A stretch of 64,000 nucleotides of DNA, from assembly GCA_017399165.1 (NCBI GenBank), contig JAFQEF010000079.1, forward strand, positions 14,005-78,004, written 5' to 3'. Shown piece after piece: positions 1 through 64,000 of the stretch; position 1 is the stretch's first letter; each line of letters starts with the position of its first letter. Made by a program: the position numbers and the translations under genes. This DNA is from Akkermansia sp. (lineage in GTDB: Bacteria; Verrucomicrobiota; Verrucomicrobiia; Verrucomicrobiales; Akkermansiaceae). The notes beneath the pieces were generated by a model. That model did not search any database. It was not told the DNA's origin and saw nothing but the letters and a program-made list of their open reading frames with translations.

Positions 1-1
1 G

Positions 2-1552
2 CCCGAGGCCGTAGCCATTGAAAAAGAGCCCGAGGATGCCCTCAAGGTGCGCACCCCCATCATAACTGTGATGGGGCACGTGGACCACGGCAAAACCTCC
101 CTGCTCGACTACATTCGCCGCACCAAGGTGGTATCCGGTGAGGCCGGTGGCATTACTCAGCACATCGGTGCCTACTCCGTAGACCACAACGGCAGCTTGC
201 TTACATTCATTGACATCCCCGGCCACGCCATCTTTACCGAGATGCGCGCCCGTGGTGCCGACGTAACGGATATTGTGGTACTTGTTGTTGCCGCCAACGA
301 TGGCATTATGCCCCAAACCAAGGAGGCCATTATGCATGCCAAGGCAGCCGGCAAAACCATTATTGTGGCCGTCAACAAGTGTGACCTGCCCACGGCAGAC
401 CCCATTCGTGTGCGCACACAGCTGATGGAAAACGACCTCATGCCCACGGATTTTGGTGGCGAGGTAGAGTGCGTGGATGTATCTGCCCACACCGGCGCAG
501 GTATAGATGACCTGCTCGACCTACTCTGCTTGCAGGCAGAGGTGATGGAGCTCAAGGCTAACCCTCGTGGCAACTGCCGCGCCTCCATTATTGAGGCCCG
601 TATCGAACAGGGTAAAGGCAGCTCCGCTACCGTGATTGTACAGAGTGGCACCCTCAAGGTAGGTATGCCCTTCATCTGCGGCCCGTATGCAGGTAAGGTT
701 AAGACCCTTTTCAACGACCAAGGCAAAGCCATCAAGAAAGTAACCCCGGGCATGCCCGCAGAGGTATCCGGATTCTTGCAGACCCCCAACGTGGGTGACG
801 AGATGGTGGAAATGGACAACGAACGCGCCGCCCGTAAGCTCTCCGAAGAGCGACAGGAAGAACTGCGCCAACAGCGTTTGGCTGCACCCAAGCGCTCCCG
901 TATGGAGGATATTCTTGCCATGATGGGTGACGGCAGCCAAAAAGCTGTACTCAAACTCTACCTCAAGGGTGACGTGCAAGGCTCTGTGGAGGCCATCAAG
1001 AAGGCTATCCTCGACATCGAGAGCGAGAAGGTGGAGTGCCAATTCATCGGTGCCTCTGCCGGTCCCATCTCTGAGAGCGACATTCTGCTGGCTTCTTCCT
1101 CAGATGCCATTGTGCTCGGCTTCAATGTGAAGGTAGAGAGCAATGCCGTAAAGGCCGTGAAGCGTGAAGGCGTGCAGGTAAAGATATACTCCATTGTATA
1201 TGAGCTGATTGACCAGGTTAAGGATGCCATGCTCGGTCTGCTTGAGCCGGAGACTCGTGAGACAATTCTGGGTCATGCAGAAATCAGGCAGGTATTTAAA
1301 TTGAACAAAGGCAAAGCTGCGGGGTCTTATGTATCTGACGGCAAGATGCTGCGTACCGCCGAAGCTCGTGTTCTGCGAGATGGTCAGGTGGTATTCGATG
1401 GTCGCATGTCGACGCTCCGTCGCTTCCAGGATGAAGTGGAGGAGGTCAAGAGTGGCCTTGAGTGCGGTATTCGACTTGCCGACTACAATGACTACGAAGA
1501 GGGTGACATCATTGAATGCTACTCTCTGGAGAAGATTAAACAAACACTCTGA
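2..1552 (+). CDS. infB: translation initiation factor IF-2, C-terminal ~516 aa (5' end outside window)
   Basis: Frame is open to the window edge (..EKEPEDALKVRTPIITVMGHVDHGKT). GTPase motifs GHVDHGKT, DIPGH and NKCD are present. Followed by rbfA as in the conserved infB-rbfA arrangement. Confidence 0.95.
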   Translation, partial: PEAVAIEKEPEDALKVRTPIITVMGHVDHGKTSLLDYIRRTKVVSGEAGGITQHIGAYSVDHNGSLLTFIDIPGHAIFTEMRARGADVTDIVVLVVAANDGIMPQTKEAIMHAKAAGKTIIVAVNKCDLPTADPIRVRTQLMENDLMPTDFGGEVECVDVSAHTGAGIDDLLDLLCLQAEVMELKANPRGNCRASIIEARIEQGKGSSATVIVQSGTLKVGMPFICGPYAGKVKTLFNDQGKAIKKVTPGMPAEVSGFLQTPNVGDEMVEMDNERAARKLSEERQEELRQQRLAAPKRSRMEDILAMMGDGSQKAVLKLYLKGDVQGSVEAIKKAILDIESEKVECQFIGASAGPISESDILLASSSDAIVLGFNVKVESNAVKAVKREGVQVKIYSIVYELIDQVKDAMLGLLEPETRETILGHAEIRQVFKLNKGKAAGSYVSDGKMLRTAEARVLRDGQVVFDGRMSTLRRFQDEVEEVKSGLECGIRLADYNDYEEGDIIECYSLEKIKQTL

Positions 1553-1569
1553 TAAAGCGACACTATACC

Positions 1570-1956
1570 ATGGCCTCACGACGACTTGACAAAGTAAACG
1601 AGCTGATGCGCCGCGAAATCGGCACTTTTGTACAAAAAGAGTTTGATTGGAACGGCACCATTGTTTCTATTCTTGATGTTGAGATTACGGAAGACCTCAA
1701 GGAAGGACGCGTTTGGGTTGGCGTTGTGGGGCGCATGGCGCCGTCTCAGGTGATTGAAAAGCTCACCAAAAACCGTGGGCTTATCCAAAAAGCAGTAAGT
1801 AAGCGTGTTGTGTTACGCAACACGCCCAAGCTTACTTTTAAGCACGATAACTCGGCGCAACGCGGGGTTGCCATGGTAAACCTGCTTGATGATATTGAGC
1901 AAAATCTGCCCAAGGCTCCCCCCCTGCCCGAGGGTGAGTTTGATCCCGAAATCTGA
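1570..1956 (+). CDS. rbfA: ribosome-binding factor A
   Basis: 128-aa ORF directly after infB. N-terminus RRLDKVNELMRREIGTFV.. matches the RbfA family pattern (R-x-x-R-V-x-E-x-I-R-R-E-I). Confidence 0.85.
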   Translation: MASRRLDKVNELMRREIGTFVQKEFDWNGTIVSILDVEITEDLKEGRVWVGVVGRMAPSQVIEKLTKNRGLIQKAVSKRVVLRNTPKLTFKHDNSAQRGVAMVNLLDDIEQNLPKAPPLPEGEFDPEI

Positions 1957-1982
1957 AGTTCTGCTGCGCATCAACTAAATCA

Positions 1983-4900
1983 ATGAGCAAGAAACTGGCT
2001 ATCAAACGCGTCGGCTCTTTTATACCAACGCTCTGTTTGCTGGTGTTCTTGCTATTTTGTATTACAGCCACTTGGCTGTCTACAGTAGGGCTTCCGCGGT
2101 CTGTTATTGATAAAATTGAACAGGCTGTGGCAGCTGAGGGGGTACCCATCAAGATTGAAAAAATCACCCTCAACATATTCTGGCGTGCCGGTGTTGTTGC
2201 AGAGGATATCAAGATTTTTGCAGCGCCGGAAGACACCACCCCCATCGTCACGGCAGATTCCCTTTCTGCCTCCTTTGCTCCGCTCAAACTATTTGTCGGT
2301 GAAATAGAGCCCAAAACGCTTATTCTGGAGAACGGCAAGGTAGCACTCCCAATTTCCGACACACAAGATTACCATGAACTGGCGGCAACAAATATTAACA
2401 TATCTGCCGCTTTTCACAAACAATTTGTTACAGTAAATGCCTCTGAGCTCAAGCTGCAAGGTATACCTATTTATCTGAAAGGGGCATTTAACATAGAGGA
2501 GTTAATGACCGGAGAATCAGCCGAAGAAGAGCAGGAGAAATTGGTTATACCGGCCATTATTAAGACCATTCAGAGCATTGTAGACCGCACCTACCATCAA
2601 ATTGAAGAGCAACATTGGGCACCCAACGAATACCCGGAGCTACATTTGAACATTGCTGCCGGCAAGGAAATTAAATTACAAGTACAAGCAAACGCGCCGA
2701 AGTACGATATTGATCAATTCTGCTTCAGAGATGCGAAGATTGATTTTGATTACGAGGGCGACCGATTTATCATCAATAATTTAGGATTCAAGACCATCAA
2801 GCCGGACTCTCATGTTCAATTAAAAGGCGGCTATGAGCTGGAAACCCGAAAACTCACATTAACGCTGGAAAGCGATGCTGCCCTGCTAGAAATGGCAAAA
2901 GCTTTGTCAGAAGGTGAGACCTTGAAGTGGTTGAACAAGTTCAGCCACAAAGAGGAAAATTGCCCGCACATACAATTACAAATCAATGCAGAGTTCGGAG
3001 AGGATTTCAGTTTAAATACAGCCACTTTTAATGGTGAAATTGAGCAAAAAGAACTCAACATCGGAGACTCGGAGATTGAGCATTTGTTCATTTCCTTCTT
3101 CTATAATGATGGCAATTTCAATGTAGATAACCTCACCCTCAAATTCCCCGACGGTAAGGTTAAATTTACTGCCGTATCTAATAATGGCCAAGGCAACGCA
3201 GAAATTCAAGCGGATTTATCCATCATCAGAACCGTTTCTCTGATTAATGAATTTCTGACAGAGCCCCTTATCATCCCCATGGGCTTAAAGCTCGGGGACA
3301 CCATGAAGCTGACCGCCAAGGCAGACTTAGGCATGCCGGAATTTAAAGCCGGGGATACTTATGCGCACCACTTTATCCCCGAATTGAAAAAGCTTGATGT
3401 GAGCCTAGCTCTTAAAAAGCTGGCATTCCTCGGCTATGAGCTCAAAGCCCCGGTTATCAGCCTATCCACCTGCAAGGAGCAAGGTGAAACAGACAATTTA
3501 TCGCTGAAAGCCAAGGATATACTGGTGAACTTGCAAGCAGATGAAATTCACTGTGATGTCAGCGAAACGCAACAGCTTAAAACCGCACATTCTGCATTAA
3601 ATATACATTTGCAAGACTACGCGCGGAACCCGGAGAACGGGGATATTGAACTTGGCGCAGCAACGGTTGAACTCAACGGCAAGAAATTAGATTGGAATGG
3701 ACTTGTCTCTGAACAATTCAACCTGAAAGGAGATTTAAGGCACCTATTACACAGCGAATCCCAAAGTGGGATTAAAGGTGGAGAGTTGGTTTTAAATATC
3801 AATCAGTTGTCAAAAAAGCAACTGACTATCGGAGCCCTTACACTTACCGCCAAGGCAGATGCCAAAGAGGGCTGCACCATGCCGGATTCTCTTGCGGACG
3901 TATCCGTGAACTTGGATGTCAGCAGAATCACCTATGAGGATAAAGAAATGGGGGATCTGCATGCGGCTCTGAATGTTCCCAATGATGAGGAAGGGAAACT
4001 GGACCTAAAATTCACGCCAAACGACTCTGCGGATGCTAAACATGCAACCATAACGGCCACCACAGCTATCGAGGACGACGCAACGCTCAACATACGCCAA
4101 TTGGAGGCATATCTCCCCTGCTCCAATTTAGAACATGTAACGGAAGCACTCGGGATACAGATACAAGATATCGAAATGCCGCATGATGTCACCTTGAGCG
4201 GAGACCTGAGTCTTAACTTTGACACGCAATCACTCAACCATGCCAACATTAAAGCCAACATACCGCACTTAGTGCGCACTCCGCACTATATCAAGGGGTT
4301 CCAAGGAGAAAAGATAAAAGTTTCCGTTGAAGCGGATATTAAAGCACAAGGACGGGAAAACGGCAATGTGGCATACAGTGGAGATGTTAAAGTCAACCAC
4401 GAAACCGGAGAATTACTTGCCAAAGTAGAGGGCAATACAGCCACGCACCTGCATGTTACCGGTGATAACACCATACGCCCCGATATTGTTGATCAACTAC
4501 TGGATTACAAGGATGCACACGAAATCATCCGAGATTTCCGCTTTACACAGAATAGTAAAACCGCCATCAACAACATTGTGGTAGATGTCAAATATGATAA
4601 CGGCCTTGATGTTGCGGTAGACTGCGATATTACGCTGAATGATGTACAATACCAACTCTCTGCCATTGTAGAAGATGAAGACGGCAACGAGGTGGGAGAT
4701 AAAAAACTTGGTAAGCTTCCCTTTACCTCTGTAACCAAAGCCATTACTCATTTGCGTGCAGATTATCGTGAGGATATTGTACAAGACGGTAAAACGCTGC
4801 CCACTGTAATTGACATCACGATGTCGGATGTCACGCTGCAATACGATAATAAACCCTGGCTGCAATTACAGGATTTCTCCCCCCTGGGGCTCAGCAAGCA

Positions 4901-6092
4901 AGGACCGGGGGCAAAATCTCACAAGACCGCAACCCTTACCGGGGACAAGGTTGTTATAGATATAGAAAACGGAGCCGTACGCCTTACCAATGTAAAAGGC
5001 AATGTGTATGCTGCCTATTCCTTGGGGATGTTCTACTCGGATTTGAGGGATTTCCTGAGTATTCTTATCACGCCGTACCCCACCGCTATCAACACACAAT
5101 ACTGCCAATTCCCCATCTATTCTGATAGTAAGGAGGAAATGAAGGGGCATATACATGTGGAAAGCCCCAAACTTGTCGGGCTGGATTTTCTTGGTACAAA
5201 AATACCGTTAACCCGGTTCACAGGGTTCATTACACTGAAAGACGACTACGTGTACTTGGACCGCATGAATGCCCTGTGTTGGAACGGCACAGTAAATGCG
5301 GCTATTAAAATAGGCATTTCTGATAGTGCCCCCGCCTTTGATGGTCAAGTTACGGCGCAAAATATGGACCTCAAGAAGATAGCCAAGGCTTATAAGACAG
5401 ACATGGATTCTGCGCTTTGCGAGGCAAACATCAGATTCCGCTCCAAAACATCGGACTTGAATGATATCCAAGCATATGGCAATGCACGTATTGTCAATGG
5501 TAATCTACTTTCCCTGAGCATTTTCCAACCCATCGGGGCTTTTGTTTCAGACATTACAGGCAACATACGCGAGCTTGACGAGTCCGTCAAAAAACACAAA
5601 ACGAAAAATGTGCTGCAAAGGCTCTCCGGTGCAACGGGGTCTACCATTAATGCGATTGGCACACAGCTGGATCGCACCGCCCAATACATACCCGGTTATA
5701 ATCATGTCTTTGCTTATGACCTCCAAAATGCCTTTATTGACTTCGTGATAGATAAAGGACATTTCAAAACAACCAAACTTAAAGCCTTGGGTTATAACTT
5801 GAAGGTAACGGGTGTACTGGATATCAATCTCAATAACATGAAGATATACGGCAATATGTGGCCGCAGGTTTCCAGCTTGCCCACGATATTGCTCTCCCCC
5901 ATCACCTTCTTGTCAGATTTCATGCTGGATATCGTCATCTACGGCGAGGTGGATGATTTGCAATGGGAGTTCCGACTCGACCCACGAATCAGCGACAACA
6001 ATCCTATGACGGCAAACTCCGGCAAAGACTCTGAATGCCCGGATGCACCAAAAGGGAAAAAAGCGGCTACTAAGCCCAAGAAAAAGAAATAA
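1983..6092 (+). CDS. very large membrane-anchored envelope protein (AsmA/TamB/YhdP-like architecture; function uncertain)
   Basis: Uninterrupted 1369-aa ORF. It has an N-terminal TM anchor (VGSFIPTLCLLVFLLFCITATWL), a long beta-rich body and a Lys-rich tail (KGKKAATKPKKKK). The call rests on architecture only, not on motif-level homology. Real-gene status is high; product call is low confidence. Confidence 0.45.
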   Translation: MSKKLAIKRVGSFIPTLCLLVFLLFCITATWLSTVGLPRSVIDKIEQAVAAEGVPIKIEKITLNIFWRAGVVAEDIKIFAAPEDTTPIVTADSLSASFAPLKLFVGEIEPKTLILENGKVALPISDTQDYHELAATNINISAAFHKQFVTVNASELKLQGIPIYLKGAFNIEELMTGESAEEEQEKLVIPAIIKTIQSIVDRTYHQIEEQHWAPNEYPELHLNIAAGKEIKLQVQANAPKYDIDQFCFRDAKIDFDYEGDRFIINNLGFKTIKPDSHVQLKGGYELETRKLTLTLESDAALLEMAKALSEGETLKWLNKFSHKEENCPHIQLQINAEFGEDFSLNTATFNGEIEQKELNIGDSEIEHLFISFFYNDGNFNVDNLTLKFPDGKVKFTAVSNNGQGNAEIQADLSIIRTVSLINEFLTEPLIIPMGLKLGDTMKLTAKADLGMPEFKAGDTYAHHFIPELKKLDVSLALKKLAFLGYELKAPVISLSTCKEQGETDNLSLKAKDILVNLQADEIHCDVSETQQLKTAHSALNIHLQDYARNPENGDIELGAATVELNGKKLDWNGLVSEQFNLKGDLRHLLHSESQSGIKGGELVLNINQLSKKQLTIGALTLTAKADAKEGCTMPDSLADVSVNLDVSRITYEDKEMGDLHAALNVPNDEEGKLDLKFTPNDSADAKHATITATTAIEDDATLNIRQLEAYLPCSNLEHVTEALGIQIQDIEMPHDVTLSGDLSLNFDTQSLNHANIKANIPHLVRTPHYIKGFQGEKIKVSVEADIKAQGRENGNVAYSGDVKVNHETGELLAKVEGNTATHLHVTGDNTIRPDIVDQLLDYKDAHEIIRDFRFTQNSKTAINNIVVDVKYDNGLDVAVDCDITLNDVQYQLSAIVEDEDGNEVGDKKLGKLPFTSVTKAITHLRADYREDIVQDGKTLPTVIDITMSDVTLQYDNKPWLQLQDFSPLGLSKQGPGAKSHKTATLTGDKVVIDIENGAVRLTNVKGNVYAAYSLGMFYSDLRDFLSILITPYPTAINTQYCQFPIYSDSKEEMKGHIHVESPKLVGLDFLGTKIPLTRFTGFITLKDDYVYLDRMNALCWNGTVNAAIKIGISDSAPAFDGQVTAQNMDLKKIAKAYKTDMDSALCEANIRFRSKTSDLNDIQAYGNARIVNGNLLSLSIFQPIGAFVSDITGNIRELDESVKKHKTKNVLQRLSGATGSTINAIGTQLDRTAQYIPGYNHVFAYDLQNAFIDFVIDKGHFKTTKLKALGYNLKVTGVLDINLNNMKIYGNMWPQVSSLPTILLSPITFLSDFMLDIVIYGEVDDLQWEFRLDPRISDNNPMTANSGKDSECPDAPKGKKAATKPKKKK

Positions 6093-6100
6093 GTTCCGCC

Positions 6101-7330
6101 TTATTTAATAAGCCCGTATTCCAATATAACGGCAGCCTCTGACTCCACTGCAGATTGAGCTTGAGAAAGAAGCTCCTTCTTCATATCATAGATGGTACGG
6201 TCTCTGGTGATAAGCTCTTCTGCAGATGAAACAGGTTGTTTTTGCAGGTAATCAATGCGCTTTTGCATGTAAGAGCGCCAATTATTGTATTCTTTAACGC
6301 TTTCTTTAAGTGTTGCGAGTTTATTTTTATGCTCAATAATACCGGCTGTTACTTCACGTTTGGCTTTTTCGTATTGGTCTTTGCTGCGCTTGTAATTATT
6401 CCAGGTAGACAAGCGAGTATCAAGAGAGTAACTGAGGCTCAGATTTAAGCGTGTATCCTCCCCACTCAGGAAGGTACCCTGATAAGTACCACCGGATGAT
6501 GAAAAGAGAGACGGACTGTATAACGATGTATTAATTGTCGGCAAATATTGCAACGCTATAGAATACTGATTGAGGCGAGCTTGCTCTAAACGCAAAGCAT
6601 AAGAGCAGACAACCAAATCATCTAATTTGTTCATGCGAGACTCATAAGTGTGCCATGATATGCGAGGCGCAGATGACGGTAAAATAACCCATCTGGCCGA
6701 AAAGTCTCCCAATATCTCACTCATTTTTTGCCAATGAGTAGCGTCTTCGGTTATATGCGTTTTATGAGCCAAAAGTTTATCCTGTTCTGTCAGATCCGGG
6801 TTAGTGGTAGCCAAATCTCTTATTTCCAGCTCAAGTTCACGTCGGCGAACCAACGCATAGAGCTGAGATTCCAGCTCTCTCTCCTTGCCTTCCTTTGCTT
6901 TAACGGCGGCAAAGGTTCTGGCTTTTGCCGCATAAACACGGTACGGAACCTGCGTAAGCGTAGGGATGGAGAATGTAACATTAACGTTTGTGCTGAGATC
7001 GTTAGCGGATATATTGTTAGAAAGCTGATTGATGCTCTTGGTAAAATAACCATAGTAAGACACCCCCGGAATCATATCCGTGTATATGCTTAAACTCTCA
7101 CGCTCTGCCTCATCAATAGCATTCTGCGCATCTGCAAGGGATGCATTGCAGCGCTTGACCATGGCAACCGCCTGCTCCCATGATATAACACGCATGGGTA
7201 ATTTATCCCAGGACTGAGCATCTGCAAATTGCTTGTGTATGTTTGCAGAGACAGAATCTAACCGCTGCTCTAAACTGCAATTGCTTAATAATGCTAAAGT
7301 CAGCAAAGTTATGGTAACAGGCGTGCGCAT
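6101..7330 (-). CDS. TolC-like outer-membrane lipoprotein (outer membrane efflux protein family, tentative)
   Basis: Signal/lipobox-like N-terminus (LLTLALLSNCS). It has an ISWEQAVAMV..N.SL..AQ..IDEAE start and two coiled-coil-rich halves, as is typical of OEP/TolC proteins. Sits 45 nt upstream of the MFS gene on the same strand. Confidence 0.45.
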   Translation of the reverse strand: MRTPVTITLLTLALLSNCSLEQRLDSVSANIHKQFADAQSWDKLPMRVISWEQAVAMVKRCNASLADAQNAIDEAERESLSIYTDMIPGVSYYGYFTKSINQLSNNISANDLSTNVNVTFSIPTLTQVPYRVYAAKARTFAAVKAKEGKERELESQLYALVRRRELELEIRDLATTNPDLTEQDKLLAHKTHITEDATHWQKMSEILGDFSARWVILPSSAPRISWHTYESRMNKLDDLVVCSYALRLEQARLNQYSIALQYLPTINTSLYSPSLFSSSGGTYQGTFLSGEDTRLNLSLSYSLDTRLSTWNNYKRSKDQYEKAKREVTAGIIEHKNKLATLKESVKEYNNWRSYMQKRIDYLQKQPVSSAEELITRDRTIYDMKKELLSQAQSAVESEAAVILEYGLIK

Positions 7331-7375
7331 CCGCAGATGAGTTTATCAAATTACGTGCTCTAAATCAAGCTCCCT

Positions 7376-8644
7376 TTAAACATATTTTTTCATTTTACGG
7401 AAAATGAAGAGCGCCACCACCGCAGAAGACACAGCCAACAGAGCACACTGAGCTTGGGGGGATAGCCCGGCTTCTTTCATGGCAAATTGTACCACTACGG
7501 ACATTATGCCCAAGAAACAATCCACCAAATTACCGGCAGCAATCACATCCCCTCGTTTATCATTGTCTGCTCTATCTTGCAGCAATGCATTGAGCGGCAC
7601 CAAATAACCGGCAGCCATAAAACCGGTAAAGGAGAGAGAAAGGAAGAATAATGTTGTACCATAAGGCACAAATGCCAGTAATATGCAGCCGATGGTCATG
7701 CCGATTCCGCCGGCATTGGCAACCCATGCACGGATTTTCTTGGCACAAACAACAGAAGCCAGAACACCACCCAAAATGGAGCCGCCGCTTATCCAAGCCA
7801 TCAGTAAGGCGGAGTCTTTCTGCTGCCCCAATACCTCCATGAAATCGGCAGAGGAATGCACGGGGTGAGCCGCTGATGCCATTTGGAGCGCAATAAGCAT
7901 CATAGTGCCGGCAATGAACCAGAAGTAGCCGATGCCGACCTCACTATTACGCAGCACGGGATTACGCCACAGCATTTTGAGTTGGGTAAAATGCTCCCAA
8001 AACAGGCTCCATTTAAAGGGTCGAGAGCTTTGCGCCTTAAAACGGGGAATCGTTAAGCTGAGAATAAATACAAGCAAAGCCCCACCTGTGGCACAGGCGC
8101 ATGGCCAAGCTGCCGCCTCAAAGCCGGCAGTAGAGCCCCATTTGCACAAGAGAATATAAACAACGGAAAGAGCCCCGATTTGACCGATAAGAAGAGCCAA
8201 CATGGAGCTAATCTCCAAAATACCGCTGGCAAAGCCGATGTTTTCTGACCCCACAATATCTTTCACCAAGCCCTTTTTTGCAGGGCTGAAAAACATGGCC
8301 TGCACGCAAAAAATGGTAAAGAAGGATATTGCCACCCATAAGTTATGCATGAACAAACCGGCGGTCATACCGGCAAGTACAATCACCTGTAACAATACCA
8401 TAGCCTGAAGCAAGCGCGTTTTACAATAGCGATCCGCAAGCCAGCCACCTAGGGGAGAAAATAAAACAAACGGTAATACAATCAATACGGAAAGCGGGTA
8501 CTGCAACTCTTTTGCCATCCATATACCCAATGCAATCAACAAAAATTGAACCCCCTTCTCATTCAGTGAGTTCATGGATTGTATAACGGTTAGGCTCCAA
8601 AAGGAGCGCCAGGGTGTTTGTTTTGATTCAGGTGAATTGTTCAT
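7376..8644 (-). CDS. MFS transporter, lysophospholipid transporter LplT-like
   Basis: 422 aa with about 12 hydrophobic segments. Motifs FSPAKKGLVKDIVG and VPLNALLQDR resemble E. coli LplT (YSPAKYGILGEL, VPLNALLQER) as I recall that sequence. Confidence 0.6.
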   Translation of the reverse strand: MNNSPESKQTPWRSFWSLTVIQSMNSLNEKGVQFLLIALGIWMAKELQYPLSVLIVLPFVLFSPLGGWLADRYCKTRLLQAMVLLQVIVLAGMTAGLFMHNLWVAISFFTIFCVQAMFFSPAKKGLVKDIVGSENIGFASGILEISSMLALLIGQIGALSVVYILLCKWGSTAGFEAAAWPCACATGGALLVFILSLTIPRFKAQSSRPFKWSLFWEHFTQLKMLWRNPVLRNSEVGIGYFWFIAGTMMLIALQMASAAHPVHSSADFMEVLGQQKDSALLMAWISGGSILGGVLASVVCAKKIRAWVANAGGIGMTIGCILLAFVPYGTTLFFLSLSFTGFMAAGYLVPLNALLQDRADNDKRGDVIAAGNLVDCFLGIMSVVVQFAMKEAGLSPQAQCALLAVSSAVVALFIFRKMKKYV

Positions 8645-8660
8645 GTAGCTATTATATGTG

Positions 8661-8691
8661 GAAAAACGGCCGCACCACTCAGGGTGCGGCC
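8661..8691 (-). terminator. rho-independent terminator-like hairpin after the Sel1-repeat gene
   Basis: GGCCGCACC (8668-8676) / loop actcag / GGTGCGGCC (8683-8691). On the minus strand it is followed by GTTTTTCC. Confidence 0.55.
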
Positions 8692-8712
8692 ATTAAGATG
8701 TGTGTTATTGTA

Positions 8713-9339
8713 TTACCAGTTATTATCTTGCATAAAGAGCGCAGCATTGCGGTGTCCCTGCTCTGCCGCTTTGCCAACCCAGAACTTAGCTTGCTCCATA
8801 TTCTGCGGTACACCTAAGCCCATGTAATAACACTTGCCGAGGTTGTACTGCCCATTGGCATCCTCATTATGAGCCGCCATAGCAAAATACTCTGCCGCCA
8901 TCTCTCTGTTTTGTTCAACGCCCTGCCCGTTCAGGTAATGTAAGCCTAAGTTATTGTACGCAACCGGGCTACCCTGAGCAGCGGCTTTTCTGTACCAATG
9001 AACAGCCGTTTGCATGTTTACGGGTACACCGGCACCGCTGTAATAGCAACCGGCCAGGTTATTCTGTGCATCTGCATTGCCGGAGCGGGCTGAAAGGGTA
9101 TACCAATGTACGGCCTCTGCGGTATCTTTTTTGACACCATAGCCAAAATCATAGCATTTACCCAACATCAGCTGAGCATCCGGGTTACCGCGCTCCGCAG
9201 CTTTGCGATATAACGGCACTGCACCTGTATAATCTTTTGCCTCATACATGGTTTGAGCTCTGTCACATATAGCCTGCGGGGTTTCGCAAGAAACCAGCAC
9301 GCCTAAAAGCAACGCAGGAATAATCAGCTGATGTTTCAT
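8713..9339 (-). CDS. Sel1-like repeat (SLR/TPR-like) lipoprotein
   Basis: Signal peptide plus Cys (LLGVLVSCETP). About five repeats follow the Sel1 pattern A..WY.KAA..G...AQ..LG.CY..G.GV.. Confidence 0.8.
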   Translation of the reverse strand: MKHQLIIPALLLGVLVSCETPQAICDRAQTMYEAKDYTGAVPLYRKAAERGNPDAQLMLGKCYDFGYGVKKDTAEAVHWYTLSARSGNADAQNNLAGCYYSGAGVPVNMQTAVHWYRKAAAQGSPVAYNNLGLHYLNGQGVEQNREMAAEYFAMAAHNEDANGQYNLGKCYYMGLGVPQNMEQAKFWVGKAAEQGHRNAALFMQDNNW

Positions 9340-9355
9340 GGTATGTAGCTATATT

Positions 9356-10288
9356 TTACTCACGTGCAAGCAAATAGCGCTCTGCCTCTATGGCGGCCCA
9401 GCAGCCCATACCGGCAGCTGATACGGCTTGGCGGTACACGGGGTCTGCAACGTCACCGGCAGCAAATAAGCCGGGGGTCTTGGTGGCTGTGCCACCGTTG
9501 ACTCGTTTGATGAATCCGGCCTCATCCACATCCACCAAATCATTCACAAACTTGCTGTTGGGTTTATGACCAATCGCCATGAATACGCACTTGACCTCCA
9601 GCGGACGCTGCTCCCCCGTAACCGTATCTTGAAGCGTTACGGCGCAAAGTTCTCCGGCGTCATCCTTGCTGTATGCAGCAATCGTGCTGTTCCATACGGG
9701 CTCAATCTTGGGGTTAGAGAGTACACGCTGCTGCATGGCCTTGCTGGCGCGCAGCTGGTCTCTGCGGTGAATAAGGTATACCTTTGAGGCAAAACGAGTC
9801 AGGAAAGAGGCCTCCTCGCAAGCGCTGTCGCCACCACCTACTACGCACACGGGTACATCGCGGTAAAAGGCGCCATCGCAGGTGGCACAGGCGGTGAGAC
9901 CATGGCCGATAAGCTCTTTTTCGCCTTCGATACCCAAATAGCGGGCGGTTGCACCTGTTGCTATAATCACGGCCTCTGCCTTGTAGGCACCACCGGATGT
10001 TGTTACGACAAACAAGTCGCTGCATGCTTCCTTTGTGACGGAAAGCACGTTTTCATACGCATAACGAGCCCCGAACTTCTCTGCCTGCTGGCTCATGTTG
10101 AACATGAGATCCGGGCCCATGATTCCCTCCGGAAAACCGGGGAAGTTCTCAATCTCCGTTGTTGTCGTGAGCTGACCGCCGAGCTGTTCTCCGGTAAATA
10201 CCAAAGGTGACAAATCTGCACGTGCTGCATAGATAGCAGCCGTGTAGCCGGCAGGTCCCGTTCCTATAATAATTAATTTCTCGTCCAT
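9356..10288 (-). CDS. trxB: thioredoxin-disulfide reductase
   Basis: 310 aa with GTGPAGYTAA FAD motif, redox-active CATCDG and GGGDSACEEA NADPH motif. Confidence 0.95.
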   Translation of the reverse strand: MDEKLIIIGTGPAGYTAAIYAARADLSPLVFTGEQLGGQLTTTTEIENFPGFPEGIMGPDLMFNMSQQAEKFGARYAYENVLSVTKEACSDLFVVTTSGGAYKAEAVIIATGATARYLGIEGEKELIGHGLTACATCDGAFYRDVPVCVVGGGDSACEEASFLTRFASKVYLIHRRDQLRASKAMQQRVLSNPKIEPVWNSTIAAYSKDDAGELCAVTLQDTVTGEQRPLEVKCVFMAIGHKPNSKFVNDLVDVDEAGFIKRVNGGTATKTPGLFAAGDVADPVYRQAVSAAGMGCWAAIEAERYLLARE

Positions 10289-10333
10289 TGCCGTTATATT
10301 ACATGATATTTTTGCTCACCGCAAGAAGAATAT

Positions 10334-10368
10334 GCGTCTTATCTTAGAATTTTTCTAAAATAAGACGC
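10334..10368. promoter_or_regulatory. 35-nt composite palindrome containing a TTAGAA-N3-TTCTAA box (candidate operator upstream of trxB and/or terminator of the upstream gene)
   Basis: Sequence is GCGTCTTAT-C-TTAGAA-TTT-TTCTAA-A-ATAAGACGC. The inner 19-mer tcttagaatttttctaaaa (10342-10360) recurs identically at 38128-38146, upstream of ahpC. Confidence 0.5.
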
Positions 10369-10382
10369 AAGTCAAGGTAAAA

Positions 10383-10988
10383 TCAGTGCTTCCCACACTT
10401 GCATTCATGGTTCTCACCATGTTTGTGCTTCCCGCAGCATTCATGGTTTTCACCATGACCACCGCAGCATTCATGGTCATCTCCATGGCCGCCACAGCAA
10501 CACTCGTGCTCATCATCGTGATGATGCCCCTCGCAATCGGAATCGCAATCCTCGCAATTACCGTGGCAACCACCACCACAGGAGCAAGCACTCATTTGCT
10601 GCTGCATGCTCTCTGCCACCTCTTCATCCGTAGGAGCCTCGCCCTTTTCAATGGCAAGGCAAAGGTATTGGTTGACGGTAGACAGAAGCTGATCAAGCTC
10701 TTGGCGAGCCTCAAGGAAACCACGGCAGGTGTCGTTCTCAACAACATTTTGACGCAGCGCATCAAACTTGGCAATTTCTTCCTCTGAGGGGGGCATGCCG
10801 GCCATGTGCTTATTACGCAGCTCCTCTCCGTACTCGTTGACTTTACGGAACAAATCCGTAGCCTCGGGGTTTTGGTAGAAAAGGCGAATACGGGCATTGG
10901 CAGAAACCACTTTCTGACACTGAGCAAAAGCTGATGCGAGCTCGGCGGTCAGTTTAGCAAGCTCGGGGGTAAGAGAAGTATTAGACAT
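10383..10988 (-). CDS. YlbF/YmcA-like (Com_YlbF family-like) protein with repetitive Cys/His-rich C-terminal tail
   Basis: The N-terminal ~135 aa form a helical domain resembling the YlbF/UPF0342 pattern. The C-terminal ~65 aa read CSCGGGCHGNCEDCDSDCEGHHHDDEHECCCGGHGDDHECCGGHGENHECCGKHKHGENHECKCGKH. Confidence 0.5.
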   Translation of the reverse strand: MSNTSLTPELAKLTAELASAFAQCQKVVSANARIRLFYQNPEATDLFRKVNEYGEELRNKHMAGMPPSEEEIAKFDALRQNVVENDTCRGFLEARQELDQLLSTVNQYLCLAIEKGEAPTDEEVAESMQQQMSACSCGGGCHGNCEDCDSDCEGHHHDDEHECCCGGHGDDHECCGGHGENHECCGKHKHGENHECKCGKH

Positions 10989-11168
10989 AACGCCGTAAGC
11001 GTAGCATTAACTGCGTTAAAAAGCAATGCCGTATTAAGTCAGCATACTGCAATAGAGAGCCCTGTACTACAAAAAATGCCATACTGAACTAATTTATCCT
11101 TTACTTACAGGTAGCTTTAGCGTACACTGACGCGCGACACGGTAAACCGCCGTGTGATTTGTACAAAA

Positions 11169-12452
11169 ATGAAGATCGTTCTTGCATACTCCGGTGGCCT
11201 TGACACATCCGTACTTCTGGTGTGGCTCAAGGAGAAGTACAATGCTGAAATTATTGCCTACTGTGCCGATGTAGGCCAGGCAGAGGAACTTGACGGCCTT
11301 GAAGAGAAAGCACTTGCCACAGGTGCTTCCAAATGCATCATCGGCGACCTTAAGGCAGATTTTGCTGCCAACTACATTTTCCCCATGTTCCAAGCCAACG
11401 CCGTGTATGAGGGCCGCTACCTGTTGGGCACCTCCATTGCACGCCCCTGTATCTCCAAAGCCATGGTAGATGTTGCCATTGCAGAGGGTGCAGATGCCAT
11501 TGCTCACGGTGCCACCGGCAAGGGTAATGACCAGGTGCGTTTTGAGCTTTCCATCAACGCACTGGCCCCGCAGCTCAAGGTAATTGCCCCGTGGCGTATG
11601 AAGGAGTGGCGAGACCAGTTCCCCGGCCGCTCCGAGCTGATTCAATATGCAGAGTCCCACGGTATCCCCATCCGCCAGAGCATGAAGAAGCCCTACTCCA
11701 TGGACCGCAACCTGTTGCACATCTCCTACGAGGCCGGTATTCTTGAAGACACTTGGTATGATGCCACCAAGGAGGAAGACCGCGGCATGTACCTGCTCTC
11801 CACCGCTCCGGAGGATGCCCCGGACAAACCCCAATACCTGCAATGCCTCTTTGAAAAAGGCAACATCATTGGTCTGCAAACGGAAGGGCTTGAGGAAATC
11901 ATGGCCACCGTCGGCACCAAGGCCATCGGTGAGAAAGACGGCTACACCCTGCTCGACCCGCTGGGTGTCATGCTCGTGCTCAACTTCTTGGGTGGCAAGC
12001 ACGGTATCGGTCGTGTCGATATCATCGAAAACCGCTTTGTCGGCATGAAGAGCCGCGGTATCTACGAGACCCCCGGTGGCACCATTCTGCTGGCTGCTCA
12101 TCGCGACATTGAGACCATCACCATGGACCGTGAGGCTCAAAAAGTGCGTGACTCCCTCATCCCCGACTATGCTTCCATGGTATACAACGGCTTCTGGTTT
12201 GCCCCCGAGCGTGAGGCGATTCAAGCCCTTGTTACCAAGACTCAGGAAACCGTCAACGGTGAGGTTCGCCTTAAACTCTACAAAGGCAACGTCATGTACG
12301 CCGGCCGCAAGAGCCCGAACTCCCTCTACAGCTACGAAATTGCTACCATGGAGGGCGACTACACCGATGAGGATTACAACCAGGACGACGCCTCCGGCTT
12401 CATCCACCTCAACGGCCTGCGCCTCAAGCAATTCGCCAGAGTTAATCACTGA
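11169..12452 (+). CDS. argG: argininosuccinate synthase
   Basis: Begins [14 protein letters not shown] (N-type ATP pyrophosphatase motif) with family-typical sequence throughout. Start set at ATG 11169 rather than the upstream ORF start 11154. Confidence 0.95.
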
Positions 12453-12465
12453 TTTTATCATCAAT

Positions 12466-12507
12466 AAGCGTTTGCCTGAATTATCAGGCAAACGCTTTAT
12501 CTTTTTT
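12466..12507 (+). terminator. rho-independent terminator of argG
   Basis: Perfect 14-bp stem AAGCGTTTGCCTGA (12466-12479) / loop atta / TCAGGCAAACGCTT (12484-12497), then TATCTTTTTT. Confidence 0.85.
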
Positions 12508-12513
12508 ACACAT

Positions 12514-13638
12514 ATGCAGAAGAAACCACGCATAGCCATACTAGGGGATTTTCCTATAGGCAATATTAGTGCAACATACCTCCCACGTAGTAGCTTTTAT
12601 CCATCGTGGTTATATATGCTCCATAAGGCTTTTTCTAATTCTGATGATTTCGATCTTCACTGGTTAATCGTAGATAAAAACTGTAAAAAAGCCGACATAG
12701 TCTCCGTAGAAAACCAAACTTTCCACATATTGCCAGGTACAGGTTTAACAATCGGTTTATATACAGCTTACTTATACAATCGCTGGCAAGTTGCACAATG
12801 CGTCAAAAAAATTAAGCCTAATCTATTTCACGCATGGGGAACAGAGCGTTTTTACGGACTCTGTGCAAAAGATTTCAAAGGGAAAAGCATACTATCTGTT
12901 CAGGGACTTTTGAAAGCCTATATGCAGAGAGGAACTGTATCAAAGTTCGAGCGCAGACATAGTATATATGAACCATCCGTTTTAAAAAAAGTTAATTATA
13001 TCACTACAGAATCTCCATGGGCGCGTGACAGGGTATTAGAAATAGAACCAAACGCAAATATTGCGCTGTGTGACTATGCTGTTGAACCTATATTTTTTTC
13101 AGTTACCCGAAATCTTTCTGATGAGCCTAGCTGTTTGATATCGTGCTCTAATGCCCCCATTAAAAATATAGATCTTGCAATTTCTGCTTTTTCTTCACCG
13201 GAACTCTCCCATATCAAACTTTATTTAGCCGGAGTCTCTGCAGAAAGATACGCCAATCTGCATTCCAACATTATTCCTCTTGGTAGACTTAACAGAGAAG
13301 AACTAGTTTTTCACTTAAGTCATTGTTGGTGTTTAATACACCCCAGCTTGGCAGATACCGGTCCCACCTCAGTCAAAGAGGCTCGCGTGGCCGGTGTGCC
13401 TGTGGTGCTTACAACAGAGTGCGGTGCAAAGCAGTATGTGGAGCACGGTAAGTCCGGTTACATTATTGAGCCCAAAGATAAACAAGCACTTATCGACGCA
13501 GTGTTGGCTGTAACGGGGTCGCAGCAAACGTCTCTGGATATGGGCTCTTTTGACGTAGAACGCTGCAGAAAAGCTTTATCTCGCGATAACATGTTCGCCA
13601 CGTTTGCTGCGCTGTATCATAATGTATTACAATCATGA
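12514..13638 (+). CDS. glycosyltransferase family 4 (GT-B, GT1 clan)
   Basis: Starts at internal ATG 12514 (MQKKPRIAILG). The upstream part of ORF 12076 overlaps argG and is spurious. C-terminal GT4 signature is GPTSVKEARVAGVPVVLTTECGAKQYVEHGKSGYIIEP. Markedly low G+C. Confidence 0.8.
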   Translation: MQKKPRIAILGDFPIGNISATYLPRSSFYPSWLYMLHKAFSNSDDFDLHWLIVDKNCKKADIVSVENQTFHILPGTGLTIGLYTAYLYNRWQVAQCVKKIKPNLFHAWGTERFYGLCAKDFKGKSILSVQGLLKAYMQRGTVSKFERRHSIYEPSVLKKVNYITTESPWARDRVLEIEPNANIALCDYAVEPIFFSVTRNLSDEPSCLISCSNAPIKNIDLAISAFSSPELSHIKLYLAGVSAERYANLHSNIIPLGRLNREELVFHLSHCWCLIHPSLADTGPTSVKEARVAGVPVVLTTECGAKQYVEHGKSGYIIEPKDKQALIDAVLAVTGSQQTSLDMGSFDVERCRKALSRDNMFATFAALYHNVLQS

Positions 13639-14513
13639 ATATGCAACCGAGAATTTTTTTTCTGAGCTTTGCTGATTCTCGCATGGTCAGCGCAGCCGCT
13701 CGTCTCACCGCGCAGGCCCAAGCCATGCAATTCTTTGATGAGATTCATATTCTGAATGAGCATAACCTTGATGCTGATTTTTATGCGCACCACCGCCATT
13801 TGATGACTCCCACGGTGCGAGGGTTCGGCTACTGGTTATGGAAACCGCATATCATCCGCACGCAGTTAGAGAAATTGCAAGAGAACGATATCCTCATCTA
13901 TTGCGATGCCGGCTGTCACCTTAACCCCAAAGGCATGGCAAAGCTTGAGGAATATATCAGCAAGCTTCAGGCTGATGCGCTCGGCGTTAAGGCTTTCCCC
14001 GTATGCGCCTCATGGATTGATGTTTACGAAAAACGTTGGACCAAGGGGGATATATTCAGCTATTTTGATTGCAGAGACAATCGAGAAATTACGGAGTCCG
14101 CACAAATTGCAGCCACTCAAATTTATATCCGAAAGTGCCAAGCCTCTATGGATTTTGTTACAGAGTGGGAGTCTATTTGCTGTTCCAATATCGCGTTGAT
14201 AGACGACTCTCGCTCCAAGACACCCAATTCCGTTTTCTTTTTGGACAACCGGCATGACCAGAGCCTCTTTTCCGTGCTGTTCAAACTGCGTGGCGGGGTC
14301 GCTTTTCCCGCCGGTGAAACAGATTTACCAAAAACTGCAGTCCTCGACAAGTTTCCCATCTGGAACTCCCGTGATAAAGGCGTCAAAGACAAACGCCTAC
14401 ATGCCAGATTGCAGCGCAACCTTAAAGCAAAATTGCTTAAGCTGCGCTTGAAGTGGCAACCCATCAAATGCCGTATTATTACGGCCTTATCGCGCGGTGT
14501 AAAACCGTTCTGA
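13635..14513 (+). CDS. hypothetical protein co-transcribed with the glycosyltransferase (probable glycan-biosynthesis accessory protein)
   Basis: 292-aa ORF whose ATG overlaps the GT stop (ATGA at 13635-13638). I cannot assign a catalytic motif with confidence. Confidence 0.5.
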   Translation: MNMQPRIFFLSFADSRMVSAAARLTAQAQAMQFFDEIHILNEHNLDADFYAHHRHLMTPTVRGFGYWLWKPHIIRTQLEKLQENDILIYCDAGCHLNPKGMAKLEEYISKLQADALGVKAFPVCASWIDVYEKRWTKGDIFSYFDCRDNREITESAQIAATQIYIRKCQASMDFVTEWESICCSNIALIDDSRSKTPNSVFFLDNRHDQSLFSVLFKLRGGVAFPAGETDLPKTAVLDKFPIWNSRDKGVKDKRLHARLQRNLKAKLLKLRLKWQPIKCRIITALSRGVKPF

Positions 14514-14518
14514 TGCCT

Positions 14519-15616
14519 TTATTTCAGCACCTCCCGCAGCACCTCAAGGCAGCGGGAGTTTTCTTTTTCATTACCCACGGTAATGCGGATGTATTCCGGG
14601 AGGCCGTAGCCATCCATGTGGCGCAGGATAACACCCTTAGCGAGGCAGGCGTTAAAGACATCCCTGCCTCGTCCTGTTTTAACGAGAATAAAGTTACCGT
14701 GGGAGGGGATGTACTCTATCCCCCATTGCTCGAAAGCGGTGTAAAATTGCTTTTTACCCTTTGCAACCATGCGCACAGAGGCCTCCAGATGCTCCTTATC
14801 ATCCAAAGCAGCCACGGTGGCGGCCTGAGCCATCAGATTCATGTTAAAGGGAGTACGTGCTTTATTGAGCAAATCTGCAATCTCGGGCGTGGTGATACCA
14901 TAACCGGCGCGTAACCCGGCCAAGCCGTATGCTTTGGAAAAGGTACGCAACAAAATCACATTCTTACCCTGTTTCACATATTTAATGGTATCGGGCTTCA
15001 CATCTGCAAAATCAATATAAGCCTCATCAAATGCCACAATCACATGCTCAGGCACTTGAGCCATAAAGGCATCCATCTCTTCCTGAAACACCATGGTACC
15101 CACCGGGTTTGTGGGGTTAGTAATAAAGATAAGGCGTGTTTGCGGGGTGATGGCTTTGAGCATAGCCATCAGGTCATGGCTCCAATCCGCCTTATTCTCT
15201 ACCTCCACATACTTTGCGCCGAAAAGCTTGCACATAATAGGGTACATAGAGAAACTGTGCTTGGCAGCCATCAGCTCAATTCCCTCATGCAAACAGGCAT
15301 GGCACAGCAACTCAATAATCTCACTGCTGCCGCTACCTACCACCGTCTGCTTAAAATCCACCCCGAACATACCGGCCAACTTACTGCGCAGGGCAAAAGA
15401 GGCACCATCCGGGTAAATATGAGCCCCCATGGCAGCCTGTTGCATGGCTTGTACCGCCTTGGGAGACGGCCCAAGGGAGTTTTCATTGGAAGCCAACTTA
15501 ACAATATCAGACGCATTCAGCCCCAATTCTCGGGCGGTTTCTTCAATTGGCTTGCCGGGTTGATATGCTACAAGATCCAGCACGTACTGATTAGCGTATT
15601 GTGTAATGGTGCTCAT
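14519..15616 (-). CDS. hisC: histidinol-phosphate aminotransferase
   Basis: 365 aa. Class-II aminotransferase with PLP-lysine motif FSKAYGLAGLRAGY and N-terminal KLASNENSLGPSP. Confidence 0.9.
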   Translation of the reverse strand: MSTITQYANQYVLDLVAYQPGKPIEETARELGLNASDIVKLASNENSLGPSPKAVQAMQQAAMGAHIYPDGASFALRSKLAGMFGVDFKQTVVGSGSSEIIELLCHACLHEGIELMAAKHSFSMYPIMCKLFGAKYVEVENKADWSHDLMAMLKAITPQTRLIFITNPTNPVGTMVFQEEMDAFMAQVPEHVIVAFDEAYIDFADVKPDTIKYVKQGKNVILLRTFSKAYGLAGLRAGYGITTPEIADLLNKARTPFNMNLMAQAATVAALDDKEHLEASVRMVAKGKKQFYTAFEQWGIEYIPSHGNFILVKTGRGRDVFNACLAKGVILRHMDGYGLPEYIRITVGNEKENSRCLEVLREVLK

Positions 15617-15699
15617 AAAAACAAGCGCATTATAGTATATGCAAAAAGCATAATCAAGCCTGTAATCCAGCCATAACGCGTAGTGACACGCTTTTTTGC

Positions 15700-15728
15700 T
15701 TGCAAATGCTCATAAAATATCATATAAG
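15700..15728 (+). promoter_or_regulatory. sigma70-like promoter candidate
   Basis: TTGCAA (15700-15705), 17-nt spacer, TATAAG (15723-15728), 25 nt upstream of ATG 15754. Confidence 0.3.
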
Positions 15729-15753
15729 AACCTAAAGCAATGCTGTTTTGGGT

Positions 15754-16557
15754 ATGAACAAGCTTATGCCGCATCTGTTTCTGAGTACAGCAGGCCTACT
15801 GAGCACAGTGGGTCTCGGGTACGCGCAGTCTGAGGTATCGGTTCAACTGCACTCCTGTCGCTCCGAGTTCAGGCCTCATGATTCTACGGATAACCCCGGC
15901 TTCGGCGTAAAGTTCGAGCTTACCCCGGCTGCAGATGTTACCCTGATAGAGACAGAGCACCTGGGCTCCACCATCACCCTTACAGACGACAAAGGCTGCA
16001 AATACACACCATCCACAGCTCGCCTCTATACAGAGGACGGCAAAACCTACGCCAAGTTCACCTATAAAAAACGCCCCGGCGGCAGTAAAATCAAACTCAG
16101 CGGGGAGCTGGATATTTCTTTGGCAAAAAATGTAGCCAAACACTCCAACATTAAGGCGGATGCCCTTGCCCCCTCCTCCGTCCAAATCAACGGCAGCACC
16201 TTTAACATTACCCCGGCTGCAGCTAACGCAGATAAAGGCAATAAAGAAGGTGAGCGCTTGCGCCGCGCAGAAATATCCCTGCAATACCCCGCCAACATCA
16301 CCATTATGCAGATTGCCCGCCAATGGGGGCCGGAATCCGCAGATGCCTTTGTGCAGGAGATTGACTTTGCCACCACCGCTTCTCAAGATAACACCACCAA
16401 AACCACCACATTTGTGCTGGTGGATGCCCTACCCGCCCCACTGCTGGAAATCTCCACCTGCACAGAGACAAAGGCTATCAAACTCCCGGTCAATTTTGAT
16501 GTAACCCTCAGCGGGGTCACCACACCGCCTGCAGCACAAGAAAACGTATCTCAATAG
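15754..16557 (+). CDS. secreted hypothetical protein
   Basis: Signal peptide (MNKLMPHLFLSTAGLLSTVGLGYAQS) followed by a beta-rich sequence with no recognisable motif. Start could also be TTG 15748. Confidence 0.6.
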   Translation: MNKLMPHLFLSTAGLLSTVGLGYAQSEVSVQLHSCRSEFRPHDSTDNPGFGVKFELTPAADVTLIETEHLGSTITLTDDKGCKYTPSTARLYTEDGKTYAKFTYKKRPGGSKIKLSGELDISLAKNVAKHSNIKADALAPSSVQINGSTFNITPAAANADKGNKEGERLRRAEISLQYPANITIMQIARQWGPESADAFVQEIDFATTASQDNTTKTTTFVLVDALPAPLLEISTCTETKAIKLPVNFDVTLSGVTTPPAAQENVSQ

Positions 16558-16561
16558 ACTC

Positions 16562-17320
16562 ATGTTGCGTAACTTTCTGTACAGTCTTCTGTTTACACCT
16601 GCTGCATTATACGCAGCAGATGCCCCGCCCACCATCAAAATATCCCCGCAAAGCATAGAATGCCTGTACAATGTAACGGAGCAACCAGGGGCCGACCCCG
16701 CCGTGCGCTGCACGGTTCGCTTACACGTCACACCGTCCAAAGGAGCCACACTGTGGACCCACGAGGAAGCCCCCATGCCGGACTTAGAAGCCACGGATGG
16801 CGCCGGCAACAAAATGACGGGTAAGTTCCGTGATTGGGAGTTATGCTTTGATTCTAAAGACGCTCACTGCCACATCATGGTGTATGACTTCACCCAACTG
16901 CCGGCCGGAGACACCCTCAACTTCGACACCTCGCTCGAGCTCCCCGTAACCCCCGGCGTGCAAAAGCATGAAGCCCCCACCTTCAGCACCACCCAAAAAA
17001 CCACTTGCACCATCGCCGGGCACCAAGTAGAAATTGAGCCCCTGGAACGCTCCGCCGCAGCCCCGGATGAACTCATACTGCGAGTCACCTATACAGATGC
17101 GGAAAAAGTGCCCGAAATCATCATTTGCGACGACGAGGGCTACCACCTCAAAAGCAACCTGATTGACGCAGAATACCATGCAGACTCCGCAAAAGTAACA
17201 GCCGTGTATGTGCAAAAATACACCAAAAAGGAAGGCAAAATCGCCCTGCGCACCTACCAACCTCGTGTCAATGTCAAATCCTCCGTTAAGTTCAATGCCT
17301 CCATCGGCAGAAACAAATAA
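16562..17320 (+). CDS. secreted hypothetical protein
   Basis: Signal peptide (MLRNFLYSLLFTPAALYAADA). Lies 4 nt after the preceding ORF and has similar size and composition. Confidence 0.6.
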   Translation: MLRNFLYSLLFTPAALYAADAPPTIKISPQSIECLYNVTEQPGADPAVRCTVRLHVTPSKGATLWTHEEAPMPDLEATDGAGNKMTGKFRDWELCFDSKDAHCHIMVYDFTQLPAGDTLNFDTSLELPVTPGVQKHEAPTFSTTQKTTCTIAGHQVEIEPLERSAAAPDELILRVTYTDAEKVPEIIICDDEGYHLKSNLIDAEYHADSAKVTAVYVQKYTKKEGKIALRTYQPRVNVKSSVKFNASIGRNK

Positions 17321-17414
17321 TCTCCACCAATTTTATCGGATTTAGCTTGACAAAATCCCCCAAATAGATAGACTTTCAACCGAACAGATTAATTTCAAAA
17401 CAAATAAAAACATT

Positions 17415-18542
17415 ATGGAACCGTACAGCATGAAGAACCCGTACCCTGCCACCGTGCAGAGTGTTCGCCCCGTCACCAAACCCGGCAGCGCCAAAGAGAC
17501 CATCCATATAGACTACAACCTCGGCGACTCCGGACTCACCTATGTTACGGGTGATGCCTTAGGGGTATTCCCCTGCAACGACCCCGCCTTGGTAGATGCC
17601 CTCATCGCAGCACTCGGGCTGGATGCCGCAGAACCTGTTCCCATGCCGGATGGCGCCACCGCCCCCCTGAGAGAGGCCCTCATCAATGCTTACGATATCA
17701 CCTCTCTCAAAAAAGGCAACCTCACCAAATGGAATGCCGTGGCCAACAGCGAAAAACTGACCGCTATTCTCGCAGATAAGGATGCCCTTAAAGACTACTG
17801 CTGGGGGCGAGACCTGCTCGATGTAGCACAAGATGCCGTCACCACAGCCAAGTTTGAAAATGCAGCCGCATTTGTTGCCATCCTCGGCAAACTTACCCCG
17901 CGCCTGTACTCCATTGCCAGCAGCCCGGATGCCGTACCCGGCCAAGTTTCCCTTTGCGTGGGTGCCGTTCGCTACACCGCTCAAGAGCGCCAACGCGGTG
18001 GCGTTTGCTCCACCTACATGGCAGACCGCCTCAAGGCCGGTGACAAAGTGAAGGTATTTGTTCACAGCAACAAAAACTTCCGCCTGCCCGAGGACGGCAA
18101 CACCCCCATCATCATGGTGGGTCCCGGCACCGGCATTGCTCCGTTCCGAGCCTTCTGGCAACAGCGTGTGGCAGACAACGCCCCCGGCGCCAACTGGCTC
18201 TTCTTCGGCAACCCCTACAAGGCTACAGATGGCTGCTATGAGGACGAAATCGCTCCGCTTGTAGAAAGCGGCAAGCTCCGTCTCTCCGTTGCCTGGAGCC
18301 GCGACCAAGCCCACAAGATCTACGTGCAAAACCTCATGGAGGAAGCCGGCGCAGAGATTTGGCAATGGCTGGAGAACGGCGCCGCTGTCTACATGTGCGG
18401 AGATGCCAACCGCATGGCTAAAGATGTGGAGAAAGCCCTGCTCTCCATCATCTCCACCCACGGCAACCGCACGGAGGAAGAGGCAGCCGAATACCTCAAG
18501 AACATGAAGGCAGCCAAGCGTTACCAGAAAGACGTTTACTAA
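17415..18542 (+). CDS. CysJ-like FAD/NADPH-binding oxidoreductase (sulfite reductase flavoprotein C-terminal module only, no FMN domain)
   Basis: Contains GDSGLTYVTGDALGVFPCNDPALV, RLYSIASSP (FAD), GPGTGIAPFRAF (NADPH) and a C-terminal KRYQKDVY like E. coli CysJ ..RYQRDVY. Confidence 0.85.
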   Translation: MEPYSMKNPYPATVQSVRPVTKPGSAKETIHIDYNLGDSGLTYVTGDALGVFPCNDPALVDALIAALGLDAAEPVPMPDGATAPLREALINAYDITSLKKGNLTKWNAVANSEKLTAILADKDALKDYCWGRDLLDVAQDAVTTAKFENAAAFVAILGKLTPRLYSIASSPDAVPGQVSLCVGAVRYTAQERQRGGVCSTYMADRLKAGDKVKVFVHSNKNFRLPEDGNTPIIMVGPGTGIAPFRAFWQQRVADNAPGANWLFFGNPYKATDGCYEDEIAPLVESGKLRLSVAWSRDQAHKIYVQNLMEEAGAEIWQWLENGAAVYMCGDANRMAKDVEKALLSIISTHGNRTEEEAAEYLKNMKAAKRYQKDVY

Positions 18543-18565
18543 TCCCCCCATCGCCCCCTTCATCG

Positions 18566-18602
18566 CCCGCTGCTTAACAAAATAAGCAGCGGGCCATTTT
18601 TT
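18566..18602 (+). terminator. rho-independent terminator of the cysJ-like gene
   Basis: CCCGCTGCTTA (18566-18576) / loop acaaaa / TAAGCAGCGGG (18583-18593), then CCATTTTTT. Confidence 0.8.
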
Positions 18603-19623
18603 ATCGCACCCCGAAAAACGCGGAGGCCTCATGTCTTGTCACATGCATCGCATTAACGTAGCGAGTGCGCAGCAAATTCGGGCTGCTGTGCCCCATTTCT
18701 AACTGCAACTCCGGTAGATTCCGAAAATACGTTGCATGGTAAGTCGCAAAAGTATGGCGTAATACATCTGCCTGCCATGTCCTCAATCCGGCAGCTCTTC
18801 TTAATTTCTTCCAGCGGACGGTCCAGTTGCGGGGAATAATACGCCGCACACCTCGCAGTTTCCCCTTGCAATACAACGGTACTACACGCCCTCCACCGGT
18901 CTTGCTTACCACCGGGCGCACAACAACCTCCCCCTCTTTCCATCGAATATCCTGCGGGCTTAATCGGGCAACTTCTGCAGGCCGCAAGCCGCAATAAGTA
19001 AGCAAATGCAAAGATAAACGCATATCCGCATGCTCCGTCTTTGTTGCGGCGTCTTCCAGTTTTCGTATTTGTTGAAGAGTCAACGGCACTATCTCATTCT
19101 CGCTAACACTCGGTGTTTCAATATCATCCACAGGGTTTCCGGCACACCACCCGCGGCGCTTACCATATGCAAATATACTGTGTAATACAGCTCTGCCTTT
19201 TCGATAACTATGGGCACTACTGCCAAACGACTTTTGTAAGAGATTGCGGCATTCATCCACCCCCATCGCACGTAGCGGGCGTTCTCCCACTCCCTCCACC
19301 CGCAGCATCCTTGAGGTAAAGTGACGCAAATCCCGCAATGTTGTCGGCCGCCTCCCGGCTCGAGCCTCAATACTCAGCCTAGCAGCCTCTGCAAACGGCA
19401 CCGTCTTCTCTCGCGTTTCTATCACTTTTATCCCCTCCTCTACTACCTCCACACAAGCAATCTCATAATGAGCACTTCTTCCTTTTTGTCGTAGACGGGC
19501 TATTACAGAATACGCAACCTGCGCGGCTTCTACTAATCCTACACCACTCTTTTTCAACAGTGTAAGCGCTGCTAATTCTTCACAGCCTATCATTATATTC
19601 TCTTTCGTTTTTTTTGATTTCAT
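18601..19623 (-). CDS. tyrosine-type site-specific recombinase/integrase
   Basis: Catalytic signature GLRPAEVARL (Arg), LRHTFATYH (H-x-x-R) and MGHSSPNLLRTRY (His..Tyr). Start placed at ATG 19623 (MKSKKTKEN); the ORF stays open to 19758. Confidence 0.85.
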   Translation of the reverse strand: MKSKKTKENIMIGCEELAALTLLKKSGVGLVEAAQVAYSVIARLRQKGRSAHYEIACVEVVEEGIKVIETREKTVPFAEAARLSIEARAGRRPTTLRDLRHFTSRMLRVEGVGERPLRAMGVDECRNLLQKSFGSSAHSYRKGRAVLHSIFAYGKRRGWCAGNPVDDIETPSVSENEIVPLTLQQIRKLEDAATKTEHADMRLSLHLLTYCGLRPAEVARLSPQDIRWKEGEVVVRPVVSKTGGGRVVPLYCKGKLRGVRRIIPRNWTVRWKKLRRAAGLRTWQADVLRHTFATYHATYFRNLPELQLEMGHSSPNLLRTRYVNAMHVTRHEASAFFGVR

Positions 19624-19816
19624 GGTGATATGTGTGCATTTATTATGCTGGTCAAGAGAAAAATACCTATTTTTGCTCTTTGAGACGCAGTAATTCAATC
19701 TATAATGAGGAAGAGAACAAATCAATAGTTCTAAAGCTTCCGCAGGCACTTTTCTCAAATAAAGAAATCCTTAAAATATTGATGATAACAATGTTGCAAA
19801 AAGATAAGGTTAATAA

Positions 19817-22800
19817 ATGCTGATAATATCGGGTGCGCGCGCGGGAGAATGCTCGGCGTATCAACCTACAACCACGGCAATCTCCATGCAAACGCACCAA
19901 CTACACACCTTTACACCTGTGATAGACCCCGCGCCGGAGCGAATTGCCGTAGTGAGTGCCGAAGCAACGTTGAAGGGATTCAGCGAAATTCCCAAAAGCT
20001 ACCTAAAAGCGGAGTGGCAGTTAATACTCAGTGATAATTGTTTAGAGAGATGGGGGCTGCTGCGAGCCGATAAAGAGCATAAGTTTCTAAATAGTTTACA
20101 AGGACAACGCTGGGCACAACAATGTTTGAATTGGCTGCAAAGTGGGCGCGTAACAGTTAAGTTTGCGCCCCTCAAAAACGGGAGAGAGTTTATCCTATTT
20201 CATCAAGGAGCAAACGTCAGCGGACGGCATGTTCCCGGGCTATTATCCGCAGAAGGCGTAGGCGCCATGCCACACGGAGGGCTTTTTGAAGAAACAGAGG
20301 CCATGACCACCGAACAGGCAGAGCTACAAAGTGCTCGTTTTGACGCAGTATGGCAGCATGCAGAGCAACTCAGAACCTGCGATAAATTACAAAATCAGCT
20401 TGAGTTTTTGGCAAGTACTCACCCGGCAGAATGGGTATATATGCGTGCATGCCAAATCTTTGTGCCCGATGCCGAGGTGCAGGAGGATTACTTAAACACC
20501 CCGCCGGGATACACGGATACAGCTATATGGCAAGAGCTGTTCAGCTTCCAGAAAGACGGCGTTAAGGGCGTCATTAACAAAATACTCAAATACAATGGCT
20601 GCATTCTGGCAGATAGTGTGGGTCTCGGCAAAACGTACGAGGCACTTGCCGTTATCAAATACTTTGCCCGCAAAGGCGATAAAGTGCTGGTGCTTGCACC
20701 CAAACGGCTGCGCGACAACTGGGCCTTATTTACCCTCAACGACAATCGAAATCCCTTTGCGGATGATCCGTTCCATTACGACCTGCTCAACCACACCGAC
20801 ATTAACCGAACAAGCGGCAAAAGCGGGGATATTGACCTTTCACACTTCCGGTGGGAGCATTTTGACCTCATCGTCATTGATGAGTCACACAACTTCCGCA
20901 ACAAAGGTTCACGTTACCAACGCTTGCTCGACCAAGTCATCAATCGTGGCGCCAAAACTAAAATTCTTTTACTCACTGCCACCCCCGTCAATAACCGCGT
21001 TACAGATTTGCGCAATCAAATCAACCTCATAGCCGGTGGCAAGGATGAGCACCTCAAACCCTACGGCATTGAAAGCATTACAGAAACCGCTCGCCAAGCG
21101 CAAAAAAAGTTTGCAGTATGGGCTAAGACACCCGAGGCGGAGCGTGTACAGACCTCTCTTTTACATGTCTTGGGGCAAGATTATATTCATCTGTTAGACC
21201 TCCTCACCATCGCGCGCTCCCGCAAGCACATCGAGGCGCATTACAACAGCAGCTCCGCCGTTGCAATGTTCCCCAAACGCCTCCTCCCCATCAACCTTTA
21301 CCCCGATAGCGGGGACAACGGGTTCTTGCCTGTACAGGCCATCAGTAAAACCCTGCAAAAGCTCCACATGGCGGTCTACAGGCCCCTCTATTATGTGCTC
21401 GAGCACCGCAAGGAAGCCTACCTGCAAAAATATAACCAGCAAATCGGCGCTAACCTGGAGTTCTCTCAAATTGACCGCGAAAAGAGCCTTTCTGCCCTCA
21501 TGACGGTCAACCTCCTCAAGCGTATGGAAAGCTCGGTAGAGGCATACGCCATCACCCTCGGCAAGCAAATAGAAAACACAAAGGCTCAACTCGCCATGCT
21601 GCAAAATGCGCAGCAGGTTGTATGGGATAACGATATATCTGAGGAAGACATTGACGACGAGGACGACGCCCTGCTCGGCTCTGCAAAAATCAAGGTGGCT
21701 CTGCAAGATTTAGACCGCCACCGCTTGAAACATGATTTGCAAGAGGACCTCAACTACTTGCAACAATTGCAACAGCACATTGATGTTGTGCGAAAAACGC
21801 AAGACTCCAAACTCAAACAATTAAGGGAGATTATCAGCCGCAAGATTACTGCCCCGCTCAATCCCGGCAATAAAAAGGTAATCATCTTTACGGCTTTTGC
21901 TGATACGGCTACCTACCTGTTCGAAAAGCTTTCCCCTTGGCTCTTGCAAGAGTATGGTCTGCACACGGCCATGGTAAGCGGCGCCAAACGCAACCGCTGC
22001 ACGCTTGACGGCGTACGCACAGGCCAAGATTCCCTGCTCTCTGCCTTTTCTCCGCGTTCCAAGAAGTTTGATCTCGCCCGCACCGCAGGTCGGCAAATTG
22101 ATGTTCTTATTGCAACGGATTGTGTTTCAGAAGGTCAGAACTTGCAAGATTGCGACTTCTTGATTCACGCAGATATTCATTGGAACCCCGTACGCATCAT
22201 CCAGCGTTTAGGTCGTATAGACCGTATCGGCAGCACTAACACCTGCATTCAAATGGTCAACATGTGGCCCGTTGCAGAGCTGAACGAGTATATCAACCTA
22301 GAGCAACGCGTTAAGGCAAAAATGGACCTCCTCTCCACTTCTGCCACGGGAGATGACAACTTACTCAGTAAAGAAGCCCGGCAAGACCTCGAGTTCCGTT
22401 CCCGTCAACTCCTGCGCCTTAAAGATGAGGTGATTAATCTGGAGGACGTCGCCGCAGATGCCTCTATCACCAACCTGAATTTCCAACAACACCGCAGCGA
22501 CCTGCAAAACTTTTGTCTGGCTTCGCCATCTCATCGCCCCGACAAATGGCCATCTTACCTCGGAGCCGTTGCTGCTGCATCGGTCGGGGTTGCTGCCGGG
22601 GCGTTTTTCCTGCTCAAATCCCACGCTAAGATTCAGGCAGACAAAGCCTATCCCTATGCCCCTTATTACCTCCTCCATGTGGCGGAGGATGGCTCCGTTT
22701 TGCCGCAATTCCGCAATGTGCGAGACATGCTCGACCTCCTGCAATCTGTCACCCACGGCTCACGAGAGGAGAGCGAATCCTGCCGAGCGAACTTTACTCA

Positions 22801-22996
22801 AATCACCAAAAACGGTGCAGACATGGCACGCTACACCAAGCTGCTTTCTGCCGCCGTGCGCGAATTGATGGGTGAGGAAAAAGCAAGTATAGGCCGCAGT
22901 GCTTTTGCTGCGGGTAAACCACTGCTGGGGCGTGGTCGCACGGCCCGTGGTGTAGACGATGTTGAAATTATTACCTGGCTTGCCGTTATACCATGA
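19817..22996 (+). CDS. SNF2/Rad54-family (SF2) helicase/translocase, 1059 aa
   Basis: Motif I DSVGLGKT (GLGKT 20621-20635), motif II VIDESHNFRN (DESH 20879-20890), motif III LLLTATPVNN and motif VI QRLGRIDRIG (22202-22231). Start is uncertain (ATG 19817 or 19886). Confidence 0.85.
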   Translation: MLIISGARAGECSAYQPTTTAISMQTHQLHTFTPVIDPAPERIAVVSAEATLKGFSEIPKSYLKAEWQLILSDNCLERWGLLRADKEHKFLNSLQGQRWAQQCLNWLQSGRVTVKFAPLKNGREFILFHQGANVSGRHVPGLLSAEGVGAMPHGGLFEETEAMTTEQAELQSARFDAVWQHAEQLRTCDKLQNQLEFLASTHPAEWVYMRACQIFVPDAEVQEDYLNTPPGYTDTAIWQELFSFQKDGVKGVINKILKYNGCILADSVGLGKTYEALAVIKYFARKGDKVLVLAPKRLRDNWALFTLNDNRNPFADDPFHYDLLNHTDINRTSGKSGDIDLSHFRWEHFDLIVIDESHNFRNKGSRYQRLLDQVINRGAKTKILLLTATPVNNRVTDLRNQINLIAGGKDEHLKPYGIESITETARQAQKKFAVWAKTPEAERVQTSLLHVLGQDYIHLLDLLTIARSRKHIEAHYNSSSAVAMFPKRLLPINLYPDSGDNGFLPVQAISKTLQKLHMAVYRPLYYVLEHRKEAYLQKYNQQIGANLEFSQIDREKSLSALMTVNLLKRMESSVEAYAITLGKQIENTKAQLAMLQNAQQVVWDNDISEEDIDDEDDALLGSAKIKVALQDLDRHRLKHDLQEDLNYLQQLQQHIDVVRKTQDSKLKQLREIISRKITAPLNPGNKKVIIFTAFADTATYLFEKLSPWLLQEYGLHTAMVSGAKRNRCTLDGVRTGQDSLLSAFSPRSKKFDLARTAGRQIDVLIATDCVSEGQNLQDCDFLIHADIHWNPVRIIQRLGRIDRIGSTNTCIQMVNMWPVAELNEYINLEQRVKAKMDLLSTSATGDDNLLSKEARQDLEFRSRQLLRLKDEVINLEDVAADASITNLNFQQHRSDLQNFCLASPSHRPDKWPSYLGAVAAASVGVAAGAFFLLKSHAKIQADKAYPYAPYYLLHVAEDGSVLPQFRNVRDMLDLLQSVTHGSREESESCRANFTQITKNGADMARYTKLLSAAVRELMGEEKASIGRSAFAAGKPLLGRGRTARGVDDVEIITWLAVIP

Positions 22997-23724
22997 TGCA
23001 CCCACTCATCCGGCAAATGCTGCCCGCCGCCATAGCAGATATCTTTGCCACTGTCAACAAAGAGGATATCGTTTCAAACTGTGCTTCAAAACGCGGTGAA
23101 GGTGTATTGATTCTTGAGCAGGTAAAATCTGCCCGCTATACTTGCATTTATGATGCCATTTGGCCCGATATCCCGGAATCGGAAGATGCCGTTGCGCTGA
23201 TGATTTTTTATGTGTGTTTGAACGCAGAGTGTACCACTCCCCAGCGCAACAGGATAACGGAGCTCTTACACCGAGGTTCCGGCAATCCATTGTTGTTGTT
23301 CATTCAACATAAAAATGACGTTTATTTGTCTGCCCGCTTTGGCGAGCATTTTGTCAAAGTGTTATTGCCCGCGCAATTACCCCCTGCCTTCGTGCAAGAG
23401 ATGGATATTCGCCAAGGCTTTCCCGCCCATTTGCGTGCCCTTTACAACCGTTGGATATGTGCGCTCTATGCCCTTAACACGGCTACCGATAAACAGTTGC
23501 TGTCCATCGCTGGCAATATCAACTATTGCTCCCTCCCCACACCACAGCAGGCCCAACAACAACATGCAGTTGTTGCCGCGCTTTTGCAACAATTATCTGC
23601 CGTGCGTGCGCAGTTAAACGCTTGCCGACTTAATGCGAGCAAACGTGTCCCCCTCGGCAATTTGCGTCATTCTCTTATCAATCAGCTTATTAATCTATTA
23701 CCCCCTCAAAATGAAAACTCCTGA
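22993..23724 (+). CDS. hypothetical protein (243 aa) translationally coupled between the SNF2 helicase and mod
   Basis: Its ATG overlaps the SNF2 stop (ATGA, 22993-22996) and its stop lies 14 nt inside mod. No motif recognised. Size and context are reminiscent of DUF4391-type proteins, from memory and unverified. Confidence 0.6.
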   Translation: MMHPLIRQMLPAAIADIFATVNKEDIVSNCASKRGEGVLILEQVKSARYTCIYDAIWPDIPESEDAVALMIFYVCLNAECTTPQRNRITELLHRGSGNPLLLFIQHKNDVYLSARFGEHFVKVLLPAQLPPAFVQEMDIRQGFPAHLRALYNRWICALYALNTATDKQLLSIAGNINYCSLPTPQQAQQQHAVVAALLQQLSAVRAQLNACRLNASKRVPLGNLRHSLINQLINLLPPQNENS

Positions 23725-25630
23725 AAAACTTACGTTGAACTCTCCCGAGCTCCAGTCCCAGTCCCCCATCTCGGGTAACTTGGCTAAATTACAGCTACTC
23801 TTCCCCTCGGTCGTGCGTGAGGGAAAGGTAGATTTTGATGCCCTGCGTCAACTGCTCGGCGACGATGTTGCCAAAGAGAATGAACTCTTCGGCCTGCAAT
23901 GGCACGGCAAAGCACGCGCCCGCCGTAATGCCCTTACTCCCTCCCTCGGCACCCTACGCCCCTGTAAAGAGGAGTCTAAAAATTGGGATAACACCAAGAA
24001 TCTCTATATTGAGGGCGATAATCTCGAGGTGCTCAAGCTCCTCCAAAAATCTTACGCCGGTAAGGTGAAAATGATTTATATCGACCCTCCTTATAATACC
24101 GGCAATGAATTCGTTTACCCCGATGATTATCAAAACGGCATCCAAAATTATCTGAATCTGACAGGCCAGCAGGATAAATTCAAAGCCAATGCTGAAACCA
24201 GTGGCCGCTATCACACCGATTGGCTCAATATGATGTACCCCCGCCTTATGCTCGCTCGCGAGTTGCTGAGCGATGATGGGGTGATTTTTATTAGTATTGA
24301 TGACCATGAAGATAGTAATTTACTCCAGTGCTGCAATGAGATTTTCGGAAGTAAAAATTTCATTGCTCAACTAATATGGCAAAGAGCATTTTCCCCGAAA
24401 AATGATGCAAGATATGTTTCTAACAGCCATGATTACATACTGATGTTTGCTAAGAATATAGAAACATTTAGGATTGGAAGATTAGAACGTACCGAAGAAG
24501 CAAACGCAAGATATTCCAATCCGGACAATGATCCCAGAGGAGTATGGATGTCAAGCGATATCTCCGTTAAAACATATAACGAAGAATGCGATTATCCAAT
24601 TACGACTCCTTCAGGAAGAGTCGTAGAGCCTCCAGCAGGACGCTGCTGGAGGCTCTCGCAAAACGCGTTTTGCGAGAGACTCCGAGATGGGAGAATTTGG
24701 TTTGGCCCCGATGGAGACGGAACGCCTAGAATCAAGAGATTCTTATCAGAACTACGTTTTGAAGGCATGGCTCCAACATCAATATTACTACATAAAGAAG
24801 TAGGGCATAGCCAGGAAGGTGCTCAAGAAGTTGTATCTTTATTTGAGAACAAAGGCGTATTTGATGGGCCCAAACCAGTTCGATTGCTGGAACGACTATT
24901 GACACTCGCTAATCTTGAAGATGATTCTATAGTTGTAGATTTCTTTTCAGGCTCAGCCACAACAGCTCACGCTATACTCAAATATAACGCAGAAAAAAAT
25001 AAAAAATGCAGATTCATAATGACGCAAATGCCCGAAACTTGCGACAATGACTCAACAGCCGCGAAAGCCGGGTATGCGAACATCTGCGAGATAGGCAAGG
25101 AGCGCATACGGAGAGCGGGAGAAAAGGTAAAGCCAGAAGCAGGGCTTGACGGGCAGAATTTGGATGTAGGGTTCCGCGTCTTTAAGCTGGACACCAGCAA
25201 CGTGATGCCATGGAGCACCGAGCCGGGGCAATTGAACCTGCAACTGGAGAACGAAAGCAACCTGCGGCCGGAGCGCACGAGCGAAGATATTTTTTACGAA
25301 GTATTGCTGAAACAAGGCATAGAGCTGACGGAAGACAGTCGCAATAAGGAGATTGCGGGGTACACGGTGTATAGCTTGGGCTACGGCTTATATTATTGTT
25401 GCTTTGACGCGCACATCGGCATGGAAGCACAAGAGCTGGCAGCAGGCATCGCACGCTGGCATGAGGAAGAAGACCCCGACGGCAAGGACTGCGTGGTCTA
25501 TGTGCGAGATAGTGCTTTTGACAGCAGCAACACCATGCAGGGGGTAAACGGAGATGAGGGGGATGCACGCAAAAAGAGCTTTTGCCAAACGCTGGAGCAA
25601 AGCGGCATACTGAAAGTAAAAGCATTCTGA
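23711..25630 (+). CDS. mod: Type III restriction-modification methyltransferase (Mod), beta-class N6A/N4C MTase
   Basis: Motif IV IYIDPPYNTG (DPPY 24083-24094) precedes motif I DFFSGSATTAHA (24938-24958), which is the beta-class order. Start set at ATG 23711 (MKTPEKL); the ORF is open from 23633. Confidence 0.9.
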   Translation: MKTPEKLTLNSPELQSQSPISGNLAKLQLLFPSVVREGKVDFDALRQLLGDDVAKENELFGLQWHGKARARRNALTPSLGTLRPCKEESKNWDNTKNLYIEGDNLEVLKLLQKSYAGKVKMIYIDPPYNTGNEFVYPDDYQNGIQNYLNLTGQQDKFKANAETSGRYHTDWLNMMYPRLMLARELLSDDGVIFISIDDHEDSNLLQCCNEIFGSKNFIAQLIWQRAFSPKNDARYVSNSHDYILMFAKNIETFRIGRLERTEEANARYSNPDNDPRGVWMSSDISVKTYNEECDYPITTPSGRVVEPPAGRCWRLSQNAFCERLRDGRIWFGPDGDGTPRIKRFLSELRFEGMAPTSILLHKEVGHSQEGAQEVVSLFENKGVFDGPKPVRLLERLLTLANLEDDSIVVDFFSGSATTAHAILKYNAEKNKKCRFIMTQMPETCDNDSTAAKAGYANICEIGKERIRRAGEKVKPEAGLDGQNLDVGFRVFKLDTSNVMPWSTEPGQLNLQLENESNLRPERTSEDIFYEVLLKQGIELTEDSRNKEIAGYTVYSLGYGLYYCCFDAHIGMEAQELAAGIARWHEEEDPDGKDCVVYVRDSAFDSSNTMQGVNGDEGDARKKSFCQTLEQSGILKVKAF

Positions 25631-25634
25631 AGCC

Positions 25635-28600
25635 ATGAGCAAGGTAAAGTTGCAATTTGAGGCAGATTTAGCGTACCAACACCGAGCCATCGAGGCAGTA
25701 TGCAATTTGTTTGAGGGGCAAGGCCATGCCGTGAGCCCCTTCACCGTGATGCTACCGCCAAAGGAGGGGGAGCTGGGACTGCGTGACACAGATATGGGCA
25801 CCGGCAACAAGCTGAGCCTTACAGATGAAGAGATATTGCAGAACCTGAAAGGTATACAAGAGCGCAACGGGCAAGTTATCTCTGAGAGTAAAAGCTACCT
25901 TGCCGAACAAACCGTAGGCAAAAAGAAAAAAAGCGTGCTGCGCGCCGCATGGGATTTTACGGTAGAGATGGAAACCGGCACGGGCAAGACCTACGTTTAC
26001 CTGCGCAGCATATACGAGCTGCACAAGCGCTACGGGTTCAGCAAGTTTATCATAGTAGTGCCGAGCATTGCCATTAAAGAGGGCGTATTCAAGAGCATCG
26101 AGTTGATGCGCGAGCACTTTCGCACGCTGTATGACGGCGTGGCCATGCATGCCACCTTGTACGACAGTGCCAAGATAGGCGAGGTGTGCAACTATGCGCG
26201 CAGCAACAAGTTGGAGATTATGGTGTGCACCATACAAGCCATAACCGCCATACAAAAAGAAGCCGAGCACAATGACACCCCCAAGCGAGGGGCTCAGCGT
26301 GTGATGTACACCGCCAACGAGAAAACGGGGGGAATGGAGCCCATTCATTACATACGCCAATGCCGCCCCATTGTTATTGTGGATGAGCCGCAAAACGTGG
26401 GAGAAAAGGGAGAGCTGAACGGCATTGCCCTGCTGGAGCCCTTGTGCACCTTGCGCTACTCTGCCACCCACCGCAACTTATGCCACCCGCTTTACACCCT
26501 GAACGCCGTAGAGGCGAGCAACCAAAAGCTGGTAAAACACATTGAAGTAGCAGGTTGCACCATCAGCCAAAACACAAGCGGGTTACCCTACATTAAAGTA
26601 CTGAAAGTTGGCGAAAAAAAGGGAGAAACTTATGCCAAACTAAGATTATTGCATGATTTGCAAGGCAAAAGCAAAGATATGGAGGCACACGTGGGTGACA
26701 GCTTGGATCTTGTAACCCGGAATGAGATATACACCGGTATCGTCGTGCAACAGATACAGGAGAACGGCGTGCTCTTTTCTCCCGAGAGCATCGGATTCAT
26801 CGGCACGGGAGAGGACAACGCCGGCAGCGACAACGCCGTGTTAGTGGAGCAAATGATACGCGAAACCATCAAAAAGCATCTTGAGAGGGCAGCTCTTTTA
26901 CGCCCCAAGGGTATCAAGGTGCTGAGTCTGTTCTTTTTGGACAGCGTGTCAAACTACCGTGAGTATGATGAAAACGGGCGGAAGCCCGGTCGGTATGCCG
27001 AGATTTTTGAAAGAGAGTTCAATAAATGGTCAAGCTTGCCTCAATACCGCAGCTTATGGGCAGAAGGTGCGCCACCCGCAGCCGATACCGTGCACGACGG
27101 GTATTTCTCAATAGACAAAAAAGGCAAAAAAGAGATTTGGACGAACACCAAAGAAAACGACCGCAGCGATGCGGCCAAGCGCGCTTACGAACTGATTATG
27201 CGCGACAAGGAACGCTTATTGAGTTTGGACGAGCCCTTGCAATTCATCTTTTCTCACACGGCCTTGCGAGAGGGCTGGGATAATCCGAATGTGTTTCAGG
27301 TGTGTGTGTTGAGGTCGGATTTTGAGACCGCGAGTGAAATATCGCGCCGTCAAATCATTGGTCGAGGTCTGCGTATATGCGTGGATAAACACGGCCGCCG
27401 CGTGCGAGAGGAGGGTGTCAACACCCTGACGGTTGTTGCCAAAGAGCATTTCGAAGAGTTTGCTAAAAAGCTGCAACATGAATATGAGGAAGACGGCATG
27501 AAGTTCGGCGTTGTTACGCCGCAGCTATTGGGGGCCGTTACCCTGCCCACCCGCCAAGGAGAAGAAGAATTACTGGGGCAAGAACGCGGCAAAATGGTAT
27601 TGGCAAGCTGCACAGCTGCCGACATTATTGATGCACAAGGCAAACTGAGTGATACTGCCAACCAACAGTTACAGGCCGGAACCTTTATACTACCTGACAG
27701 TTGTTTGGATGCTGTACCCGAAGAACAACGCCCCGCCATGCACCACGCACTGTTACAGGTGTTGATGGATGCCACACGCAAGGTATCAGTTACCGATGCG
27801 AACAAACGCCACGAGTTGAAAGTTCGCGATAAATGGAGGGATAACGCGCATTTCCTGGCCTTGTGGGAGCGCATTAAAACACGCACCATTTTCGAAGTAA
27901 AGTTCAGCACGGAGACCTTGATACGCCGAGTGGTCAACAACGTACAGCAAGATTTACTGAATATTCCACCGGTGTTGCTCAGCATGGGTATAGCAGGCAT
28001 CACTTACAGAAACGGCGGCATCAGAGCGGAGCTGAAAGGCACCAAGCACACCGTGGTCGACACCTCGAACAACCCCGTGCCGGATATTGTATCGGAAATA
28101 GTGGACAAGACGGAGCTGACCCGCCGCACGGTTGTGCGAATTTTACGAGGATTACCCGAAGCGGTATTGAACAAAGTGCGCGATAACTGTGCCGAGTTCT
28201 TGCGCAGAATCATCAGAGGCATACAACGAGAGCTGGAGGCTCTGATGGTAGATGGCATTTGTTACCGCCCTGTCATTATAGGCGAACGCGAGTACGGCAA
28301 ACAGCTCTTCCTGACACCACAGCAGGTGGGTGACATCAAAAATGTGATTGCAACCTCAGAAAAATGTCTTACGGAACAAATTGTCTGTGACTCAGGCTCA
28401 AAACCCGAGCGCAATTTTGCGCGTGACGCAGACTTGGATGAAAACGTAAAGTTCTATATCAAATTGCCCGACAGTTTCACCATACCCACACCACTGGGTA
28501 AATATAACCCGGACTGGGCTATGGTAAAACACGAAGATGGGCAGGATATTCTTTACTTCGTTGTAGAAACGAAAGGCAGTAACCTTTCCGGTGATTTGCG

Positions 28601-28718
28601 AACAAAAGAAGATTTGAAAATTCAATGTGCACGTGCACATTTTAAAACACTGGCAGAGCATATCGGCAATCCCATCCGTTTCTGTGGACCGGTCACGAAG
28701 CTACGCGACGTATTTTAA
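25635..28718 (+). CDS. res: Type III restriction enzyme Res subunit (SF2 helicase + C-terminal PD-(D/E)xK nuclease)
   Basis: Contains ETGTGKT (25977-25991), IVIVDEPQN (DEPQ 26382-26393), LRYSATH, REGWDNPNV and QIIGRGLR. The C-terminal nuclease motif is NPDWAM..YFVVETKGS (D 28512-28514; E-T-K 28566-28574). Confidence 0.9.
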   Translation: MSKVKLQFEADLAYQHRAIEAVCNLFEGQGHAVSPFTVMLPPKEGELGLRDTDMGTGNKLSLTDEEILQNLKGIQERNGQVISESKSYLAEQTVGKKKKSVLRAAWDFTVEMETGTGKTYVYLRSIYELHKRYGFSKFIIVVPSIAIKEGVFKSIELMREHFRTLYDGVAMHATLYDSAKIGEVCNYARSNKLEIMVCTIQAITAIQKEAEHNDTPKRGAQRVMYTANEKTGGMEPIHYIRQCRPIVIVDEPQNVGEKGELNGIALLEPLCTLRYSATHRNLCHPLYTLNAVEASNQKLVKHIEVAGCTISQNTSGLPYIKVLKVGEKKGETYAKLRLLHDLQGKSKDMEAHVGDSLDLVTRNEIYTGIVVQQIQENGVLFSPESIGFIGTGEDNAGSDNAVLVEQMIRETIKKHLERAALLRPKGIKVLSLFFLDSVSNYREYDENGRKPGRYAEIFEREFNKWSSLPQYRSLWAEGAPPAADTVHDGYFSIDKKGKKEIWTNTKENDRSDAAKRAYELIMRDKERLLSLDEPLQFIFSHTALREGWDNPNVFQVCVLRSDFETASEISRRQIIGRGLRICVDKHGRRVREEGVNTLTVVAKEHFEEFAKKLQHEYEEDGMKFGVVTPQLLGAVTLPTRQGEEELLGQERGKMVLASCTAADIIDAQGKLSDTANQQLQAGTFILPDSCLDAVPEEQRPAMHHALLQVLMDATRKVSVTDANKRHELKVRDKWRDNAHFLALWERIKTRTIFEVKFSTETLIRRVVNNVQQDLLNIPPVLLSMGIAGITYRNGGIRAELKGTKHTVVDTSNNPVPDIVSEIVDKTELTRRTVVRILRGLPEAVLNKVRDNCAEFLRRIIRGIQRELEALMVDGICYRPVIIGEREYGKQLFLTPQQVGDIKNVIATSEKCLTEQIVCDSGSKPERNFARDADLDENVKFYIKLPDSFTIPTPLGKYNPDWAMVKHEDGQDILYFVVETKGSNLSGDLRTKEDLKIQCARAHFKTLAEHIGNPIRFCGPVTKLRDVF

Positions 28719-28772
28719 TCAGTAGCACGCGTGGGAACAGTTGATTTATTTCGAGAGTTTCTCTTTACCCGT

Positions 28773-28808
28773 AAAAAGCCCTGTCGAGGAATCTCGACAG
28801 GGCTTTTT
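28773..28808. terminator. bidirectional rho-independent terminator between res and the nahK-like gene
   Basis: AAAAAGCCCTGTCGAG (28773-28788) / loop gaat / CTCGACAGGGCTTTTT (28793-28808). An A-run and a T-run flank the stem. Confidence 0.85.
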
Positions 28809-28833
28809 GAGTTCAGTAATGAGGTAAGATAAA

Positions 28834-29934
28834 TCAGTATTTTTCCACCACTTTCATCATGGCGTCCATTTGAGCCTCGATGGACTCGACGAGGGCAATC
28901 TGGGTGCGGCAGCGGTCCAGGTTGTGCTCGGGGCGCTTAATCTTGAAGTAGGTGTCGCCCTCCAGATAGTCTGTGAGGAAGCGCATACCGCACTCCATGG
29001 TAAGCAGCTTACCGGAGAACGGAAGCAGCTCTTTCTCCAGCGGGGTGAGGAAGGTAGCGGCCTCGCAGTATCCCTTGGCAAGAGCCTCAAAGTACTCCAT
29101 GCGCATGGTAACAAGGGAGGTGTTCTTCTCATCCTCTGCAGCGGGGGATGTGGAGGTGCGGATCATGTCACCGAAGTCATACAGGGAGGAGCCCGGCATG
29201 GTGGTGTCCAAGTCAATCACGCAAATGCCCTCGCCCGTTACGTCATCAAGCATCACGTTGTTGAGCTTGGTGTCGTTGTGGGTGACACGCAGGGGCAGCT
29301 CGCCGCTGGCAAGGTAGTTTACAACCTTGTGGCAATCTGCCTCGCGGGAGAGGAACCAATCGATTTCCTTTTGCACGGTAGCAGCACGCCCGCAAGCATC
29401 CGCTGCCAAAGCGGCCTGGAAGTTCTTGAAGCGCTTGGTGGTGTTATGGAAATCGGGGATGGTCTCGAAGAGCGGAGCGCCGGGAAGGTTGGCACCCAGT
29501 TTCTGGAAGTTACCAAAGGCACGAGCCACCTCAATGCACTGGCCCGGGTTCTCAATCATATCGTAGGTGCGGGCACGGTCAATGAAGGGGTATACACGCC
29601 ATACATTGCCGTCGGCATCCTGAGCGTAGGGCTTGCCATCCTTAGCGTTTACGATAGTAAGGGTGCGGCGGTAGGCCTCTTTGCAGCCCTCCTCCAACAG
29701 CACGCGCAGAGCTTCATCCGTAACACGCTTCACGTTTTCCATGAGCGGGATGGGTTGCTTGAACACGTTGCTGTTAATGCGCTGTAAGATGTAGCTTACA
29801 CGCAGACCTGCCTGGTCTACGATAACACGGAAAGTGTCATTAATATGACCGGAGCCGTAAGGAGCCCCGCAGACAAAGTCGCCACGGAGGTCAAACAGGC
29901 CGGATATGGATTTGATATCGTACATAATCTCCAA
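28834..29934 (-). CDS. nahK: N-acetylhexosamine 1-kinase (NahK/LnpB-like, APH-fold anomeric sugar kinase)
   Basis: Contains LRVTHNDTKLNNVMLD, IDLDTTMPGSSLYDFGD, ELLPFSGKLLTMECGMRFLTDYLEGDTYF and PEHNLDRCRTQI. These closely match Bifidobacterium NahK as I recall it. Confidence 0.75.
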   Translation of the reverse strand: MEIMYDIKSISGLFDLRGDFVCGAPYGSGHINDTFRVIVDQAGLRVSYILQRINSNVFKQPIPLMENVKRVTDEALRVLLEEGCKEAYRRTLTIVNAKDGKPYAQDADGNVWRVYPFIDRARTYDMIENPGQCIEVARAFGNFQKLGANLPGAPLFETIPDFHNTTKRFKNFQAALAADACGRAATVQKEIDWFLSREADCHKVVNYLASGELPLRVTHNDTKLNNVMLDDVTGEGICVIDLDTTMPGSSLYDFGDMIRTSTSPAAEDEKNTSLVTMRMEYFEALAKGYCEAATFLTPLEKELLPFSGKLLTMECGMRFLTDYLEGDTYFKIKRPEHNLDRCRTQIALVESIEAQMDAMMKVVEKY

Positions 29935-29937
29935 AAA

Positions 29938-30846
29938 TTAACCGAGTTTGGCGGGATATACACCATCCTCTACCAGCTTGGCAATGCTCTCTACCACAGC
30001 GGGTTTATCGCTCGGGTAGGTAACACCCAACCAGTTAGCGGTGGTCTTGATAACGCTGCAATCTGCCTTGCCGTTGTGAATCAGTTCATCCACAACAGTG
30101 GGGATGTAGCACTCGCTCTTCAGCTCTGCACCGTGCTCAGCCATGAAGTGAGTGAAGTGCTCCTGAATGCGGGAAATGAAGCTGGCAGGGAATACCCAGA
30201 AGTTCATGGAAACGAGCTCCTCGGGGTCAACGGGCTTACGCTCGCCGGAAAGGCTGTCGCCACGGCAAACGCCGTCTTCCTCCATCTTAATCTTGGTATA
30301 CTCTTCCACGCTGTCCAAGTAGCCATCCTTAATACCGCAGATACCGCGGTTTACATCGCCGTGGTCGCTGAGGGTGTTCTTAAGGGGATAACCAATCATG
30401 CCGTAGTGCTCCTTGCAGGGGCAACCGGGCTCTGCGGTAAGGAACTCGGCAGCCTTTACAAAGGCGTCTGCACCGTAGAAGTCATCGGCATTCACCACGC
30501 CGAACGGCTCCTTAACAACATTGCGGGCGGCAAGCAGAGCGTGGGCAGTGCCCCAAGGCTTTACGCGACCCTCGGGCACGCTGTACCCCTCGGGCAGGTC
30601 ATCCAAGCACTGGAATGCGTAGTCTACCTCAATCTTGTCGGCAAAGCGAGCGCCGACTTGGCTCTTAAAGGCCTCCTCAAAGTCCTTGCGGATGATGAAC
30701 ACCACCTTACCGAACCCGGCACGAATGGCATCATACACGGAGTAATCAAGAATAACTTCACCATTGGGCCCCATGGGGTCCAGCTGCTTAAGGCCACCGT
30801 AACGGCTGCCCATACCTGCTGCGAGAACAAGAAGTGTAGGTTTCAT
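29938..30846 (-). CDS. sugar-1-phosphate nucleotidyltransferase (UDP-sugar pyrophosphorylase-like)
   Basis: N-terminal LVLAAGMGSRYGGLKQL (G-x-G-x-R NTP-transferase motif) and VVNADDFYG. Ends 3 nt upstream of the nahK-like gene on the same strand. Confidence 0.75.
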   Translation of the reverse strand: MKPTLLVLAAGMGSRYGGLKQLDPMGPNGEVILDYSVYDAIRAGFGKVVFIIRKDFEEAFKSQVGARFADKIEVDYAFQCLDDLPEGYSVPEGRVKPWGTAHALLAARNVVKEPFGVVNADDFYGADAFVKAAEFLTAEPGCPCKEHYGMIGYPLKNTLSDHGDVNRGICGIKDGYLDSVEEYTKIKMEEDGVCRGDSLSGERKPVDPEELVSMNFWVFPASFISRIQEHFTHFMAEHGAELKSECYIPTVVDELIHNGKADCSVIKTTANWLGVTYPSDKPAVVESIAKLVEDGVYPAKLG

Positions 30847-30904
30847 AATAAAAGTGTAGTACTATCGGTACGCACTCATTCTACCTGTTCCTGTGGAACA
30901 TTGC

Positions 30905-30950
30905 AAGCAAAAAGCGCACGAAACAGGGTGATTTTCACCGTTTCGTGCGC
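30905..30950 (-). terminator. rho-independent terminator of metH
   Basis: GCGCACGAAAC (30914-30924) pairs with GTTTCGTGCGC (30940-30950), with an inner GGTG/CACC extension. On the minus strand it is followed by TTTTTGCTT. Confidence 0.75.
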
Positions 30951-30971
30951 TTAATCATCACGCCGTCAGCG

Positions 30972-33900
30972 TTAAACCGTCAACTTATGCCCGGAGCGGG
31001 ATTCATAATCGGCGCGTTGGTCCTCACCAATGGGGCCCACCGCAAAGTAGCGAGCCTCGGGGTGATTGAAGATGAGGGCACAGATGGCAGAGGACGGCTG
31101 CATCATGCACGTTTCTGTAAGCGTGGTACCGGTATGTGCCGAGGCATTCAGCAAAGAGAACACCGTGCGTTTCTCCTGATGGTCGGGCTGAGAGGGGTAG
31201 CCACATGCGGGGCGAACCATGGCAGAGCCTGCAATGGGCCAAACTTGTTCCACACAATCCTGCGTACACTCAGCCAAGGCCTCGGCCAACATGTTGGCAA
31301 CGGCAGCTATCAGCAGCGCGTTGTAGGGATCATTAGCAGCATTGAGCTCTGCGCTCCACTCATCTGCACCGGTGATAGCCATTTGCATGGCACCGACATA
31401 ACCGTTTGACGTGCCAACAAAATCCGATAGTGCTACACGCGGATTATCACTAATCTTTTGCTGACGGAGAGTATACAATACCGTACCGCCCTGCACCTCA
31501 ATATCATCCTCATGGCGAGCGGCCGGCCATATACCGAAACATGAGCGGGCTTGGATGCGGTTCTCTGCTAAGGCTCGTTTCAAAATAGCCTCTGCATCGG
31601 CACGCAGTTTAGCAGCCTCCTGCTTTTTCTCCTCCGTACGTGCGGCATGCATACCGAACGTGCGCAGGGTGATGCTCCAGTCCGCCTTATCAAGCAATTG
31701 TTGCCACGTAAGGGGGAAATCCGGTTGAGGATGGTGGCAAGAACATCCGGCGGGCACACCTACGGTGAACACACCCGTGCGCAGCGGGATCGGTTGAGCA
31801 GCTGGCGATTGCAAAGCGCGGGTGCGAGACTCTGCCAAGCTGTACAGAGGAATCTCTTTTTGTTCAAACTCAGCACATAAGCGAGCTTGCTCCGCTTTAT
31901 ATTCTGCAATAAACGCCCCTTTACCACTACCGCAGAGAGCCGTTGCAACGGGTACTATTGTGGAGGCATCCGCCGTTTGCACAACAACTCCGGCAGGATA
32001 ATGGGGCGCAAGTTTGAGCGCCGTATGCAGCGGGCTTGTGGTTGCCCCACCCACCAACAGGGGGGTATCCATACCCGCTGCCTGCATGGCGGCGGCCACG
32101 GCGGCCATTTCATCCAAAGACGGCGTAATCAGCCCCGAGAGTGCCACCAAATCCGCCTTTTCACGCAAAGCGCATTCAATGATTTGCTCTTTGGGAACCA
32201 TCACCCCCAAATCTACCACACGGAACCCGTTGCAGGCGAGCACCACGCTCACGATATTTTTACCGATGTCATGCACATCCCCCTTAACCGTTGCCAACAC
32301 CACGGTGGCAGCAGCCTTTTGTCCGGTCTGAGCAGACTCCAGCAAGGGGGTAAGAACCGCCACGCTTTGTTTCATCACGCGCGCACTCTTCACTACCTGA
32401 GGCAAGAACATTTTACCGCTGCCAAACAGCTCGCCCACCTGTTTCATGCCATCCATAAGGGGGCCTTCAATCACCTGCAAGGGTGAGCCACATACACCCA
32501 GCGCCTCCTGCGTGTCAGCCTCAATATGCTCGGTAATGCCGTTTACCAAAGCATGAGCCAAACGCTCTTGCACGGTAAGGGTACGCCAATCTGCCGTTTT
32601 CTTGGCAACCGGCGCAGGGGCCCCCGCCCCCGCAGCCTTGAGCGCGGCCTTGGCTTCCGCAAGCTCCTGAGCATAGGCAATCAGGCACTCGGTAGCATCC
32701 TCCGCGCTGTTGAGCAATACCTCTTCCACCAACTTACGGCGGTGGGCAGATATGGTATCATACTCTGTCATTAAGGCAGCATTAACAATGCATAAATCAA
32801 GCCCACCCAAGGCAGCATGGTGCAGGAATGCGCTGTGCATGGCTTCTCTCACCGGGTTATTGCCGCGGAAAGAGAAAGATACATTGGAGATACCGCCCGA
32901 GATATGGCAGAGCGGATGACAGCGAGTAATCTCTGCAGCGGCTTGGAAGAAATGCAACGCATGGTTAGCGTGCTCCGCAATGCCGGTGCCAACGGTTAAC
33001 ACGTTGGGGTCAAAAATGATATCCTCTGCCGGGAAACCCACTTGTTGCGTCAACAGCTCATACGCACGGTGAGCAATAGCCACGCGGTCATCATAAGCAC
33101 AGGCTTGCCCGTTTTCATCAAAGCCCATTACCACCACGGCTGCACCATAACGGCGTATGATACGAGCCTGGCGCAAAAACTCTGCCTCGCCGTTCTTTAA
33201 TGAAATGGAGTTGACAATACCTTTACCCTGTACACATTGCAGGCCGGCTTCAATCACCTCCCACTTAGAGGAATCAATCATGCAGGGCACGCGGGCAATA
33301 TCCGGCTCTGCCGCTACCAGGTTCAGGAATCGGGTCATGGCGGCAGGGCCGTCAATCATGCCATCGTCAAAGCAAAAATCCAACACGCGAGCGCCCTTTT
33401 GTACTTGCGCACGGGCAATCTCCAACGCCTCTTCATAGTTACCTTCTCGAATCAGGCGGGCAAATTTGGGAGAACCGGCCACGTTGCAACGCTCGCCAAT
33501 GAACATGATACCCTCCCGGCGGTGGTGACGGCACGGCTCCAACCCGGAGAGGTACAGCGTACCATCCGTCTCACGAGTGGGGATAACACGCGGGGCGTAC
33601 CCCTGCACCGCCTCTCGAATAGCTGCAATGTACTCGGGGGTGGTACCACAGCATCCACCCACAAAGTTCAGCAAGCCCTGTTGCGCGTAGTCCTTGAGGA
33701 TTCCGGCCATGTGGGCGGCAGAGTGAGCATAGCCGCTCGGGCTGAGGGGATCCGGCAAACCGGCATTGGGGTACATACTAATGGCGCAATCTGCCAACCC
33801 GCTGAGTTCCTGAGCAAAAGGCAACATCAAATCCGCGCCTAAAGCGCAGTTAATACCAATGGAAAGGGGGTTGGCATGGCGCACGGAATGCCAAAACGCC

Positions 33901-34661
33901 TCCACCGTTTGCCCGCTAAGGGTACGCCCGGCGCGGTCTGTTATGGTGAAACTAATCATCACGGGGGGCAGCTCACGCTCCTCCCTCAGCTCTGCAATGG
34001 CATACAGACAAGCCTTGGCATTGAGGGTATCAAAAATGGTTTCGAGCAGTAGAATATCCACCCCGCCATCAGCCAACGCTACCACTTGCTCGCGGTAGGC
34101 GCGCCGCAGCTGATCAAAGTTTACGGCACGGAATCCGGGGTCATTTACATCCGGGGAAAGAGAGGCCGTAACCGCCATGGGGCCAATGGAACCCGCCACC
34201 AAACGGGGGCGAGCATCCGCGGCTTCTGCGGCATCCGCCGCCTCACGTGCAATACGGCAGGCAGCCAAGTTCATTTCACGCACCAAAGCGGCCAAGGGCG
34301 CATCTGCCAGCACGCCTTCATAATAAGCTTGGTCATGCTTGGCGGGCTCTGCGTGGTGAAAGAACTCGTGCTGCCCGATGCTGGTGGCAGAAAAGGTGCA
34401 AGTACTGATGATATCTGACCCGGCATCGAGATATTGGCGACACATGTCACGAATGATATCCGGGCGGGTAATCACCAACACATCATTATTATTTTTAAGG
34501 TCTTGAGGATAGAGCGTACGGTCTTCAAATCTATCACCGCGGTAGTCGGACTCCTGCAAGCGGTGTTTTTGAATCATGGTACCCTGAGCGCCATCCAGCA
34601 TCAGGATGCGTTTTTGCATCTCGCTCTCCAGGTACTCTCTACGTGTTTGCGCCGTGCTCAT
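30972..34661 (-). CDS. metH: cobalamin-dependent methionine synthase (all four modules)
   Basis: About 1229 aa from ATG 34661 ([10 protein letters not shown]). Has the Hcy-binding module, the pterin-binding module, the B12-binding DxHxxG motif (GDVHDIGKN) and the AdoMet activation domain. Confidence 0.95.
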
Positions 34662-34678
34662 ATTCTGTATTTTCCTTT

Positions 34679-34709
34679 CAAAAAAAGGCGGCTTCACCCG
34701 GAAGCCGCC
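34679..34709 (-). terminator. rho-independent terminator after nuoA
   Basis: GGCGGCTTC (34687-34695) / loop acccg / GAAGCCGCC (34701-34709). On the minus strand it is followed by TTTTTTTG. Confidence 0.8.
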
Positions 34710-34748
34710 ATAAAAAAATTAACTCATATAAAAGCGACACCCGCAGGA

Positions 34749-35141
34749 TTAATCGCGGGGTTTCGGGTTACGGTGCCATACGATAACACCCTTGCCCAAA
34801 GCATAAAGATATGCCACCATCAACACACCGATAAAGGCGGTCATGGCACCGAAGGCTGCACCGTTATTCACCACAAAATCCTTGAAACCAAGTGCCCACG
34901 GATACAGGAAAATCACCTCCAAATCAAATACCAGGAACAGAATGGCTACCATGTAGTATTTGATGGAGAAGAAAGCAGGCGCGCCATCACCCTCGGGCAC
35001 GTTACCGCATTCATACGGAACGTCTTGAGCAGGGCGCAAACGTGCACGGCGGCCGAAAATCACACTGAGCACAATGATCATACCGGCGAATCCGAACCCG
35101 GCGACCAACTGAATCAAAGCTGAAAAATATTCCTGTAACAT
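34749..35141 (-). CDS. nuoA: NADH-quinone oxidoreductase subunit A
   Basis: 130 aa from ATG 35141 with three TM segments and the conserved PYECG..FSIKYYMVAILFLVFDLEVIFLYPWA. Confidence 0.85.
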   Translation of the reverse strand: MLQEYFSALIQLVAGFGFAGMIIVLSVIFGRRARLRPAQDVPYECGNVPEGDGAPAFFSIKYYMVAILFLVFDLEVIFLYPWALGFKDFVVNNGAAFGAMTAFIGVLMVAYLYALGKGVIVWHRNPKPRD

Positions 35142-35269
35142 GGCTGTAACGGGGCTTCTTTTACCACTTATTCTTCGCTTTGTCAAGTAAAAACCGCGGC
35201 AAAATCGTGGCGGATTATAGAGAAGTAGTCAAAAGTAAAGCTCTGCGTGTCTTATGGGGGAATTCCCGC

Positions 35270-35298
35270 TTGAAGAATCCGCAAATGTGTGCTAGTAT
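35270..35298 (+). promoter_or_regulatory. sigma70-like promoter candidate for uvrD
   Basis: TTGAAG (35270-35275), 17-nt spacer, TAGTAT (35293-35298) preceded by TGC (extended -10-like). GAGGAA lies upstream of ATG 35335. Confidence 0.35.
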
Positions 35299-35334
35299 CG
35301 CGCACCCACAGATAAGAGTGAGGAACGGCAAAAC

Positions 35335-37335
35335 ATGGCAGAGAAATTCGACATCAACAGCTTGAATGCAGCGCAAAAGCAAGCGGTGCAAACACTTAAT
35401 GGGCCGGTATTAATACTGGCCGGAGCCGGCACGGGTAAAACCCGCACCGTTACATGCCGTATTGCCAATATGATAGAACAGGGTGTCAACCCCGCCGGCA
35501 TTCTTGCCCTCACCTTTACCAACAAGGCAGCCAATGAAATGGCGGACCGCGTTGCCGGACTGGTAGACCGCAAAGCTGCGCGCAAAATGACCGTATGCAC
35601 CTTCCATTCTCTTTGCGTGCGCATTTTGCGGCAAGATATCGGCAGGTTGGGTTATAAAGAAAACTTTTCCATATACACAGGCAGCGACCAAAGCGGGTTG
35701 CTGAAGCGCCTTATCATGGAGTATGGCGCCCGCAGAGAGAAATTAGAGCCCGCACAAGTCATTGCGGAATACTCACGCGTACGCAACCAAGGCTTAGATT
35801 ACAAGGCTATAGAAGACACCCTCATCTCCGCCGTGGCCGGGGCATACCAGCGGGAGCTGAAAGCCCAGAACGCAGTGGACTTTGACGACCTGCTTATCCT
35901 CACCGAGCGATTATTGCGCTGCTACCCGGATATTCACGATAAATGGAACCGCAGGTTCACTTTCATTACCGTAGATGAGTTTCAGGACACAAACTCCCTG
36001 CAAATGAGCTTACTGCGCCAACTGGTAGGCCCCGAGCACAACGTGTGTGTAGTGGGTGATGACGACCAATCCATTTATGGTTGGCGCGGTGCGCAAATCT
36101 CCAATATTCTGGACTTTGAAAGCTTTTTCCCGAACCCCACCGTTATTAAGCTGGAAGAAAATTACCGCTGCACCAAGCAAGTGCTGGACTGCGCTAACAT
36201 TCTGATACGCCACAATGCAGGGCGCAGAGAAAAGACCCTGCGCACCAATAAGGAAGGCAAATACCCCGTGCGATTGCTTGCCATGCCGGGCCCGGAGGAT
36301 GAAGCCGAGTTTATTGCAGACGAAATTGAGCAACTTCGCGTGCGTGAAAAATTACCGTGGGAGGCCTTTGCCGTACTATTTCGCGCCAATGCTCAAAGCC
36401 GTGCCTTGGAAATGGCCTTGCGAGAGCACCATATCCCCTACCGCATGGTAGGAACCAAGAGTTTCTTTGACCGCAGAGAGGTGAAAGACCTCATCAGCTA
36501 CCTGCAACTCATGGATAACCCGGATGCCGATTTACACCTGCTGCGAGTGCTCAACACCCCGCCGCGCGGTATCAGCGCCAACACGGCATCCTTTGCCATT
36601 GATTGGAGCAGAGACAACAAAAAGAGCGTGTGGTCTACCCTGCTCGACCTCTCTTTCCTGGCAGAATGCTCCACACGCTCCCAAAACAGCATCAATGCCT
36701 TTACGGAGCTTATCACCCGCTACGGCACGGAGTTTGCAGAAAGCGAACGCTCTTTCGAGGAAATTATGAGCGATTTCCTAAAAGAAACGGAATACGAGGA
36801 ATACATATCCCGCAACTGCAAGACGGAGGAAGAAAAGAACCGTCGCCAATCTGCCATAGATGACATTAAATCTGCCTTACGCCAGTTCTGGCTCCCGGGA
36901 GCAAAACTGACCGATTTTCTCGCAAAAATCAACCTAGATAACGATCGCGATGACGATGATATCGAGAGCAAAAGCGGCGTGTGCCTCATCACTATGCACG
37001 CAGCCAAAGGCTTGGAGTTTCCGCAGGTTTACATTGTGGGGGTGGAAGACGGGCTACTGCCGCACAACCGCTCCGTTGATGAAGGCAATTTGGATGAAGA
37101 GCGCCGACTCTTCTACGTGGGTATTACCCGTGCAAGGGAGCGCCTGACCATGACTTATTGCGCCAAACGCACTCGTTATGGGGCGGAGGAGCGCTGCAAG
37201 CCCTCCTGCTTTATTATGGAAATACCCAACAGGCTCTACGAATTCGTAGATTATGATGAGCTCATGAAAACCCCCATGAGCGAGGAGGATTGCGCAGATG
37301 CCATCTCCTCCTTCCGGTCTCTGCTGGATGATTAA
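35335..37335 (+). CDS. uvrD: ATP-dependent DNA helicase, UvrD/PcrA/Rep family (SF1)
   Basis: Contains AGAGTGKT (Walker A), TFHSLC, VDEFQDTN, QSIYGWRGA, TMHAAKGLEF and YVGITRAR. Confidence 0.9.
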   Translation: MAEKFDINSLNAAQKQAVQTLNGPVLILAGAGTGKTRTVTCRIANMIEQGVNPAGILALTFTNKAANEMADRVAGLVDRKAARKMTVCTFHSLCVRILRQDIGRLGYKENFSIYTGSDQSGLLKRLIMEYGARREKLEPAQVIAEYSRVRNQGLDYKAIEDTLISAVAGAYQRELKAQNAVDFDDLLILTERLLRCYPDIHDKWNRRFTFITVDEFQDTNSLQMSLLRQLVGPEHNVCVVGDDDQSIYGWRGAQISNILDFESFFPNPTVIKLEENYRCTKQVLDCANILIRHNAGRREKTLRTNKEGKYPVRLLAMPGPEDEAEFIADEIEQLRVREKLPWEAFAVLFRANAQSRALEMALREHHIPYRMVGTKSFFDRREVKDLISYLQLMDNPDADLHLLRVLNTPPRGISANTASFAIDWSRDNKKSVWSTLLDLSFLAECSTRSQNSINAFTELITRYGTEFAESERSFEEIMSDFLKETEYEEYISRNCKTEEEKNRRQSAIDDIKSALRQFWLPGAKLTDFLAKINLDNDRDDDDIESKSGVCLITMHAAKGLEFPQVYIVGVEDGLLPHNRSVDEGNLDEERRLFYVGITRARERLTMTYCAKRTRYGAEERCKPSCFIMEIPNRLYEFVDYDELMKTPMSEEDCADAISSFRSLLDD

Positions 37336-37361
37336 TACCCTTATCCACCAACAATTTCAAC

Positions 37362-37385
37362 GGCCTCGGGATTTCTCCCGAGGCC
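37362..37385. terminator. hairpin between convergent uvrD and ahpC (probable bidirectional terminator)
   Basis: GGCCTCGGGA (37362-37371) / loop tttc / TCCCGAGGCC (37376-37385). The flanking T-tracts are weak. Confidence 0.5.
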
Positions 37386-37441
37386 GCCTACTTTTCCTCT
37401 TGTCTTATGAACGATTTTCGTGCAATATGTGCGTTGCTGCT

Positions 37442-38026
37442 TTACTCTGAGAGGTAAGAAGCTACGCCCTCATGCGTGGCCTGCATGGCCTTGTCACCCT
37501 TTTGCCAGCCAAGGGGGCAAACCTCGCCGTGCTCCTCAAAGTGCTGCAAGGCATCTACAATGCGGATAGCCTCGTCTATGCTACGCCCCAGCGGCATGTC
37601 ATTTACCAGCATGTGGCGCACCACGCCCTCCTTATCAATGAGGAACAGACCGCGGTATGCTACCTTGTCGCCATCCTCTGCCAATACATCAAACTTGGCT
37701 GCAACCTCCTTGTTGATGTCTGCCACCAGCGGGTATGTTACGCCTTGGATACCGCCTTGGTTGCGCGGGGTGTTGGTCCATGCCCAGTGGCAGAACTCGC
37801 TGTCCGTGCTGCAACCAACTACGGCGGTGTTGCGTTTCTCAAACTCCGGCAGAGCATTCTGGAAACCTATGAGCTCTGTGGGGCATACGAAGGTGAAGTC
37901 CTTCGGGTAGAAGAACAGTACCACGTATTTGTTGCCCTTGTATTGCTCGAGGCTGAAGTTGCTCTCGATAATGCCATTCACCACAGCGTTTGCTGTGAAC
38001 TCCGGTGCTTTCTTTCCTACTAACAT
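37442..38026 (-). CDS. ahpC: typical 2-Cys peroxiredoxin (AhpC/TsaA)
   Basis: From ATG 38026: MLVGKKAPEF.., FFYPKDFTFVCPTE (peroxidatic Cys) and HGEVCPLGW (resolving Cys). Near-colinear with H. pylori TsaA as recalled. Confidence 0.95.
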   Translation of the reverse strand: MLVGKKAPEFTANAVVNGIIESNFSLEQYKGNKYVVLFFYPKDFTFVCPTELIGFQNALPEFEKRNTAVVGCSTDSEFCHWAWTNTPRNQGGIQGVTYPLVADINKEVAAKFDVLAEDGDKVAYRGLFLIDKEGVVRHMLVNDMPLGRSIDEAIRIVDALQHFEEHGEVCPLGWQKGDKAMQATHEGVASYLSE

Positions 38027-38127
38027 AATGGTTTGTTTTGTTTGTGTTGATTTTTCGTTTGCTGAGGTTGTGTGCCTCACTTTGCTGCGCACAAATTACC
38101 ACTTTTCTGATAGGAATGCAAGACTTT

Positions 38128-38186
38128 TCTTAGAATTTTTCTAAAAAAGTTTGCCTTTTCTAAACTAAAGGCGTTCCAGTTTAGAA
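38128..38186. promoter_or_regulatory. cluster of TTAGAA/TTCTAA half-sites in the ahpC-aroB divergent region (candidate operator)
   Basis: TTAGAA-TTT-TTCTAA lies at 38130-38144, inside a 19-mer identical to 10342-10360. A second inverted pair is TTCTAAAC (38158-38165) / 13-nt spacer / GTTTAGAA (38179-38186). Confidence 0.5.
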
Positions 38187-38281
38187 AAAAAGGGGAGGAG
38201 AAATGAAAAAGTGAGATAAAAGGGGCATTTACGACACAATAAAACCTTGCGAACGGGGGGAGAAGAAACTATAATGCATGT

Positions 38282-39400
38282 ATGCCGACAATCAACGTAT
38301 CACTAGGGGAGCGTTCATATCAGGTACACGTGGCAAACGGTGCACTTGATAGAGTGGGTTATTTGGCAGAAAAGCTCAGAATAACAGGCAAAGCAGCCGT
38401 GATAACGGACAGCAACGTAAGCCCGTTGTATGCAGAGCAAGTGGTACAAAGCTTGGCGGATGCAGAGTATGAGAGCAGCCTGCATGTTTTTGAAGCAGGC
38501 GAGCAAAGTAAAAATCTGCACACAGTAGAAGTGCTGGTGAATGAAATGGTAGCCGCCGGTCACGACCGCAGCAGCTTTGTAGTAGCCTTGGGAGGTGGCG
38601 TAGTAGGCGACATGGCCGGGTTCATCGCCTCCATCTATTACAGAGGCATTCCCTTTATACAGGTGCCCACCACAGTGATGGCGCAGGTGGACAGCTCCGT
38701 AGGTGGAAAAACAGCTGTGGATATTGAGGCAGGCAAGAATTTGATAGGAGCCTTTTACCAGCCCAAGCTGGTAGTGGCAGATCCCACCCCCCTGCTCACT
38801 TTGCCCCCGCGTGTATTAAGAGAGGGCATGGCAGAGATTGTCAAACACGCAGCCATTGCCCGGCCTCGCATGTTACAAACACTGCAACGTATTGCCGGTG
38901 AAATAGATTTAGGTTTTACGCTTACCACAATTGAGCATTTACCGGAACTAATAGCGGAGAATATTGAAATTAAAGCACGCATTGTGGAGGCAGATGAAAA
39001 AGAAACGCAAGGCGTACGGGCATTTCTGAATTTAGGCCATACGCTGGGTCATGGCATAGAAGCAAGCGTACCCTACGGCGAACTACTGCACGGAGAAGTC
39101 GTAAGTTTAGGCTTGCGTGCCGCGCTGTATTTATCTGAGCAACACGGTGGTATATCCACCCAGGAGGTGCAGGATATTTTACGCACGCTCAAAGTCTTGG
39201 AGCTACCACTGGAGCTCCCGGCAAATGTACAAATAGAAAAGGCTTTGGATAAAACGGCTACAGACAAAAAGTTCGTAAACGGAGCCATTCGTTTTGTACT
39301 GCTTAAAGCATTGGGTCAACCTTATATCAGTAAAGAGGTAACCCAACAAGAACTTCAAGCAGCCTTACAACACCTCACTACACCCACATTCTCCATTTAA
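38282..39400 (+). CDS. aroB: 3-dehydroquinate synthase
   Basis: 372 aa with ALGGGVVGDMAGFIAS, VPTTVMAQVDSSVGGKT and LNLGHTLGHGIE. Confidence 0.9.
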   Translation: MPTINVSLGERSYQVHVANGALDRVGYLAEKLRITGKAAVITDSNVSPLYAEQVVQSLADAEYESSLHVFEAGEQSKNLHTVEVLVNEMVAAGHDRSSFVVALGGGVVGDMAGFIASIYYRGIPFIQVPTTVMAQVDSSVGGKTAVDIEAGKNLIGAFYQPKLVVADPTPLLTLPPRVLREGMAEIVKHAAIARPRMLQTLQRIAGEIDLGFTLTTIEHLPELIAENIEIKARIVEADEKETQGVRAFLNLGHTLGHGIEASVPYGELLHGEVVSLGLRAALYLSEQHGGISTQEVQDILRTLKVLELPLELPANVQIEKALDKTATDKKFVNGAIRFVLLKALGQPYISKEVTQQELQAALQHLTTPTFSI

Positions 39401-39414
39401 CACCATACTCGATC

Positions 39415-40524
39415 ATGACAGACCCCCGTACTACACAACTGGCACAGGCGCTCGTGCGTCACTCCTGCCGCCTTCAACCGGGCGAGCATATCCTTTTGGA
39501 CCTCTACGATGCACCGGAAGAGGTGGGCGTGGAGCTTATACGCGCTGTGCGTGCAGCCGGAGCGATTCCGCATATTCGTGAGCACAACAGCCGCATTGTC
39601 AGAGAAATGCTTGCCGGTGCCACAGATGCCCAGTATGAATCCATTGCAGCCTCGGAGCTTGAAGAAATGAAAGCCATGGATGCCTACATTGCCATACGCG
39701 GCAGCCGCAACACCTTTGAAAACTCCGGCATGAACCCCGAGAATATGAAGCTGGCCATGAAACACATGCGCAAGGTTCACAACCAGCGTGTATGCAAAAC
39801 AAAGTGGTGTGTACTGCGTTGGCCCACCCCCTCCATGGCTCAGGGGGCCGGCATGAGCACAGAGGCTTTTGAAGACTTCTACTTCCGCTGCTGCTTGGCA
39901 GATTACGATGCCCTGCGCAAGGCCATGGATAAACTGGCAGAGCGCATGATGAAGACAGACAAGGTGCATATCATCGGCCCCGGCACAGACTTAACCTTCA
40001 GCATCAAGGACATGCCCGCCATCCCCTGCTCCGGTGAAATGAACATACCCGATGGCGAGGTATTTACCGCACCTGTACTCGACAGCGTAAACGGCACCAT
40101 ATACTACACCGCCCCCACGGTATACCAAGGCATACCTTTTGACGGCATCAAACTTACCTTTAAAGACGGCAAGATTGTTGAAGCTCACTGCAACGGCAAG
40201 GATGAAGAGCTCAACAAGATACTTGACTCCGATGCCGGAGCTCGATTCATCGGTGAGTTTGCACTGGGTGTCAACCCCTACATTCTCAAGCCCATGTATG
40301 ATATCCTCTTCGACGAGAAGATTGCAGGTTCCTTCCACTTTACCCCCGGCCAGGCATACGAGAACTGCGACAACACCAACCGCTCGCAAGTACACTGGGA
40401 TATGGTATGCATTCAGCGCGAGGAATACGGTGGCGGCGAGATCTGGTTCGACGATGAGCTGATTCGCAAAAACGGCATCTTTACAGACCCCGAACTGGCT
40501 ATTCTTAACCCCGCAACAGAGTAA
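39415..40524 (+). CDS. M29-family aminopeptidase (AmpS/PepS/aminopeptidase T-like), copy 1
   Basis: 369 aa with NIPDGEVFTAP, EFALGVNP and FDEKIAGSFHFTPG, typical of peptidase M29. Confidence 0.75.
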   Translation: MTDPRTTQLAQALVRHSCRLQPGEHILLDLYDAPEEVGVELIRAVRAAGAIPHIREHNSRIVREMLAGATDAQYESIAASELEEMKAMDAYIAIRGSRNTFENSGMNPENMKLAMKHMRKVHNQRVCKTKWCVLRWPTPSMAQGAGMSTEAFEDFYFRCCLADYDALRKAMDKLAERMMKTDKVHIIGPGTDLTFSIKDMPAIPCSGEMNIPDGEVFTAPVLDSVNGTIYYTAPTVYQGIPFDGIKLTFKDGKIVEAHCNGKDEELNKILDSDAGARFIGEFALGVNPYILKPMYDILFDEKIAGSFHFTPGQAYENCDNTNRSQVHWDMVCIQREEYGGGEIWFDDELIRKNGIFTDPELAILNPATE

Positions 40525-40530
40525 AGCAAC

Positions 40531-41640
40531 ATGAAAGACCCTCGTTACCAACAACTGGCTCACCAAGTAGTCAACTATGCCGTGCGCGTGCAACCCGGGG
40601 AGCATGTCAACCTGCGCATGCAAGACATACCGGATGCCATGGTTGTGGAGCTTATTCGCGCCGTGCGGGCAGCAGGTGGCTACCCCCATTTGGATTTATC
40701 ACACGCCGTATTAACTAAAGAGTTACAAATGGGTGCCACGCCCGAGCAGTTTGAAATGGATGGTTCTTACCGCCTGCGCCGTGCTGAGGATATGCAGGTA
40801 CACATCTGCTTTTATGCAGATTACAACAGCTTTGAATCTGCCGAGGTACCCTCAGAGAAAATGGGACTGGTCAGCAAATATTTCAAACCGGCCAGCGATG
40901 TGATTTGCAACAAGCGCAAATGGACCATTTTGGCATGGCCCACCCCCTCTATGGCACAAGCAGCCGGCATGAATACGGAGGAGTTTGAGAACTTCTACTT
41001 CCGTTGCTGTTTGGCAGATTACGCCAAACTTAAGGAGGGCATGCTCATGCTCAAAGCCATGATGGAAAGCACGGATGAAGTGCGCATTGTGGGCCCCGGC
41101 ACAGACCTCACCTTCAGCATCAAAGGTATACCCGCCATTGTATGCGCAGGTGATTGTAACATACCTGATGGCGAGGTTTACACCGCCCCGATAAAAAACA
41201 GCATAAACGGTACTTTAGCCTACAATGCCCCCACCATTTACCATGGTGTACCCTTTGACGGTGTCAAATTCCGCTTTGAAAACGGTAAGATTGTGGAGGC
41301 TCACTGCAACGGCAATGAGGATGCCCTCAACAAGATACTGGATACGGACGAGGGCGCACGCTTCATCGGCGAGTTTGCATTGGGTGTCAACCCCTATGTT
41401 CTCAACCCCATGAGAGATATTCTCTTTGATGAAAAAATTGCCGGTTCTTTCCACATGACCCCCGGACAATGCTACGAGGAGGCACCCAACGGCAACAGCT
41501 CCGCTATTCACTGGGATTTAGTATGCATACAACGCGCAGAATACGGTGGTGGTGAGATTTACTTTGACGGTAAGTTGATTCGCAAGGACGGTATCTTTAC
41601 AGCCCCCGAGCTTGCCGTGCTTAATCCCGTCTACAAATAA
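40531..41640 (+). CDS. M29-family aminopeptidase, copy 2 (tandem paralog)
   Basis: 369 aa and colinear with copy 1. Shares the same motifs (NIPDGEVYTAP, EFALGVNP, FDEKIAGSFHMTPG). Confidence 0.75.
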   Translation: MKDPRYQQLAHQVVNYAVRVQPGEHVNLRMQDIPDAMVVELIRAVRAAGGYPHLDLSHAVLTKELQMGATPEQFEMDGSYRLRRAEDMQVHICFYADYNSFESAEVPSEKMGLVSKYFKPASDVICNKRKWTILAWPTPSMAQAAGMNTEEFENFYFRCCLADYAKLKEGMLMLKAMMESTDEVRIVGPGTDLTFSIKGIPAIVCAGDCNIPDGEVYTAPIKNSINGTLAYNAPTIYHGVPFDGVKFRFENGKIVEAHCNGNEDALNKILDTDEGARFIGEFALGVNPYVLNPMRDILFDEKIAGSFHMTPGQCYEEAPNGNSSAIHWDLVCIQRAEYGGGEIYFDGKLIRKDGIFTAPELAVLNPVYK

Positions 41641-41646
41641 ACAGAC

Positions 41647-42504
41647 ATGAAGAAGCCAGACCTCATACACCGAATAGGCGCTCACTTGCGTAGACATTTG
41701 CGCTTCTATGTATCTGCAACAGCGGCCATATGTTTAGCTTACTGTTGCGTTACGAAATTCGGCGCATGGGGGGCTTCTTCCGTAACTAAAGAAAATGTTA
41801 CCATTACAGCCCCGGCTCTTGATGAGATGGGGCCTCTGAAAATTGCCTTCTTTTCAGATATTCACAACAACAAACATATTTTCACCAAAGTGATTGATGT
41901 TCTGAAAGAAGAAAAGCCCGATATCATCATTTTCGGTGGAGATTTAGTCTACGCACCGGAACGTTTTACGAGAACCAAATGGGCAGTGGACGGCTTCCGA
42001 GAAATCTGCAACATTGCCCCCACCTACGCTATACTCGGTAATCACGACTACGAAAAACAAGAACAGGTGGAGCGAGTTTTCCAATCTGCGGGGGTGAAAT
42101 TACTGCGCAATGAAGCTGTCGATTGGACGACTCCGGTCGGCAAAGAGATTCGGATTGTCGGATTAGGCGACCATAATGAGGGCGATGAAGAGCCTGCAAA
42201 ATGCATGGCTGCTAAGGGAGAAGAAGATAAACCCGTACTATTGCTTGCACACGACCCCGAAAGCCGTAATAATTTGGGAGACTACGAGTGGGACCTTATG
42301 CTTGCCGGGCACACTCACGGCGGGCAGCTGGGCATACCGTTTACCGATAAATACATCAGTTTTCGCTCTGAGATGCCCGCAGGATTATTTGATTACGAAA
42401 ACGGACGCAAAATATATGTAACAAGGGGAACCGGAGCCATACTCGATATGCGGTTCTTCTGCAAGCCCGAGGTTTCCATCCTCACCATCGGAAGCTCACA
42501 CTAA
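41647..42504 (+). CDS. membrane-anchored metallophosphoesterase (calcineurin-like)
   Basis: N-terminal TM segment, then FFSDIHN, GGDLVY, GNHDY and AGHTHGGQ motifs. Confidence 0.8.
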   Translation: MKKPDLIHRIGAHLRRHLRFYVSATAAICLAYCCVTKFGAWGASSVTKENVTITAPALDEMGPLKIAFFSDIHNNKHIFTKVIDVLKEEKPDIIIFGGDLVYAPERFTRTKWAVDGFREICNIAPTYAILGNHDYEKQEQVERVFQSAGVKLLRNEAVDWTTPVGKEIRIVGLGDHNEGDEEPAKCMAAKGEEDKPVLLLAHDPESRNNLGDYEWDLMLAGHTHGGQLGIPFTDKYISFRSEMPAGLFDYENGRKIYVTRGTGAILDMRFFCKPEVSILTIGSSH

Positions 42505-42866
42505 AGCTGCGCATTTTGTTGAGGCTCTTTTTCCTGAGTCTTCTTCTCCTCCAAGGCCGGGTCCGTTGCCATTTTTTCAATATCGGCGTTGATGACATCC
42601 CATGCCCAAAAACCGAAGTATATCACCACGGCATATCCAATCCAATTCACTAAACGGTTCAAAAACCGTTCATTGAGAATCAAGGAGAGCAAAAATACGC
42701 CACCGGCAGCCAATGCGGCAAAACCACCCCACATGATGGCGCCTTTTATATTCTTGTCTTCATATAAAATGCAGACAACCACGGGAAAAGCCCCCATCAT
42801 TAAGGTGGCCCCCACACAGTCCCACCTACTGAATGTATTATGCTCTTCTACCGTTTTGTCTGCCAT
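42501..42866 (-). CDS. small integral membrane protein, hypothetical
   Basis: 121 aa with three hydrophobic segments and no recognisable motif. Confidence 0.5.
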   Translation of the reverse strand: MADKTVEEHNTFSRWDCVGATLMMGAFPVVVCILYEDKNIKGAIMWGGFAALAAGGVFLLSLILNERFLNRLVNWIGYAVVIYFGFWAWDVINADIEKMATDPALEEKKTQEKEPQQNAQL

Positions 42867-42948
42867 ATCTGCGGGTGATTATAAAGTAGAACTCAAAAAA
42901 ATGCAATAAAATTAACATCAAAATGACGTATGAATATAGCTTTGCCAC

Positions 42949-42977
42949 TTGACGGGAGGCGGCGTCTCTGCTAGGAT
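42949..42977 (+). promoter_or_regulatory. sigma70-like promoter candidate only 8 nt from the ATG (near-leaderless)
   Basis: TTGACG (42949-42954), 17-nt spacer, TAGGAT (42972-42977). The ATG is at 42986. Confidence 0.3.
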
Positions 42978-42985
42978 AGCAGACC

Positions 42986-44017
42986 ATGAAACGCCTCCTT
43001 GCCACATTGATTCTGCTGCTCACCGGCACACTGGTACTGTGTCAATGTAGTCGGGAAGAGGAGCATAGCACCGTTATACGCATTGGATGCTTCCCTAATG
43101 TGACGCATGTTCAAGGGCTTGTAGCACGCAACATGTGGCGCCACAAAACATTCAACGATAAAGGCTGGTTTGAAAATGAGATACCGGGCTATACGGAGGA
43201 GTGGTATACATTTAACGCAGGCCCCACCGCCATGGAGGCATTGTTCGGCAAAACGGTAGATGTCACCTATGTAGGGCCCAGCCCTGCACTGAATGCCTAC
43301 GCCGTTTCCTCCGGCAGAGAGGTACGTTTGCTGGCCGGAGCCGTCAACGGTGGCGCGGCCCTGCTTGTGGCAAAGGGGCTCAACATCAATAGCCCGGCAG
43401 ATTTTAAAGGGCGCAGCATAGCTACTCCTCAACTGGGTAACACGCAGGATGTATCCTGCCGTGCCTGGCTCATACGCCATGGATTAAGCTGCCCCTTGGA
43501 GGGTGGCGGTGATTGCCGCGTTGCCCCCACGCCCAATGCCATGCAGTTGCAACTCATGGCTCAAGGGGACATAGACGCCTGCTGGACCGTTGAACCTTGG
43601 GTAACGAGACTTAAAGATAAAGCAGGCGCAAACATTCTGGTTGAAGAACCTAATGTTGTTACCACCGTGCTGGCATCTCGCGTGGGGTGGCTCAAGCACC
43701 ACCCGCAAACGGCTAATCAATTAATTGCAGCACATAAAAAATTGACACAATGGATTTACGAGCACCCGCAAGAGGCTCAAAAACATGTGGCAGACGAAAT
43801 GATGCACCTGACTCAATCCGATGAAAACGAAAGAGCGGAGTTTGAAAAACTTATCAAAAGTGCTTGGAACCGCATGACTTTAACTGACACTGTAGATGTA
43901 GCCGGGCTGGAACAATTTGTAAAGGACGGCCAGAGTACCGGGCTGCTGGACCATGTTCCGCCCGTACAAGGCATGCTGTATACCCCTGCCCCCCAACCCT
44001 CAACCGCAGCTCATTGA
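42986..44017 (+). CDS. ABC transporter substrate-binding lipoprotein, NMT1/SsuA/TauA-like (NitT/TauT family)
   Basis: Signal/lipobox (LLLTGTLVLCQC) and a periplasmic-binding-protein pattern typical of nitrate/sulfonate/taurine-type SBPs. Coupled to the ATPase and permease that follow. Confidence 0.65.
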   Translation: MKRLLATLILLLTGTLVLCQCSREEEHSTVIRIGCFPNVTHVQGLVARNMWRHKTFNDKGWFENEIPGYTEEWYTFNAGPTAMEALFGKTVDVTYVGPSPALNAYAVSSGREVRLLAGAVNGGAALLVAKGLNINSPADFKGRSIATPQLGNTQDVSCRAWLIRHGLSCPLEGGGDCRVAPTPNAMQLQLMAQGDIDACWTVEPWVTRLKDKAGANILVEEPNVVTTVLASRVGWLKHHPQTANQLIAAHKKLTQWIYEHPQEAQKHVADEMMHLTQSDENERAEFEKLIKSAWNRMTLTDTVDVAGLEQFVKDGQSTGLLDHVPPVQGMLYTPAPQPSTAAH

Positions 44018-44829
44018 ACATGAGAGAAAAGACCCACCAAGAGATACAGGAGTTTCCCACCGCAAAACTGAGTGTGGAACACGTATACAAAACCTTCAAG
44101 ACCAAGAGCCGTGTCGTACAGGCTCTTGAGGATGCATCCCTTACCATCAACGAGGGCGAGTTTGTATGCTTTGTAGGCCCCAGCGGTTGTGGTAAATCTA
44201 CCTTGCTCAATATCATAGCAGGGTTGGAAAAGCCGGACCAAGGCAACGCCCTGATAGACGGCGACCCCATTACAGGCCCGGGGAGAGACCGCATGATGAT
44301 GTTTCAGGAGCACGCGCTGTTCCCATGGTTAGATGTAATAGGCAACGTGATGTTCGGGCTGAAACAAAAGCCCAACCTCAACAACAAAGAGCGTTTAGAG
44401 GTTGCTAAATACTACCTGTATTTGGTCAAGATGGACAAATTTGCACACTCCAACATCCACGAGCTTTCCGGTGGCATGCGTCAGCGCGTGGCGCTGGCCC
44501 GCTCTCTTGCACCGAATCCTAAAATCTTGTTGATGGATGAGCCTTTCTCTGCCTTGGATGCCATGACCCGCGAGCAGCTCTACGGTGATATTCAGGATAT
44601 TTGGGCAAAACGTAAAAAGACCATTGTATTCGTTACACACAATGTGAGAGAGGCCGTTTGCTTGGGGGATCGTGTCATTCTCTTCTCCCCGCACCCCGGC
44701 CGGGTACGCAGGGAATTCAAAGTCAATTTGCCACGCCCCCGCAACATCAATAGCCATGACTTGGCAGATATTGCCCGTGAAATTACGGCAGAACTCAAAG
44801 GGTATCAAAATGCAGCAGAATCAGATTAA
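44014..44829 (+). CDS. ABC transporter ATP-binding protein (NitT/TauT family)
   Basis: GPSGCGKST (Walker A), LSGGMRQRV (signature) and LLMDEPFSALD (Walker B). Start is either TTG 44014 or ATG 44020. Confidence 0.9.
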   Translation: MNMREKTHQEIQEFPTAKLSVEHVYKTFKTKSRVVQALEDASLTINEGEFVCFVGPSGCGKSTLLNIIAGLEKPDQGNALIDGDPITGPGRDRMMMFQEHALFPWLDVIGNVMFGLKQKPNLNNKERLEVAKYYLYLVKMDKFAHSNIHELSGGMRQRVALARSLAPNPKILLMDEPFSALDAMTREQLYGDIQDIWAKRKKTIVFVTHNVREAVCLGDRVILFSPHPGRVRREFKVNLPRPRNINSHDLADIAREITAELKGYQNAAESD

Positions 44830-44832
44830 ACC

Positions 44833-45630
44833 ATGAAACGCGTTCTTACAACCTTCCTTTTCTTTGTGCTGCTCATTCTTTTGTGGGCAGCTCTCACCGG
44901 GGACTTGCAATGGCTGGGTATAGGCCCCGAAGAGCCGGTGTGGAATCCCTATGTGTTGCCGCCTCCCGGTGTAGTGGGGCATTATCTGTGGGATAATATC
45001 ATCAATTTCAAGATACTCAACGCCATGGGCGTAACGCTGCAACGTCTGCTTATCGGCTACGCCATAGGTTTAGTGTTGGGTGTACCGTTGGGCATGCTCT
45101 CCGCACGCTTCCGCAGTGTGAGCGATACATTAGGCATGTTGGCACTGGGGTTGCAGGCGCTCCCGAGTGTATGTTGGGTACCGTTGGCTTGTATATGGTT
45201 CGGGCAGTCGGAGGCAGCGTTGTTGTTTGTTGTCATCATGGGCACGTTGTGGAGCGTGCTGCTCTCCACCCAAAACGGCATGAAAAACGTACCGCCCATC
45301 TATGCCCGCGCAGCACGCACCATGGGGTCAAGCCCCTTGCATACGCTTATTTTCGTAACGCTTCCGGCATCCGCCCCCTTTGTGGTAAGCGGCATGAAGC
45401 AGGGATGGGCATTTGCCTGGCGCTCGCTGATGGCAGCAGAAATTTACGTATCCGTAGTCGGCGGGTTCGGCATCGGGCAATACCTGCACTTCGGGCGTGA
45501 GCTGCAACGCATGTACCAGGTGATTGGTATCATGTTTATTATCATCTTAGTGGGGTTATTGGCAGATAAACTGCTGTTCTCTCCCGTAGAATCCTGGTTA
45601 CACCGTCGCTGGGGCACAGATAAAGAGTAA
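44833..45630 (+). CDS. ABC transporter permease (NitT/TauT family)
   Basis: 265 aa with about six TM segments and an EAA-like loop (ARTMGSSPLHTLIFVTLP). Confidence 0.85.
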   Translation: MKRVLTTFLFFVLLILLWAALTGDLQWLGIGPEEPVWNPYVLPPPGVVGHYLWDNIINFKILNAMGVTLQRLLIGYAIGLVLGVPLGMLSARFRSVSDTLGMLALGLQALPSVCWVPLACIWFGQSEAALLFVVIMGTLWSVLLSTQNGMKNVPPIYARAARTMGSSPLHTLIFVTLPASAPFVVSGMKQGWAFAWRSLMAAEIYVSVVGGFGIGQYLHFGRELQRMYQVIGIMFIIILVGLLADKLLFSPVESWLHRRWGTDKE

Positions 45631-45635
45631 AAGCC

Positions 45636-47012
45636 ATGAAGCATTGGATAAACGAGCTCAAATCTCAACTGGGTGACTGTGTCAGCACGGCACCCGATGT
45701 ATTGCAGGCACACGCCGGTGATAAATGGCACGCCGCAGCCCTGCCCCAAGCAGTAGTGTTGGCAGAATGCACGGAGCATGTGGCTGCAGCCATGAAGTTT
45801 GCGGTACAACACAACATCCCCGTAACGGCGCGCGGTGCCGGCGTGGGCTATGTGGGGGGGTGCGTACCCGTAAAGGGCGGCATCGTTATTTCCGTAGCAC
45901 GCATGCAACGCATCATCGAGGTTAATGCAGCAGATGGCGTTGCCGTGGTAGAGGCGGGTGTGCTTACGGCAGATTTACAAGAGGCGTGTCTGAAACAGGG
46001 GTGGTTCTACCCGCCGGATCCCGCCTCCCGCAAGGAGTCCAGCATAGGCGGTAACATTGCCACCAATGCAGGTGGCCCCCGTTGTCTCAAATACGGTGTC
46101 ACAAGGGCTTATGTGCTCGGTTTGCAAGTCGTATTGGCAGATGGCAGCGTACTCAACTGCGGTGGCAGAACCCATAAAAACAAGCAAGGATTTGATTTAG
46201 TAGGGCTCTTTTGCGGCAGTGAGGGCATGCTGGGTATCATCACTCAAGCCACGCTGCGCATCATCCCCGCCCCGCAGGCCCGCATGGCCCTGCATGCCAG
46301 TTTCCCGCAATTTGCTTTAGCTGCTGCTGCCGTACAAAACATTTTACAAGGCGGGCACCTGCCTGCAGCCATGGAAATTACGGATGCCTTTACCTTGTCC
46401 GCCGCTCGCAATCACTTGGGGCCGGGCATATTCCCCACGGATGCCCAGGGACACATTATTGTTGAAATAGACGGCAGAGAAGATGCTGTAAATGCAGAGC
46501 TTACCGACATAGAGGAAATCCTGAAACAAACGGGGGCCTCGCAAGTGGTAACAGCCCGCACGGAAACGGAGGTAGAAGCCATTTGGCGACTGCGCCGTGA
46601 GTTCTCCTACAGCCTCAAGGCAACCGGGCTTACCAAGTTGAATGAGGATATCGTTATACCCCGCTCGGCTCTGGTGAAGCTGGTAGAGTTCTGTGCAGCC
46701 ATGCAGCAGGAAACCGGTATACCCGTAGCCTGTTTCGGGCATTCGGGAGACGGCAATATCCACACCAACATTATGGTGCTCAAAGATGAAGAAGGCAAAG
46801 ATATACGCCCCCCTGCGGATGCCTTGGTACACAAGTTATTTGATTGGGTATTGGCACACGGTGGCAGCATTACGGGCGAGCACGGCATAGGGCTTGCTAA
46901 AGCACCCTGGTTTCACCAAGCCGTGGGTGCGGAGGCCATAGCCGTGCACAAGGCACTCAAAGCAGCGCTCGACCCGCAGGGGCTACTCAACCCCGGCAAA
47001 ATGGGGCTCTAA
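45636..47012 (+). CDS. FAD-linked oxidase (GlcD / D-lactate dehydrogenase-like)
   Basis: 458 aa with a PCMH-type FAD-binding domain (VTARGAGVGYVGG) and C-terminal GSITGEHGIGLAK. Confidence 0.8.
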   Translation: MKHWINELKSQLGDCVSTAPDVLQAHAGDKWHAAALPQAVVLAECTEHVAAAMKFAVQHNIPVTARGAGVGYVGGCVPVKGGIVISVARMQRIIEVNAADGVAVVEAGVLTADLQEACLKQGWFYPPDPASRKESSIGGNIATNAGGPRCLKYGVTRAYVLGLQVVLADGSVLNCGGRTHKNKQGFDLVGLFCGSEGMLGIITQATLRIIPAPQARMALHASFPQFALAAAAVQNILQGGHLPAAMEITDAFTLSAARNHLGPGIFPTDAQGHIIVEIDGREDAVNAELTDIEEILKQTGASQVVTARTETEVEAIWRLRREFSYSLKATGLTKLNEDIVIPRSALVKLVEFCAAMQQETGIPVACFGHSGDGNIHTNIMVLKDEEGKDIRPPADALVHKLFDWVLAHGGSITGEHGIGLAKAPWFHQAVGAEAIAVHKALKAALDPQGLLNPGKMGL

Positions 47013-47908
47013 GCCTTACCCCTCAAGCTCAGGAAAACGGCCTTAAGCAAACACGCATACACGGCCGATCTCTTGATTTTTACCTTCCCTTGCCCTAAGG
47101 TGCTCTTGCGGAGCAACTGTATGGTTTTCTTGCCGATGAGAGCCGGCAACATGGAGGCAAAGCGCAGTTTGAAAGTACCCAAGCGCCTGCTGTAGTCCAG
47201 CCCGTCGTTCATATACCGCTCCGCTCGGTTTAACCACTTATCGGGCTCTGAGCACAGGTAATGGCGACCACGGGCGGCATCTTCTTCCATATCTCGCAGA
47301 ATATTAATTAACTGCAAGCCTCTGCCATAGCGTATCCCGGCTTGGGTCATTAGCTCTCGGCGGGCGGGGGCACAAAAAGTCTCACCCATGGTAGTATAGC
47401 CCAAATCTGTCCAAAACTCACCAACACACCCCGCCACACGGTAGGTATAGGTGTGGGTTTGCTCATCATTTTGCACGGTATCATGCTCGGCAAACGCCAC
47501 CAAATCCCACACCTGCCCCTCAATAATGATAGAAAGCACCTTGCGAATCAGGGAGCGTTGCTCAGCATCAAAAGTTTCCAAAGCCTTCAAACAGGTAGCA
47601 AACTCACAGAGCAACGTTTTCTCTGACTCATGGCTCAACCCGGGTGCAATTTCATGTTGCAATACGCGGGTTAACGCGGGTTCCTGTTCCGTCTGCCCCG
47701 CTATCACGGCAGCCATGGTATGCAAAACATCCACACGTTTCTGAACATCTGCAGATGACGTATCGGCAACACTATCCGTAGCACGTGCAAGCATGTAGCC
47801 TAATGCTATGGCGGGGCGCATCTGCTTGGGCAGAAAGCGAATGGTAAGATAAAACGAGCGGGAAACCGCCTTCAGCAAATCACCTGTAACATCTGTAGCT
47901 TGCGACAT
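47009..47908 (-). CDS. squalene/phytoene synthase family protein (HpnC/HpnD/CrtB-like)
   Basis: From ATG 47908: SRSFYLTIRFLP and two Asp-rich motifs (ATDSVAD, LRDMEEDAARGR). Confidence 0.75.
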   Translation of the reverse strand: MSQATDVTGDLLKAVSRSFYLTIRFLPKQMRPAIALGYMLARATDSVADTSSADVQKRVDVLHTMAAVIAGQTEQEPALTRVLQHEIAPGLSHESEKTLLCEFATCLKALETFDAEQRSLIRKVLSIIIEGQVWDLVAFAEHDTVQNDEQTHTYTYRVAGCVGEFWTDLGYTTMGETFCAPARRELMTQAGIRYGRGLQLINILRDMEEDAARGRHYLCSEPDKWLNRAERYMNDGLDYSRRLGTFKLRFASMLPALIGKKTIQLLRKSTLGQGKVKIKRSAVYACLLKAVFLSLRGKA

Positions 47909-48012
47909 GGCTCCTGCATTATGCAGTAAAAAGCCCCCTCTGGCAAGGTATTTTTGCTGCTTTGTGCCTGTTTTTGCTTGAACCGTCACACTTTTAGGGG
48001 TATAAGTAAGTT

Positions 48013-48864
48013 ATGGCCGTACCGCAAAACACAATCGCACTTATCTTTGACTTTGACCAGACTCTCAGCCCCCACAACATGCAGGAGGACACCATCTTCC
48101 CCGAGTTCGGTATCAATGCTGAACTGTTTTGGAAAAAGTGCAACGACCGCAGTAAGCAAGAAGGTTGGGACGGCGAGCTCAGTTACCTTAAAGAGCTGCT
48201 CGATACACTCAGCATAGACGGTGTAAGCAACGAAACGCTGCGCGAGCTGGGCAAAAAACTCACCTTCTTCCGTGGCATACCGGAGTTTTTCCAAACGTTC
48301 GAGCAGCGAGCCCTCAGCCCGGAGCATCGCTTTGCCGGCATACACGTTGAGTTTTACATTATCTCCAGCGGCATTAAATCCATTATAGACGGCTCTATCA
48401 TACGCCCCTACATGAAAGAGGTATTTGCCTGCGAGTTCAGCGAGTCCAACGGCTGCATCAATTTCCCCAAACGCGTTATCTCTCATACCACTAAAACGCA
48501 ATTCCTGTTCCGCATCAACAAGGGCATGCTTGACTATACGGAGGATGTTAACGACCACATGGACAGCGATTTACGCCCCATCCCCTTCAAGCACATGATT
48601 TACTTGGGAGACGGGCCTACGGATGTACCCTGCTTTACCGTGATGCGCCAGCTGGGTGGCACCAGCATTGCCGTGTACAACCCCGGCGATGATTCCCGCA
48701 AGAGCTTCCGCAAATGCTATAACCTGAAATCCGGGCAACATAGGGTGGATTTCTTTGCACCCGCAGACTACCGCCAAGGCAGCCACCTCTCCAACATATT
48801 AGAGGAAACCGTGCGTAACATGGCAGATGCCATTCTTCACAACATGAGGCATGCAGATAAGTAA
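48013..48864 (+). CDS. HAD-superfamily hydrolase-like protein
   Basis: N-terminal [12 protein letters not shown] (DxDxT motif I) and a later [10 protein letters not shown] (motif IV-like). Confidence 0.6.
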
Positions 48865-48938
48865 AAGCTGACTCAATCTGACCTTTACAAACGGGGTCAA
48901 ATATGGTAGTTTCCTTGCTTTCACCGGCAGAAAACACC

Positions 48939-49850
48939 ATGAACCAGTTGCTTTCCATAGAAGAATTAACGGGAGACCAAATACGCGAGCTTCTTGCCTT
49001 GGGGCACAAGCTTAAGGCAGAGCGTGGTCACCACACAGCACAACCGCTTGCAGGCCAAACATGGGCACTAATTTTCTCCAAATCTTCTACCCGCACCCGC
49101 GTATCGTTTGAGGTGGGTATCTCCGAGCTTGGGGGGCGCCCCATGTTCCTCTCTACCAGAGACATTCAATTAGGCCGAGGGGAACCCATCAAAGACACGG
49201 CACGCGTGTTGGGCCGCATGATTCACGGTGCGGTTATTCGCACCTATGGGCAAGATGAGGTTGTAGATTTTGCTCAATACTCTAAACTCCCCACCATCAA
49301 TGCCCTGACAGATCAGGAGCACCCCTGCCAAATCCTTGCGGATTTGCTGACTCTGGAAGAAAAATATGGCGTAGGTGCGTGGAAAGACATGAAAATTGCC
49401 TTCTTGGGAGACGTGGATAACAACATGGGTCGCTCTTGGATGTGGGCTGCCAAACACCTTGGCTTTACACTCGCCTTAGCCGGCCCGGAGCATGCTCTGC
49501 CCAAGGCAGATACCTTAGCTGCGCTCGATTATGCCGGGCTTATCTGCACCACAGATGCCGAGCAAGCCGTGCGAGGTGCCACCATCATTAACACCGACAC
49601 ATGGATTTCCATGGGCCAAGAGGCTGAAAAAGGCACCAAGGAGAAAGCATTTTTCCCCTACCAAGTAAATGCAGAGCTGCTGCAACTTGCCGCCCCCGGC
49701 CACAGTGTATTCCACTGCCTGCCTGCTTACCGAGGTTATGAGATTACAGATGACGTGCTGGAATCCCACGCCCCGGTCATCTTTACCGAGGCGGAGAACC
49801 GCTTGCACGCGCAAAAAGCAGTGCTTTACACCTTAGCAACCTCTCGCTGA
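48939..49850 (+). CDS. argF: ornithine carbamoyltransferase
   Basis: From ATG 48939: SSTRTRVSFE, HPCQILAD and HCLPAYRG. Confidence 0.9.
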   Translation: MNQLLSIEELTGDQIRELLALGHKLKAERGHHTAQPLAGQTWALIFSKSSTRTRVSFEVGISELGGRPMFLSTRDIQLGRGEPIKDTARVLGRMIHGAVIRTYGQDEVVDFAQYSKLPTINALTDQEHPCQILADLLTLEEKYGVGAWKDMKIAFLGDVDNNMGRSWMWAAKHLGFTLALAGPEHALPKADTLAALDYAGLICTTDAEQAVRGATIINTDTWISMGQEAEKGTKEKAFFPYQVNAELLQLAAPGHSVFHCLPAYRGYEITDDVLESHAPVIFTEAENRLHAQKAVLYTLATSR

Positions 49851-49861
49851 CACCTCTTATC

Positions 49862-50272
49862 ATGAGTTACGACGAACGCATCGAAGCCTTGCTTGATGAC
49901 ATGTCCATCTTTGAGGATTGGACAGAGAAGTACGAGTTCATCATCTCTTTGGGCCGTAAGCTGCCCGCTTTGCCCGACAAATACCGCAAAAACACCAATC
50001 TCATCAAAGGTTGCCAAAGCCGCGTTTGGGTCGGCACGGAAATGAAAGATGGCAAAATGCAAATTATGGCAGACAGCGATTCCCTTATCACCAAGGGGCT
50101 CATTGCTCTGTTTATTCGCCTGCTCTCCGGCCTCACCCCGGCAGAGATTCAAGCGGCAAACCTGCACCGTTTGGATGAATGCGGGCTCAAAGAGCACTTA
50201 GCCTCTACCCGAGCCAACGCACTCTCTACCATGGCTGCCACCATTCAGAAAGCAGCAGCCGCCAACGCCTGA
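49862..50272 (+). CDS. sufE: cysteine desulfuration protein SufE
   Basis: 136 aa with the conserved KGCQSRVW active-site Cys region. Confidence 0.85.
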   Translation: MSYDERIEALLDDMSIFEDWTEKYEFIISLGRKLPALPDKYRKNTNLIKGCQSRVWVGTEMKDGKMQIMADSDSLITKGLIALFIRLLSGLTPAEIQAANLHRLDECGLKEHLASTRANALSTMAATIQKAAAANA

Positions 50273-50280
50273 GCATTTGC

Positions 50281-51162
50281 ATGAACCTGCTGGAAGCCAG
50301 AATTGCCGACCGCGAATCCCGCCTGCCCGCGCAAACCAATGCATACCGCGTGGCAGATGGCTCCCCGTGGCCGGATATCTTCATAGATGCTTTGGCAGAC
50401 AGGCTCTTGGTATCCCTGCGTAACACACAATTGCCGCGCGGGCTTAAGGAGCTGTTGCAACAAACGGGCCGCCCCGTTTACCTCAAACGCTTGGATAATG
50501 ATGTAAAAGTTGCCCCCATACACCTGTGCGGGCCACAGGCGGACCTCCGATTCCCCATTCTGGAAAACGGTGTACGCTACATCATTGATATGGCAGCAGG
50601 TTACTCACAGGGCATTTTTTTGGACCAACGGGATAACCGTGCAACCGTACGCCAACGCTGCCACAAAGGCATGACCCTGCTCAATACCTTTTCTTACACC
50701 GGGGCATTCTCTGTTTGTGCAGCATTGGCCGGGGCTACCACCACCACTTTAGACCTCGCGCAGCCCTGCCTCACATGGTGTAAAGAGAACATGGAGCTTA
50801 ACGGCATAGACCCCACTCAACATTTCTTCTGCAAGGGAGACACACTGCACTGGCTCGACCGCTTCGCCCGTCAAGGCCGCACGTTCGATGCCATCGTGCT
50901 GGATCCCCCCACCTTCTCGCGCGATGAAAAAGGCAAGATCTGGCGCGTTGAAAAAGACTACGGCAAACTCGTAGCCAAAGCCATGGCCTGCCTTGCCCCC
51001 GGTGGCTGGATGCTCTGCACCACCAACTGCCGCAAAGTTTCCACCGCAGATTTCCGTAAGCTCGTTGCCTCCGGTGCCCCCGGTGCCCAACTCACAGCCG
51101 CCCCCATGACCTTCGACTTCGACGGCGACCCATACCTTAAAACACTTTGGGTACATAAATGA
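50281..51162 (+). CDS. class I SAM-dependent methyltransferase, RlmI-family catalytic domain (no PUA domain)
   Basis: From ATG 50281: GIFLDQRDNR, LNTFSYTGAFSV and IVLDPPTFSR resemble E. coli RlmI (YYLDQRDSR, NCFSYTGGF, IVMDPPKF). Confidence 0.7.
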   Translation: MNLLEARIADRESRLPAQTNAYRVADGSPWPDIFIDALADRLLVSLRNTQLPRGLKELLQQTGRPVYLKRLDNDVKVAPIHLCGPQADLRFPILENGVRYIIDMAAGYSQGIFLDQRDNRATVRQRCHKGMTLLNTFSYTGAFSVCAALAGATTTTLDLAQPCLTWCKENMELNGIDPTQHFFCKGDTLHWLDRFARQGRTFDAIVLDPPTFSRDEKGKIWRVEKDYGKLVAKAMACLAPGGWMLCTTNCRKVSTADFRKLVASGAPGAQLTAAPMTFDFDGDPYLKTLWVHK

Positions 51163-51184
51163 GAGGATTTTTTCACTTTCAAAA

Positions 51185-51218
51185 GCCGCTGCTCTTGTCA
51201 TAAGGCAGCGGCTTTTTT
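51185..51218 (+). terminator. rho-independent terminator
   Basis: GCCGCTGC (51185-51192) / 12-nt loop / GCAGCGGC (51205-51212), then TTTTTT. Confidence 0.7.
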
Positions 51219-51332
51219 GGTGAGCAGACTGATAGAAAAACGGGCGAATGTGACGATATCTTCACACAAAACTGCTTGAACCCGGCAAGGGAAATATGCT
51301 ATGCTTTGCCTGTAAGGAAAACAGCAAGAGCC

Positions 51333-52022
51333 ATGGCCACGCGAATTCTGATAGTAGAGGATGAGGAGGATATAGCCGAGCTTGTCGCATTTAACCTGGA
51401 GCGGCAAGGGTGGCAAACGGCCATGGTACACCATGGTGCAGAAGCTATTGCGAAAATACGGGAGTGGCTGCCGGATATGGTAATTTTGGATATTATGCTG
51501 CCGGGTATGGATGGCTTGCAGATATACCGCAGCATGAAGGAATTCCCGCTCACAGACAAGATACCTGCCCTGTTTTTAACCGCCCGGGCCCAGTTAGAGG
51601 ACCGCTTGGCCGGCTTAAGCTTGGGGGCAGATGACTACATGACCAAGCCGTTCAGCCCTAAAGAGCTGGTGCTGCGTGTGCGCAACATATTGGCACGTAC
51701 GGATATGGCATCATCCCAACAACTGGTAGTGCGCAACGGCCCCATTGCGCTGGATAAAAACACACTTGCCGCCACAGTAGCAGGGGAACCGCTTGATTTG
51801 ACTACGGCAGAGTTTCGCTTGCTGGCGTACCTTATGGAGCGCCCGGGCAAGGTGCAGGACCGCTACAAATTGCAAACGGCCGTGTTTGGATATGCAGATA
51901 CCACACAATCCCGCGCTTTGGATACGCATGTGAAGCGACTGAGGCAGAAATTAGGCGAGCATGCCGGCTGCATCGGCACAGAGCGCGGTGTGGGGTATTA
52001 TTTTGCCAAGGTGGATGTTTAA
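51333..52022 (+). CDS. OmpR/PhoB-family response regulator
   Basis: From ATG 51333: RILIVEDEEDI and ILDIMLPGMDG (phospho-acceptor Asp) in the receiver domain. The winged-helix C-terminus carries VHVKRLRQKL and GVGYYF. Confidence 0.9.
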   Translation: MATRILIVEDEEDIAELVAFNLERQGWQTAMVHHGAEAIAKIREWLPDMVILDIMLPGMDGLQIYRSMKEFPLTDKIPALFLTARAQLEDRLAGLSLGADDYMTKPFSPKELVLRVRNILARTDMASSQQLVVRNGPIALDKNTLAATVAGEPLDLTTAEFRLLAYLMERPGKVQDRYKLQTAVFGYADTTQSRALDTHVKRLRQKLGEHAGCIGTERGVGYYFAKVDV

Positions 52023-52069
52023 ACCAAGTGGGAGACGCGTGAAAAATATCCTTTATTTGTCTTTACTGC

Positions 52070-52098
52070 TTGCTTTTGAAAAATAAATATGCTAGATT
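52070..52098 (+). promoter_or_regulatory. sigma70-like promoter candidate for corA
   Basis: TTGCTT (52070-52075), 17-nt spacer, TAGATT (52093-52098). GAGAGGA lies just upstream of ATG 52153. Confidence 0.3.
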
Positions 52099-52152
52099 AT
52101 GTGCGTACAGAGCGGGGTATAATAAGGGAAACATCTGCACCACGAGAGGACG

Positions 52153-53142
52153 ATGATTCGTATCTATTCACAGTCGGAGGAGGGAATCTCGCGCACGGTT
52201 GGCCTGGAAGAGCAGGAAAACCGTAAGGGTGATATTTTTTGGATTGATTTGCTTACACCTAATGCAGAGGAGCTGAGCTTTGCAGAAAAGCTTTGCGCCA
52301 TAGAGATGCCCACCAAGGATGAGATGCGAGAAATTGAGGCTACCTCTCGTCTGTATTGTGAGGACGGCGGCCGATTCATGACCACAACGGTGCTTTCCCG
52401 CGTAGAGACGGATGAGCCCATCATTGCAGAAATCACTTTTATTCTCAAAGAGAAGCTGCTTATTACCATTCGCCATACGGACTCCTACTCCTTCCGCGTG
52501 TTCTCTCACCAATTATTACGCCGCCAAACCACCAACCGAGATTTGGTATTCATAGGGCTGCTGGAGACCTTGGTAGACCGCCAGGCAGACGTGTTGGAGC
52601 GTTTCGGTACAGAGCTTGATACGCTCTCCAAAAAAGTATTCATCTCTCAACGCCGCCGCAAAGAGAAAGAGGAAACGCCCGATACGGATGACCTGCGAGA
52701 CGCCTTGGAAGAGCTGGGGCGCGTGGGTGACCTTATTACCCGACAGCGAGATGCCTTGGTAAACTTGCTGCGCCTTATCACCTTTGCCGGCAATGAGGAC
52801 TCTTGCATGAGCACGCACGATAGCTTGTATGTGCCGCTGCGCCCCGTGTCTCGAGACGTTAACTCCCTCTCGGAGTACGCATCGTTCCTCTCCAATAAAA
52901 TCAATTTCATGCTTGATGCGGTGTTGGGGCTCATTAACATTGAGCAGAACGACATTGTTAAAGTGTTCACCATCATGAGCGTGGTATTCTTACCCCCCAC
53001 GCTCATAGCCAGCATTTTCGGCATGAATTACCGCTACATCCCCTTCCTGGAGACAGAGTGGGGGTTCTGGCTCTCTCTCGTTCTCATGGTACTGGCCGGG
53101 GCCGTACCGCTCATCATATTCAAACTCAAACGATATATCTGA
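52153..53142 (+). CDS. corA: CorA-family magnesium/cobalt transporter
   Basis: 329 aa with two C-terminal TM helices and the GMN signature (FGMNYRYIPF). Confidence 0.9.
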   Translation: MIRIYSQSEEGISRTVGLEEQENRKGDIFWIDLLTPNAEELSFAEKLCAIEMPTKDEMREIEATSRLYCEDGGRFMTTTVLSRVETDEPIIAEITFILKEKLLITIRHTDSYSFRVFSHQLLRRQTTNRDLVFIGLLETLVDRQADVLERFGTELDTLSKKVFISQRRRKEKEETPDTDDLRDALEELGRVGDLITRQRDALVNLLRLITFAGNEDSCMSTHDSLYVPLRPVSRDVNSLSEYASFLSNKINFMLDAVLGLINIEQNDIVKVFTIMSVVFLPPTLIASIFGMNYRYIPFLETEWGFWLSLVLMVLAGAVPLIIFKLKRYI

Positions 53143-53146
53143 CGCC

Positions 53147-54055
53147 ATGATCAGCAAGCGCAAGGTAGACCAGCCCGAGCTGGAAATTCAGAAAGCCAAC
53201 ATCCTCGTAGAGGCGTTGCAATACATGCAGTCATACCGAGACAAAATGGTGCTCATCAAGTTCGGCGGCTCTGCCATGGATGACCCTGAGCTGGTGGAAT
53301 CCCTCATGAGAGATATTGTGGTGCTGGAGGCCATGGGGCTTAACCCCGTGGTGGTGCACGGCGGCGGCAAGGCTATCTCCAAAGCCATGGCAGAGGCCGG
53401 GCTGGAGGCCAAGTTTGTGAACGGGCTGCGTGTTACCACCCCCGAGGCCATCGATATTGTGGAGCGCACGCTCAGCGGCACCATTAACCCCGGTTTGGTG
53501 CGTATGATGCGAGAAGCAGGCGGCAAAGCCGTAGGCATACCCGGCACCAATGTATTTGTGGGTGAAAAGATTACAGAGAGAGATGCAGAGGGTAACCCGA
53601 TAGACATCGGCATGGTGGGGCAGGTTATCGGTTCCCTGCTCTCTCGTGTGGAAGAGGCGCTCTCCCTGCAAATCACCCCGATTATTTCCCCCTTGGCCAG
53701 AGAGCTGGGCACCAACCAAGCACTCAATGTAAATGCAGATCTTGCAGCTGCCGCCTTGGCCCGAGAGTTGAAACCCGTTAAGTTGATTTATATTTCTGAT
53801 GTTCCCGGGTTGATGTATGACCCCAAGGATCCCTCCACCATCATCAAGAGCATCAACCGCAAAGAGGCGGATGAGCTGATGAAGACGGGCATTATCTCCG
53901 GCGGTATGATTCCAAAGGTAAAGAGCGCCATAGATGCCCTGAACGCCGGTGTGCGCAAGGTGCACTTTATTGATGGCCGCCTGCCCCATACCCTGCTGCT
54001 GGAGATCTTTACCCCCGAGGGTATCGGCACGGAGATTGTGCGAGAGCAACGCTGA
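53147..54055 (+). CDS. argB: acetylglutamate kinase
   Basis: 302 aa with VLIKFGGSAM, VVHGGG and GGMIPKV motifs of the amino-acid kinase family, ArgB type. Confidence 0.9.
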   Translation: MISKRKVDQPELEIQKANILVEALQYMQSYRDKMVLIKFGGSAMDDPELVESLMRDIVVLEAMGLNPVVVHGGGKAISKAMAEAGLEAKFVNGLRVTTPEAIDIVERTLSGTINPGLVRMMREAGGKAVGIPGTNVFVGEKITERDAEGNPIDIGMVGQVIGSLLSRVEEALSLQITPIISPLARELGTNQALNVNADLAAAALARELKPVKLIYISDVPGLMYDPKDPSTIIKSINRKEADELMKTGIISGGMIPKVKSAIDALNAGVRKVHFIDGRLPHTLLLEIFTPEGIGTEIVREQR

Positions 54056-54070
54056 TACAAGCCACACGGT

Positions 54071-54916
54071 ATGAAGACCCCTGCATCCATTGGTGTACTT
54101 TCACCCATGCGCACACCGGAGTGCGTGCTGGTGATGCAGGAGCTTTTGCAAGCCTGCGAGCAGGCTGGGCTCATGGCATACGAGTATGGCCGCCATACCC
54201 AAACCGACCCCGTACTCGGTCGCCCGGAAGTACTCATTTGCTTGGGGGGAGACGGCACCATGCTGGGGCATGCTACTTTTGCTGCGCAACATGGTATCAC
54301 CTTGGGCGGCATCAACATGGGGCACCTGGGGTTTCTTACCGCAGCCGGTAGAGAAGAGGTACAAAGTTTGGTAGCAGCCTTGGCAAGCGGCACATACGGG
54401 GTTGAGAACCGAGTCATGCTCAGTGTGACCCGTTGTTGCTCTTCCCCCGATACCACACACGATTCCTTGTTGGCACTCAATGAAATCTCTTTAATGCGTG
54501 ACCAAACCGGCCGCATGATTGACGTGGATGTAGAGCTGGACGGCTGCCTGCTCAACCGCTACCATGCAGATGGTGTTTTGGTGGCCACGCCCACGGGGTC
54601 CACAGCCTACTCACTTTCTGCAGGGGGGCCCTTGTTATGGCCCACAGCGGAGGTGATGTGTTTAACCCCTATTTGCCCGCACAGCCTCACGAGCCGCCCC
54701 GTTGTGCTACCGGATGACGTAGAGATAACGCTTCGCCCGAGGGAGCGCCGAGGCCGCGCCGGGGAATCCCTCATTTACTCTGTGGATGGTCATGCCACAC
54801 GCCCCATCGCGCTGAACGAAACCCTCACCATACGCAAAGCGGCAACCTCCCTTAAACTACTCACCTTGCCCACGAGCGACTACGCAGCCCGTTTGCGAGC
54901 CAAGTTGGGGTGGTAA
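54071..54916 (+). CDS. nadK: NAD kinase
   Basis: 281 aa with the GGDGTML motif, NxGxLGFL and [16 protein letters not shown]. Confidence 0.9.
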
Positions 54917-54927
54917 CAAGCAGATTT

Positions 54928-55386
54928 TTACAGCTCTGCACCGCAAAGAGTCTTAAACAGCTCATCAAGCGCTTGCTGAAGCGCAGTTGAACCGTAACAG
55001 GGAGCATCCTGCATCATCATCAAATCCAAAGCTTTACCCACACCGGATTCTGCAATTTCTTTATTCTGTTCGTTATCTCCTTGCTGTAAAATATAGGCGC
55101 GAATAGATTTGGGTGCGGGCGGGAGATTCTGCTCTTCTTTTCGCAAGGTAATGAGGCGTTCATTTAAGGTGTGAACGCTTGCAACGGCAGCATCAGCACT
55201 GTCTTTGTCTTGCACCGTTGCTAAACACGTGACTAAGTCTTGAAGCACGCGTTGGTATGCTTGCTTCACCTGTAAATACGGGGCAGCTGCAATAGTCTTT
55301 GCGTTTTTCTTAACCGGCGGTAGTGCCTGCGCTGTTGCACAGGCAAATAACACACATACACTTGCTTGAAAAAACGCTTTCAGCAT
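54928..55386 (-). CDS. secreted hypothetical protein
   Basis: 152 aa with a signal peptide (MLKAFFQASVCVLFACATAQA). Lies 4 nt downstream of hup on the same strand. Confidence 0.55.
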   Translation of the reverse strand: MLKAFFQASVCVLFACATAQALPPVKKNAKTIAAAPYLQVKQAYQRVLQDLVTCLATVQDKDSADAAVASVHTLNERLITLRKEEQNLPPAPKSIRAYILQQGDNEQNKEIAESGVGKALDLMMMQDAPCYGSTALQQALDELFKTLCGAEL

Positions 55387-55390
55387 CTCA

Positions 55391-55660
55391 TTAATGCCCC
55401 TTAAGGGCTGCAGAAGGTTTAAAGCTTACCACGGCACTCTCAGGTATTTTTACAGCTTTGCCTGTTAAAGGATTTCTGCCGGTGCGGGCAGCGCGTCTCT
55501 TAGTCTCAAAGGTACCGAATCCCTGAATTTGAACTTTCTCCGTAACAACGGCCTTTGTAATGGCGGCCAAAGTGGCATTGAGAGCCTCTGTTGCGGCTTT
55601 GAGAGTAGCATCTTCCCCCATTTCGTGGCGAATAGCGTTAATGAGCTGAGTCTTGTTCAT
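55391..55660 (-). CDS. hup: HU-family DNA-binding protein
   Basis: From ATG 55660: MNKTQLINAI.. and GFGTFETKRRAARTGRNPLTGKAVKIP (HU/IHF arm). Confidence 0.9.
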   Translation of the reverse strand: MNKTQLINAIRHEMGEDATLKAATEALNATLAAITKAVVTEKVQIQGFGTFETKRRAARTGRNPLTGKAVKIPESAVVSFKPSAALKGH

Positions 55661-55780
55661 GGTTGAGATTTTGTGGCGTAAGTGCGCCAAGGGTACCACA
55701 CCCGCACTCACTTGACAAGCTAAAAATTAGGTTCTGTTATTTTTTCTTTGACTGTGGCAATGGGTAAAGGAACATCCACA

Positions 55781-56842
55781 TCAATAATCCTGCACGGGGG
55801 AGCCGGGGGCGGGGGTGGCAAGAGCGGGTACCTCTGCATTAAAGACGCGGTTGTCTTCAAGATAATCGTGCCACTCAATAAAGCTCATGATTGGGCGAGC
55901 AGAAAGCGGGAAACGGAAACTGTTGATGCGGCGCTCCACTTCCTCCAGCACCGTATCCGGCAGTTGAGCAACGGCTGCGGCAATAGGCTCCAAGTGGTCA
56001 CAGGCATTGTGACAAACTAGGGGGAGATCACACCCGGCTTTAAGCGCCATAGGCACAGACTCTGCAGGGGTGTATTGTTTGGCAATAGCGCCCATGCACA
56101 AGTCATCCGTAAATATAATGCCGTTGTACCCCAACTGAGTACGCAAAAAACCCTGCACCAATGCGGGGGATAAAGAGGTGGGCAGCTCGGAGTCTATCTC
56201 AGGAATGAGCACATGGGCAATCATCATAGACGGCAGCTCCGGCATAAGGGCATGGAAAGGGATGGAATCCTCTGCTAAAAAGGCATCTTTCGAGCCGTGC
56301 AGAACGGGGAGGTCGAAGTGAGGGTCGCACTCTGCCCTGCCCATTCCGGGGAAATGCTTGCCGCAAGTAGCAATACCGGCACGTATTTGCGCGCGGTTCC
56401 AAATCCCCGCCCAAGAGGTAACCGCTTGAGAATCCATACCCCAGCAACGGCTCGGCAAGGCATTGGCGCGGGCAGAGCCTATATCCAACACCGGGGCAAA
56501 GTTAGTGTTGACACCCAAGGAATGCAAGCATTGGGCATTATAATAGGCAGCGCGGGTAATGAGGGTGTCATCTTGCGTGGCACACAGCTCTGCCGCAGAG
56601 GGATGCTGCACAAAGATATCCGCCGTACGCACCACGCGTCCGCCCTCTTGATCGATGGCGATGATGGGCTCATCCGGTCCGGAGGTCAAGGCGCGCAGCT
56701 CATCCGTCAGCTCGCGGGTAAACTCGCAATCCATTATATTACGGGTAAACAAAATGTAGCCCGCAGGTTGCAGGCGAGAGAACAGCTCGCGCTCACGCGC
56801 CGTCAGCACCGGCCCCTCAATTCCTACAACTACGGGCAACAT
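55781..56842 (-). CDS. nagZ: beta-N-acetylhexosaminidase, GH3 (NagZ-like)
   Basis: 353 aa with IAIDQEGGRV, KHFPGMG and IIFTDDLCMGA. Confidence 0.85.
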   Translation of the reverse strand: MLPVVVGIEGPVLTARERELFSRLQPAGYILFTRNIMDCEFTRELTDELRALTSGPDEPIIAIDQEGGRVVRTADIFVQHPSAAELCATQDDTLITRAAYYNAQCLHSLGVNTNFAPVLDIGSARANALPSRCWGMDSQAVTSWAGIWNRAQIRAGIATCGKHFPGMGRAECDPHFDLPVLHGSKDAFLAEDSIPFHALMPELPSMMIAHVLIPEIDSELPTSLSPALVQGFLRTQLGYNGIIFTDDLCMGAIAKQYTPAESVPMALKAGCDLPLVCHNACDHLEPIAAAVAQLPDTVLEEVERRINSFRFPLSARPIMSFIEWHDYLEDNRVFNAEVPALATPAPGSPVQDY

Positions 56843-56845
56843 CTT

Positions 56846-56931
56846 GATTTACGATTTACGATTTACGAATGACGAAGGACGAACTAACCCCGCCCCGTAC
56901 ACCTTGTACCTTGTCCTTTATACCTTATTTA
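56846..56931. repeat. two decaying heptanucleotide tandem arrays in the pyrE-nagZ spacer
   Basis: First array, 56846-56887: GATTTAC x3, then GAATGAC, GAAGGAC, GAACTAA. Second array, 56897-56931: GTACACC, TTGTACC, TTGTCCT, TTATACC, TTATTTA. Confidence 0.8.
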
Positions 56932-57491
56932 TCGCCGAAGATACTGGCGCGGGTGAACATGGGGAACACGGGGATACCACGGCTTTCAATAGCCTCGCGG
57001 CCACCCTCCTGGCGGTCTACCAGCACCAAAGCAGCCACCACCTTGCCACCCTCTGCCTCAATGGCATCAATAGCTTTAAGGGTGGAGCCGCCGGTGGTGA
57101 TAACGTCATCCACCACAATTACCTGCTGCCCGGCAGCAAAGTTGCCCTCAATACGCTTACCACGGCCGTGGTCCTTGGCCTCCTTACGCACGGTGAAGAC
57201 GCAAAGCGGTTTCTCTGCAGAGGCAGAGTACATACCGATGGCCAGAGAAATGGGGTCTGCCCCCATGGTCATGCCACCAATGGCTGTAGCCTCGGGGAAC
57301 TTGGGCAAAATCTCCTCTTGCACCAGCTGCCAGCCTACCTCGCCGATGAGGTTAGCGCCACGGGCATCCAAAGCCGTCACGCGGCAATCGCAGTACAAGT
57401 CGCTCTCCTTACCGGAAGCAAGAATAAAATGACCGGTCTTGATGGACTTTGCCAGCAAGATTTCAAGCAATTCTGATTTGGCTTTACTCAT
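56925..57491 (-). CDS. pyrE: orotate phosphoribosyltransferase
   Basis: 188 aa with the PRPP-binding motif VIVVDDVITTGGS. Confidence 0.9.
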   Translation of the reverse strand: MSKAKSELLEILLAKSIKTGHFILASGKESDLYCDCRVTALDARGANLIGEVGWQLVQEEILPKFPEATAIGGMTMGADPISLAIGMYSASAEKPLCVFTVRKEAKDHGRGKRIEGNFAAGQQVIVVDDVITTGGSTLKAIDAIEAEGGKVVAALVLVDRQEGGREAIESRGIPVFPMFTRASIFGDK

Positions 57492-57591
57492 AACGCCGTT
57501 ATTCTAACGCGCACCGACCAAGATTGCAATACAAAAAATCACCATTTATCAAGCAACAGCTACAAGCAAATCATCCGAAAGAGTGGTTAAA

Positions 57592-58974
57592 TTACTCTTC
57601 CTCGGGCATATCAACGGCCCCCTCGGCAAAGAGCTCGTAGGCAATGGAGTCGGTAATAAGGACATTGGCAAACTCACCTACGGGCAAAGCGGGGTCAACG
57701 TGGATGGTGCCGTCTACATCCGGCGCATCCCACGGGCCACGGGCAATGCCGGGGGCATCTACCAACACGCGGATGGTTTGGCCGATGCAATCCTGCCCAA
57801 TCTCATCTGCAATACCGGCAAGAATCATGGAAAGCTCATTAGCACGGCGTTTGCGGGTAGCGTGGTGCACCTGGTTCTTCATTTTGGCAGCTAAAGAGCC
57901 CTCTTCTTTTGAGTAGGGGAACACCCCTGCCCGCTCAAAACGGAACTCGCGGATGAAGTCGCGCAGCTCGGCGTGGTCCTCCTCATTTTCATTAGGCAAC
58001 CCGCTGATGAACGTGGTGCGCAGGCCGATACCGGGCACAGCGGCGCGGAGGTCGCGTATGAGTTTGCGGATATAGTCGCCATCCGTCTTGCGGCGCTGCT
58101 CCTCCAGAATATGAGCAGCGATGTGTTGCAAGGGAATGTCAACATACTTCACCACCTTGTCGCACGTGGCAAATACATCGATAAGCTCTTGGCTCCAATG
58201 GGCGGGGTGGGTGTAAAGCACGCGCACCCAGAACTCGCCCGGCAGAGCGTTAATTTCACGCAGCAGCGTTGCCAAAGATTCACCGCGTGCGGAGTCTACT
58301 CCGCTGGTTTTGGTGGCACCGCCCTCCCATTTATCCATACCGTAATAGGTGGTATCTTGGGCAATAAGGTTAATTTCTTTCACCCCGGCCGCCACCAAGG
58401 CTCGCACCTCTCGCATGACGCTTGACTGCGGGCGGCTGCGGTGGCCACCGCGAATACGCGGTATCACACAATAGGCGCAGGCATGGTTACAGCCCTCTGC
58501 AATCTTAACATAGGCAAAATGCTTACCCGTAAGGCGGTAGCGAGTATCGCCAAAATCCGGCATCAATTTGGAAACCTTGGTGCTGTACACCTTCTCGCCC
58601 GTGCCATTTAAAGTGGCATTCACAATATCTACCACCTCAAGCACTTTATCTACGCCGATAAAACAGTCCACCTCGGGCATCAGCTTCACGAGGTCGTTGG
58701 CATAGCGTTGGGAAAGGCAGCCTGCCACCAGAATTTTCTGCTCAGCCGGGGCTTCACCCTCATCGCGGGCGCGGGTGGCAGCAAAAATGGTATCTATCGC
58801 CTCCTGCTTAGCGGGGTCAATAAATGCGCAGGTGTTGATGATAAGCGCCTCTGCCTGCTCGGGCTCCACCTTGGTAAACCCGGCACCCAAAAGACGATCC
58901 GCCATCACCTCAGAATCCACCAGATTCTTGGCACAGCCCAGAGATATGATTGCAAAACTTGCTGCCATGCCCAC
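57592..58974 (-). CDS. rimO: radical-SAM methylthiotransferase, RimO-like (ribosomal protein S12 methylthiotransferase)
   Basis: N-terminal SLGCAKNLVDSE, radical-SAM cluster CNHACAYCVIPRIRG and a C-terminal TRAM domain. MiaB cannot be fully excluded. Confidence 0.7.
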   Translation of the reverse strand: MGMAASFAIISLGCAKNLVDSEVMADRLLGAGFTKVEPEQAEALIINTCAFIDPAKQEAIDTIFAATRARDEGEAPAEQKILVAGCLSQRYANDLVKLMPEVDCFIGVDKVLEVVDIVNATLNGTGEKVYSTKVSKLMPDFGDTRYRLTGKHFAYVKIAEGCNHACAYCVIPRIRGGHRSRPQSSVMREVRALVAAGVKEINLIAQDTTYYGMDKWEGGATKTSGVDSARGESLATLLREINALPGEFWVRVLYTHPAHWSQELIDVFATCDKVVKYVDIPLQHIAAHILEEQRRKTDGDYIRKLIRDLRAAVPGIGLRTTFISGLPNENEEDHAELRDFIREFRFERAGVFPYSKEEGSLAAKMKNQVHHATRKRRANELSMILAGIADEIGQDCIGQTIRVLVDAPGIARGPWDAPDVDGTIHVDPALPVGEFANVLITDSIAYELFAEGAVDMPEEE

Positions 58975-59063
58975 AGCCTAACATACTTCTGCCTGTTTGA
59001 AAAGCGCAAAGTATGCACACTTAAAGAGAAAAAACAGAGACGTTTTCCGCGCGTTGTTACATT

Positions 59064-59984
59064 CTACAACGGATTACAACGGATGCCCCACATGAAAAAG
59101 CCTTTCAGCTCGGGCAATTTGTTAAAGAACGCCTCCAAAGCTTCCTTGCGTTTTATTTCTAACGCAGTCATATCTTTAACTTCACCGGTCAGATACACAG
59201 GCCGGGGCAATTTGTGTGCAGCTAGGGCTTGCTGATAGGCACTGGCCAATGCCGCCACACGCAAGCGGTCCGCCTCCCCCCCTTGCAAGAGGTAAGCGAG
59301 CCACGAAGCCAATTCCGTCAACTTTTTGATGCAGGCATCATCAGCTTTCAACAGGCCGGCAGCATAAAACTCTTTAAAAAAATCGTAGGCTGTTTTGTAA
59401 TCCTTGGCAAAACGGTGGTCCAACAAGCGGCGAGGCATGGGCAAATAATCCTCTCCACCAAACAGGGCCAACAGCTCCCGTAATGCAGCCTCTTCTTCCG
59501 CACTTGTCAACGGATCATGCAATGTTTCCTCAATAAAATCGCTCAACTCTGCCACAAGCTCCAAACCACAGAGGTTGGATTGCAGCTCAGCATCCAAGTT
59601 ATGCTCTGCCATGTAAGAATCGAGTAGCCAATCGCTCTGCCAGGCAATAGCATCTGCCAGCAAAATAATCTGCCGTAATTCTGCCGGGGGCAAAGCACGC
59701 AAGCGAGCGCACACCGGGCGAATCTTCTCCGTTGCAGCCTTTACAGCATCTACACATGCAGCTTTGTTAGAGGCGGTACCCACACCAGCCTTATAAACGG
59801 GATGAACTCGCACCAATTCGCGGTACACAGCCTGCACATCTTGCATATGTGCTTCCATAGCGGTAGACGGAGCCGGAGACAAAGAATCAAGCGATACTTC
59901 CCACTCAAAAGTCAACTCTTCCCCCGCCGAAACATTCCAACAGAGGGTAGACAACAAAGCACATAACACAGGGGCGGCTTTCAT
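59064..59984 (-). CDS. secreted hypothetical protein
   Basis: 306 aa, signal peptide (MKAAPVLCALLSTLCWNVSAG), helical, no recognisable motif. Confidence 0.55.
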   Translation of the reverse strand: MKAAPVLCALLSTLCWNVSAGEELTFEWEVSLDSLSPAPSTAMEAHMQDVQAVYRELVRVHPVYKAGVGTASNKAACVDAVKAATEKIRPVCARLRALPPAELRQIILLADAIAWQSDWLLDSYMAEHNLDAELQSNLCGLELVAELSDFIEETLHDPLTSAEEEAALRELLALFGGEDYLPMPRRLLDHRFAKDYKTAYDFFKEFYAAGLLKADDACIKKLTELASWLAYLLQGGEADRLRVAALASAYQQALAAHKLPRPVYLTGEVKDMTALEIKRKEALEAFFNKLPELKGFFMWGIRCNPL

Positions 59985-60099
59985 GCAGAAAACATATCAC
60001 AATACCCTCGCTGTGGCAATACCAATTTTTTGACACATGTGAAAGAGACCGTAATTTCTCGAGCCCGGGGATGACAATCATCTTTTTGTTTACTCAGTC

Positions 60100-60131
60100 A
60101 AAAAAAAGCAGCAGGTAATGAGGCCTGCTGC
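60100..60131 (-). terminator. rho-independent terminator (bidirectional form)
   Basis: GCAGCAGG (60108-60115) / 8-nt loop / CCTGCTGC (60124-60131). Flanked by A7 (60101-60107) and T6 (60132-60137). Confidence 0.8.
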
Positions 60132-60157
60132 TTTTTTGGGATTCTTTCCGGGGTAAA

Positions 60158-61378
60158 TCAATCGTCTACCGCCTTAAAGGAAACAGGCACTTTTTTGCTC
60201 TTCCATGCCTTAATGAAATCCTTTTGCAGTTTCTCTGAGTTTTTATGCGGTTCAATGAGGTGCTTCGTAGCCGCCTCGTGGGATTCACCGTCTATCAAAG
60301 CCTGCATGTATGTTTTAAGGGCTTCCACACCTTTCTTACCATCTAAATGCACATAGAAGGTAATAATCATGGTAGCAAGCGTATAGGTATCCTTACCCTG
60401 CCCCATGTATGAGTACATGGTTTCTTGGTCCATGGTCAGGAACTCCTCTAAAGTAAAGGGAAAATCCAGCGCACCGTGAGAGGACTGCTCCTTAGCCTTG
60501 TGCAGAATCACAGCATAGCAACGGGTAAAATCCAAATCCTCACCCACATACGGCACATAGCCCACGTACTCTGCCCAGCCCTCATTGCACCAAATGGGTA
60601 AACCATTGAACACAAAGTTTTGGTGAGTGAGCTCATGCACCAACACATGGGTGTCGATATCGTTCTTGGCAACATGCCCATCCGCAGACAAGCCGAGGGA
60701 CTCAAACGGAACCATCACTTTATCGCTAGCCAATGTTTTTTCCGTAATGGGGCCGTTATCCCCCGGCATTTTGCGAGAGCTGAACATGAACACACCGGCA
60801 GATGTGGGGGAACCGCCCTGCGCAACATACTGCTGTTTAGTGGGCCACAGCTCTACACGGTATTTCTTACCCTCACGGTCCTCCTCCGTGCGCGGGACCG
60901 GCAGCACCTCCCCCACGGCCTGATTGGCAGCATACGCACACTCGAACAGACGCCCCACCGTGTCGCAGGCGTTTTCATCTATCTCCACCGGGGTAAAGAA
61001 GATATAGTTATTGGTTTCATACACAAAGAATTGTCCCTGCTTTTCGCCCTGCTTAAGGGTGGTATCCTCCGGCACGGGTATTTTATCAGGCCAACCGTTG
61101 GGGGATTTGGCACGGACATTACGTATACCTTTATCACGCAGCTCCTTGCGCTTTTGTTGAGCAGCTTTACCTACATTGCGTTTCTTGCTCTTTTTATCCT
61201 TCTTGGTCTTCTTTTTTTTCTTAGAGGATTTATCAGATGCCTCATCATCATCGTCATCAGCCAGCAGTACAGTTTCTTCAAGCACAGGTACACTGTTACC
61301 CTCGTTTTCACCAAACAAAGGTGCAGCCATTCCTAAACCGAGAATTGCCAACAAAGGCATCCATTTAAACATTTTCAT
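60158..61378 (-). CDS. secreted putative zinc metallopeptidase (HExxH; DUF1570-like?) with highly charged linker
   Basis: Signal peptide, then an acidic/Lys-rich stretch DDDDDEASDKSSKKKKKTKKDKKSKKR. HELTH motif (VLVHELTHQNF) with WCNEGWAEY downstream. Confidence 0.55.
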   Translation of the reverse strand: MKMFKWMPLLAILGLGMAAPLFGENEGNSVPVLEETVLLADDDDDEASDKSSKKKKKTKKDKKSKKRNVGKAAQQKRKELRDKGIRNVRAKSPNGWPDKIPVPEDTTLKQGEKQGQFFVYETNNYIFFTPVEIDENACDTVGRLFECAYAANQAVGEVLPVPRTEEDREGKKYRVELWPTKQQYVAQGGSPTSAGVFMFSSRKMPGDNGPITEKTLASDKVMVPFESLGLSADGHVAKNDIDTHVLVHELTHQNFVFNGLPIWCNEGWAEYVGYVPYVGEDLDFTRCYAVILHKAKEQSSHGALDFPFTLEEFLTMDQETMYSYMGQGKDTYTLATMIITFYVHLDGKKGVEALKTYMQALIDGESHEAATKHLIEPHKNSEKLQKDFIKAWKSKKVPVSFKAVDD

Positions 61379-61521
61379 AGTAAAAAGGTATTATTTACGC
61401 ATAATCTGCCATAACTTTTAGCCAATGGCAAGCAAAAATTCAGCAATAACAAAATTTAAAGAGAGCATTGACAAGCTGCAAGCTTGACAAAACGTGTGCT
61501 CGCGTGCATACTACGCGCGTT

Positions 61522-62937
61522 ATGTTGAACTTATACGATACACAGACGGGGGCTCTCAAGCCCGTGCAGGCAGAGGACGGCAAGCAGCTGCGCTTCTACT
61601 GTTGTGGCCCCACTGTGTATGCCGCGGCACACATCGGCAATTTCCGCACCTTTGTCGTGCAGGATGTTTTTCGCCGCGTGGTAGAGCTGGGAGGGTTGCG
61701 CACCAAGCATGTACGCAACCTGACGGATGTGGACGACAAGACAATCCGCAACTCTCAAGCCCAAGGCATGCCGCTGGGAGAATACACGGCTAAATGGACG
61801 GCCAAGTTCCACGAAGATTGCAAAGCTCTTAACTGCCTTTCCCCGCATGTGGAACCCAGCGCAGTAGCCCATATCAAAGAGCAGCTTGACATTGTGCAAA
61901 AGCTCATGGAGGGCGGCCACGCCTACCGGAGCGACGATGGCTCCGTATACTTCCGCATTTCTTCTTACAACGACTACGGTAAACTGGCACACCTGGACCG
62001 CCAAGAGCTCGACCTCGGCAAAACCGCCAACACGCGAGCCGATACGGATGAGTACGAGAAAGACAGCGTGGCAGATTTCGTGCTGTGGAAAGCCCGCCGC
62101 CCGGAAGACGGCCCGAACTTCTGGCCCTCCCCCTGGGGAGAGGGGCGCCCCGGCTGGCACTTGGAATGCTCTGCCATGAGCCACAAGTACCTTGGCGACA
62201 CCTTTGACTTACACTCCGGCGGTGTGGACTTAGTGTTCCCGCACCATGAGAACGAGATAGCCCAGAGCCGTTGCGCCTGCGGGGGGCATTTTGCGCGCCA
62301 TTGGTTCCACGTAACCCACCTGCTGGTAGATGGTGCCAAGATGAGCAAGAGCTTGGGCAACATGTACACCTTAAACCAGTTGCAAGAAATGGGCTACACC
62401 CCTGCCGCCCTGCGCTATGTGCTGGCAGGTGCCTATTACCGCCGCCCGCTGAATTTCACCCTCAGCGGTATGAAAGATGCCACCAGTGCCCTCAATAAGC
62501 TGGGGCGCTTTGACAAAGAGCTTGCCAAAGCCAGTGGCGAAAAAGAGCCCACCTACCGAGACCTGGTCAAGAAAGCCCCGAACTTGGGCATGTTCCAATC
62601 TGCCTGGGATAGCTTGGAGGACGATTTGAACTGCCCCGAGGCACTCGGCCACGTGTTCAGTGCCATCAAGGGTGTAAAACCTTCCGAAATGGAGAAAACG
62701 GAAGCCACCAAGCTGTGGAGGGCGTTCCGATTCATCATGGAGGCCTTGGGCCTGCAACTGCCTGATCCCGATGCCGACATTGAGGTACCCGAGGATATCA
62801 AAGCCATTGCAGATGAACGCTGGGCAGCCCGCCTTGCCAAAAATTGGGCCACGGCAGATGCCCTGCGCGGCAAGCTTGCAGAGCTGGGCTGGGCCATGAA
62901 AGACGGCAAAGACGGTTACAAACTCACAAAAGCATAA
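61522..62937 (+). CDS. cysS: cysteine--tRNA ligase
   Basis: From ATG 61522: CGPTVYAAAHIGN (HIGH-type), WHLECSAM and KMSKSLGN. Confidence 0.95.
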   Translation: MLNLYDTQTGALKPVQAEDGKQLRFYCCGPTVYAAAHIGNFRTFVVQDVFRRVVELGGLRTKHVRNLTDVDDKTIRNSQAQGMPLGEYTAKWTAKFHEDCKALNCLSPHVEPSAVAHIKEQLDIVQKLMEGGHAYRSDDGSVYFRISSYNDYGKLAHLDRQELDLGKTANTRADTDEYEKDSVADFVLWKARRPEDGPNFWPSPWGEGRPGWHLECSAMSHKYLGDTFDLHSGGVDLVFPHHENEIAQSRCACGGHFARHWFHVTHLLVDGAKMSKSLGNMYTLNQLQEMGYTPAALRYVLAGAYYRRPLNFTLSGMKDATSALNKLGRFDKELAKASGEKEPTYRDLVKKAPNLGMFQSAWDSLEDDLNCPEALGHVFSAIKGVKPSEMEKTEATKLWRAFRFIMEALGLQLPDPDADIEVPEDIKAIADERWAARLAKNWATADALRGKLAELGWAMKDGKDGYKLTKA

Positions 62938-62946
62938 TAGCACACC

Positions 62947-63360
62947 ATGGACAACAAAGACCTTTCCCTGCTCGGCAAGCACAGCGCCTTCTTCAGCAGC
63001 CCGGAGGAAGCCAAGCTGGAGGCATTCCCGAACCGCAGCCCGCAGCGACCGTATGTGGTAACCCTCACCACGCATGAGTTTGCCTCCCTTTGCCCCGTTA
63101 CCGGGCAGCCGGACAGCTGTGAGCTCACCATCACCTACACCCCGGCAGAAAAAGTGGTGGAGACAAAGAGCCTCAAGTACTACCTTGTATCCTTCCGCAA
63201 CTATGCTGCTTTTAATGAGCAGGTAGTGAACCGCATATTGGATGACTTGGTGGCAGCCGTTGACCCCGCATGGATGAAGGTGGAAGGCAGATTCGGAGCA
63301 CGTGGCGGTATTCAGCTTACCTGCACCGCCGAGCACAAGCCGGAGAACCGCCCTGCATGA
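62947..63360 (+). CDS. queF: NADPH-dependent 7-cyano-7-deazaguanine reductase (type I)
   Basis: 137 aa with the catalytic Cys in EFASLCPVTGQPD and the ETKSLKYYL motif. Confidence 0.9.
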   Translation: MDNKDLSLLGKHSAFFSSPEEAKLEAFPNRSPQRPYVVTLTTHEFASLCPVTGQPDSCELTITYTPAEKVVETKSLKYYLVSFRNYAAFNEQVVNRILDDLVAAVDPAWMKVEGRFGARGGIQLTCTAEHKPENRPA

Positions 63361-64000
63361 AAGTAGCCGTTTTACTCTCCGGCGGGTTGGACTCCACCAC
63401 CGCGCTTTACTGGGCACATACCCACCATGAGGTGGTGTGTGCCCTCTCCTTTGACTATGGCAGCAACCACGCCGCCAGAGAATTGGAATGTGCGCGTTGG
63501 CAGGCGCAAAAACTGGGGGTTCCATACCATGAGATAGATATACGCGCCATCTCCGCCCACCTGCAAAGTGCCCTGCTCAGCGGTGCGGATGCCATACCTG
63601 CAGCCGACTATGCGGAGGATAACCTTAAGCAAACCGTGGTGCCGTTTCGCAACGGTATTTTCTTGGCCATTGCCGCCGGCATTGCAGAGAGCAACGGCGC
63701 GGAGGGCATCGTGATAGCCGCCCATGGCGGAGACCACGCGCTTTACCCCGATTGCAGAGAGGATTTCATGAATGCCATGGCAAGTGCCATATCTCTGGGC
63801 ACCTATGCCGAGCTGCAAATACTGCGTCCCTTCATCAACAACACCAAAGCAGAGATTACCGCCATGGGGGCAGCCATGGGCGTGGACTATGCCCACACTT
63901 ACTCTTGCTACTGCGGCGGGGTGAAGCACTGTGGGCAATGTGCCACCTGCCGAGAGCGCAAGGAGTCCTTTGAAGCAGCCGGAGTGCCGGACCCGACCGT
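63357..64000 (+). CDS. queC: 7-cyano-7-deazaguanine synthase (3' end runs off the window)
   Basis: My own translation from ATG 63357, which overlaps the queF stop as ATGA: MKVAVLLSGGLDSTT.., VPFRNGIF and the Zn cluster CYCGGVKHCGQCATCRER. It is absent from the ORF track because there is no stop inside the window. Confidence 0.9.
   Translation, partial: MKVAVLLSGGLDSTTALYWAHTHHEVVCALSFDYGSNHAARELECARWQAQKLGVPYHEIDIRAISAHLQSALLSGADAIPAADYAEDNLKQTVVPFRNGIFLAIAAGIAESNGAEGIVIAAHGGDHALYPDCREDFMNAMASAISLGTYAELQILRPFINNTKAEITAMGAAMGVDYAHTYSCYCGGVKHCGQCATCRERKESFEAAGVPDPT

Follow-up and report, generated by a model that had tools for sequence, protein, structure and literature searches.

An integrase-borne Type III restriction-modification cassette of Akkermansia with a linked SNF2 ATPase and DUF4391 protein

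Type III systems and related defence motors

Classical Type III R-M (restriction-modification) enzymes such as EcoP15I and EcoPI are Mod2Res1 complexes, in which a beta-class DPPY methyltransferase (Mod) is joined by Res, which combines an SF2 ATPase and, at its C terminus, a PD-(D/E)xK endonuclease. The mod gene precedes res, and the target-recognition region (TRD) of Mod is swappable. An unexplained "third helicase" was reported in Type III systems by Murray et al. 2021 (PMC8259958): an extra SF2 ATPase without a nuclease motif, encoded 5' of mod and found with Mod and Res in >500 genomes. The systems described there have three proteins and lack a small fourth gene; the ATPase gene lies directly beside mod (in BspHIV, ~140 bp separate the two). 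In Eco86II, one of the Type III systems that carry an additional SF2 ATPase, this ATPase was unneeded for methylation and absent from the fraction that cleaved in vitro (PMC8259958); core R-M activity therefore needs no helper. SNF2-type motors also accompany modification-based defence in DISARM class 1 (DrmD with DrmMI and DrmA/B/C), BREX type 3 (BrxHII), Hma (HmaA, an active nuclease that acts alone; PMC11232893) and Dpd (DpdE). In SauUSI, the PADLOC 'HKD+Snf2' candidate C3a139 and NCBIfam NF042964 (PLD-like anti-phage protein), an SF2/SNF2 motor comes after an N-domain of PLD fold.

The locus analyzed here lies in a 64,000-nt stretch of an uncultured Akkermansia genome (the window) and is an intact Type III R-M system with two extra, tightly linked genes, for an SNF2 ATPase and a 243-aa DUF4391 protein (Table 1). 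It shares with the classical systems the domain make-up of Mod and Res and their gene order, with a 4-nt gap here. However, an SNF2 protein with a predicted dead PLD domain and DUF4391 are added upstream as an obligate-looking pair, Res belongs to a distinct subfamily (334 bits against NCBIfam PRK15483 versus a cutoff of 564), and the unit is borne beside an integrase. As in the systems of Murray et al., an extra ATPase is encoded 5' of mod, but here DUF4391 stands between the two. A type B layout, also found in this analysis, has an SNF2 protein of ~960 aa and lacks both the PLD-like N-domain and DUF4391; it best fits the third helicase of Murray et al., and Eco86II is possibly of this type. 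The NCTC86 locus was looked for and not found.

Among the PLD-helicases, SauUSI was the best fold match of the SNF2 N-domain and 'HKD+Snf2' the best PADLOC match of the protein (1e-105). The window's PLD-like domain is nevertheless without HxK, the PADLOC alignment begins at model position 162 and skips the HKD part, and the protein is tied to DUF4391 and a Type III Mod and Res, whereas its counterparts stand alone. BrxHII, HmaA and DpdE gave partial core matches; they have the ATPase core alone in common with the window's protein, and their partner genes differ. MADS was considered as an identity for the cassette and rejected.

Components of the cassette

The four ORFs lie on the plus strand and overlap or abut as the preliminary description of this DNA had claimed. 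Read directly from the sequence, the SNF2 and 243-aa ORFs share an ATGA overlap (22993-22996), mod begins with an ATG 14 nt inside the 243-aa ORF (whose TGA is at 23722-23724), and the mod TGA (25628-25630) is followed closely by the res ATG. A longer mod ORF starting at 23633 is unlikely because the PADLOC MTase_III alignment begins at its residue 36 (model position 3) and homologues are called at 639 aa. The SNF2 start given earlier, 19817, is less secure: 19886 (M24) may be the true start, and the gene call of the closest homologue gives 1036 aa. An AAGG lies ~8 nt upstream of 19817 and none precedes 19886. A fifth element must be added to the cassette as first described, a divergent tyrosine integrase. 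Its ORF as listed reaches 19758 from a TTG; the probable start is the ATG at 19623, giving 340 aa, and integrases of 322-340 aa occupy the equivalent position in three related loci. The region between the integrase and SNF2 genes presumably holds promoters. Promoter-like matches within it were no more numerous than the shuffled expectation, and it contains no small HTH regulator gene, unlike many relatives (HTH genes were found upstream of the cassette in four of these loci).

Table 1. Features of the cassette and its flank, in window coordinates.
Feature	Position	Strand	Basis and remarks
Tyrosine recombinase/integrase	18601..19623	-	Pfam Phage_integrase 2.8e-13; divergent from cassette
Intergenic region, 193 bp, AT-rich	19624..19816	.	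Separates divergent integrase and SNF2 gene
SNF2-family ATPase, 1059 aa (alternative start 19886, 1036 aa)	19817..22996	+	Pfam, PADLOC, phrog
SNF2 N-terminal PLD-like domain, ~residues 40-215	19934..20461	+	Pfam in relatives; AF2 fold matches
SNF2 ATPase core, ~residues 234-852	20516..22372	+	Pfam; motif columns: GLGKT G269-T273 (20621-20635), DESH D355-H358 (20879-20890), LTATPVNN 386-393, QRLGRIDRIG Q796..G805 (22202-22231)
SNF2 C-terminal region, ~200 aa	22373..22993	+	Family-conserved columns
Divergent DUF4391 (PF14335), 243 aa	22993..23724	+	Profile transitivity and synteny; coupled to SNF2 via ATGA overlap
Type III Mod, beta-class N6/N4 methyltransferase, 639 aa	23711..25630	+	Pfam, PADLOC; DPPY 24083-24094
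Type III Res, 1027 aa, SF2 ATPase and C-terminal PD-(D/E)xK endonuclease	25635..28718	+	PADLOC, Pfam; GTGKT G115/G117/K118/T119 (25977-25991), DEPQ 250-253 (26382-26393), Q573..R580; nuclease PD 959-960 (D at 28512-28514), E978-T979-K980 (28566-28574)

The SNF2 protein matched Pfam SNF2-rel_dom (1.2e-14), Helicase_C (2.4e-12) and ResIII (8e-11) as well as phrog_26785 (2e-191), and PGAP names its family 'helicase-related protein'. Across phyla, the family alignment shows no variation in motifs I, II, III and VI, and all motif coordinates first reported for SNF2 and Res proved to be invariant family columns. The closest solved sequences, RapA (3.6e-12), SMARCA5 and ISWI, match in the core only. 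The PLD-like N-terminal domain had been missed. Two family members match Pfam PLDc_2 at residues 23-170, and the AF2 model of the domain, of moderate confidence (pLDDT 66), matches SauUSI, NgoAVII-R, Nuc, Zucchini, NucT, BfiI and TDP1, with weak single PLD matches (E 6.5e-3 to 0.6). HxKxxxxD was absent from 135 of 137 SNF2 N-domains, and the matches in the remaining two fall in the linker helix. Because the HxK(x)4D motif is missing, the domain is predicted to be catalytically dead, and for this reason the nuclease motif of Res is still the only one in the cassette, as first claimed. Stand-alone PLD-SNF2 nuclease-helicases are the probable ancestors of the family. The SNF2 C-terminal region gave no Pfam match and was assigned no family or fold; its hhalign comparisons with DUF4391 and with the type B C-terminus were not significant.

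HMM and PADLOC annotation, which had been proposed at the outset, matched SNF2, Mod and Res, with DUF4391 below threshold. Mod was recognized by Pfam N6_N4_Mtase (3.6e-34) and PADLOC MTase_III (3.7e-207) and aligned with the Mod proteins of EcoP15I (1.6e-57) and H. pylori (3.1e-77), while Res was recognized by PADLOC REase_III (5.8e-265) and Pfam RE_endonuc (1.4e-31) and ResIII (5e-12) and aligned with EcoP15I Res (3.1e-56). By sequence comparison, both are clear EcoP15I homologues. The direct Pfam DUF4391 score of the 243-aa protein (E=0.013, 15.9 bits) is under the GA of 29.9. However, PF14335 is present in homologues that are 45-48% identical to it, searches with the subfamily profile extend to canonical DUF4391 proteins, and syntenic partners score 6.5e-38 and 8.5e-59. 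On the strength of this profile transitivity and synteny the protein is assigned to DUF4391, as had been guessed. Its AF2 model (pLDDT 94.7) combines an alpha/beta core with a long helical hairpin; a structure search with it gave no neighbour. A conserved catalytic constellation was not found in DUF4391, and in the window's protein Ala replaces the single conserved Glu; the confident model and the lack of catalytic residues support its prediction as a non-enzyme. It evolves fastest of the components (25% mean identity versus 41-49% for the others), and the most distant DUF4391-like protein (23% identity) has the same gene context.

Distribution and co-inheritance of the four genes

The four genes co-occur across bacteria and archaea, and the number of species genomes in which their architecture was detected is at least 594, with E. 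coli CFT073 among them. Given this spread and the extra helicase flagged by Murray et al., the novelty first attributed to the cassette was overstated. No description of the four-gene form was found in the searchable literature. The order recurs in Akkermansia relatives, Erysipelothrix, Acetobacter, Enterococcus, E. coli and one archaeal plasmid. In loci drawn from the 80 best SNF2 matches, a non-random sample spanning >12 phyla including archaea, DUF4391 was the next gene in 68/71, Mod was present in 60/62 and all three partners in 49/52. Loci drawn from the 80 best Res matches, likewise non-random, carried the accessory pair in 47 of 59 cases and lacked it in 11 (~19%). The complete set was therefore present in 94–97% of SNF2-sampled and 80% of Res-sampled loci, and independent assortment of the pair and mod/res was not seen. 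SNF2 plus DUF4391 without Mod-Res occurred at none of the sampled loci. The pair is thus essentially never found without Mod-Res, while Mod-Res of the same clade can lack the pair: the dependence is one-way. The only true cases of SNF2 without DUF4391 were paired with a Type IIG methyltransferase, which fits DUF4391 as a Type III-specific adaptor.

Of 49 loci, 31 have an SNF2 stop that overlaps the start of DUF4391, and in 48 the two are ≤20 nt apart. Because identical order and coupling recur in >100 independent loci, the arrangement is far beyond chance. In E. coli lineages the cassette is all-or-nothing: 23/25 and 52/54 genomes carry the complete set of four. The four proteins co-diverge (pairwise distance r 0.73-0.89; SNF2-Res 0.89, SNF2-DUF4391 0.89, Mod-Res 0.82; Mantel p=0.001), a pattern that may come from linkage alone and does not require physical contact. 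Close relatives differ by swaps in the central TRD of Mod but have a conserved pair, so the role of the pair is independent of the recognition sequence. The four genes are one tightly coupled operon, co-inherited across bacteria and archaea, and the proposal that both added genes are functional partners of mod and res is supported by co-occurrence, fixed order, conserved coupling, co-divergence and the E. coli pattern.

Mobile elements consistently carry the cassette, among them integrase islands, ICEs, conjugative plasmids and prophage-like contigs. Operons of relatives accommodate Abi_2, Fic, RhuM, TIR-like, AAA_21, KAP and GmrSD genes, and their inter-gene junctions host RhuM, Fic, Abi_2, GmrSD, YhcG, Schlafen/AlbA_2 and AAA_21. 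The same junction repertoire occurs inside hsd operons of Type I R-M systems, where prrC in EcoprrI is an embedded defence gene, although here it is a Type III operon that takes up the genes. In the window the cassette has the compact form, without inserted genes.

Possible roles of the SNF2-DUF4391 pair

Our main reading, to which we assign a probability of about 0.55, is that the cassette is a mobile, integrase-borne Type III R-M system of a widespread extended form with an obligate SNF2-DUF4391 accessory pair. An unlikely alternative is that the pair serves as a guard or back-up, monitoring the Type III enzyme or invading DNA and mounting a second response when phage inhibit or evade Mod/Res, as PrrC does from within the Type I locus EcoprrI. 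The rapid evolution of DUF4391 is the pattern expected of contact with phage factors, the varied defence genes accommodated by relatives mark the operon as a favoured site for layered defence, and the helper ATPase is unneeded for core cleavage in Eco86II. On the other hand, no effector is apparent: the PLD domain is without its catalytic motif, DUF4391 is without conserved catalytic residues, Pfam and PADLOC searches of the cassette proteins detected no toxin domain, and the strict conservation of the SNF2 ATPase motifs points to work on DNA, not signalling.

Similarly improbable is a role in self-protection or establishment, in which the motor would evict or restrain Mod2Res on host DNA (restriction alleviation) and the cassette could enter unmethylated hosts and survive repair or recombination without autoimmunity. 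Although carriage on mobile elements, the invariably final position of res and the dispensability of the Eco86II helper for in vitro cleavage would suit such a role, classical Type III systems establish via translational delay, without a motor (review PMC12707154). Moreover, a small HTH controller is already present in many cassettes, the pair is missing from ~19% of Res-clade loci, and a 1059-aa ATPase plus adaptor would be a costly answer. It is very improbable that the pair is a separate defence system clustering with Type III R-M in defence islands. Defence genes do cluster, unrelated ones insert inside this operon and Mod-Res can lack the pair, but the near-constant co-occurrence in fixed order, the chaining by 4-nt overlaps, co-divergence as tight as that of Mod with Res, the lack of any locus with the pair minus Mod-Res and the absence of a nuclease or other effector in the pair all speak against it. 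We give hardly any credence to the initial placement of the cassette between Type III R-M and DISARM, with SNF2 equivalent to DrmD: the cassette and DISARM alike pair a methylase and an SNF2 ATPase, but the partial matches of several DrmD models (PADLOC 4e-40, far behind 'HKD+Snf2'; NCBIfam 4.4e-48, 164 bits versus a cutoff of 610) cover generic helicase lobes only, the N-domain is PLD-like, predicted dead and related to SauUSI-type nuclease-helicases, the cassette and its flanks hold no DUF1998, DrmA, DrmB or DrmC gene, and methylase and nuclease are a Type III Mod and Res, with neither DrmMI nor DrmMII in the methylase's place.

For the extended Type III system with an accessory pair, the leading mechanism is a tentative one, held at well under even odds: DUF4391 would dock the SNF2 motor on Mod2Res and so boost restriction in vivo. 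SNF2 is predicted from its sequence to be an active dsDNA translocase with a nuclease-dead PLD-like N-terminal domain, the ancestral PLD nuclease probably having turned redundant after coupling to Res. DUF4391 may be a small, fast-evolving, non-enzymatic adaptor; its contacts, which we purely infer, would be with the SNF2 protein and with the Mod2Res complex. About 19% of Res-clade loci manage without the pair. Res would stay the sole nuclease and self would still be defined by Mod, while the SNF2 motor, powered by ATP, would add directional translocation that resists roadblocks on invading DNA lacking methylation. Restriction in vivo would then be more efficient or broader than that of a passively sliding two-subunit enzyme.

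Layout of the cassette and its surroundings in the window

The four open reading frames of the cassette were read directly from the window, and their coordinates and junctions were found to be exactly those of the preliminary description. The SNF2 gene and the 243-aa ORF overlap in an ATGA (22993–22996), the mod ATG falls 14 nt inside the small ORF, and a 4-nt spacer separates mod from res. The proposed gene set stood as far as the four genes are concerned; it required two adjustments, a possible SNF2 start at 19886 instead of 19817 and the addition of a divergent tyrosine integrase gene that also belongs to the unit. A scan of 19817–28718 detected no terminator-like site on the + strand, which fits a single transcript. 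Matches from a promoter scan of the window occurred at the shuffle expectation with no signal above it, and neither an HTH gene nor a tRNA was found in the window.

Coordinates of the cassette genes and neighboring features in the window
Feature	Position	Strand	Remark
SNF2 gene	19817–22996	+	ORF read directly
243-aa ORF (assigned to DUF4391)	22993–23724	+	ORF read directly
mod	ATG 23711, end 25630	+	longer ORF starts 23633
res	25635–28718	+	ORF read directly
Divergent tyrosine integrase gene	18601–19623	−	counted as belonging to the unit
GC-rich hairpin	18565–18594		12-bp stem and T-run, between the 3′ ends of the CysJ-like reductase and integrase genes; probably a bidirectional terminator at the left island edge
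Stretch from res to AhpC/AroB	28834–38092		~9 kb: APH-like kinase (−), 369-aa ORF, MetH (−), 229-aa ORF, Rep/UvrD helicase
1369-aa ORF	1983–6092		

Within the 13–41 kb part of the window whose genes were examined, the cassette is flanked by housekeeping genes (MetH, Rep/UvrD, AhpC, AroB and a CysJ-like reductase). The products of two flanking genes group at ≥90% identity with Akkermansia/Akkermansiaceae MAG proteins, so the host is taken to be an Akkermansia-like bacterium that has not been cultured. No convincing direct repeats or att repeats were found around it. Its closest relatives, in which the small protein is 70–98% identical, always have the order integrase (−), SNF2, DUF4391, Mod, Res; because one of them has different flanking genes, these five genes move as a unit. 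In L001, the closest NCBI relative, the stretch between res and AhpC/AroB is missing from this position and AhpC follows res directly; the difference could reflect a local rearrangement or a different island boundary. No near-identity match of the window's cassette was found in the E. coli genomes and plasmids searched, and the only known sources of its clade are metagenomes and Akkermansia-like MAGs.

Family assignment of the four proteins

Annotation with HMMs recovered the SNF2, Mod and Res families named in the preliminary description, and a PADLOC run matched the last two to its Type III models. Mod (Pfam N6_N4_Mtase 3.6e-34; PADLOC MTase_III 3.7e-207) has motif IV DPPY at residue 125 and is homologous to EcoP15I Mod (1.6e-57). 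Res (PADLOC REase_III 5.8e-265; Pfam RE_endonuc 1.4e-31) is homologous to EcoP15I Res (3.1e-56), and its GxGKT, DEPQ, QxxGRGLR and PD...ExK columns are invariant across phyla. By homology, the two are unambiguously assigned as Type III subunits. Systems of this type hemimethylate an asymmetric site, and their ATP-dependent cleavage needs two unmethylated sites in inverse orientation. The central ~250 residues of Mod are only 6–38% identical between the window (23711–25630) and two close relatives with an integrase (L002 and L003), versus 90–100% in the flanks, and SNF2, DUF4391 and Res stay conserved between close relatives whose Mod center differs. This pattern indicates target-recognition-domain swapping, with predicted differences in specificity among close relatives. 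Cassette variants of E. coli at 90–92% identity align in two pieces, leaving ~10% of the cassette unmatched. No simple-sequence repeats were found in mod, so nothing suggests phase variation.

The SNF2 core is complete, with SNF2-rel_dom at 54.6 bits (GA 24.9) and Helicase_C at 47.5 bits (GA 23.5). Motifs I, II, III and VI (GLGKT, DESH, LTATPVNN and QRxGRxDRxG) are invariant across phyla, and all motif coordinates first reported for SNF2 and Res fall on such invariant columns. The closest solved sequences are RapA, ISWI and Rad54-like proteins, the best PADLOC match is the candidate 'HKD+Snf2' model (1e-105, versus 4e-40 for DrmD), and the helicase has only generic names in public sources. The first ~235 residues of the window's protein have no Pfam match; in canonical family members the N-terminal region matches PLDc_2 at 26–30 bits (GA 27). 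An AlphaFold model of this region is of moderate quality (pLDDT 66), and its fold matches are consistently PLD proteins at weak significance (E 6.5e-3 to 0.6). The top match is SauUSI, a restriction enzyme that combines a PLD nuclease with a helicase; next come NgoAVII-R, Nuc, Zucchini, NucT, BfiI and TDP1. Of 137 N-domains in the family, 135 lack the HxK(x)4D signature, as does the window's protein; in the two exceptions the match sits in a linker helix. The inferred catalytic His column is mostly Gln. With its SNF2 motifs intact and the PLD catalytic motif lost, the protein is predicted to combine an active motor with a dead PLD-like domain. Res holds the only nuclease motif of the cassette, as had been proposed, and it remains the only predicted nuclease.

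The 243-aa protein was assigned less directly. Its sole Pfam match is DUF4391 (PF14335; 15.9 bits, E=0.013, below GA 29.9), aligned to profile positions 67–211 of 232. Homologues at 45–48% identity carry PF14335, an exhaustive profile search with the subfamily reaches canonical DUF4391 proteins (PF14335 1e-39 and 7e-56), and the syntenic small genes of distant cassettes match PF14335 at 6.5e-38 and 8.5e-59. Taken together, the homologues' PF14335 matches, the subfamily profile and the strict synteny with canonical DUF4391 genes place the protein in DUF4391, as judged from sequence and gene order. A repeat homologue search with a 39-sequence alignment added one new protein, and the most distant DUF4391-like protein looked up (23% identity) has the same gene neighborhood, with overlaps of 4 nt. 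None of the PADLOC v2 models matches the small protein. The structural model is very confident (pLDDT 94.7, pTM 0.90) and shows an alpha/beta core and, after it, a long helical hairpin. Foldseek detected no structural neighbor at E≤1e-3 in the PDB or BFVD, a sequence profile search found no PDB relative, and no catalytic-looking constellation is conserved across 160 family members; the single conserved Glu is replaced by Ala in the window's protein. We infer that DUF4391 may be an adaptor or sensor, not an enzyme.

Two DUF4391 genes are recorded here for their annotation and architecture. That of the Erysipelothrix 'phage' phi1605 (L006:12186–12899) is mislabelled 'methyl-accepting chemotaxis protein'. 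At L075:12928–19796, a 753-aa protein has DUF4391 as its N-terminal part; the next two proteins, of 585 aa and 952 aa, have no family match, and beyond them there is only a Mod fragment. This locus may be a remodelled cassette. DUF4391 is reportedly named in an ISME J study of TM7x host range. The searchable literature otherwise yielded a mention in a Goslar preprint that is unrelated to this system and evidently a slip for DUF7941.

Linkage of the pair to Mod and Res

The four-gene architecture is not unique to the window. Annotated records contain the same gene order in an Erysipelothrix element, an Acetobacter plasmid, an archaeal Methanomethylovorans plasmid, an Enterococcus conjugative plasmid, E. 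coli plasmids and two E. coli chromosomal lineages. When one genome per species was scanned, SNF2 relatives appeared in at least 594 genomes. The four-gene unit is represented in no fewer than 594 species genomes and 8,000 protein clusters, and its carriers include plasmids, ICEs, prophage-like contigs and archaeal replicons. In E. coli the unit is all-or-nothing, with all four genes in 23 of 25 and 52 of 54 genomes of two lineages, CFT073 and ABU 83972 among them. An intact copy with this layout, which we call type A, is found in uropathogenic E. coli UPEC 26-1 (L093) and is identical in CFT073, ABU 83972, clone D i2/i14 and NCTC9022, strains that are uropathogenic or associated with asymptomatic bacteriuria. 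It adjoins a tRNA-Leu gene and a decayed integrase gene, amid fragments of BREX and of one phosphorothioate-dependent restriction gene.

To quantify linkage, cassette genes were recognized with HMMs built from verified cassettes in two samples, neither of them random. Among the 80 best SNF2 loci, from more than 12 phyla and including Methanoregula, DUF4391 follows SNF2 in 68 of the 71 loci with enough sequence, Mod accompanies SNF2 in 60/62, and DUF4391, Mod and Res are all present in 49/52 (94%). On the Res side (the best 80 loci from IMG/VR, 59 evaluable), the pair is present in 47, Mod-Res occurs without it in 11, and one locus is partial. Of 49 loci, 31 have the SNF2 stop overlapping the DUF4391 start, usually by 4 nt, and in 48 the two are no more than 20 nt apart. 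Distances are correlated across 56 cassettes (SNF2-Res r=0.89, SNF2-DUF4391 r=0.89, Mod-Res r=0.82; Mantel p=0.001), a co-divergence of the four proteins that can reflect linkage alone. The linkage of the extra pair to mod and res that had been proposed from the window is thus seen from both sides, the two do not assort independently, and the adjacency is not accidental. Because the pair is co-inherited with Mod and Res in 94% of the complete loci sampled, the cassette is an extended variant and not a canonical two-gene unit.

Exceptions on the SNF2 side include one locus with a cargo insertion followed by the contig end. In two Chloroflexi (L089:8762–11314 and L092:8362–15794), members of the same SNF2 family, ~40% identical, lack DUF4391-Mod-Res and are followed by a large Eco57I/TaqI_C/N6_Mtase protein (Type IIG/MmeI-like methyltransferase). 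After the methyltransferase, L092 carries two GmrSD-like genes and an AAA_15/DUF3696 ATPase gene.

Unrelated same-strand genes are inserted at the junctions of ~40% of related cassettes (L016, L018, L022, L026, L027, L031, L033, L036, L053, L055, L058, L059, L066–L068, L073, L074, L076, L078–L080, L083–L086, L088 and L091), and none is present at the junctions of the window's own cassette. Inserts lie between Mod and Res in 23/55, between DUF4391 and Mod in 15/55, and rarely between SNF2 and DUF4391 (6/55). By number of loci they encode Schlafen/AlbA_2+HATPase_c_4 (5), Fic/DOC (4), RhuM (4), 23S-rRNA-IVP (3), GmrSD (2) and YhcG-PDDEXK (2); others are AAA_13, AAA_21, KAP NTPase, AAA_14+DUF4143, PDDEXK_9, UvrD-like, DUF2779, Macro, Bro-N, Abi_2 and PLDc_2. 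Other defense genes use the operon as a docking site. In a human gut contig (MT836075.1; L007:5373–6254), the gene inserted between DUF4391 and mod encodes a 293-aa protein whose TIR_2 match is sub-threshold (E 6.4e-5).

A second helper layout and possible roles of the pair

Type III R-M has been treated for decades as a two-gene system. A 2025 review treats it as strictly two-gene (PMC12707154). Murray et al. 2021 (PMC8259958) described BspHIV and Eco86II as m4C Type III systems with an extra helicase-like ATPase immediately 5′ of mod, which co-localises with Mod/Res in >500 genomes and whose function was given as unknown. This helper was not needed for methylation, and the fraction with DNA-cleaving activity in vitro did not contain it. 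Like it, the window's extra SF2 ATPase lies 5′ of mod and has no active nuclease motif; unlike that group, both the window and 68/71 relatives have DUF4391 between ATPase and mod.

Six of the 11 pair-less Res-side loci have a different SNF2 protein of ~960 aa beside Mod-Res, with no N-terminal domain and no DUF4391 (type B). This SNF2 directly abuts mod in two of the six and in one further, non-evaluable locus, and the mod-adjacent SNF2 belongs to a different subfamily from the window's. Type B often has a small HTH gene in front. It was found in 63 plasmid records, and type-B-like helicases in 253 of 5,426 E. coli genomes, for example EAEC 042; loci of this type are L113, L118, L124–L126, L167, L174 (Salmonella IncFIB plasmid), L175 (Cupriavidus), L176 (E. 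coli STEC639) and L178 (E. coli 042). The three proteins and ~140-bp helicase-mod gap described in 2021 (PMC8259958) fit type B, which is probably the 'third protein' layout of that study. When the Eco86II locus was sought, NCTC86, although part of the genome collection searched, was not among the matches listed for three E. coli cassette lineages or the 60 type-B-like matches listed. A DUF4391 domain concealed in the C-terminus of type B SNF2 was not supported by hhalign, which gave a non-significant match (probability 25%) to a coiled-coil stretch only.

Two other systems were considered and set aside. MhgA, from Bacteroidales ICEs, is a different system in which a methylase is fused to SNF2. 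MADS came up through a PGAP 'MAD1' label on a small HTH_17 gene upstream of the E. coli cassette (L012:8129–8293), a mislabelling, as there is no MADS system there; MADS is an unrelated 8-gene operon (mad1-8) with a kinase, a specificity subunit, a methylase and MAD6-8, described without SNF2 or Type III genes.

We put the probability that the pair is functionally integrated with Mod-Res at about 90%. Because the pair stays conserved where the target-recognition region of Mod is swapped, its role would be independent of the recognized sequence, and since the Eco86II helper is not needed for core activity, any role would be an in-vivo gain. A specific restriction-enhancing mechanism is proposed tentatively, at somewhat less than even odds. 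DUF4391, given its translational coupling to SNF2 and its presence only with Type III partners, would dock the SNF2 motor onto Mod2Res; the motor would supply directional, roadblock-resistant translocation on unmethylated DNA, with Res staying the only nuclease and Mod still defining self. The ancestor would probably have been a stand-alone PLD-SNF2 nuclease-helicase whose nuclease decayed once Res did the cutting. More doubtful is the wider claim that DUF4391 is an unrecognized adaptor fold joining a nuclease-dead PLD-SNF2 translocase to Mod2Res, in a two-motor holoenzyme with in-vivo rules unlike those of EcoP15I.

The pair could instead be a guard or back-up module, or a self-protection or establishment factor; we regard either as unlikely. 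That the pair is simply an independent neighbor of Mod-Res is far less probable again. Dependence is asymmetric: Mod-Res of the same clade occurs without the pair at ~19% of loci, but in the sampled loci the pair almost always has a modification-restriction partner, and DUF4391 occurs only with Type III Mod-Res. A DISARM-like hybrid, suggested when the cassette was first placed between Type III R-M and DISARM, is just as improbable; DISARM was excluded on scores below the curated cutoffs (NF038317, DrmD, 164 bits versus 610; NF038318, 106 versus 950) and on gene content, with no DrmA (DUF1998), DrmB or DrmC (PLD) gene in the cassette or its flanks.

The window's cassette is a compact, intact Akkermansia copy of a very common Type III R-M extension that was partly foreshadowed in 2021. 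Within one major Res clade, four-gene units make up a large share, and current defense-finder tools would label Mod and Res only, missing half the system. Helper architectures now fall into two distinct kinds, type A, which includes DUF4391, and type B, which lacks it. Natural intact copies exist in E. coli CFT073 and ABU 83972 (type A) and in EAEC 042 (type B), and the extra-helicase question of Murray et al. 2021 is now directly testable. If the integrated, two-motor reading is true, the cassette would represent a new, very common R-M subtype and would explain the 'third helicase' puzzle. DNA with all sites in one orientation and protein-coated DNA escape the diffusive two-site mechanism; a two-motor enzyme might restrict both.
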